Below, piece by piece: positions 1-31,276 of a stretch of DNA of 31,276 nucleotides (the stretch's first letter is position 1; each line of letters starts with the position of its first letter). The notes under the pieces are model-generated. The model was not told where the DNA came from, ran no database searches, and saw nothing but the letters and a program-made list of their open reading frames with translations. Source of the DNA: a virus (lineage: Duplodnaviria > Caudoviricetes). Location: the IMG/VR virus record IMGVR_UViG_3300046832_001180, positions 1-31,276 of that record; one strand, 5' to 3'. The position numbers and the translations under genes were made by a program.

Positions 1-236
1 GAGACTTCACAATTACAGACCACCAAGTGTGGCAAGAACATGGTGAGCATTTGGAACGTGAACTCAACGAAGCCAACAAAACAAACAGACTCCAATACGA
101 ACTGATAACGACCGCAGAAAAGCGTGGAGTAGATAAAAGTAAAGAGGAACTCAATCGTCTCAACGACCGCATCAAACAACTCGAAGCCAAAGTGGACGAA
201 CTCCACGACTTGGAGAAATGGTTGGAGGGAAGATGA
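1..236 (+). CDS. Hypothetical coiled-coil phage protein, 5'-truncated
   Basis: The frame of ORF 27..236 is open back to the window edge (DFTITDHQVWQ...). Heptad-like LERELNE/LNDRIKQLEAKVDEL. Its stop overlaps the next ATG (ATGA). Confidence 0.7.
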   Translation, partial: DFTITDHQVWQEHGEHLERELNEANKTNRLQYELITTAEKRGVDKSKEELNRLNDRIKQLEAKVDELHDLEKWLEGR

Positions 237-451
237 TTGTACCCATCGGCCCTGCCGCATTCGTGTTCCGTCACAATCGAACCGGCCAGATTGTCGTCGC
301 ACCCAGCGAGCGGTGGCATGAGTACTACGACAAAAAGGAGGACTGGGAACATACTGCGAGCGTGAATGCTTGCGGAGCTTTACAGTACATCATCGACGCC
401 AAACCGGCTGAGAGGAACCGATACATCAAGTCACTTACGGAGAAACCATGA
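233..451 (+). CDS. Hypothetical phage protein (72 aa)
   Basis: ATG at 233 in an ATGA overlap with the upstream stop; ends in an ATGA overlap with the next gene. Confidence 0.7.
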   Translation: MIVPIGPAAFVFRHNRTGQIVVAPSERWHEYYDKKEDWEHTASVNACGALQYIIDAKPAERNRYIKSLTEKP

Positions 452-633
452 AGGTTAAAAAGAAAAGCACAGTCATCACAATCGACTCAGAACTTCATTC
501 CGAGCTGCGCGCTGTTAGCGAAAAGCATGGAATCAAGATCGGATTTCTCGCTGAAAAAGCGGTGAGAGAACTGCTGGCAAAGATGAGCAATACGACGCAA
601 GTAAGCGCATCCTTGACGGCAGTCACCCATTAG
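448..633 (+). CDS. Small ribbon-helix-helix (Arc/CopG-like) DNA-binding protein
   Basis: Beta-strand TVITIDSELH followed by helix-G-helix (ELRAVSEKHGIKIGFLAEKAVRELL), the typical RHH pattern. Confidence 0.65.
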   Translation: MKVKKKSTVITIDSELHSELRAVSEKHGIKIGFLAEKAVRELLAKMSNTTQVSASLTAVTH

Positions 634-640
634 TAAGCGA

Positions 641-698
641 TTCGTACCGTGTGGTACGGACAACACCCTCTGGCCGTCATGAAGCGGCGGTCGGAGGG
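641..698 (+). promoter_or_regulatory. Two tandem RNA hairpins in the helicase leader
   Basis: TTCGTACC-gtgt-GGTACGGA (641-660) and CCCTCTGGCCGTC-atgaagc-GGCGGTCGGAGGG (666-698). The G-U pairs only form on the + strand transcript. Confidence 0.55.
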
Positions 699-715
699 AC
701 AAATTTCCTAAAACT

Positions 716-1795
716 ATGAATCTAAGAGAATACCAACAGAAAGCAGTAGAGTGGGCCAAAACTAGCGATGGTCTGATCATCGCACCGGCTGGCAGCGGTA
801 AGACCTGGATTGCCGCGAGCATCATCAAGCACTTCCAACATAGCTTGGGTGGGGCTAGATTTGGCTGGCTCGCTCCAACCCGCGAGACATGTCAGCAAGC
901 GCGCACCTCGCTCCGTGTTGCCGGTGTGCCTGACGAGATTGTGGATATCCGCTGTCCGTATGAATCAGTGGACTTCAGTAACAAGAACCTTCTCATCGTT
1001 GACGAAGCGAAGCACAGCCCTGCTGCCGGATGGCGTCGCATCATCGAGTCCTGCAAAGGCTTTCGCTACGGCTTTGACGCAACTCCTTGGGGCGACGACC
1101 CAGAACGGAACACGGTGACTCGAACGCTATTCCGCAATCGTCAGTACGAAATCAAGCGAAGCGACATCGGCGATTCATTGGCCGACGCTTACCTCGAAAT
1201 CAGCGATGCCACCGACCTCAACATCCAGCAGAAGATCGATGACAACATCGACCGGCTTTTTGTAACAAGACGGCGGTACATGCGGATAAGTGATGACGAA
1301 TTAAAACGTATGTGCGCTTGGGAATCCTTGGTGGACATCGGAATCTGCCAGAACCGAGACAGGAATGCGTACGCCGTCGATTACGCGCTTGAGCATCTGG
1401 ACATGCAGACGCTCATCCTCATCCCACGCATCACGCTAGGAGAGGAATACGAGGCGGCGATTCCACGTTCGCTCCTTGTCCACTCCAAGATCGGCAAGAA
1501 GCAGCGCAAGGCGGCGATGGAGGAGTTCAAAGCCGGAAACCTGCGAACCATGATTGCCACATCACTGGCCGACGAAGGACTCGATCTTCCGAATGTCGAA
1601 CTGCTCATCATGGTGAGCGGCGGTCGGTCGTCGCAGAAGACGATTCAGAGGGCGAGTCGCGCACTGCGGAAAACAGATTCCAAAAACTGTGCGACAATCG
1701 TTGATTTTTCGGACAAGTTTCATCCCATCGGAGCGTTCCACGCAAAGAAGCGAATGAAATGCTACCGTGAACTAGGTTGCGTATTTTTACAATGA
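716..1795 (+). CDS. Superfamily II (DExH-like, ResIII/UvsW-type) DNA helicase
   Basis: Q motif LREYQ, Walker A APAGSGKT, motif II LIVDEAKH, motif III GFDATP, motif V EGLDLP, motif VI QRASRALR. Confidence 0.92.
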   Translation: MNLREYQQKAVEWAKTSDGLIIAPAGSGKTWIAASIIKHFQHSLGGARFGWLAPTRETCQQARTSLRVAGVPDEIVDIRCPYESVDFSNKNLLIVDEAKHSPAAGWRRIIESCKGFRYGFDATPWGDDPERNTVTRTLFRNRQYEIKRSDIGDSLADAYLEISDATDLNIQQKIDDNIDRLFVTRRRYMRISDDELKRMCAWESLVDIGICQNRDRNAYAVDYALEHLDMQTLILIPRITLGEEYEAAIPRSLLVHSKIGKKQRKAAMEEFKAGNLRTMIATSLADEGLDLPNVELLIMVSGGRSSQKTIQRASRALRKTDSKNCATIVDFSDKFHPIGAFHAKKRMKCYRELGCVFLQ

Positions 1796-2145
1796 ACACG
1801 ATGAACGAAGTGACTTCCGCTTCACCAAGCGAAAACTCAGTCTCCCTTATTGGGGAGTTAAGAGCCACAACCAGAAAATCAGAAACAAAAACTGGCGCAC
1901 TAATGGTTCGCCGCGTGATTTCAATTGCCCGACACTGGACTGACCAAGACGGTCGTTTAATTGAAGATTACGATGATTTTGAGCTTTCTTCTTGGGGTGG
2001 AGTTGCGGAACGGATGTTGGAGATATCAACCGGATCTTTGGTGAGAGTTAGAGGCAGGGTAAAAGTAGAGCGATGGATAGATGGGGCGGAGACTAAATCT
2101 GCCGTTCGAATCGCCGCTGAACACGTTCAAGTTCTTTGCCTCTAA
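1792..2145 (+). CDS. ssb: Single-stranded DNA-binding protein (OB fold)
   Basis: NSVSLIG...ISIAR.W....G......F..SSWG..AE......GSLVRVRGRVKVERW....TKS...I.AE.V pattern. ATG at 1792 overlaps the helicase stop. Confidence 0.8.
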   Translation: MNTMNEVTSASPSENSVSLIGELRATTRKSETKTGALMVRRVISIARHWTDQDGRLIEDYDDFELSSWGGVAERMLEISTGSLVRVRGRVKVERWIDGAETKSAVRIAAEHVQVLCL

Positions 2146-2154
2146 GTACTAATT

Positions 2155-2619
2155 ATGAAAAAATGTTCTGGATGTGGTCTTGAAAAGAATTTGGAGTGCT
2201 TTTCGAAAAAAGTGTCATCGAAAAACATTTTGCAGTCGAAATGCAAGACATGCAGTTTGCTCTATCAGGCTGAATACAGATCAAAAAACTCAGAAAGATT
2301 ACTTCTGCAAAGAAGAGAAAAATACCAGAAGATTAAGTCCGATCCTGTTCGTCGCGCTATATATCTTGAATCCATAAAAATCAACACCGTGCGCTCCCAT
2401 CAGCGGAATCCAGGAAAACAGCAAGCAAGGATGGCTGTTGATTATGCCATCAGAAAAAATCAGTTAATCAGGCCAAATTTTTGCAATGAATGTGGTGTTC
2501 CGTGCAAGCCTGAGGCGCACCATGAAAGCTATGAAAAAGATCAATGGCTGAACGTGAGATGGATGTGTAGATCCTGTCATGCAGCCAACCACAGAAAACA
2601 CAAAGTACTAAGCGAATGA
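2155..2619 (+). CDS. HNH endonuclease with N-terminal zinc finger (probable homing endonuclease)
   Basis: N-terminal CSGC...CKTC, basic helical linker, C-terminal CNECG...EAHHESY...VRWMCRSCH...H. Visibly more AT-rich than its neighbours. Confidence 0.8.
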   Translation: MKKCSGCGLEKNLECFSKKVSSKNILQSKCKTCSLLYQAEYRSKNSERLLLQRREKYQKIKSDPVRRAIYLESIKINTVRSHQRNPGKQQARMAVDYAIRKNQLIRPNFCNECGVPCKPEAHHESYEKDQWLNVRWMCRSCHAANHRKHKVLSE

Positions 2620-3077
2620 AATCAAACCAAACAATCGTTGCGGTCGATCCTGGTGTCGGAGGCGGATTCGCGGTCAAAACAGCAGATGAAATTTTGCTCT
2701 TTCCAATGCCCGAATCATTGCCCGATATGGCGCAACTACTAAGCGGATTCAAATTAGCAGATAGCCACTTGTGGATTGAGAAAGTTCCCAAGTTCGTGTC
2801 TAAGCTGACACCCGCCGCAAGCGTCGCAACACTCCATGAAAACTACGGCATCATCCAAGGACTGGCCTACGCTCAAGGGTATGCGCTTCACCGAGTTGAA
2901 CCCAAGATCTGGCAGGAACCTCTCGGACTCGGCGGTAGAAAGGCGTGCGCCACTGGTCCTGAGTGGAAGCGAAAGCTAAAATCGAAGGCTCAGGAACTAT
3001 ATCCGAATCTGGATGTCAGTCTCAAGAACTGTGACGCCCTGCTCATTCTCCATTACGCTCAAGGAGGCGGCAGATGA
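2616..3077 (+). CDS. RuvC-like Holliday junction resolvase
   Basis: IVAVDPGVGGG, IEKV, VEPKIWQ..LG and DALLI motifs of phage RuvC-like nucleases. Confidence 0.85.
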   Translation: MKSNQTIVAVDPGVGGGFAVKTADEILLFPMPESLPDMAQLLSGFKLADSHLWIEKVPKFVSKLTPAASVATLHENYGIIQGLAYAQGYALHRVEPKIWQEPLGLGGRKACATGPEWKRKLKSKAQELYPNLDVSLKNCDALLILHYAQGGGR

Positions 3078-3193
3078 TTCGTAGGATGAATCGGCCACCG
3101 TCGCCTGAAGAGCTGAAGCAAATGCTCATCGCTGCATTCGCTATGGGCGTCGTCATCACTAGCGCGTACTTCATTCTCTTTGTCATCAAATGA
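3074..3193 (+). CDS. Small single-pass membrane protein (39 aa; not in ORF track)
   Basis: Manual translation MIRRMNRPPSPEELKQMLIAAFAMGVVITSAYFILFVIK. ATGA overlaps at both ends fill the gap exactly. Confidence 0.7.
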   Translation: MIRRMNRPPSPEELKQMLIAAFAMGVVITSAYFILFVIK

Positions 3194-3396
3194 GCCAAGA
3201 ACTCGAAGACCTCAAAGAAGAGCTGGCAGAGTACAAATGGATTTCCAAGGAGCTTGCGAAAGCACTTGGCTGCGGATGCACAATCGGAGGAGACTTCGAT
3301 CTATGCATCGACTGCACCGACACGCAGAAAGCATACAAACGAATACAGAAAATATATGAGCCTAAACAGTGCGAACAAAATAGTCAGAATCGCTGA
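3190..3396 (+). CDS. Hypothetical protein with CGC...CxxC putative zinc site
   Basis: ATGA-coupled start; GCGC...LCIDC. Confidence 0.6.
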   Translation: MSQELEDLKEELAEYKWISKELAKALGCGCTIGGDFDLCIDCTDTQKAYKRIQKIYEPKQCEQNSQNR

Positions 3397-3568
3397 AGCC
3401 GATGAATCAACGCCACGCATCGATTTCGCGTACATCGACAAGAAGTATAAGGAATGGCTTGTCCGCCGTGGATTCGCCAGCGAAGAGCAAACTGAACTCG
3501 GCATGCGACGTTCCGAAGGTCGTCGCGGTCGTGCGGTCAAACGAATCAATTCCGATGAAAGCATCTGA
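3356..3568 (+). CDS. Hypothetical protein (70 aa)
   Basis: ATG at 3356 within ORF 3254..3568; tiles with its neighbours. Confidence 0.55.
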   Translation: MSLNSANKIVRIAEADESTPRIDFAYIDKKYKEWLVRRGFASEEQTELGMRRSEGRRGRAVKRINSDESI

Positions 3569-3761
3569 AATATCCCGAGAACAACTCTTGAAGGAAGCTC
3601 CGCGCCTCATTGACTATGCGATTCTTCGAGGTTGGATGAGCAAGCCAGCGAAGCCAAAACGCAGCGTGGATGGCGGATGGCAAGCGGTTGGAGTCGGCCA
3701 TCTCGACGACGCTTCTGAAGATGAAATACAAGAACTCAGGAAACAGCTCAGTGGAAGTTGA
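3555..3761 (+). CDS. Hypothetical protein (68 aa)
   Basis: ATG at 3555 (MKASEISREQLL...) within ORF 3402..3761; tiles with its neighbours. Confidence 0.55.
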   Translation: MKASEISREQLLKEAPRLIDYAILRGWMSKPAKPKRSVDGGWQAVGVGHLDDASEDEIQELRKQLSGS

Positions 3762-3906
3762 ACTCCTGTCCGACGACGTAGAGATAAGGATCGGAGAAAC
3801 CAAGTGGGCTGGCGTGGCCTACATGCGCGAAGGCAAGAGCAAGGTCTACGTTCGAACCAAAGCCGAATTCAAGGCCAAGTTCGTTCTGATCGATGCGAAG
3901 CCCTAA
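3721..3906 (+). CDS. Small beta-rich protein, DUF1653-like
   Basis: MKYKN...VAY.....KVYVRTKAEFKAKF resembles the YxH...VVY...WVRPxxxF pattern of DUF1653. Confidence 0.55.
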   Translation: MKYKNSGNSSVEVELLSDDVEIRIGETKWAGVAYMREGKSKVYVRTKAEFKAKFVLIDAKP

Positions 3907-4117
3907 ACTATACATCGCCGCACAAGAGCAGCTCTTTGCGAAGTTTCAGTCACGCTCCATCGCCATCCAGCATTGGAGCAAATATCTGATGACTCCCAAA
4001 GAGCTTGCTCTCCTTTTCAGCAAGTTAGAGAAATCAAATTCAGTCCTCTCCGAAATCGCCAAGACTGATCTTGGTCGAAGCGGGGAGATAGCGAGAAAAC
4101 AACTTGGAATCGAATGA
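3893..4117 (+). CDS. Hypothetical protein (74 aa)
   Basis: ORF track; ATGA overlap with the primase-helicase start. Confidence 0.65.
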   Translation: MRSPKLYIAAQEQLFAKFQSRSIAIQHWSKYLMTPKELALLFSKLEKSNSVLSEIAKTDLGRSGEIARKQLGIE

Positions 4118-5952
4118 ATCAATCAAAAGTAGATCGTGCGCGCGCATGGCTGCGTAACACGCCAGGAGCCGTCTCAGGTCAGAATGGGCATGGAGCAACC
4201 TTCGCAGTAGCAACCTCGCTCATACACGGTTTTGAGCTGAATGCGGGGGATGCCGAAACGCTCATGCATGAGTACAACTCGAAATGCCTCCCGCCGTGGA
4301 AGCCGCATGAACTGGCCCACAAGCTGAACGAGGCCGCAAAAGTAGCGCACGACAAGCCGCGTGGCTGGCTTCTGGAATCGCATCCCGGCATCGGTCAGGG
4401 TGGCACTCCCGTATCGCCTACCGGCAAGTTTGTGGTGCGGAAGATCCAAGCAATTCCGCAATCGGACTTTCGATTTTCAACCATAGATTTCTTAAAAGCC
4501 TGCTTCGAACCGGACGAAGTTGTCTGCATCTGCAATGACATCGTAAGCGACGACGAAGGTCGGACTCGACCAAACTCCAAGGGTACATTTCTCAAGCGCG
4601 ACGAATGGATTGAGAAGCATTTCACGCCGCCAATTAGTTCCATGTGGAACGGTCCTGACAGCCGTGGCGCTTACGTCCGCGTCAACCCGTGCTTCGATGA
4701 GAGCGGTTCTGATTCCGGCGTGGCAGCGTTCCGCCATGTCCTGGTCGAGATGGACGAGAAGACCAAGGACGAGCAATGGACGATCCTCAAGGAGTCGAAG
4801 CTGCCCATGTCTGTCGTCATCGATTCCGGTGGCAAGAGCTTGCACGGCTGGGTGCGAGTCGAAGCGGCGAACAAGGAGGAATGGAGCGAGCGTCGTGATG
4901 TCGTCTATCGCCAGCTAGAGACTCTCGGCATCGATCCGAAGAACAAGAACGCGAGCAGGTTCAGCCGTCTTGCCGGTGTGATGCGCGATGGAAAGGAGCA
5001 GAAGCTGTTGGCCATCAATGTCGGGTCGGTCAACTGGGATGCATTCACGGACTATCTGGAGTCGCAGGACATGCCTCAGGAGTTCTCGCTCGATAGCATC
5101 ATCGAGTACGACCCTAAGAATGATCCTGACAATCTGATCGGCGACAGATGGCTACGTCGCGGTTCATCGCTTCTCTTCGTCGGCCAAAGCGGTTGCGGCA
5201 AAAGCTCGATGGCCGCGTATCAGGGGATGAAGTGGGCATCCGGCGAAGCGTGGTTCGGCGTCAAACCTGTGCGCGCGCTCAAGGTGGCCTACATCCAAGC
5301 TGAGAACGACATTGCCGATCAGCATGACGCGCTCAAAGGCGCTGCTCAGATGACGTTCGGAAAAGAGAACTGGGAGCGAGGATTGCGGAATGCGAACATG
5401 CTCTTCTTCCGCGAAACGGTTCGAACCGGGGCTGACTTCGCCACAATGCTCCGCCGTCTCGTTCGCAAGACCAAGGCTGACGTTGTTTACATCGATCCGC
5501 TGCTCTCCTACATGGGCGGCAATCCTGCGGACATTGAGGTATGCGCGAACTTCACGCGACATCTGCTCCAGCCGATTATGATGGAGACAGGCGTTGTCCT
5601 GGTACTCGTCCATCACTTCCCTAAGCCGAAGGGCAAGGATGACAAGCCTGAGAGCGTGGCAGATTTGGCCTACTCAGGATTCGGATCGTCGGATCTGACG
5701 AACTGGGCGAGAGAGGTGATTGTGATGAAGGAGGTTGGCTTCAACAATCCGCGCAAGTTCATGCTTGGCATGGCGAAACGGGCAGACCGTTCCGGCATGA
5801 CAGACAAGGACGGAAAAGTCACCGGATCGATTATGATCCAGCGTGGCACAGGCGGCGACATCTCATGGAACTACGCAGAACCAGAGAAGTTCGTCGTTGA
5901 TAAGGAGTCGGCCAAAAAGCCGTACTCCAAAGGACGATATCCTAAGCGTTAG
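4114..5952 (+). CDS. Primase-helicase: PriCT-like N-terminus, AEP/RepB-type primase, RepA/AAA_25 RecA-family helicase
   Basis: N-terminal helical domain (YNSKCLPPW...EL.HK); primase motifs LVEMD, IDSGGKSLHGW, DPKNKNASRFSRL; helicase Walker A GQSGCGKS, YIQAEND, Walker B VYIDPL, LVHH. Confidence 0.88.
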   Translation: MNQSKVDRARAWLRNTPGAVSGQNGHGATFAVATSLIHGFELNAGDAETLMHEYNSKCLPPWKPHELAHKLNEAAKVAHDKPRGWLLESHPGIGQGGTPVSPTGKFVVRKIQAIPQSDFRFSTIDFLKACFEPDEVVCICNDIVSDDEGRTRPNSKGTFLKRDEWIEKHFTPPISSMWNGPDSRGAYVRVNPCFDESGSDSGVAAFRHVLVEMDEKTKDEQWTILKESKLPMSVVIDSGGKSLHGWVRVEAANKEEWSERRDVVYRQLETLGIDPKNKNASRFSRLAGVMRDGKEQKLLAINVGSVNWDAFTDYLESQDMPQEFSLDSIIEYDPKNDPDNLIGDRWLRRGSSLLFVGQSGCGKSSMAAYQGMKWASGEAWFGVKPVRALKVAYIQAENDIADQHDALKGAAQMTFGKENWERGLRNANMLFFRETVRTGADFATMLRRLVRKTKADVVYIDPLLSYMGGNPADIEVCANFTRHLLQPIMMETGVVLVLVHHFPKPKGKDDKPESVADLAYSGFGSSDLTNWAREVIVMKEVGFNNPRKFMLGMAKRADRSGMTDKDGKVTGSIMIQRGTGGDISWNYAEPEKFVVDKESAKKPYSKGRYPKR

Positions 5953-6130
5953 CCTTCTCACGCATGGCGCGGCGACGGCCTTTCGCAGCGAGCGATTGGA
6001 ACTTCGCCTTGCCGTATTTTTTGCGGCCAATGGCTGCACTTAATGCAGCAGGATCTTTCACACCCTTCTTCTCAAGCTGACCAACGAGTTTCTCGTAACG
6101 TCCGCCACCGCCAAGTTTCATCTTGTCCAT
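5942..6130 (-). CDS. Small basic phage protein (62 aa)
   Basis: K/R/G/A-rich (ALSAAIGRKKYGK). Last gene of the - strand operon; overlaps the primase-helicase 3' end convergently by 11 nt. Confidence 0.7.
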   Translation of the reverse strand: MDKMKLGGGGRYEKLVGQLEKKGVKDPAALSAAIGRKKYGKAKFQSLAAKGRRRAMREKANA

Positions 6131-6134
6131 AAAT

Positions 6135-6446
6135 TCAAATAGGGTTTGAGGTTAAAACCGACAGAACAATCGCCAGAATCCAAGCGGCGCAGGACCAAAA
6201 TTTAGGCGTCGTCTTGTCCTTCGCACTGGCGCAGTTATGCCGCGCGCGGAAATTCTTACGACGCTCAGGATTCGACTTTTTGATCGTCATGTTGGCGTCT
6301 CCAAAGCGAACCTTGATGACGTTGCCGTTGTCATTCTTGACATACACCGCGCTCTTCTTTCGCTCGCCAGGAGTGTAGAACGGCTTGTTGAGCGTCACCT
6401 TCTTGCCCTGATAGGTATTACCCTTTTTGGAGAGGGAGGTTTTCAT
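6135..6446 (-). CDS. Basic phage protein of the RFG...RRxxFRARHxC...WSC type (DUF5754-like)
   Basis: KKSAVYVK...VRFGD...ERRKNFRARHNC...KFWSC motif. Start coupled to the upstream stop (TAATG). Confidence 0.7.
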   Translation of the reverse strand: MKTSLSKKGNTYQGKKVTLNKPFYTPGERKKSAVYVKNDNGNVIKVRFGDANMTIKKSNPERRKNFRARHNCASAKDKTTPKFWSCAAWILAIVLSVLTSNPI

Positions 6447-9373
6447 TAGAATCTAGGCCGAGCAGGAACGCCAAGCGTATCGTCAAAAACACCACGCTTA
6501 TCTTCAGGCAAGCTGGCCTTAGCCTCCTCTGACTTTTTGTTCAGATTGTCCCATTCCCTGTTGAACTGAAGCAAAGACATGTTTGAAGCCTTTGCAAGAG
6601 CCTCGGCCTGAGGAAGTGTCAGGTTTGGTTTAAGACCAGCAAAGGTTTGAGGTAGTCGAACCGCGCTGCTCAAAAAGTTTTGAACGGTAGGGCTTCCGAC
6701 CAAAGCATCAACAACCCACCTAGCGCGAGTGGCTCGCATGACAGAATTGGCCAACTGATCAGGCTGAAGTTGGCCACCTTGAGCAGTCAGATTTCTAGCG
6801 CGATTCCACTGCATGTAATCATTGATCATGTTGAAGTCGTTAGGCTCCAGAACATCACGAATGATCTGCATGCGATTCGGATCTTGAACGATGTCATCAA
6901 GATTCTGAATTCCACGCCTGAGATTGGCAGGCCCAGTTTCAGAAACGTGATTCAGAACCGCAACCGCTGCATTGGCTCTTACTGCATCACGAGTCGCCGG
7001 ATTGAGTTGGTTCAACGCATTCTGAACAACCTGCGGATTTTCAGATCGGAACACGAAATCCCTGACAAACTGAGACGGATCGACATCTGGATTGAGCTGG
7101 TTCCGCTGAACTCGACGAGTCGTGGCGTTGAAAAACTCTTCAGCCCTGTCTCTGGCCTGCCTCGCAAGATTGGCAACCGTGTTGCGAAGAGTTGGCGATG
7201 CGATGTTTCCGATGTTGTCGGTGATTTCCGTCAGCGCCTGCGGATTGATTCCAGTGGCAACCGGAATTGACATGCCAACATTTTGAACGCGAACGGCATC
7301 GTTCAGAATTGATTGAAGCCTGTTTGCGTTAGCTTCGCTGCCAGTAACAATGTTTCTGACCGCTTGCGGAAGCTCTCTGAAGTTGTTCGAAAAAGAGGAA
7401 AGGCTTTCTGTTGGAACTCCACCGATGTCAACCGTCCCGGTTCCACGCAGAGAATCTATGAATCCCCTGCGAATTTGATCGAACTGTATTCTCCCTTGAG
7501 GATTTGTTGTCAGAAGGTTTCGAACGGATTCAAAACCAGCAGGAGAACTTGCTAGGTCAGAAAAGAACTGTTCGGTGTTTTGATATCCACCCTCTGCGGC
7601 AGGAATGGAAGCCCTTCTGATGATCTGGTTGTCTTGAAGAAGATTGAACCGATTTTCAGCAGCCCGTTGAGCTGCAACAACTTCGTTTTCAATTCCAAGC
7701 CTACGGGCAGAGGCAAGCTCTTCTTGCTTCAGTGCAGCGCGAAGTCTTTGAAGCTGGTTCTGAGCAACACCAGGAGCGAATTCTTGAAATTGATGTATGA
7801 CTCCATCGATTGATTGGCGCAACCCAACTATCTGCTCAAATGTCTGTGGGCTTCTAGCGACATCAAGCAAAGCTCTCGCCCTCGAAGATGCCTCATTAAA
7901 AAACTGAGAAGGAATTCGTTCGACAGTAGTTGTCGGAGTTCCACCAATAATTGGAGATGGAGTAACAGTAACCCGCTCTTCAGTTGCCAAAGTGCCAAGT
8001 ACATCATCAATCGTGTCTCGGAGGTTTTGACTTGGTGTAACTGGAGCTTCCGCTTGTCCACCCAACCTAGTTGTTCGAGCTGTTCTTGCCGTATTGTAAG
8101 CATCGTCAACAATTCCACTCAGACGCTGATCTTCACCACGGATGAAACCGACAGAATTGTTGGCAGCATCTTGAAGTGATGCAGCTCTAGGAGAGCGAGG
8201 GAGAATGCTTCCAATGACGCCTTCAACTTCCCCAACAGCCTGACCGCCTGCACCGGCAGCACTTCCACGCAAAGCCTGTCGAGATGCAGCTTCAGCACCA
8301 AGAACCTCTTGTTGAGCCACCTGAGCCGTCGCACGTTCTTGTTGAGCTGGAATTCCAAGCTGTCCACGAATTCGCTCAGGAAGAGCTTGTTGGGCAGCAA
8401 GACCGCTTGAGCCAGGACCAAAAGTTCCCGGCACGTTTCTTCCCGTTTGTTGCGTAGCGGTCAGCGGCGCGGTTCCAGCTCCGAGCGTTTCTTCAAGACG
8501 TTGGCCAGCTTGACGGCCTTGCTGCGCGATTTGTTCTTCTGCGGTCAACTGTCGAGCAGGTCGAGCAAGCGCACCTGTTGCACCTCCGGTTGTAAAACCA
8601 AAAATAGCTGGAAGAGAAATCTCGCTACCAATTTCTTCAAGCGTTGGAAGCCTTCCTTGATCGATGTATTTTTGAAGAGTTTCTCCAAATGCAGCGGTTG
8701 CAGCATTGACTCCAGCTTGAGCTGAACCTTGAGCAATTCCAGCACCCAGAGGCCCGACAGTTCCTTGAAACGGCCTAAGAACAGGAGTTGCAGAAACAAC
8801 ACCACCCTTAACAAGCTGACCTTCAGAAAAATCTTTTCTTTGACCAGCTAGATATTCTCCGGTCTGGCCAAGAACTTCTCCGGCAAAACCTGCACCACCC
8901 ATAGCCATTGCTGCGGGAATAACCCCGGCCCCTCCGGTCATTGCTCCGACAGCAGCAACGGGTGCAATTCTGGCAGTCGTAATAGCCGCCTGAATGGCCG
9001 CTTCTTTGGTTCTTTTCTTTTCCTCTTCCGAAGTTGCAACGCTAGGCGGAGCGGTCATCACGCCGGGACGCTGAAAATATGGCGTTACATATTGGCCAGC
9101 CTCCCCTTGGATAGCTTTCTGTTCGCCAATCTTTCCAGCATCGTCAACAGCCGCTTGAAGCTGTTGCGGAGAGCCAGCTTGAAACATGCTTGCGTAAGGG
9201 TCAGCACCAGTCCGCTGCGGAGCCTGATACTGAGCAGACATGGCGGAAGTTTCAGGAGCAGATTGGCCAACCGACTTGAAGACATCTTCAAGTTCTTGCT
9301 CTGTTGGAGGACTATCTCCAGTCAGCCGAATGGTTCTTCCGCTGGTCGGATCTTTGATTCGATAGGTAGGCAT
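6446..9373 (-). CDS. Large internal virion / DNA ejection protein (975 aa)
   Basis: Third of three A/G/Q-rich helical ORFs downstream of the tail genes, as with T7 gp14-16 or P22 gp7/20/16. Gly/Ala hydrophobic segments at aa ~135-270. Confidence 0.7.
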   Translation of the reverse strand: MPTYRIKDPTSGRTIRLTGDSPPTEQELEDVFKSVGQSAPETSAMSAQYQAPQRTGADPYASMFQAGSPQQLQAAVDDAGKIGEQKAIQGEAGQYVTPYFQRPGVMTAPPSVATSEEEKKRTKEAAIQAAITTARIAPVAAVGAMTGGAGVIPAAMAMGGAGFAGEVLGQTGEYLAGQRKDFSEGQLVKGGVVSATPVLRPFQGTVGPLGAGIAQGSAQAGVNAATAAFGETLQKYIDQGRLPTLEEIGSEISLPAIFGFTTGGATGALARPARQLTAEEQIAQQGRQAGQRLEETLGAGTAPLTATQQTGRNVPGTFGPGSSGLAAQQALPERIRGQLGIPAQQERATAQVAQQEVLGAEAASRQALRGSAAGAGGQAVGEVEGVIGSILPRSPRAASLQDAANNSVGFIRGEDQRLSGIVDDAYNTARTARTTRLGGQAEAPVTPSQNLRDTIDDVLGTLATEERVTVTPSPIIGGTPTTTVERIPSQFFNEASSRARALLDVARSPQTFEQIVGLRQSIDGVIHQFQEFAPGVAQNQLQRLRAALKQEELASARRLGIENEVVAAQRAAENRFNLLQDNQIIRRASIPAAEGGYQNTEQFFSDLASSPAGFESVRNLLTTNPQGRIQFDQIRRGFIDSLRGTGTVDIGGVPTESLSSFSNNFRELPQAVRNIVTGSEANANRLQSILNDAVRVQNVGMSIPVATGINPQALTEITDNIGNIASPTLRNTVANLARQARDRAEEFFNATTRRVQRNQLNPDVDPSQFVRDFVFRSENPQVVQNALNQLNPATRDAVRANAAVAVLNHVSETGPANLRRGIQNLDDIVQDPNRMQIIRDVLEPNDFNMINDYMQWNRARNLTAQGGQLQPDQLANSVMRATRARWVVDALVGSPTVQNFLSSAVRLPQTFAGLKPNLTLPQAEALAKASNMSLLQFNREWDNLNKKSEEAKASLPEDKRGVFDDTLGVPARPRF

Positions 9374-10833
9374 TATTGTCCTTCAACAAGAATTTCAAAA
9401 CGACCGACACGATTCGAAGCCGGAGGAGTTGTAGGTTGAATTGTTCCACCTTGCGAACGGTTTGCCCGAATGTTTTTGAAAATATCCTGAGGAGAAATCG
9501 GCTGTTCTTGCGAAACCGCAGCCGGAGCCGCTTGCTGCTGCTGGCCGAATCCAAACTTTTGCCTAGCACCCTCAAGATACCGTTTCTTAACGTCGTATGG
9601 AATGTCAGGTGAAAACCTGTACTCCCAAATACTGTTTTCGGCACCAGAACGAAGATTGTTTTTGAAAGACGAGATAACCTGAATGTAATCGTTACGCGCA
9701 GGAGTGCTTACAACTTTTTGAAGGTTTCTTTCTTCAGATGGAGTAAGTGTTGCTCCATACTTATTGTTTTGATAGTCAGTAACAACAAGCTGAATCTTGT
9801 TGTGTATGTCTCTTGCGTCTTCCTGTTCTTTAGTTGTAAGACCCTTAAATCTTCCTTTAAGATCAAACACTGGCGCATCAATAGGTCCAACATATTCAGA
9901 GAAAGACCCTTTTCCGTATTTGCTTTCAAAAGCATTGAGCTTATTGAAAACATCATCCAACTCTACTACAGCTTTGTTTGAAGCCGTCAAAGCCTTTGAA
10001 ACGTCAGCAGGAACTTTTCCTTGGTTTGGTCCTCCAAGGAACACCTTTGCGTTGATTTCGTCTTCGTCGGTCTGAACTATCTTCTGTTTTTTAAGACCTT
10101 CCAAAACTTGATTTGCACGTTGGGCGACAACGCCACCTTCAGTCCTAGCAGTCGGCAAAAGCTGCTCATACTCCTGCTGGGTAATATCTCCAGAATCAAA
10201 AAGTGTCTTAAGACCTTCTTTCGTATTTCTTTGGCCAGCCATGCCTATGGCCGTCAGCTTTTTCAATCTAGCCTGCTCTTGCCTAAGAGGAGCGGCAGCA
10301 TCAAAGATTGCTTTTCTAAACTCAGGGTTTATTTGCTGAGTTTTTGGATCAAGTCCACCATTGTACTGAAGGGGAATATCGCTTTTCCCGTTTTCATTAA
10401 GGAAATCAATTTCCTTATTTAGAACTGCCATTTGTGAGGCATTTGCCTTTTCAACGAGGAACCGATTCTGAGCCATCGGCAACGATTGGAGAACTGGACC
10501 ACTCATGTCTCCAAGCATCTTCAAGCCAGTCGCGCTTTGAAGATCGGACGGAGGAGCGGGAAACGGCAAAGTCGGATCGCCTTTGGCGTTCCATTGAACA
10601 TATGCTGATTGCCACTGCTGAATCTTCGGAAGATCGGCGGAAAACTTTGCGCGCTCAGAAATTCCGCTGGCGAGGTCGTTTTCCCGAATCTTGTTCTGAA
10701 GCTCCATTCCTTGACGCTGAAGCAAAGACTCAGCCGTCTGCATCTGCAACTGCTCCATCATCCGCTGCTGCGTCTGCGCGCGGTCGAACAGCGATGCGCC
10801 TAGCTGAAACGCTTGAAGAGATTGGTCGGCCAT
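9373..10833 (-). CDS. Internal virion / ejection protein (486 aa)
   Basis: Q-rich coiled-coil N-terminus, helical body with a YGATLTPSE segment, middle position in the triplet, TAATG coupling. Confidence 0.65.
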   Translation of the reverse strand: MADQSLQAFQLGASLFDRAQTQQRMMEQLQMQTAESLLQRQGMELQNKIRENDLASGISERAKFSADLPKIQQWQSAYVQWNAKGDPTLPFPAPPSDLQSATGLKMLGDMSGPVLQSLPMAQNRFLVEKANASQMAVLNKEIDFLNENGKSDIPLQYNGGLDPKTQQINPEFRKAIFDAAAPLRQEQARLKKLTAIGMAGQRNTKEGLKTLFDSGDITQQEYEQLLPTARTEGGVVAQRANQVLEGLKKQKIVQTDEDEINAKVFLGGPNQGKVPADVSKALTASNKAVVELDDVFNKLNAFESKYGKGSFSEYVGPIDAPVFDLKGRFKGLTTKEQEDARDIHNKIQLVVTDYQNNKYGATLTPSEERNLQKVVSTPARNDYIQVISSFKNNLRSGAENSIWEYRFSPDIPYDVKKRYLEGARQKFGFGQQQQAAPAAVSQEQPISPQDIFKNIRANRSQGGTIQPTTPPASNRVGRFEILVEGQ

Positions 10834-10838
10834 AAGAT

Positions 10839-11711
10839 TTAGAGTCCGAAATTGGACGAGCTGTATTCAGGGAATAGGCTGGTAGATTGCGGCCCTATTT
10901 CAGAGGTATTTGTTCTCGGGAAAGAATAAAGCTCAGGATCGTTCTGGGGATTGTAAGACGATGGCGGTCGATATCCTCCTGGCAGTTGAGACATCAACGC
11001 ACTCGAAATTCCATATTGCGACAGCGCACCGCCAACCTGACCACCAAATCCAGTGACAGCACTCTGCAACGCTTGCTGCATCGGAGAAGCGGAAGCAGCG
11101 GCCTGAGCGGCTTGCAAATCGCGTCCATACTGAAGCTGTTGCTGTTGCTGCATAAATCCAATCCGCTGAGACGGAGTGATAAACATGCTACTCACCGAGA
11201 ATGGCTGAACCATTCCAACAGACCGCTGCTGCTGAATGAAACTCTGAGCTTGAGCCAGACCCTGATTCTGAAGCTGCATCCCAGTCAACCCCAAGTCGCG
11301 AGCGGTTAGCGCACGACCGAATCCAGATGCGCCGCCAAATCCTCCAGACAAAGCTCGTCCAGCGGCAGAGCGTTGAACCTGAGCAGAAACCTCTGGTGAG
11401 ATTTCGCCTCGCAAGGCCGACCCAATGTTCTTGCCAGCCTGTTGAATCAACTGGTCATAGCCAGGAATCGCGCGACGAAGCTGCGCCTCAAGCTGAGACT
11501 GCTCAGCGGCGGTCGTCTTGGTGGCCAACTCGGTTGCAGGCTCAAGCGATGCGATATTCTGCTGAATCGCCTTTTGCTGTTCTCCAGCAAAATCAATCGG
11601 CTTCAATTCTGGAACCTTTGGCTTCTTTCCGCCAAAAAGCCCACCAAGCAGGCTTCCCGCTGCGGAAATTCCTGCTCCACCCAAAATTGAACCTACAAGT
11701 CCTATTGCCAT
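10839..11711 (-). CDS. Internal virion / pilot-like ejection protein (290 aa)
   Basis: Gly-rich hydrophobic N-terminus (GLVGSILGGAGISAAGSLLGGLFGGKK) and Q/A/G/S-rich body. SD-like AAGGA upstream. Confidence 0.7.
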   Translation of the reverse strand: MAIGLVGSILGGAGISAAGSLLGGLFGGKKPKVPELKPIDFAGEQQKAIQQNIASLEPATELATKTTAAEQSQLEAQLRRAIPGYDQLIQQAGKNIGSALRGEISPEVSAQVQRSAAGRALSGGFGGASGFGRALTARDLGLTGMQLQNQGLAQAQSFIQQQRSVGMVQPFSVSSMFITPSQRIGFMQQQQQLQYGRDLQAAQAAASASPMQQALQSAVTGFGGQVGGALSQYGISSALMSQLPGGYRPPSSYNPQNDPELYSFPRTNTSEIGPQSTSLFPEYSSSNFGL

Positions 11712-11727
11712 AAATTATCCTTTTGGT

Positions 11728-12699
11728 TCAGAACCATTGCGAGAATCCACCGCCATTCAATCCTACACCGACCATGCGTATCGTTGCGACAGCGTCGCCC
11801 AGATACTGCATCGTCTGCTCCTGCACAGCTTGAACCGCTTTGGCTTCGTAGGCCACTGCTTCCTGAATCAAATCGTTTTCTTCCTTTCGAATGGCCATGA
11901 CCATCAGCTTGATGGCATCAGCGCACGGAGGAATAAGGTAGTCATTGACGCTCGTCGCGTTGATATGACGCATCTTCGCCATGACCGTCACCGGCTTATC
12001 CTCGTCGTTGTTACAACGATCTGTCAGGTAACTGCGGCGATACTGCGGCAAAGTTTCATCAGGGTCGTAAACTGCCAGATCCGTTTCCAGGGCAGTCGTC
12101 GCATCGTACTCGTACAAGCGACTGACCGTGTTCGTCGCCTCTCGGATGACGCCGGTCAATTCGGTGAATTTCTTCGTAGATTGAACGTACGGCAAAGCGA
12201 GCGTCAGCTTTTCTCCGTCAATCCACGCGCCACCGGATTGCGTTCGAATCCACTGACCGTTCTGATCAACACCTTGCAGCGTGATGGTTTTGCCGACATC
12301 CGAAGCGTCGCCAGGGTAGACTCGAAGATAGCTGTTAGTACCACCAGACATGTCGCGGTAAGAAACCACAGTACCACGATCAATAAGCTGCTTCCCAACG
12401 CACACTTGATTGCCATTGAGAAGTCCATATCCGGTTTCCTGAAACTCGAACCATTGATTGCGAACCGTTCCGACTCCGCAGCAGTCAGCCACAGCCTCGA
12501 TGGTTTCGATCTGTCGCGGCCAAGTGATGCAGCCACCTACGGTGTGAATCGTGAAGCGTCCGTACGCTCCAGCCCACAACCCCTTGTGTAGAAGCCTTCG
12601 ACACGCCTGATTGATGTAATCATAAACGCGCTGATCATCGACACATGTGCCGATGACCCGAGCGATTGTGGAGCGAATGTCCTGAACGATTAGCTTCAT
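11728..12699 (-). CDS. Probable head-tail adaptor (tail tubular protein A-like)
   Basis: Helical N-terminus (DQRVYDYINQACRRL), beta-rich middle, helical C-terminus (DAIKLMVMA...EAVAYEAKA); lies between the nozzle and ejection genes. Confidence 0.55.
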   Translation of the reverse strand: MKLIVQDIRSTIARVIGTCVDDQRVYDYINQACRRLLHKGLWAGAYGRFTIHTVGGCITWPRQIETIEAVADCCGVGTVRNQWFEFQETGYGLLNGNQVCVGKQLIDRGTVVSYRDMSGGTNSYLRVYPGDASDVGKTITLQGVDQNGQWIRTQSGGAWIDGEKLTLALPYVQSTKKFTELTGVIREATNTVSRLYEYDATTALETDLAVYDPDETLPQYRRSYLTDRCNNDEDKPVTVMAKMRHINATSVNDYLIPPCADAIKLMVMAIRKEENDLIQEAVAYEAKAVQAVQEQTMQYLGDAVATIRMVGVGLNGGGFSQWF

Positions 12700-13397
12700 T
12701 TGGTGTAGTAGACTCGGCCAGTTCGCTTGATAAAGTAAACACCGTAAAACGGCGGCAGGTTGTTATGGGCCGCATCACCCCCAGTGGATGAGGTGGCTAC
12801 ATTCGCTGTAGTTCCATACTGAACACCGTTGGCTCCGCCGTTATTTGCATCCGCAGTTACAAGCGGGAAGAAGTTGTGAGCGTGGGCAGGCATCTCAGGA
12901 ACTGTCAGCGTGTGCTTGTCCTCGCCGACAACAGAAGTTGTGGTGGTAGTTCCTTGAACAGAAACAGCGCCGCTTGCGGCAAAAGCACCAGCACCGACCG
13001 GGAATCGAGCGTCAAACGCGTTGTCAAGTTGCCACATCGAACCGGCGTAAGGATTGCCAGAGTAGACAGTTCCATCTCCGCCATCGTACGACAGCACGTC
13101 AGTGCTTGTTCCAACAAAAATACGACGCTCAGAACTTCCAGCCGCAACCGGATTTTGGCGCGCCCAATATCCGCCGTTGAACACCCACCAATTCCCATTC
13201 TCATCCAACCACGGATAAACCTGATTGTTCAGCGCAGGAGTCGTAGAACCAAAGTTGAAAAACGAGTTTCCAATCGCGCTGTTGAACGTCGCCTGAGTGC
13301 CTCCGATGATATCGTTGGCCAACTGTTGGTAGTTGGACGGACAATAATTGTACGGAAGGCTTGGAGCCGTGAGCGTGATGAGCGTTAGATTTGCCAT
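12696..13397 (-). CDS. Short tail fiber / tail-collar type protein (T4 gp10/gp12 C-terminus-like)
   Basis: RFPVGAG...GEDKHTLTVPEMPAHAH...TGGDAAHNNLPPFYGVYFIKR, including the HxH metal-binding motif. Confidence 0.8.
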   Translation of the reverse strand: MANLTLITLTAPSLPYNYCPSNYQQLANDIIGGTQATFNSAIGNSFFNFGSTTPALNNQVYPWLDENGNWWVFNGGYWARQNPVAAGSSERRIFVGTSTDVLSYDGGDGTVYSGNPYAGSMWQLDNAFDARFPVGAGAFAASGAVSVQGTTTTTSVVGEDKHTLTVPEMPAHAHNFFPLVTADANNGGANGVQYGTTANVATSSTGGDAAHNNLPPFYGVYFIKRTGRVYYTK

Positions 13398-13398
13398 A

Positions 13399-15246
13399 CT
13401 ATTCCGATGAGTAGAGAAGTGGATTTATGTCGCAACCTTCAAGAATCTTGCACCCCTGGAACGTCCTGCACTCGCCAACGGCAGATTCCTGAACGTCGTA
13501 AGCGTGAACTCGAATGCTCTTGATGCGGCAGTAGCCGGAAATCGAGATGTTAAGCTGAACCTCGTAAAGATTCCTGGTTGGAGTGCTGATCGTGGAATTA
13601 CACGGGATATCCGTAGGAGTCGGCAACCGCATCTTCGGCCTGTACTGAGGCTGAAAGTTGCTTATCGGACAAAGGTTATCACACTGCGTCGTAATCGCGC
13701 ACTCACTCCATTCCGCCCATTCAAGCCAGCTAGGGTACTGGTCAGGACGATACTCCACGTTGAATCCGACGTTGCCATCTAGCGAGTCGATGAAAATGTC
13801 GCCCGAATCGAGCTTCTTCAGTCCGAACGGAAGCTCGAAATTGTAGGCGCGAGTCTGAACCAACCATTGAATCTCCTTCTTTGGATCGGATAGATTCGAA
13901 TCGAACTTGCTGGTCTTGCTGACCTCCCAAATCTGGATTGTGTTGTCCGATCCGCGAGCGATTGCGAAACAAGCGTCTCCGTAAGCGTTCTCGGTCTTGA
14001 GAATCTGCAACACATCCAATCCGGTCCAGATTCCAGCCCAAGCAGGAGGAAATTTTTTCCTCAGCGAGGTAATCAGATCGAAATCAAGAACCATCAACGC
14101 CTTGTGGATAACTCCGTCAGCCCTGTAACGAGGCTGTCCAGTCATCAGCAGCCGGTTGTCAAACACAACCGCAGAACTGGCCCACAGCAAATTCGTCTGA
14201 TCGTTCTCTGCGATATTTAGGATTTCGTTGCTGATGGGTGTATTCCCCCAATCGTTGAACGAACGACGAGCGATGATGAACGAGCGAACTCCATCGACAG
14301 CTCGGTAGAAAACGTCTCCGTTAACCGTGATGGCAGACCTAGAGCCAAGCGCGCCACTGGTCAGCAAGCTAATAGCCTGAATCGGATAATTCAGGTTCTT
14401 CCAAGTATCACGATCTACTGGAGCTTGGATGCTGAAGACGTATCGCGGAGTGAAGATAAGAAGCGGTCCTTGCCCAAGCGACGTATCTGGATTGCCGGGG
14501 ACGGCCATTGCCGTGATGCCTCCTGAATCCGACGGAACCGCGAAGTCTCCGCCCTCATTAAGGAAGGTATTCTCGGTTTCCTTGAGAACACTGGCTCGCG
14601 TTCCATCCCCATAAACGATGTCAGTCGCTCGAAACGAAAACCCGTCAGGAAGCGCGTACCAGATGCGTCCATTGACGTAGGACATAATCTTCCCGGTCTT
14701 TATTTCGTCGTCGGTTGCGCGGCGCAGATTCGTTCCGTTGAAAATCAACGGCTTGCTGAATCCATCTTGAATGACGACAAAGTTCTCCGCTTGAACCATC
14801 CATCCATCAAGCAGGTTGGAAGGATTCTCAAGATTCGGAGAAACCGTCAAATTCTGGGCGTTATTTTGAAGGCAGTCGTAAAGCCACACTTTACCACTGA
14901 TCAGCATCAGAATGAACGTCTGACCGTTGTCTCCAATGTACGGAAGCGCGCACTGGAATGTGCCTGTCAGACTTTGAGAGCCATAACAATTCTCCGACCA
15001 TCCATCAGCCGTCACGTTGGTTTGATCCGCCGTAACTTCAGCGTTGTCCGCTGTAATCGTCGTGCAGAGATTGTAATCCTTCTGAACGAAACCGGGGCGA
15101 GGAGAAATGAAACTCTGCCGGAAGCTGGCGTTCACCGCAAACGCCACCTGATTCTTGTCCACCTCAGACGGCATGACACCGGCATCAATGCCACCTTCAA
15201 AGGTGACAGATCCGTCCGTGTACCTCCGTGGTGCGCGTTCGCTCAT
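13399..15246 (-). CDS. Probable tail nozzle (tail tubular protein B / P22 gp10-like)
   Basis: N-terminal FEGGI...AVNASF...SPRPG, beta-propeller-like composition, C-terminal VQTRAYNF...KK and YCRIKSI segments; 615 aa in a tail context. Confidence 0.65.
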   Translation of the reverse strand: MSERAPRRYTDGSVTFEGGIDAGVMPSEVDKNQVAFAVNASFRQSFISPRPGFVQKDYNLCTTITADNAEVTADQTNVTADGWSENCYGSQSLTGTFQCALPYIGDNGQTFILMLISGKVWLYDCLQNNAQNLTVSPNLENPSNLLDGWMVQAENFVVIQDGFSKPLIFNGTNLRRATDDEIKTGKIMSYVNGRIWYALPDGFSFRATDIVYGDGTRASVLKETENTFLNEGGDFAVPSDSGGITAMAVPGNPDTSLGQGPLLIFTPRYVFSIQAPVDRDTWKNLNYPIQAISLLTSGALGSRSAITVNGDVFYRAVDGVRSFIIARRSFNDWGNTPISNEILNIAENDQTNLLWASSAVVFDNRLLMTGQPRYRADGVIHKALMVLDFDLITSLRKKFPPAWAGIWTGLDVLQILKTENAYGDACFAIARGSDNTIQIWEVSKTSKFDSNLSDPKKEIQWLVQTRAYNFELPFGLKKLDSGDIFIDSLDGNVGFNVEYRPDQYPSWLEWAEWSECAITTQCDNLCPISNFQPQYRPKMRLPTPTDIPCNSTISTPTRNLYEVQLNISISGYCRIKSIRVHAYDVQESAVGECRTFQGCKILEGCDINPLLYSSE

Positions 15247-15249
15247 GGT

Positions 15250-16473
15250 TTAAGCCTGAATCCGCTGGATTGAGAATGAAGCTCCCTCTCGAATGTAATA
15301 TGTATTTAGAGAACTAGTCGTAACTAAAACCTCATAGTAATCACCAATCGATGCCTGATCTATGTACTGAATAAAAAATGGTCCAACTAAACCCGTCGAG
15401 TTTGTTGACTGAATATTTGCAGGTCCAATATCGGTCGTTCCATTTTTTCTAATCTTAAAAGAAACCGTAGATGATGTTCCCGTATCTGCACTTAACATTA
15501 AGGCAACATCTATTCGGTAATAACTTGCAAGAGCTGCCGTAAACCGACCTGTAGCCGCAGTAAATCGTGATGCGGTATCAATTCCAGTCCAAGATCCAGA
15601 CGGAAATTCTGTCAAACTAAACGGATTCTTAGTTAAACTCGGGCCGATTTGCGGCGCACCAGCACCAACAGTTCCGCTTACCCTCCGCGTAAAAGTTTCA
15701 TAAACGAACGCCGCCGCAGCTCCCGTGGCAGCGATTGAAATAGTTCCAGCACCCGGCGTAATCGTGATGTTCGATCCTGCGGTCAGACTTGCCAGCGTGT
15801 ATCCCGTTCCATTGCCAATGAGCAGTTGGCCATTGGTTGGAGTGGAGGACAGATTTGTTCCACCCTTCGCAATCGGAAGAACCCCACTGATGTCCGCTAC
15901 AGGAACAGAGGCAACAGTCGAAACAGCACCAAATCCAACAGATCCTTGAGTCTTGAGGTAGCCAGCAGATAGCGAATCGAGAGCAGTCTCGTTCGTCAGC
16001 GTGGCGTCTGAAGTGCGGCAAATGTACGACGCGCCAACCGGAGCGCCGCCCGACGCACCAGGAGCGCCAGTCGCCCCAATCGCACCAGCCAGAGTGATAA
16101 GGGAATTAGCCGGAATCAGGGTGGTTGGAACAGCGTTGGCGATTCCAAGGACACCCGCAGCAGGGTTTTGAAGCGTCAGTTGCAGTCCATCAACCGACAG
16201 CACCTGCATGTATCCAAGACCCTGAATCGATACGAAGAACTGGCCAGCAACCGATTCTGGCAGAAATTGGGTATTATCTACGAAAACAAGGACGCTCGAC
16301 CCAAGAGCCGGAACAAAAAACGAGGCTGTCGTGTAGGTGAACGAATCGATTCCGTTCGTGCCATTCGTACCGTTGGCTCCCGCAGCCCCTTGAGGGCCGG
16401 GGATATTCACGACTACCGGCTCGGAGTCGCAAGGCTGGCAGCAGCCGGATGAAGAAACAAGTTGCGACGGCAT
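15250..16473 (-). CDS. Fiber/spike protein with short collagen-like repeats and a C1q/TNF-like C-terminal domain (407 aa)
   Basis: ATG at 16473 after AAGGA. GPQGAAGANGTNGTNG and GAIGATGAPGASG repeats, GVLPIAKGGT fiber motif, C-terminal GRFTA...YYRI...GDYYEV...FSI. Confidence 0.75.
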   Translation of the reverse strand: MPSQLVSSSGCCQPCDSEPVVVNIPGPQGAAGANGTNGTNGIDSFTYTTASFFVPALGSSVLVFVDNTQFLPESVAGQFFVSIQGLGYMQVLSVDGLQLTLQNPAAGVLGIANAVPTTLIPANSLITLAGAIGATGAPGASGGAPVGASYICRTSDATLTNETALDSLSAGYLKTQGSVGFGAVSTVASVPVADISGVLPIAKGGTNLSSTPTNGQLLIGNGTGYTLASLTAGSNITITPGAGTISIAATGAAAAFVYETFTRRVSGTVGAGAPQIGPSLTKNPFSLTEFPSGSWTGIDTASRFTAATGRFTAALASYYRIDVALMLSADTGTSSTVSFKIRKNGTTDIGPANIQSTNSTGLVGPFFIQYIDQASIGDYYEVLVTTSSLNTYYIREGASFSIQRIQA

Positions 16474-16527
16474 AATTTTCCTTTCGCAGAACCTCAAGTC
16501 CAGCGAGAACTATTGCAAGGCCAAACT
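16474..16527. promoter_or_regulatory. Divergent intergenic region (54 bp) between the tail and packaging operons
   Basis: Head-to-head starts at 16473 (-) and 16528 (+). TTGCAA on the - strand is a possible -35; no clear -10. Confidence 0.55.
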
Positions 16528-18213
16528 ATGGCAGAGCAAGCGTCTGAGCATCCACTTATTCAGCACAAGTATGGAATTCGTTCTCCGGTCAAGATTCCTG
16601 ACCTTGAGCTAGAGCTTTACGCATTCCGAAACCGGCTACAGCCAAACGAAGGCGGCTTAGGCACTTTCGACCATTTTCGTAACGCCACGAAAATGTTATG
16701 GCCGAAGATGAGCTGGAACCCGTGGCTGGAGGCTCAAGTCGAAAGTCTCTGCGAACATGACTACGTTGGCTGGGCGGGATGCGGCGCGAGCGGAAAGACT
16801 TTTGGAGCAACACTTTTCGCGACAGTCTGGTGGCTGGCCAACCCTTCCAAGACGACCGTCGTTCTGACATCCACGACCGCGAAGATGATCCGAAAGCGTA
16901 TGTGGGCCAATCTTCAGGATCTTGTTCGGAAATCGCGCGGATTCCCCGGTAATATGGTCGATTCGAAGATGGCGCTTCAGGCCATCAAAGGCGACGACCG
17001 TCATTCGATTTCAGCTATTGCCGTCGCCGAAGGCAACACTTCGAAGGCAGTGGCCAACATCCAAGGTATTCACGCCGAGCGAGTGATGGTCATCATCGAC
17101 GAAGCGACGGATACGCCCGAAGCGGCTTTCGAGGCTTGTACCAACCTTTCCAAAGGTTGCCGCGAGTTCAAGATGCTGGTAATCGGCAATCCGGCATCGA
17201 AGTACGACCCACACGGTCGATTCTGCACACCGGCAAAGGGTTGGCGCAGCGTAACGATTGAAGATCAGCATTGGCTGACCGAACGTGGCATGTGCCGACG
17301 ATTCGACGGCATGAAGTCGCCCAACATCAGCGAAGGGCGAACGAAGTACCCATACCTTATAACGCATGATCAGGTGTTATCCGCTATGCGACATGAGGGT
17401 GAGCAAAGCCCTACGTTCTGGAAGTACACGCGCGGATTCTGGAGTCCTGACGGCATGGTCAAGACGGTGCTGTCCGAATCACTGATCGAGACGCACACAC
17501 CTACAAGAAAGTTGGTGTTTACTACGAATATTCAGTCGGTAGCCGGTCTTGACCCAGGATTTGGCGGCGACAGATGCGTTCTCCGCTTCGCCAAGGTTGG
17601 CACAGCAAACGACAAAGTAAGCATACTTTTTGGCGATGTGGTTCAGATATCTCCAAATGCACAACTAACTGAGCCTGTTCACTACCAAATAGCCAACCGT
17701 GTTAAAGAGGAGTGCAGCAAGCGCGGCGTGTCGCCCGACAGGTTCGCCCTCGATTCAAGCGGTGAGGGTGGTGGTCTTGCGGATATTCTAACCCGCGAAT
17801 GGGGCGTCGTTCATCGCGTCGAGTTTGGCGGCTCTCCGTCAGCCATTCCGGTCAGCGATGAAGACAGTCGGCCATGCAATGAGGCATACGACCGCAAGGT
17901 GACTGAACTGTGGTTTTCGATGCGTAAATGGGTTGTCGAGGAGCGTGTTGGAGGAATGGACATTGAGACTCTTCAGGAGTTCTGCGCGCGCATGTTCGAC
18001 GATTCCAAGCGGAAGATATCGGTCGAATCCAAGACCGTGATGAAGCAGCGAACCGGCAAATCGCCTGACTTGGCCGACGCAGCTACAGTCTTGCTTGATC
18101 TAGTTCGAAAAACCGCTGTCCTCGAACCGCGAGCAACCAGAATGGATAAAGTCTGGGAAAAACTCGTTCGGGATGCCGATTCAATCTACCACGACGAAAC
18201 TATCGAAGAATGA
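16528..18213 (+). CDS. terL: Terminase large subunit
   Basis: Walker A GCGASGKT, GIHA + Walker B VIIDEA, IGNP coupling motif, nuclease GLDPGFGGD and KSPDLADA. ATG at 16528 is preferred over TTG at 16462, which overlaps the divergent gene. Confidence 0.93.
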   Translation: MAEQASEHPLIQHKYGIRSPVKIPDLELELYAFRNRLQPNEGGLGTFDHFRNATKMLWPKMSWNPWLEAQVESLCEHDYVGWAGCGASGKTFGATLFATVWWLANPSKTTVVLTSTTAKMIRKRMWANLQDLVRKSRGFPGNMVDSKMALQAIKGDDRHSISAIAVAEGNTSKAVANIQGIHAERVMVIIDEATDTPEAAFEACTNLSKGCREFKMLVIGNPASKYDPHGRFCTPAKGWRSVTIEDQHWLTERGMCRRFDGMKSPNISEGRTKYPYLITHDQVLSAMRHEGEQSPTFWKYTRGFWSPDGMVKTVLSESLIETHTPTRKLVFTTNIQSVAGLDPGFGGDRCVLRFAKVGTANDKVSILFGDVVQISPNAQLTEPVHYQIANRVKEECSKRGVSPDRFALDSSGEGGGLADILTREWGVVHRVEFGGSPSAIPVSDEDSRPCNEAYDRKVTELWFSMRKWVVEERVGGMDIETLQEFCARMFDDSKRKISVESKTVMKQRTGKSPDLADAATVLLDLVRKTAVLEPRATRMDKVWEKLVRDADSIYHDETIEE

Positions 18214-18839
18214 GCAAGGTTACTGGATACAAGGTTCTCAACGAACACATGGTCATCCCCGGCGGATGGCATTACCGAGTGCCAGAGACTGGCATCGAAA
18301 TCATGGGAGGATCATGGCCGCAGCTCCATGAGTTCGTTCGCAACCATTACACAGCGAACGCCATCGCCGTACCGAGCAACCTTGACACTTTAATCACCGA
18401 ATATGCGTGTCGTAACGGTGCAGATTGCGCCTACAACGAGGTTGAACTTCCAAAACCAGAAGGCCGAAAATCGCTGCAAATTGGAGATGTCATCCGATTC
18501 AGCATGAGTTTGCTTCATGGCCTAACAGTCGGCGGCGGAAAAGTCGATCAAGCGGAGGCAAATCGACGCGCAAGCATCTGTTCAGGATGCCGTTTCAACC
18601 GGAAGCCGCTCGGATGCACTGGATGTAATGCTCGCGTTCTAAAAGACTCCGTAAAAACCTTCTCACAACACGGAAATACGCCGTATGATGAGCAGGTTCA
18701 GAGCTGTGAATTTTGTGGTTGCTTTATCAGGAGCATGGTGTGGTTTCCCATTGAAACACTCCATAAATTTACGGACGCTACAGAGAACGAAAACCTTCCG
18801 GCTCACTGCTGGAAAAAACGACCATGTACGGAAACCTAG
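18210..18839 (+). CDS. Cys-rich hypothetical protein (209 aa, 11 Cys)
   Basis: RRASICSGC, GCTGC, CEFCGCF, PAHCW. ATGA-coupled to terL. Confidence 0.8.
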   Translation: MSKVTGYKVLNEHMVIPGGWHYRVPETGIEIMGGSWPQLHEFVRNHYTANAIAVPSNLDTLITEYACRNGADCAYNEVELPKPEGRKSLQIGDVIRFSMSLLHGLTVGGGKVDQAEANRRASICSGCRFNRKPLGCTGCNARVLKDSVKTFSQHGNTPYDEQVQSCEFCGCFIRSMVWFPIETLHKFTDATENENLPAHCWKKRPCTET

Positions 18840-21073
18840 CCCAACTGCCGCTTGAAACCATCAACGAAAACGGCAAAGCGCCTGAAACGCGCATAGCCGA
18901 TGCGGCATCAGCTCGCGAAATTTTCCAGAAGCTGATCATGGCCGATCAGTTGCGGAACGTGACGCGCGCCAAGTTGCGCGGTCTTGTTGATGGTAACCCT
19001 CCGTACAATCCTGCGGAACTGCGTCGTAACAACCAAGCGTTCCGAACCAATGTAAACTTCCGCGAGTCGGAAGCGTTCCTCACGTTGGCCATGTCTGCCT
19101 TCTACGATGTGTTCGCCGAGGTTCCGACCTACGCCAACATTCGCACCGCTTACGGCAACGACATGGATAAGCGGGAGGAATGGTCGAAGATCATTACCGA
19201 GGAATTCGACCGTCTCCAGAAGATGGACAAAGACTTCGACTACCTCATGCAGCTCTCGCAGCGTGAGATGGTCCTTATTGGCGATGGCCCGTTGATTTTC
19301 GAGGACAGCACCGATTGGCGGTGTAAGGCCATCATGGCAACGGATCTTCTCGTTCCAGATGGAACCAAGTCGAACGTCAGCGACTGGAAAGTAGCCGCTG
19401 TCCGAACCCGCATGGGTGTCGATGATCTTTTTGAGAAGATTCAAGATGAAGAGGCAGCTCGCGCCGCCGGTTGGAACGTGGATTACGTTCGCCAGCGTAT
19501 TCGCGCCGCAATGCCCGAGCCGTATCGTTCTGGTGTTCAGTACGACTGGGAGTTCTTCCAGCGCCAGCTTCGCTCGAACGATATCACTTTCTCGGCTCGC
19601 TCCGAGGTGGTCTTGATGTGCCACATCTTCTACAAGGAGTTCGATGGTCAGATCAGCCATGTCATCATCGATGAGCGTGACAGCGAGGACTTCATGTACA
19701 AGAAGCTGCGTCGCTTCGGCCGGTGGGAGCAGGTTATCCATCCGATGTACTACGACCGTGGCGATGGCGAGCATCATGGTGTAAAAGGCTTGGGCATCAA
19801 GATGCTCCAGGCGATGGAACTGAAGAATCGTCTGCGTTGCTCGATGGTTGATAGCGCATTCGCTCGCACCCAGATTCTCTTCCGACCTCTCAACCCGAAC
19901 GCTCTAAACAAAACGAGCGTCGTTCAGCAAGGACCGTATGCTATTCTCCCGCCCGACTACGAAGTCATTCAGCAGAACATTGCTGGCGTTCTGGACGCTC
20001 CTATGGCGGTCAACGCTGACCTTGAGAATGTTCTTCAAGGCAACCTCTCTCAGTATCGCCAATCGCTCAACAAGCCGTCGGGCAATCCTCGTACTGCCAC
20101 CGAAGTCCAAGCCATCGTGGCACAGCAGTCAGCAATCGGTAAGACGCAGTTGAGCCGGTATTACAACCAGTTGGATTCTTTCTTCGAGGAGCGGTACAAT
20201 CGCGCCTCAAACCCCAATCTGAACCCGATTACAAAGTCGGACAAAGACGCCATCGAATTCCAACGTCGATGCAAGGAGCGTGGCGTTCCGGTTCAGGCGA
20301 TGATTGACATCGATTACGTTGAGGCGACTCGTACGGTCGGCCAAGGTTCTCAATTCGCGAAACAGCAGCTTCTCGGGACTTTGCTCGGTCTTGCCGGTTC
20401 TCTTCCCGAAGGCGGAAAAGTCAACCTGCTCAAGGACTACATCGCCGCTCAGGTTGGCCAACAAATGGTTGATCGTTATTTGCCGACTCAGATGCAGTCT
20501 GCTCGCGTTCAGGATCAGGCTGCTCTTGCTGTTCTGGAGCATTCATCGTTGCGCCAGGGCAACATGCCAATCGTCACCGACACGCAGAGCCATATCATTC
20601 ACATCGACACACATCTGGCGGCTGCAAACGAGGCTGCTGCATCGCTTCAACAGGGTGGAAATCCGCAGGAGATTGTCCTCTTCCTCCAAGGCGTCGGTCA
20701 GCACGTTCAGCAGCACTTGCAGCGCCTGTCCACCGATCCTTCACGCCGTCCGCAGGTCGAGGCTTACACGCAGCAGTTGCAGATGCTTAGCCAGACCATC
20801 GAGCAGCTTGGCCAGTTGATTCAGGAACAGGCTCAGGCAATGGCGCAGCAACAGCAGGCGATGGCGATTCAGCAGGGTGTCGATCCGAAGACCGCTGTTC
20901 TCAACGCTGAAGTTCAGGCAAAAATCGCTCGCCAGAATGCCGAGGTTATGGCCAACATCCAGCGTCAGAACACGAAGGCGATGGCAGACTTGTCGCGCCG
21001 GAATGCGAAGACCACCGCTGATATTCAGCGAGCGAATGCAACTGCCGAGTCCAACTTGGCGCGTCAGGGATAA
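18824..21073 (+). CDS. Portal protein (P22/podovirus-like) with Q-rich C-terminal barrel
   Basis: 749 aa downstream of terL; RTATEV motif; long Q/A-rich coiled-coil C-terminus. Confidence 0.82.
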   Translation: MYGNLAQLPLETINENGKAPETRIADAASAREIFQKLIMADQLRNVTRAKLRGLVDGNPPYNPAELRRNNQAFRTNVNFRESEAFLTLAMSAFYDVFAEVPTYANIRTAYGNDMDKREEWSKIITEEFDRLQKMDKDFDYLMQLSQREMVLIGDGPLIFEDSTDWRCKAIMATDLLVPDGTKSNVSDWKVAAVRTRMGVDDLFEKIQDEEAARAAGWNVDYVRQRIRAAMPEPYRSGVQYDWEFFQRQLRSNDITFSARSEVVLMCHIFYKEFDGQISHVIIDERDSEDFMYKKLRRFGRWEQVIHPMYYDRGDGEHHGVKGLGIKMLQAMELKNRLRCSMVDSAFARTQILFRPLNPNALNKTSVVQQGPYAILPPDYEVIQQNIAGVLDAPMAVNADLENVLQGNLSQYRQSLNKPSGNPRTATEVQAIVAQQSAIGKTQLSRYYNQLDSFFEERYNRASNPNLNPITKSDKDAIEFQRRCKERGVPVQAMIDIDYVEATRTVGQGSQFAKQQLLGTLLGLAGSLPEGGKVNLLKDYIAAQVGQQMVDRYLPTQMQSARVQDQAALAVLEHSSLRQGNMPIVTDTQSHIIHIDTHLAAANEAAASLQQGGNPQEIVLFLQGVGQHVQQHLQRLSTDPSRRPQVEAYTQQLQMLSQTIEQLGQLIQEQAQAMAQQQQAMAIQQGVDPKTAVLNAEVQAKIARQNAEVMANIQRQNTKAMADLSRRNAKTTADIQRANATAESNLARQG

Positions 21074-21077
21074 AAGT

Positions 21078-21701
21078 ATGACCAGCGAGCAAGAGGAGAG
21101 CCTCAAACAATTCGTCAACGAAAACTTCCCCAAGATGGGCGGATGGTGCGATATCGAAAAGGCCATCCAAATCGGACAGATTGTTCTCGATACCAAGCCG
21201 CAGCGAATCGCCGAAGTCGGCGTCTTTGAAGGCAAATCAACACTCGCACTTGCTCAGTGCTGCAAGATGAATGGCAGCGGAACGGTTTACGCCATCGACT
21301 CTTGGAAGAAAGAGGACTGCATTGACGATGAATCGGCCAACAACCAAGAGTGGTGGTCGAAGTTAGACCTCGAGTACCATTACGAGCAGTTCGTCTCGCA
21401 TTCGGTTCGCACAAATCTTGTTCGCCATATCCAATTCTGCCGCATGTCGTCATGGGACGCGTCGCGATTTCTGCCTGACATGGACATGGTTCACATCGAT
21501 GCCAACCACGCTGAATGGCCGTCCACAAGCGATGTGGTCAACTGGCTTCCGAAGCTCAAGGTTGGTGGATACCTCGTCATGGACGATGTGAACTGGGAAT
21601 CGACGCAGACTGCGTTGAAGTTCGTTCTCAAACGCTGCCAATTCATTTCTCGGTTCGAACTTAAGGAAAGCGTGTTCGCAATCTACCGCAAGGAAAAGTA
21701 A
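21078..21701 (+). CDS. Class I SAM-dependent methyltransferase (Methyltransf_24-like)
   Basis: EVGVFEGKS, YAIDSW, DMVHIDANH, LKVGGYLVMDD. ATG at 21078, just after the portal stop. Confidence 0.9.
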   Translation: MTSEQEESLKQFVNENFPKMGGWCDIEKAIQIGQIVLDTKPQRIAEVGVFEGKSTLALAQCCKMNGSGTVYAIDSWKKEDCIDDESANNQEWWSKLDLEYHYEQFVSHSVRTNLVRHIQFCRMSSWDASRFLPDMDMVHIDANHAEWPSTSDVVNWLPKLKVGGYLVMDDVNWESTQTALKFVLKRCQFISRFELKESVFAIYRKEK

Positions 21702-21704
21702 TTC

Positions 21705-22307
21705 ATGGAATCCATTGTCATCACTATGCGGGGTTCAAACCGCATCCCGCGCATACAAAAACATTTTAAGGAAAACGGGGTCGATAATTACCGCTTTTTC
21801 TATGGCATTGACGGTCCAAAATCTGGACTTGTTGCAAGCGTTTCGTACGAAGTTGATAAGCCTGAAAGCAAGTTGGTCATACATCCAAAACAGCTCGGAT
21901 GTTTTTTATCCCATTGGATGCTTTGGAAATCGTTAGACTTTGACCCAAGCACCCCAGATGCAGTTCAGATTTTTGAAGATGATGTTCTTCTTAGGCCACG
22001 CTGGAAGGAAACCGTTGAACGCGCGCTGACGAAACTACCAGAAGATTGGGACATTTTGTTCCCAGGATCTTGCTGCGCTGGCGACAAACGAAAAAAAGAA
22101 TACGATTCAAATCTTTTTGAGGGATTTCCGCTCTGCACTCACCACTACATTGTCAGGAAAAAGGCTCTAAAAACACTGATCGAATCCAATGAGGAGGTCT
22201 GCCAGCCGATAGACATTCAGTCTTACCACAGAAGTGGGCCACTGCTTCAGTCGTTTATTATTTTTCCGAGAGTTTCAGATCAAGTTGACACTGTGTTTCC
22301 AGACTAA
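21705..22307 (+). CDS. Glycosyltransferase family 25-like
   Basis: FFYGIDG, LGCFLSHWMLW, IFEDD, LPEDWDIL, THHYIV and PID motifs of GT25 (LgtB/Lex2B-like). Confidence 0.87.
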   Translation: MESIVITMRGSNRIPRIQKHFKENGVDNYRFFYGIDGPKSGLVASVSYEVDKPESKLVIHPKQLGCFLSHWMLWKSLDFDPSTPDAVQIFEDDVLLRPRWKETVERALTKLPEDWDILFPGSCCAGDKRKKEYDSNLFEGFPLCTHHYIVRKKALKTLIESNEEVCQPIDIQSYHRSGPLLQSFIIFPRVSDQVDTVFPD

Positions 22308-22309
22308 AA

Positions 22310-23653
22310 ATGAAAGACATCATCCGAGAGCTGTCTCTTAAAGCACTCAAGCGATTCGCAAATGGCGGTGATGGCCAAGCGGATCTTCTGAATGAAATTG
22401 AGGATCTGAAACGAACGCTTGAGATTCGAACCAAAGAACATGAGGAGCATCTGACCGAGGTCCGCGAGGAACGCGATCATTGGCTTGCTCTCTACGACGA
22501 AATCAAATTCGCAGCCGAGTTTCTAATGAGCTACGCAAAAAATGACGTTCCAAAGTTGGCAGAACAAGTTGACTGGGAAGTCGGCAAAATTGTCCTGCCG
22601 GAAGAAACCGGAACCTACTACTTCAATCCGGCAATCGTCCAAGATCCTGATGGAAAGATTCTCCTATTCACTCGCCGCTGCCGTAACAAGCGCGAGAAGG
22701 ATGAGGACGTCTATGTCGAGAAGAACGACATTGTCATCTTCGAACTCAGCCAGAACCTGCGAGCCACCAAGAAAGCACTCGCAACGCTGGTTTCGCATTA
22801 TCCGAATGAGCAGTTCGAAGACCCGCGTGTCGTTAAGTTCGGCGACAAGTATGGACTAAGCTGCTGCACGTTCGTCCCATTCAAGTCGTACGCGCACCAG
22901 GGGATGTTCCTGCTCGATAAGCAGTTCCTAAACGTCGGTCGTTTCGATCCGATCTACGGAAACAACTACGCGCAGGCAATGATCAACGAGGGCCATGAAA
23001 AGAACTGGCTCTACTTCGTTCACGACAACGCGCCACACATGGTGTATTCGGCCAATCCTCATGTCGTAGTGCGCCTTAATGGGCGTCTTGAGAAGGAAGC
23101 TGAATACGTTACCGACGAGTTCAACCCTCTTTGGAAGTTTGGAGAGGTCCGAGGCGGTTCAAACCCAATCTACGTTGACGGTCTGTACTGGACCTTCTTC
23201 CACAGTTCTTTGCCGTGGATAAACAAGAAGCGTCGGTACTACATGGGCGCATACGCATTCGAGGCAAAGCCTCCATTTCGCATCGCTCGGATGACGACTT
23301 TGCCGATCCTGACCGGAACAAATCAGCAAGACTGGTGGCCAGGACTTCCTGCGGTCGTGTTTCCGTGTGGCGCATTCTACGACAGTGCAAAGAATCAATT
23401 CGTCGTGTCTTACGGCATCAACGATGTTGATTGCGGCTACATCAAGCTGCCGCTCGTTGACATGCTTGAAATCACCAAGGTCATCCGGCCGAATCGCGAT
23501 GTCGTCAACAAAGAGAATCCAATCCGATTGGATGAGGTTCTCGACCCAATTCCCCCAAAGCACAAACTGAAACGAAACACGAAGACAAGATATGATGAAC
23601 TGGCTAAGAGGCTTGAAGAACGAGAACCCGAAGAACCTGCTGGAGCTGCCTGA
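22310..23653 (+). CDS. GH130-like five-bladed beta-propeller glycoside hydrolase/phosphorylase with an N-terminal coiled coil
   Basis: YFNPAI, EDPRV, EKNW, VRGG, FFHS, VVFPCG and VSYGIND motifs, shared by GH130/GT91/GT108-type propellers. Confidence 0.8.
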   Translation: MKDIIRELSLKALKRFANGGDGQADLLNEIEDLKRTLEIRTKEHEEHLTEVREERDHWLALYDEIKFAAEFLMSYAKNDVPKLAEQVDWEVGKIVLPEETGTYYFNPAIVQDPDGKILLFTRRCRNKREKDEDVYVEKNDIVIFELSQNLRATKKALATLVSHYPNEQFEDPRVVKFGDKYGLSCCTFVPFKSYAHQGMFLLDKQFLNVGRFDPIYGNNYAQAMINEGHEKNWLYFVHDNAPHMVYSANPHVVVRLNGRLEKEAEYVTDEFNPLWKFGEVRGGSNPIYVDGLYWTFFHSSLPWINKKRRYYMGAYAFEAKPPFRIARMTTLPILTGTNQQDWWPGLPAVVFPCGAFYDSAKNQFVVSYGINDVDCGYIKLPLVDMLEITKVIRPNRDVVNKENPIRLDEVLDPIPPKHKLKRNTKTRYDELAKRLEEREPEEPAGAA

Positions 23654-23915
23654 CGTAAATGTATCCGACTGGCAGACTGATGGCCAACAGGCTGAACTCG
23701 CTCAAATCCTGAGCATGCCCGTCCTTCGCATGGCATTACGCATCGTTGCCGAATCAATGCCGGTTCCAATGCCGTCACATGGCAGTAAGGAATCGGACAT
23801 TATTTTCGCTGCCGGTGTAACCGCCGGATACGCGCATTGTCTTGAAAACCTTCGTAAATTGGCAGTAACTGAAACAGCGAAAGAACCTGAAGCAACATTC
23901 GATAAGCAATACTAA
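23592..23915 (+). CDS. Small head-module protein (107 aa)
   Basis: ORF directly upstream of the scaffold, the usual slot of the small portal-adjacent gene in podoviruses. Overlaps the upstream gene by 62 nt. Confidence 0.65.
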   Translation: MMNWLRGLKNENPKNLLELPDVNVSDWQTDGQQAELAQILSMPVLRMALRIVAESMPVPMPSHGSKESDIIFAAGVTAGYAHCLENLRKLAVTETAKEPEATFDKQY

Positions 23916-23921
23916 TAGATT

Positions 23922-25106
23922 ATGGAAGAACCACTGAACTCACCTCTCGTCAACGCCGCGCAACCTCCCGACTTTGGCAGCTCATTCATCGACGCTTTCA
24001 AGGCAAGTGGCATTGATGACGCCGCATCGGCTGATGAGTCGGCCAATTCTGCCTCGCAGGTTACGGAAGAGCCGAAGGCGACGAAGCAGAAGCCGACCAA
24101 GCCAACTGACGCATCCAAGCTCAGCAAAGCCGAGATGGACATCGAGCGAATGTTCGGCACCAAGAAGCAGCAGGCCGATTCGGCTCCGACTTCTACGGAC
24201 GCTGATTCCGACATCCCCGAGACGATCAAGTCTACAAAGGCTGCTGATGCATTCCGCAAGATCAAGGAAGAGAAGGCGCAGCTCGCCAAGCAGCTTGAGG
24301 AATTGAAGTCTGGAAAGACCTCGAATCCTAACTACGAGGAGCAGCTCAAAGCGTTGCAGCAGGAGCGTGATACGCTTTCCGAGCGTGTCCGACTTCTCGA
24401 TGTCGAGCGTCATCCTGAGTTCGTCAAGAAGTACGAAGGCAAGATTAGCGGCGTCTTTGATTCCGTGAAGAACCTTGTCGGAAGCGATGGCGAGAGGCTC
24501 GTTGGCCTACTCAAGTCGCCCGAGAGCGATTACCGCAACTCGCAGATCGACGACATTGTCGAAGGGCTTTCTCCGTCCAAGAAGGCAAAGCTCGGCGCGC
24601 TAATTGTGAAGTACGACGAAATCAACGGCGAGAAAGCGTCAGAGATTTCCGAAGCCAAGTCCGATTACGACGCCATCATCTCGAAGTACCAGCAGGATAA
24701 CGAGCAGGGTACGAGGGCCGCATTGGAGTCGGCCACCAAGACTTGGGCTAAGGTCAGCGAGAATGCTCGCGCGCTTGAAATCTTCGAGCCGCGTGATGGC
24801 GATGAGGAATGGAACGGCGAGCTGAACCAGCGTCTGAGCCTCGCGCAGCAGATCTTCAATGGCGAGAACAGCGAAGAAGACCTCGCCAAGGCCGCTCTTT
24901 GGGCCGCTGCCGCACCTAAATACCGCGAGCTTCTCTATGCTCAGGTTGAGGTGAACAAACGCCTGCAAGCTGAACTTTCAAAGTATCGCGGAAGCGAGCC
25001 TGGAGTTACCTCGAAAGCGACATCTGGAGGTTCTCGTCCATCGAACACGAACACTGCGAAGAGCGAAGACTTTGTTGCCAGCGTGATGAAGTCGCTCGGA
25101 CGCTAA
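23922..25106 (+). CDS. Probable capsid scaffolding protein
   Basis: Acidic low-complexity N-terminus, long coiled coils, flexible linker and short C-terminal helix (EDFVASVMKSLGR); last gene of the packaging operon. Confidence 0.65.
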   Translation: MEEPLNSPLVNAAQPPDFGSSFIDAFKASGIDDAASADESANSASQVTEEPKATKQKPTKPTDASKLSKAEMDIERMFGTKKQQADSAPTSTDADSDIPETIKSTKAADAFRKIKEEKAQLAKQLEELKSGKTSNPNYEEQLKALQQERDTLSERVRLLDVERHPEFVKKYEGKISGVFDSVKNLVGSDGERLVGLLKSPESDYRNSQIDDIVEGLSPSKKAKLGALIVKYDEINGEKASEISEAKSDYDAIISKYQQDNEQGTRAALESATKTWAKVSENARALEIFEPRDGDEEWNGELNQRLSLAQQIFNGENSEEDLAKAALWAAAAPKYRELLYAQVEVNKRLQAELSKYRGSEPGVTSKATSGGSRPSNTNTAKSEDFVASVMKSLGR

Positions 25107-25113
25107 AACAATT

Positions 25114-25153
25114 ATCCCCCGATGGTTCTCATTACCACCGGGGGATTTTCGTT
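25114..25153. terminator. Probable bidirectional intrinsic terminator between convergent operons
   Basis: ATCCCCCGATGGT-tctcatt-ACCACCGGGGGAT hairpin, followed by TTTCGTTT on + and AATTGTTTT on -. Confidence 0.8.
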
Positions 25154-25161
25154 TAAATCAC

Positions 25162-25305
25162 TTATCTACGGTAAGGACCGCTTCCGATCGGAACCGGCTT
25201 TGCAACCGGCTTAATCGGAGGCTTCGGCGGAGGAGACTGCTTGTAAGGTCCGCTGCCGCCAACCTTAACAGACGGCGAACCTTTGTACGGTGCGTTATTG
25301 CTCAT
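25162..25305 (-). CDS. Pro/Lys/Gly-rich 47-aa peptide (not in ORF track)
   Basis: MSNNAPYKGSPSVKVGGSGPYKQSPPPKPPIKPVAKPVPIGSGPYRR. ATGA-coupled to the upstream stop; ends 15 nt before the terminator hairpin. Confidence 0.7.
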   Translation of the reverse strand: MSNNAPYKGSPSVKVGGSGPYKQSPPPKPPIKPVAKPVPIGSGPYRR

Positions 25306-25532
25306 TCTTTTGGGAGTGCATACCAGCCTTCATGGATGGTAATACGGTTCTGACTACGCACCGATTTGCCGCTCGCGTCAACGACCCAAACCTTAGCCTT
25401 AACGTCCTCAGCAAGCCTCACCGGCTCACCGTGGGGGACGTAAATCACTCGGCTCGCGCAGCTCACGCTCATGCTCGCGCACACGATCAAGAAGACCGCG
25501 CTTAAGATCAGGTTGTTTCTTGGCGTCTTCAT
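25302..25532 (-). CDS. Lipoprotein, probable o-spanin (Rz1-like)
   Basis: Basic N-terminus, hydrophobic stretch, lipobox-like SVS-C25, then ASRVIYVP. Overlaps the upstream gene in another frame. Confidence 0.65.
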   Translation of the reverse strand: MKTPRNNLILSAVFLIVCASMSVSCASRVIYVPHGEPVRLAEDVKAKVWVVDASGKSVRSQNRITIHEGWYALPKE

Positions 25533-25605
25533 TTGTTGTGTCCTGCTTGGTCAGCGCATGAAGCCAGATGACCAGCTTCATAACGAGGTCGGCCAGGAAG
25601 TTCAT
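25426..25605 (-). CDS. Probable i-spanin (Rz-like, 59 aa; not in ORF track)
   Basis: MNFLADLVMKLVIWLHALTKQDTTNEDAKKQPDLKRGLLDRVREHERELREPSDLRPPR. Hydrophobic N-terminus plus charged helix; ATGA-coupled to the holin-like gene. Confidence 0.55.
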   Translation of the reverse strand: MNFLADLVMKLVIWLHALTKQDTTNEDAKKQPDLKRGLLDRVREHERELREPSDLRPPR

Positions 25606-25796
25606 TCCGTCTGTTTAGCGGGTGCAGCAGCGGCTGATTGCTTGTTCTTCCACATAGACCAAGCGACGCCAGAAATGCTGACAGCAGCACCGGCCAATTC
25701 AGCAACCTGATCGGCGCTGGCCAACCCTTTGGCAACGATGAATCCACCGGCAGCGGTCAGGATGTGGCGGAGAAGAGAGGAGATATTAGCGTTCAT
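25602..25796 (-). CDS. Putative holin (2 TM, 64 aa)
   Basis: MNANISSLLRHILTAAGGFIVAKG...AGAAVSISGVAWSMWKNK: two hydrophobic helices and a basic tail. ATG at 25796 is ATGA-coupled. Confidence 0.65.
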   Translation of the reverse strand: MNANISSLLRHILTAAGGFIVAKGLASADQVAELAGAAVSISGVAWSMWKNKQSAAAAPAKQTE

Positions 25797-25987
25797 TTGT
25801 CGTTTTTGAGTTTGCGATAAAGTTCGACTGCTTTCACGACGCAAGTAAGAAGCGCGGCGAGCGCGCCAAGTGCCAATGACGCAGTCTTGAGATGAGGATC
25901 GGAGAATACCGCGTTCCCCAGAATGCCGATGGCCGGACCACCGACGCCGATTGAGATGTCTCTTAAAAAGGCGTGGTGGTCCGTCAT
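25793..25987 (-). CDS. Small membrane protein (holin/antiholin-like)
   Basis: Two hydrophobic segments and a basic C-terminus (LYRKLKNDK). Confidence 0.6.
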   Translation of the reverse strand: MTDHHAFLRDISIGVGGPAIGILGNAVFSDPHLKTASLALGALAALLTCVVKAVELYRKLKNDK

Positions 25988-25995
25988 CGTGGTGG

Positions 25996-26154
25996 TTAGT
26001 TAGTGTCCGCCTGCGATTGCTTGGCAGCTTCCAAAATCAGTTCGGCCAGAGGTACGCCGACCTTTGCATTCTGGAAACCGCCAGCCTTGATAGCGATATC
26101 AATAAGTTGCAGCAGGGTGTTCGTTTGCTCAGGAGTCAGTTCAATTTTAATCAT
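25996..26154 (-). CDS. Small helical protein downstream of the fiber genes (52 aa; not in ORF track)
   Basis: MIKIELTPEQTNTLLQLIDIAIKAGGFQNAKVGVPLAELILEAAKQSQADTN; ATGA overlap with the upstream stop. Confidence 0.7.
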   Translation of the reverse strand: MIKIELTPEQTNTLLQLIDIAIKAGGFQNAKVGVPLAELILEAAKQSQADTN

Positions 26155-26579
26155 GCCGTCGGAGCATCCGAAACAACCGGCTGCTCGTCAACAGCGGCGA
26201 CAGGAGTTTCCGCATTGACGAGCGGCGGCTCCACCTGCGGCAACATCGGCGGAACGATTTCAACCGGCGGTAACCACGGCAGCGGAGGAGCGATGATCGG
26301 CGGGTTGATCTGATTCTCGATTTGCGCGGTGACGTTCGCCTCAATCGCGCTCTGATCGACTCCGTTGCTGAAGCACCAGTTCAAGACTTGTTCCTGCGTC
26401 AAGTCTTCGTAAGGCGTGAAGCTACCACTCGGCGGAGCGAAGCTGGTCGATCCGTAGCAAGTGCCGCTGAACGATTCCTGAGTGCCGTTGCATCGCCAAT
26501 CGGCGGTGATGACGACATCGGTGTGAGTGCCTTCGGTCGGTTTGACCAACAGGCGTTCGATGATCCAAGAGATGTTCAT
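26151..26579 (-). CDS. Fiber-associated protein (possible assembly chaperone or tip)
   Basis: VVITADWRC...FTPYEDLTQEQVLNW...INPP....LPW; directly follows the fiber gene; Pro-rich tail. Confidence 0.65.
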   Translation of the reverse strand: MNISWIIERLLVKPTEGTHTDVVITADWRCNGTQESFSGTCYGSTSFAPPSGSFTPYEDLTQEQVLNWCFSNGVDQSAIEANVTAQIENQINPPIIAPPLPWLPPVEIVPPMLPQVEPPLVNAETPVAAVDEQPVVSDAPTA

Positions 26580-26586
26580 GGTGTGA

Positions 26587-27918
26587 TTAGAAAAGGTCGT
26601 TCCAAGTGGTTCCGTTGTAGCACTTCAACTTGTTGCTTGTGCTGTTGTAGTACACATCACCAGCTTCAGCACCAGCAGGATCTGAAGCGAGTGGAACAAA
26701 ACGCACTTGTCCTGTGTCTTTAATCCTAACCCGCTCTGTTCCACCGCTTCCTCCGGTAGAAAAAGTCAAATTTCCTACCGAATTGTAAACATCAGACACC
26801 GAAGTTTTGACGCGAACAACAAAGTCGCTGTTAGATCCATTCGTTGCTCCAAGTGCACTTTGGAATGTTCCGCTCGATGTGACATATGAAGAGATTTTTG
26901 CAAATGAATTGGTTCCATTTACAATCAGATTCCCGTTCGCATCGAGCGTCATCGAAGCCGTCGAGAAACCAGCAATGGTGTTTCCAGCCGTTCCAGCGAC
27001 ACCACTGTACCACAAATGCGCTCCAACACTTCCATCAACCAAATAACGAGCGGCAGCATTCGACGTTGCCAGCTTATACAGCCAACTGCCGCCAGATTCG
27101 CGATAACCGTTTGAAACAATATCGACTTGGTTGTTCGTTGATGTGCGGCCGGAAATCGAACCATTCTGACCGATTTCAATGACGTTGTATGAGTTATTCC
27201 ACGCACTCGGCGTAACGCCTATGCCGACGTTGCCGGACCCATTAATACGGAAAAACTCGCTCTTAGAAGTGGTTCCGGTTCCGATGGTAAACGCGCTGAC
27301 TCCAGCGGGTTGTCCCATGTACCAATCTTGAACACCGAATTGAGTTATGAGACAGAAAGCACCGTTCAGAGAACTTGTGGCATCGTTGTAAAACTGAGCA
27401 ATGTTTCCGCTGGTCGGATTAGATGCATTAACGCTTAGTCTATAACTCGGAGCGGCAGTTGCAATTCCAACATTTCCAGTATTACCGACAAACAACCTCA
27501 ACGCACTTGATGCAATATCAAAAAAGAAAAGGTTGTTTGCGTCGTCAGAGGCAAAACTTCTTCCAACCAAAAACCCGTTTGAAGCACCAGCGGCAGCATT
27601 TGCAAACGTAATAGAGTTCTGATTAGAACCCGAAATACGAAGTTGGTTTGATGCAGTAGCAGAGCTGACATCAAGCTCGTATGCTGGACTTGCCGTGCCA
27701 ATACCAACCTTACCACCAGTAACTTTCAAAGCACTGGTAGCCACCGTCAGATCGCCGGTGATGGTGGCGGTGCCAGGAACGACGATGTTATTGCCGCTCG
27801 GGCCAGTAGCCGTGTACAGCTCCGTGAAGTTCAGATTGCAGTAATCGAACGCTGTACGAAGCGGAGTTCCCGTTCCGTCGTTCGGTGCTGCGCCGATGTT
27901 AATGGTCTGTTTTGCCAT
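26587..27918 (-). CDS. Fiber protein with a T4 gp9/gp10-like N-terminal anchor
   Basis: MAKQTINIGAAPNDGTGTPLRTAF N-terminus; repeated G(K/N)VGI(G/A) fiber modules; C-terminal AGDVYYNSTSNKLKCYNGTTW. Confidence 0.85.
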   Translation of the reverse strand: MAKQTINIGAAPNDGTGTPLRTAFDYCNLNFTELYTATGPSGNNIVVPGTATITGDLTVATSALKVTGGKVGIGTASPAYELDVSSATASNQLRISGSNQNSITFANAAAGASNGFLVGRSFASDDANNLFFFDIASSALRLFVGNTGNVGIATAAPSYRLSVNASNPTSGNIAQFYNDATSSLNGAFCLITQFGVQDWYMGQPAGVSAFTIGTGTTSKSEFFRINGSGNVGIGVTPSAWNNSYNVIEIGQNGSISGRTSTNNQVDIVSNGYRESGGSWLYKLATSNAAARYLVDGSVGAHLWYSGVAGTAGNTIAGFSTASMTLDANGNLIVNGTNSFAKISSYVTSSGTFQSALGATNGSNSDFVVRVKTSVSDVYNSVGNLTFSTGGSGGTERVRIKDTGQVRFVPLASDPAGAEAGDVYYNSTSNKLKCYNGTTWNDLF

Positions 27919-27948
27919 GTGGGTGTATCCTAAAAGGTTTGTTAATGG

Positions 27949-28158
27949 TTAGATGAATTCGGTCATGTCCGCCGTGATGATCGTGGAATCAGCCGTAATC
28001 ACCGTGTTATCCGCCGTGATATCAGCCGTTCCGCCAAGAATCGACGCCTCCCAAAGTAGGCCAATCTCCAGCAGAATACGTTCGCGCGGACTCTTGCATG
28101 AAGCTCCTTGAGCCTCCGCAATCAATTCAGCCGCTTCAGTGCAGGAGATGTTTGCCAT
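27949..28158 (-). CDS. Small virion adaptor-like protein with TAD repeats (69 aa)
   Basis: N-terminus paralogous to 28165..28602; C-terminal GTAD-ITADNTV-ITADSTI-ITADMT. Confidence 0.75.
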   Translation of the reverse strand: MANISCTEAAELIAEAQGASCKSPRERILLEIGLLWEASILGGTADITADNTVITADSTIITADMTEFI

Positions 28159-28164
28159 GAGATT

Positions 28165-28602
28165 TTAGAACGGATGCGAAGTGATGTACCAAGCCGTCCC
28201 GTCCGATATGATGGTAATCGAATTCCACTGCGGGGACAGCACATGAGTCAGCGCGCCATCAATCGTCTCAGACGCATAGGCATCAACCGTAACCGTGTTC
28301 GCGCCGCTATTGATGCGCTTGAACACATAGATGCGGCCAGGAACCAACGCAACCGGAGGAAGCGTCAGCGTAATCGAACCGCCAGCGGCATTGCAGACCA
28401 AGAAGTAATCGCCGCTCACCACATTGCCGGTCGTCGTAACGGTCCGATACGCGCCGCGAGTCGCTCCACCGCCCTGGAGATACGTCGCGATGCGATTCTC
28501 AAGGGCCAGCTTTGCCAGCTCAATCTCCCATGGTGAACGACATCCCAGCGACGCCGCCTCATTGATCAGCGTCTCCGCCTCGTCGCATGTGATGTTTGGC
28601 AT
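28165..28602 (-). CDS. Virion protein with a T4 gp9/gp10/gp34-like beta module (145 aa)
   Basis: SITLTLP...GRIYVFKR...TVTV...ETIDG...SITIISDGTAWYI pattern. Confidence 0.7.
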   Translation of the reverse strand: MPNITCDEAETLINEAASLGCRSPWEIELAKLALENRIATYLQGGGATRGAYRTVTTTGNVVSGDYFLVCNAAGGSITLTLPPVALVPGRIYVFKRINSGANTVTVDAYASETIDGALTHVLSPQWNSITIISDGTAWYITSHPF

Positions 28603-28615
28603 ATCGGTTTAGAAT

Positions 28616-28903
28616 TTAAGCCATCGGGCCGCGTCCGCGCTGCATCACCTCGGCGATGAAACCGCCACCACCAGGAGCAGACTCCCCCATCTCCTCGCCC
28701 TCCTCATACTCCTCCTCGCCTCCCTCGGCCATCTTCTTACCCTTAGACTTCTTCTCGTAACCGGGGATAGCCATGCCATCAATCTCGATGACTTCCGCCT
28801 TTCCGTTCTTACCAAGAACGATAGTCGCCATCGTTTGGAAAGCCTCGCCTTCCTTCAAGTTCTCGGGGATTTCGACGCCTTTGGGAATGGTAAATACCGG
28901 CAT
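28616..28903 (-). CDS. Hypothetical protein with an acidic C-terminal linker (95 aa)
   Basis: ORF track; first gene after the promoter at 28910-28937. Confidence 0.75.
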   Translation of the reverse strand: MPVFTIPKGVEIPENLKEGEAFQTMATIVLGKNGKAEVIEIDGMAIPGYEKKSKGKKMAEGGEEEYEEGEEMGESAPGGGGFIAEVMQRGRGPMA

Positions 28904-28909
28904 GAAGCG

Positions 28910-28937
28910 AGCATCAGACTCATGGCATGTATGTCAA
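28910..28937 (-). promoter_or_regulatory. Putative sigma70-like promoter, probably giving a leaderless transcript
   Basis: TTGACA-N16-GATGCT-N6-ATG, immediately after a terminator; no SD. Confidence 0.5.
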
Positions 28938-28939
28938 TC

Positions 28940-28974
28940 AAAAACCCCCACCAGCCTTTCGGGCCGATGAGGGG
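28940..28974 (-). terminator. Intrinsic terminator downstream of the HNH gene
   Basis: - strand CCCTCATCGGCC-cgaaa-GGCTGGTGGGGG-TTTTT. Confidence 0.85.
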
Positions 28975-29009
28975 CTGCTCCAACAACGGAGCTGTAACAG
29001 ACAAACAAC

Positions 29010-30050
29010 CTATGAGATAATCCGGTCGATAGATTGAGACGAGGATGCGTCGATGGCAAGGGGCATTTTTGAACCTTTTGAAATGTTTTCGAACGCGGTC
29101 AGCGGCTGAAGATTCGTCCAGTGGCATAGCTTCTTCACTTCCTCTGGCGATTTCGCGGAAATCAGTGGAACGATGTGGTCGATGTGCCAGTAGCTACCAT
29201 AGTTCTGCCATGTCATGCCACCCTTGAACTTCGATTCCAGGTGCTTGCGAAGATCGTCTTTTGAACAGCCGATAATTTCAAAGCTGCTCATCTCGCCTTT
29301 CTGGCCAGCGTCAAGATATCGCCTGATGGAGCGACGCATTGAGTTGGCCAACCTAACAATCGGGTTTCCAGCTCTACGCTTAGCAAGCGCCTTGGAGATT
29401 TTGTCTCGGTTTTCTATGCCGTACTTCTGCTTGGCCAGCTTGATTTTCTCGGCGTTTTTGGCGCGGTAGAGTTTTCGGCGCTCGCGTATCGCATCTGCAT
29501 TTTTGATTCTATACTCACGTTGCCGAGACAGTGTGTCCGACTTTTTTGACTCGTACCTAGTCCTAAGCCTTTCAATTTCAGCGGCACGTTTTTCTTCAAA
29601 TTCCCGCTCCGTTATCCAAACCATTCTGCACGATCCGTCTGGGTGAGGATCTTGAAATCCCCAGAAAAACATACCGTCTTCTCGCTGAAAACCCCTTTTA
29701 AGACTTCGAATGAATCCATTTGCGTCATTTTCTTCAAGCCACTTAGCGGCAAGTTCCTTGATGCGGCTTCTGTAGCTCTTCATCGATTCTCGAACGCTTG
29801 AAAGATTCTTTCTGTAGTACTCCATGTTTCGCTCGTTCACAGAGTCCTTATTTTTGGAGTAGTACTCTCTAGCCTTGCGCTTGATTTCGTCTCTGTTTTG
29901 TTCGTATTTCTTGGCAAACCTATCGCAGTCTTTCTGCCGCAATTCGGCATATTTTTCTGGAGAAACCCAGTACTCCCTTTTTCCAATGAGATATTGCCAA
30001 AATAGCCACCCATCCGATTCACGCTTGTCTCCACGTTTCAATTCATTCAT
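29010..30050 (-). CDS. Free-standing HNH endonuclease with a duplicated N-terminal domain (probable homing endonuclease)
   Basis: C-terminal LRKHLESKF..GMTWQNYG..WHIDHIVP...LCHWTNLQPL...ENISKG; two LKRG..R.DG..FW repeats, each followed by basic helices. Confidence 0.87.
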   Translation of the reverse strand: MNELKRGDKRESDGWLFWQYLIGKREYWVSPEKYAELRQKDCDRFAKKYEQNRDEIKRKAREYYSKNKDSVNERNMEYYRKNLSSVRESMKSYRSRIKELAAKWLEENDANGFIRSLKRGFQREDGMFFWGFQDPHPDGSCRMVWITEREFEEKRAAEIERLRTRYESKKSDTLSRQREYRIKNADAIRERRKLYRAKNAEKIKLAKQKYGIENRDKISKALAKRRAGNPIVRLANSMRRSIRRYLDAGQKGEMSSFEIIGCSKDDLRKHLESKFKGGMTWQNYGSYWHIDHIVPLISAKSPEEVKKLCHWTNLQPLTAFENISKGSKMPLAIDASSSQSIDRIIS

Positions 30051-30059
30051 GCGACGACA

Positions 30060-30090
30060 ATTTTATTCACCCAACATCAGTTGTCAACTG
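30060..30090 (-). promoter_or_regulatory. Putative sigma70 promoter of the HNH gene with a palindrome over the -35
   Basis: TTGACA-N16-TAAAAT-N9-ATG; perfect inverted repeat CAGTTG-t-CAACTG at 30078-30090. Confidence 0.65.
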
Positions 30091-30098
30091 CGGAAGAT

Positions 30099-30135
30099 AA
30101 AAAGAAAAACCCCAGTAGATTGCTCCACTGGGGTT
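30099..30135 (-). terminator. Intrinsic terminator after the major capsid gene
   Basis: - strand CCCCAGTGGA-gcaa-TCTACTGGGG-TTTTTCTTTTT (GNRA loop). Confidence 0.9.
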
Positions 30136-30151
30136 GTGTTAATTAGGTAGC

Positions 30152-31276
30152 TCAGCTACAAATTACTTGGGTCAAAGCGCCTGTGCAACGACGGAAGATG
30201 ATGGTCATTCCTTGGTTGGTGAAAACAGGCTCCGGGGCATGAATGAACTCAGCGTAGTGCTGACCCTTCTTCTCCAGAGGATCGGCGCAATCCACATCGA
30301 GCTTGTAGGCACCAGTCACCCACTGCCACTCGCCCATGTAGTTGGTCGGCATCCAGCTCAAATCACCAACACGGTTCACAGGACGCACGATGTGCGACTT
30401 GAACACATACGGGGTGACAACGAACGCAGCCTCGTACGGGGCGGTCGTCCAGCTCGAGTTGACGCTGAACACCGTACCCTTAGTGCCATTGGCGCTGGTG
30501 AACGGCTGAACCAGCGTGTACTTGCCGCCAGCGTAGGTGAAGCGGGGCGGGAACAGATTCGGCACATGCCGGAAGTTCTTGATGACCCGGTTCGCGCCAA
30601 TGCGCTTGAGCAACTCAGCGCCGCTGCCGCTGCCCATATCAGCCTGACGCAGATCCTCGCGGAACGCGGGGTTGTTCTGAGCGATGCGCTGCGAAGCCTC
30701 CAAGCCGATATAGAGCGGGAACACCGGGCCGTCGCTGCTGTAGCTGATGAAGCCAGAGCTATCAGGATTGGTAGCGCCGTTACGGATCAGCGTGGCAGCA
30801 GCCACATCCAGCATCTCCTGAGTCAGCTCGGAGGTGGACTGATTCAACGCCTGACCAACGGAGCCGGTCTGAATCCAAGGCAACTCATTCACGCCAGACG
30901 GAATCGTCTCAACCTGAGTGAAGGACGAGTCGGCCACAGCCTTGATGGCATACTTGGCGAACATGTTCTGGTAACGGGTTTCCCAAGAACGCTGCGCGCG
31001 AATGGACAGCTTCTCCAAGTACACACGCAAGAACGCCTCGACGCGATGGTCGAAGGTCAGATCATCCTTACACAAGAGCGGACCTTTGAGGGCGAAACGC
31101 TCAGGACTCCAAGTAACGGCATTGTAGCCGACCGGAACGTCGTTGTAGGTGACATCGCAAGCGCCAGCGTTATCGCCGGGATTGCCGCTGGCGAGCGTGA
31201 TGGCCGACCACTCCTCAGCCGCAGTCGGCTCGATGGAGGTGGTGGTGAACGAGGTCTGGGTCAGACCAGTACCCTG
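30152..31276 (-). CDS. Probable major capsid protein, 5'-truncated by the window edge
   Basis: Frame is open to 31276 (QGTGLTQTSF...LKGPLLCKDD..., at least 374 aa). Strong C-ending codon bias, followed by a strong terminator, HK97-like segments (ELTQEMLDVAAATL). No motif proof. Confidence 0.72.
   Translation of the reverse strand, partial: QGTGLTQTSFTTTSIEPTAAEEWSAITLASGNPGDNAGACDVTYNDVPVGYNAVTWSPERFALKGPLLCKDDLTFDHRVEAFLRVYLEKLSIRAQRSWETRYQNMFAKYAIKAVADSSFTQVETIPSGVNELPWIQTGSVGQALNQSTSELTQEMLDVAAATLIRNGATNPDSSGFISYSSDGPVFPLYIGLEASQRIAQNNPAFREDLRQADMGSGSGAELLKRIGANRVIKNFRHVPNLFPPRFTYAGGKYTLVQPFTSANGTKGTVFSVNSSWTTAPYEAAFVVTPYVFKSHIVRPVNRVGDLSWMPTNYMGEWQWVTGAYKLDVDCADPLEKKGQHYAEFIHAPEPVFTNQGMTIIFRRCTGALTQVICS

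What the first reader, a model, noticed from the sequence alone, without database searches (positions are those of the whole stretch)
6632..8668. Lysine desert in the largest ejection protein: 1 Lys in 679 residues
Seen: residues 236-914 of the 975-aa protein contain a single Lys (K549, nt 7727-7729), splitting Lys-free runs of 313 and 365 aa. Arg is abundant there, and both protein termini contain Lys. GC bias does not explain it: the DNA is not GC-rich, AT-rich Asn/Ile/Phe codons are common, and the neighbouring 486-aa protein is Lys-rich. Established: AB-toxin A chains (cholera toxin, ricin) are Lys-poor to escape ubiquitination. Bacteria have Lys-targeted conjugation systems (Pup, UBact, and Bil-type ubiquitin-like anti-phage systems that modify virion proteins). 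Inference: this injected protein may be selected to evade a host Lys-directed conjugation, acylation or proteolysis system, a passive anti-defence strategy. Alternatively, translocation through the nozzle or envelope may favour Arg.
Basis: partly seen in the sequence, partly recalled or inferred. Interest (0 to 1): 0.85.

Follow-up and report, generated by a model that had tools for sequence, protein, structure and literature searches.

The report
Lysine-purged allele of phage injection protein
One swappable version of a phage's likely DNA-injection protein has lost nearly all its lysines and selection keeps them out, while near-identical phages carry lysine-rich versions, which likely means that some host strains tag or cut lysines on this injected protein.

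Summary
Residues 236-914 of the 975-aa ORF hold one Lys (K549) and 63 Arg (P about 4e-16). It is the last of three likely ejection genes of an uncultured podovirus.

The desert belongs to one allele. Of 39 typed close relatives, 35 carry divergent Lys-normal alleles (4.7-8.5% Lys), two of them with 99-100% identical terminase, fibre and nozzle. True orthologs hold 2.4-8.9% Lys, so Lys was purged on the stem of one clade. Codon counts show ongoing selection: Arg-to-Lys transitions 10 seen against 117 expected, versus 0.56-0.71 of expectation in controls. K549 is invariant (103 of 103). Eight of 91 sequences regained 8-20 Lys.

GC bias, a generic nozzle limit and tRNA-Lys starvation are rejected. 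The host was not identified, so the cause is untested. Best guess is a strain-variable Lys-directed host activity acting on the injected, likely cytoplasmic body (0.42). The main rival is a low-charge, Arg-only biophysical adaptation (0.28). Phage lysine deserts are in print only as proteome-level correlations in the papers I found. This scan noted similar deserts on other DNA.

The parts
6446..9373 (-). Large third ejection-type gene (ej3), 975 aa, desert allele; likely P22 gp16 / T7 gp16 analog
   Evidence: ORF; gene order as in P22; ESM lead PF26808 at 0.92; 48 BFVD matches at E<=0.001, nearly all podovirus-type uncharacterised or injection proteins
6632..8668 (-). Lysine desert, residues 236-914 (clade-wide core 255-914 = nt 6632-8611); predicted helical soluble body, likely the cytoplasmic part after injection
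   Evidence: 1 Lys and 63 Arg; clade mean 0.5% Lys; AGR-to-AAR 10 seen against 116.8 expected; AlphaFold2 models
7715..7762 (-). Conserved helix patch, residues 538-553, holding the single retained K549 (nt 7727-7729)
   Evidence: Q538, Q540, L541, L544, R545, L548, K549, E551, E552 and L553 each 103 of 103; K549 also in 2 of 3 near outgroups
8612..9373 (-). Lys-bearing N-terminal part (1-254) with Gly/Ala-rich hydrophobic helices; its start is shared with other alleles
   Evidence: Clade mean Lys 3.8-4.5% and Kyte-Doolittle segment 124-169; N-terminal-only hits P0041-P0071
8564..8620 (-). Hydrophobic segment 252-270 at the start of the desert; candidate membrane crossing
   Evidence: KD19 maximum 1.23; equivalent segment in 4 of 5 clade and near-outgroup sequences or just upstream; inferred
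6659..6715 (-). Weak hydrophobic segment 887-905 just before the end of the desert; marginal candidate for a second crossing
   Evidence: KD19 maximum 1.02; not above threshold in P0024, P0031 or P0036
6449..6631 (-). Lys-bearing C-terminal tail (915-975)
   Evidence: Clade mean 8.9% Lys; K915 in 103 of 103 and K959 in 102 of 103; Arg-to-Lys not suppressed, 2 seen against 1.7 expected
9373..10833 (-). Second ejection-type gene (ej2), 486 aa, Lys-normal; likely periplasmic tunnel analog
   Evidence: 7.2% Lys; highly variable and reassorts independently of ej3; role inferred from position only
10839..11711 (-). First ejection-type gene (ej1), 290 aa, Lys-free from 95 to 290 (nt 10842-11429); trait shared by the whole phage group
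   Evidence: 0 Lys in 54 of 75 homologous segments with mean 8.8 Arg
11728..12699 (-). 323-aa conserved gene, likely head-tail adaptor; used as the anchor for sampling relatives
   Evidence: 112 homologs; label inferred from position, no family hit
12696..16497 (-). Likely tail needle (233 aa), nozzle (615 aa) and tail fibre (415 aa)
   Evidence: PHROG tail hits for the 233- and 415-aa ORFs; nozzle label inferred from size and order against P22; 99-100% identical in L049 and L056, which carry Lys-rich ej3
25302..25844 (-). Lysis-type cluster: Pam3 gp28 holin, a 59-aa ORF and a 76-aa lipoprotein-like ORF; hint of a two-membrane host
   Evidence: PF23987 at E 5e-18; hydrophobic leader ending in Cys read from the sequence; spanin role inferred

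Best explanation
This is one interchangeable allele of a podovirus's likely gp16-type DNA-ejection protein whose soluble body was stripped of lysine and is kept so by selection, likely because some host strains carry an enzyme that tags, modifies or cuts lysines on that body once it is injected. Shown: the purge is derived, limited to residues 255-914, not driven by GC, still under purifying selection, and partly reversed in a few lineages. Inferred: (1) after ejection the Lys-bearing N-terminus stays in the periplasm or membrane and the desert forms the cytoplasmic hub, as for T7 gp16; (2) this hub is present in few copies, must refold, and acts before any phage gene is expressed, so it can only be protected passively; (3) the attacker is accessory and substrate-selective (Bil/Bub-type Ubl conjugation, an acylase or a Lys-specific protease), because sister phages escape with unrelated Lys-rich alleles; (4) K549 is kept because it has a role in a conserved helix patch that Arg cannot fill.
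For: Outgroup Lys is retained at 3 of 86 positions against Arg at 85 of 137, and is replaced by R (20), N (13), A (9), Q (8) and others, so this is removal of Lys more than gain of Arg. AGR-to-AAR changes: 10 seen against 116.8 expected (0.086), versus 0.23-0.35 for R>Q, S>N, D>N and V>I in the same region, 12/21.5 in other regions and genes of the same phages, and 23/32.6 in sister alleles (P 9e-6, 3e-5, 6e-9). Lys is tolerated at 69 of 660 columns and up to 20 Lys occur in natural variants, so the fold does not forbid it. Lys gains are clumped on some branches (P = 0.01). Phages with an identical tail carry Lys-rich alleles. The desert starts right after a hydrophobic segment, and ej2 is exempt. 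T7 gp16 topology comes from PMC8954989. Ejection proteins are known defence targets and are highly mosaic (PMC10883804, PMC13128918). Bil conjugates Ubl to lysine and modifies a virion protein (PMC10557695).
Against: The host is unknown and no Lys-directed system was linked to this phage. A system that spares 35 of 39 co-circulating Lys-rich alleles must be assumed to be selective. The clade also lost acidic residues (D+E 9-10% against 11-15%) and gained N+Q (14-19% against mostly 7-11%), which fits a general low-charge adaptation. The two regain loci with DNA have low GC3 (0.28, 0.25), and G003 is AT-shifted in other genes too, so mutation pressure may explain some regain. Serine gains are also clumped (P = 0.001). 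The second hydrophobic boundary is marginal. ej1 is Lys-poor in all phages of the group whichever ej3 allele they carry. The known Bil target is a tail fibre modified during assembly, not an injected protein.
Confidence: 0.42

Rival explanations
1. Biophysical adaptation of this allele: a low-charge, Arg-only, Asn/Gln-rich body crosses the inner membrane, refolds, packs in the capsid or binds DNA better, with no host enzyme involved.
For: K+R and D+E both fall to about 9.5-10% while N+Q rises to 15-19%. Tyr is also low. ej1, a likely membrane-inserting protein, is Lys-free and Arg-bearing in the whole group. The desert is the part that would have to cross the membrane (inferred).
Against: Orthologs of the same family work with 5-9% Lys, and Lys-rich alleles work with the identical tail. 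R>Q, which loses the guanidinium, is accepted four times more readily than R>K (0.35 against 0.086), which is hard to explain by a need for Arg. Up to 20 Lys have been regained in nature.
Confidence: 0.28
2. Evasion of a housekeeping Pup- or UBact-proteasome pathway of the host genus.
For: This is the published hypothesis for Mycobacterium phages (PMC10665810). The Pirellula-labelled MAG holding a desert allele has a Pup_ligase hit at E 9e-54.
Against: Cytoplasmic proteins of this phage are Lys-normal at 5-12%, and 35 of 39 relatives have Lys-rich ej3. The ligase hit stands alone among the 7 neighbouring ORFs scanned. The UBact search found nothing, but its control was also silent. The two MAG labels conflict.
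Confidence: 0.1
3. Single-acceptor or damage-avoidance design: K549 is a required reactive lysine (cross-link or modification) and other lysines are removed to prevent mis-reaction, or lysines are removed to avoid chemical cross-links to packaged DNA.
For: K549 never changes to Arg in 103 sequences while its neighbours 542 and 543 vary between R, Q and K. Lys and Tyr, the residues usually found in DNA-protein cross-links (recalled), are both low.
Against: K549 is absent from 1 of 3 near and 12 of 12 far outgroups. K235, K915 and K959 are just as conserved. ej2 and sister alleles share the same capsid with normal Lys. No modifying gene was seen to travel with the allele.
Confidence: 0.1
4. Neutral or genome-wide cause: GC bias, drift, or shortage of tRNA-Lys caused by a host anticodon nuclease.
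For: Regain goes with lower GC3 in two loci. AGR codons make up 40% of Arg codons against 15% in other genes.
Against: Desert-allele GC3 is 0.31-0.45, lower than in Lys-richer orthologs (0.47-0.52). The codon test is normalised to synonymous G>A changes. Spearman for Lys count against GC3 is -0.25, P = 0.13, n = 38. Neighbouring late genes are Lys-rich. Sister alleles have the same AGR share, 0.24-0.56.
Confidence: 0.03

Closest known systems
Lysine deserts in Mycobacterium phage pan-proteomes (Szulc et al. 2023, PMC10665810; review PMC13696103)
   Same: Long Lys-free stretch in a phage protein, proposed as passive escape from Lys-directed tagging.
   Different: Those are proteome-level counts in GC-rich phages, which the review calls unresolved against GC bias and phylogeny. 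Here one region of one allele at 50% GC shows a purge on one branch of the tree, codon-level selection, natural revertants and Lys-rich alternatives in the same tail background. No Pup system is linked.
P22 gp16 (PF26808) and T7 gp16 ejection proteins
   Same: Last and largest of three genes after the tail genes, mostly helical, N-terminal hydrophobic helices, and highly mosaic between close phages, as reported for P22-like E-proteins (PMC10883804).
   Different: No significant sequence or profile match and no transglycosylase domain found. P22 gp16 and T7 gp16 have 5.6% and 7.2% Lys, with longest Lys-free runs of 96 and 84 aa.
BilABCD ubiquitin-like anti-phage conjugation (PMC10557695)
   Same: Bacterial E1-E2 system that attaches a Ubl to lysines and, in a Type I system, modifies one specific virion protein. 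This is the kind of selective attacker the data call for.
   Different: The known target is the central tail fibre, modified during assembly. I found no report of escape by lysine purge and no Bil locus is linked to this phage.
SieA and HXS entry-stage defences (PMC10883804, PMC13128918)
   Same: Block DNA entry; phages escape through changes in ejection proteins.
   Different: Escape is by a few point changes, not removal of one amino acid over 660 residues. Neither is described as Lys-directed in the passages read.
Lys-poor A chains of ER-trafficking AB toxins (as reviewed in PMC13696103)
   Same: A delivered protein that must refold in the target cytosol and avoids Lys acceptors.
   Different: Eukaryotic ubiquitin-proteasome context with experimental support. 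Here it is an analogy only.

Membership tests
Lysine desert protein (Szulc et al. definitions) | Continuous Lys-free region of at least 150 aa | tested here: met
   313 and 365 aa
Lysine desert protein (Szulc et al. definitions) | Continuous Lys-free region spanning at least 50% of the protein | tested here: not met
   365 of 975 = 37%, because K549 splits the desert
Lysine desert protein (Szulc et al. definitions) | Depletion not explained by GC or chance | tested here: met
gp16-type podovirus ejection protein | Last and largest of three genes following the adaptor, nozzle and needle genes | tested here: met
   Window order 615/233/323/290/486/975 aa against P22 gp4, gp10, gp26, gp14, gp7, gp20, gp16; the upstream labels are themselves partly inferred
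gp16-type podovirus ejection protein | Mainly helical with N-terminal hydrophobic segments | tested here: met
   Predicted only: AlphaFold2 mean pLDDT 66 and 77; hydropathy
P22 gp16 family PF26808 | Sequence or profile homology | tested here: inconclusive
   No Pfam or PHROG hit; hhalign probability 1.7%, E 0.03; ESM feature score 0.92 with 171 shared features
T7 gp16 family | N-terminal transglycosylase domain and homology to T7 gp16 | tested here: not met
   No SLT hit; hhalign probability 0.3%
gp16-type podovirus ejection protein | Present in virions and ejected into the host, with a cytoplasmic C-terminal hub | not testable with these tools
   Needs virion proteomics or tomography
Pup/UBact-proteasome evasion | Host encodes ligase, modifier and proteasome | tested here: inconclusive
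   Host unknown; one doubtful MAG has a lone Pup_ligase hit; UBact search uninformative
Bil/Bub target evasion | Host encodes E1, E2, Ubl and DUB, and conjugates this protein | not tested
   No host genome to search

The most novel reading that the evidence does not exclude
The desert is the footprint of an undescribed bacterial immune system that attacks lysines on the freshly injected ejectosome hub at the moment of DNA entry. The phage population answers it in two ways, by wholesale lysine purge of one allele and by swapping in unrelated alleles, and the natural lysine-regained variants mark hosts that lack the system.
Probability: 0.3. Interest if true: 0.85.

Novelty: new variant of a known kind. 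Interest (0 to 1): 0.62.

Why it matters
The 2026 review (PMC13696103) calls the adaptive reading of phage lysine deserts unresolved because GC content and shared ancestry were not controlled. This locus controls both. It offers a matched natural series: purged alleles, revertants with up to 20 Lys, Lys-normal orthologs, and unrelated Lys-rich alleles in an identical tail. If a host enzyme is the cause, amino-acid avoidance is a passive anti-defence strategy, and such deserts become a way to find new Lys-directed immune systems. If the cause is biophysical, it says something new about how ejection proteins cross membranes.

Tried and rejected
Host identification failed. The genome-contig scan gave 2 loci, in MAGs labelled Pirellula sp. 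and Actinomycetes. Both contigs read as phage throughout the parts examined, and the Actinomycetes MAG holds several related phage contigs, so mis-binning is likely. No relative was found in 300 other Planctomycetota, 250 other family members by DNA or 200 other class members. No tRNAs in 17 loci. The Atlas on the primase gave only viral or unrecorded clusters. Homologs of the lipoprotein carried no organism names in the 120 listed. A Verrucomicrobia host is a recalled impression from start-site context and was not tested.

AGR excess as a footprint of recent Lys-to-Arg change was rejected, because sister alleles show the same share. Site-wise comparison with sister alleles was not possible: hhalign probability was below 2% for the desert allele against 6 of 6 sister profiles, so direction was taken from true orthologs instead. 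No solved structure matched: Foldseek had 0 hits at E<=0.001, the sequence search best E was 0.37, and VIA best Z was 7.6 among generic helical bundles. No match for the protein or the nozzle in INPHARED. The optional 188- and 181-aa genes occur with both allele types. Solvent exposure of K549 could not be computed because no coordinates are returned. Habitat and within-population variant frequencies remain unknown. HTVC010P was fetched but left out of the baseline because no ejection gene could be assigned; epsilon15 gp16 was cut off by the fetched stretch.
Full report
OBSERVATION. The ORF at 6446-9373 (-) encodes 975 aa with 17 Lys. Residues 236-914 hold only K549 and 63 Arg, giving runs of 313 and 365 aa. 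Region GC is 0.50 and gene GC3 is 0.38. Against the 5.6% Lys of 23 other ORFs the binomial probability is 4e-16.

WHAT THE GENE IS. The window is a virus record with helicase, primase, terminase and tail genes. The minus-strand block of 415/615/233/323/290/486/975 aa parallels the P22 tail and ejection genes. The labels nozzle, adaptor, ej1 and ej2 are inferred from order and size. The 975-aa protein has no Pfam or PHROG hit. The nearest named ESM Atlas cluster is P22 gp16, PF26808, at 0.92, but direct hhalign to P22 gp16 is not significant (probability 1.7%, E 0.03). AlphaFold2 predicts a mainly helical protein with a confident core at about 370-700. It matches 48 BFVD models at E<=0.001, mostly uncharacterised phage proteins, with one named injection protein and several carrying lytic domains. 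No solved structure matches. It most likely works like a gp16-type ejection protein. Family membership is unproven.

THE DESERT BELONGS TO ONE ALLELE. I sampled 80 loci by the neighbouring 323-aa gene (95% identity or more; best 80 of 475). Of these, 39 reach the last ejection gene: 4 carry the desert allele and 35 (31 distinct proteins) carry other alleles with 4.7-8.5% Lys and longest Lys-free runs of 123 aa or less. The other 41 contigs end too early. The other alleles fall into at least five types. They often share the N-terminal start, but their bodies do not align with the desert allele (hhalign probability below 2%, 6 of 6). L049 and L056 are 99-100% identical to the window in terminase, 415-aa fibre, nozzle, needle and adaptor, yet carry 991-aa (6.4% Lys) and 1110-aa (7.3% Lys) alleles. 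One caveat is that the second, 443-aa fibre of the L049 genome is only 36% identical, so strain range may differ. Conversely, the desert allele sits behind fibres only 43-51% identical in their C-terminal half. A generic limit set by the nozzle is therefore excluded.

THE DESERT IS DERIVED. A profile search of 1.84 billion representatives found true orthologs of the body. Three near ones (39-46% identity) have 15, 32 and 41 Lys in the region matching 255-914. Twelve far ones (about 20% identity) have 4.7-8.9% Lys. In a tree built without Lys columns, the desert clade has bootstrap 96. Near-outgroup Lys positions stay Lys in 3 of 86 cases, while Arg stays Arg in 85 of 137. Lys became R (20), N (13), A (9), Q (8), S (6), E (6) and others. 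One near outgroup, at 2.4%, is already partly depleted. Two ortholog genes with DNA have higher GC (0.52, 0.56) and more Lys (4.2%, 3.8%) than the desert allele, which is the opposite of a GC effect.

IT IS MAINTAINED BY SELECTION. Among 91 distinct clade sequences, down to about 57% identity, 68 have 1-3 Lys in 255-914 and 8 have 8-20. The parsimony root has 2. In 38 distinct DNA sequences, AGR-to-AAR changes number 10 against 116.8 expected from synonymous G>A rates (0.086). Other transitions in the same region run at 0.23-0.35 for R>Q, S>N, D>N and V>I, and 0.15 for A>T. Flanking parts of the same gene, primase, adaptor and nozzle give 12/21.5, and six sister-allele sets give 23/32.6. Conditional P values are 9e-6, 3e-5 and 6e-9 (A>T not pooled). 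These are parsimony counts on trees that ignore recombination.

NATURAL REVERTANTS. Lys occurs at 69 of 660 columns, gained mostly from Arg (54) and Gln (25) of 113 gains. Gains cluster in at least three lineages (P0025/P0022; P0019/P0013/P0006; P0027/P0023/P0028), with overdispersion P = 0.01. One of 10 control residues, Ser, is also overdispersed. The two regain loci with DNA have GC3 of 0.28 and 0.25, and G003 is AT-shifted in primase and adaptor too, so mutation pressure may contribute. Over 38 loci the Lys-GC3 correlation is weak (rho -0.25, P 0.13). K549 never varies and lies in a patch of ten invariant residues (103 of 103).

BASELINE. Fourteen ejection proteins of P22, T7, epsilon15, phiKMV and BPP-1 (GC 0.50-0.66) have longest Lys-free runs of 44-140 aa. 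Of 51 related proteins of 600 aa or more outside the clade, 2 have runs of 300 aa or more, both N-terminal. Such deserts are uncommon but not unique.

MECHANISM. Lys is kept in 1-254 (3.8-4.5%) and 915-975 (8.9%) and excluded from 255-914 (0.5%). The desert starts after hydrophobic segment 252-270 and ends just after a marginal one at 887-905. For T7 gp16 a review models a periplasmic N-terminus, a membrane region, a cytoplasmic hub and a second membrane region (PMC8954989, passages). By analogy the desert is the part exposed to the cytoplasm, and Lys-rich ej2 stays in the periplasm. This step is inferred. An injected hub acts before phage genes are expressed, so only passive protection is open to it. 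Because most co-circulating alleles are Lys-rich, the attacker would have to be selective and patchy among strains, like BilABCD, which conjugates a Ubl to lysine and in one system targets a single virion protein (PMC10557695, passages). Ejection proteins are established targets and tools in defence: SieA escape maps to P22 gp16 and gp20, which are among the most variable virion genes (PMC10883804, abstract and passages). HXS escape maps to T7 gp15 and gp16 (PMC13128918, passages). ICP3 Gp15 inhibits CBASS (10.1101/2025.07.23.666291, abstract). I put this explanation at 0.42.

AGAINST IT. The host was not found, so no system is linked. The clade also has less D+E and more N+Q than the outgroups, Tyr is low, and ej1 is Lys-free over its C-terminal part in most of the group (0 Lys in 54 of 75). 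All of this keeps a biophysical cause alive (0.28), although accepting R>Q four times more readily than R>K argues against a simple need for Arg. Housekeeping pupylation is weak (0.10), since the phage's cytoplasmic proteins and most ej3 alleles are Lys-normal.

LITERATURE AND NOVELTY. Szulc et al. (PMC10665810, passages) report deserts enriched in Mycobacterium phage proteomes. The 2026 review (PMC13696103, abstract and passages) says the adaptive reading is untested against GC and phylogeny. Searches returned no paper describing a lysine purge in an ejection protein; the library lacks most subscription papers. PMC13288928 and PMC12373910 were read as passages and add only context. UBact details and tRNA-Lys nucleases are recalled; two searches gave listings only. 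No supplements were read, and those of Szulc et al. may list individual phage proteins. Earlier unchecked notes of this scan describe similar Lys-free podovirus or virion proteins on other genomes. None matched this sequence.

VERDICT. This is a real, selected, allele-specific lysine desert with an unusually clean natural control set and an unproven cause. It is a new variant of a known kind; interest 0.62.

Noticed in passing
window 10842-11429 (-), ej1 residues 95-290: A second Lys-free, Arg-bearing stretch, shared by nearly the whole phage group (0 Lys in 54 of 75 segments) and by distant relatives at about 36% identity (runs of 213-241 aa). P22 gp7 has a 140-aa run.
   Followed up: partly
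window 9373-10833 and loci L041-L119: ej2 and ej3 alleles reassort independently on near-identical backbones; for example L030 has ej2 99% identical to the window with a different ej3 type.
   Followed up: partly
L121:10963-12064 and many loci: Optional pair of genes (188 aa with a citrate-synthase C-terminal hit at E 1.7e-6, and 181 aa with no family) inserted between adaptor and ej1; absent from the window.
   Followed up: partly
window 20877-23653 (+): Variable cassette of methyltransferase, GT25 glycosyltransferase and GH130-like genes between the portal-like and scaffold-like genes; relatives swap in other glycosyl- and methyltransferases. Possibly decorates the virion.
   Followed up: no
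L153:2170-6162 (+): 1330-aa ORF before the nozzle with 0.4% Lys, 0.8% Arg and a 1217-aa Lys-free run; probably a low-charge tail fibre.
   Followed up: no
P0279, P0325, P0318: Other ejection-type proteins with N-terminal Lys-free runs of 354, 419 and 298 aa; GC unknown; possible independent deserts.
   Followed up: no
L123:1368-3059 (+): ThyX of a near-identical phage carries an intein with an HNH domain; relatives have the intein-free gene.
   Followed up: no
G001 (L031-L034) and G009 (L126-L130): Both records appear to join two different phages, one from this group and one distant relative with higher GC and a 2456-3127 aa last ejection gene.
   Followed up: partly
L165:6891-8636 (-): Stand-alone Pup_ligase-family gene in a Pirellula-labelled MAG, with no Pup or proteasome hit among the 7 ORFs scanned.
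   Followed up: partly
window, 31 start sites: Most genes lack a clear Shine-Dalgarno motif and several start after ACC or AAACC (read by eye); may help to place the host.
   Followed up: no
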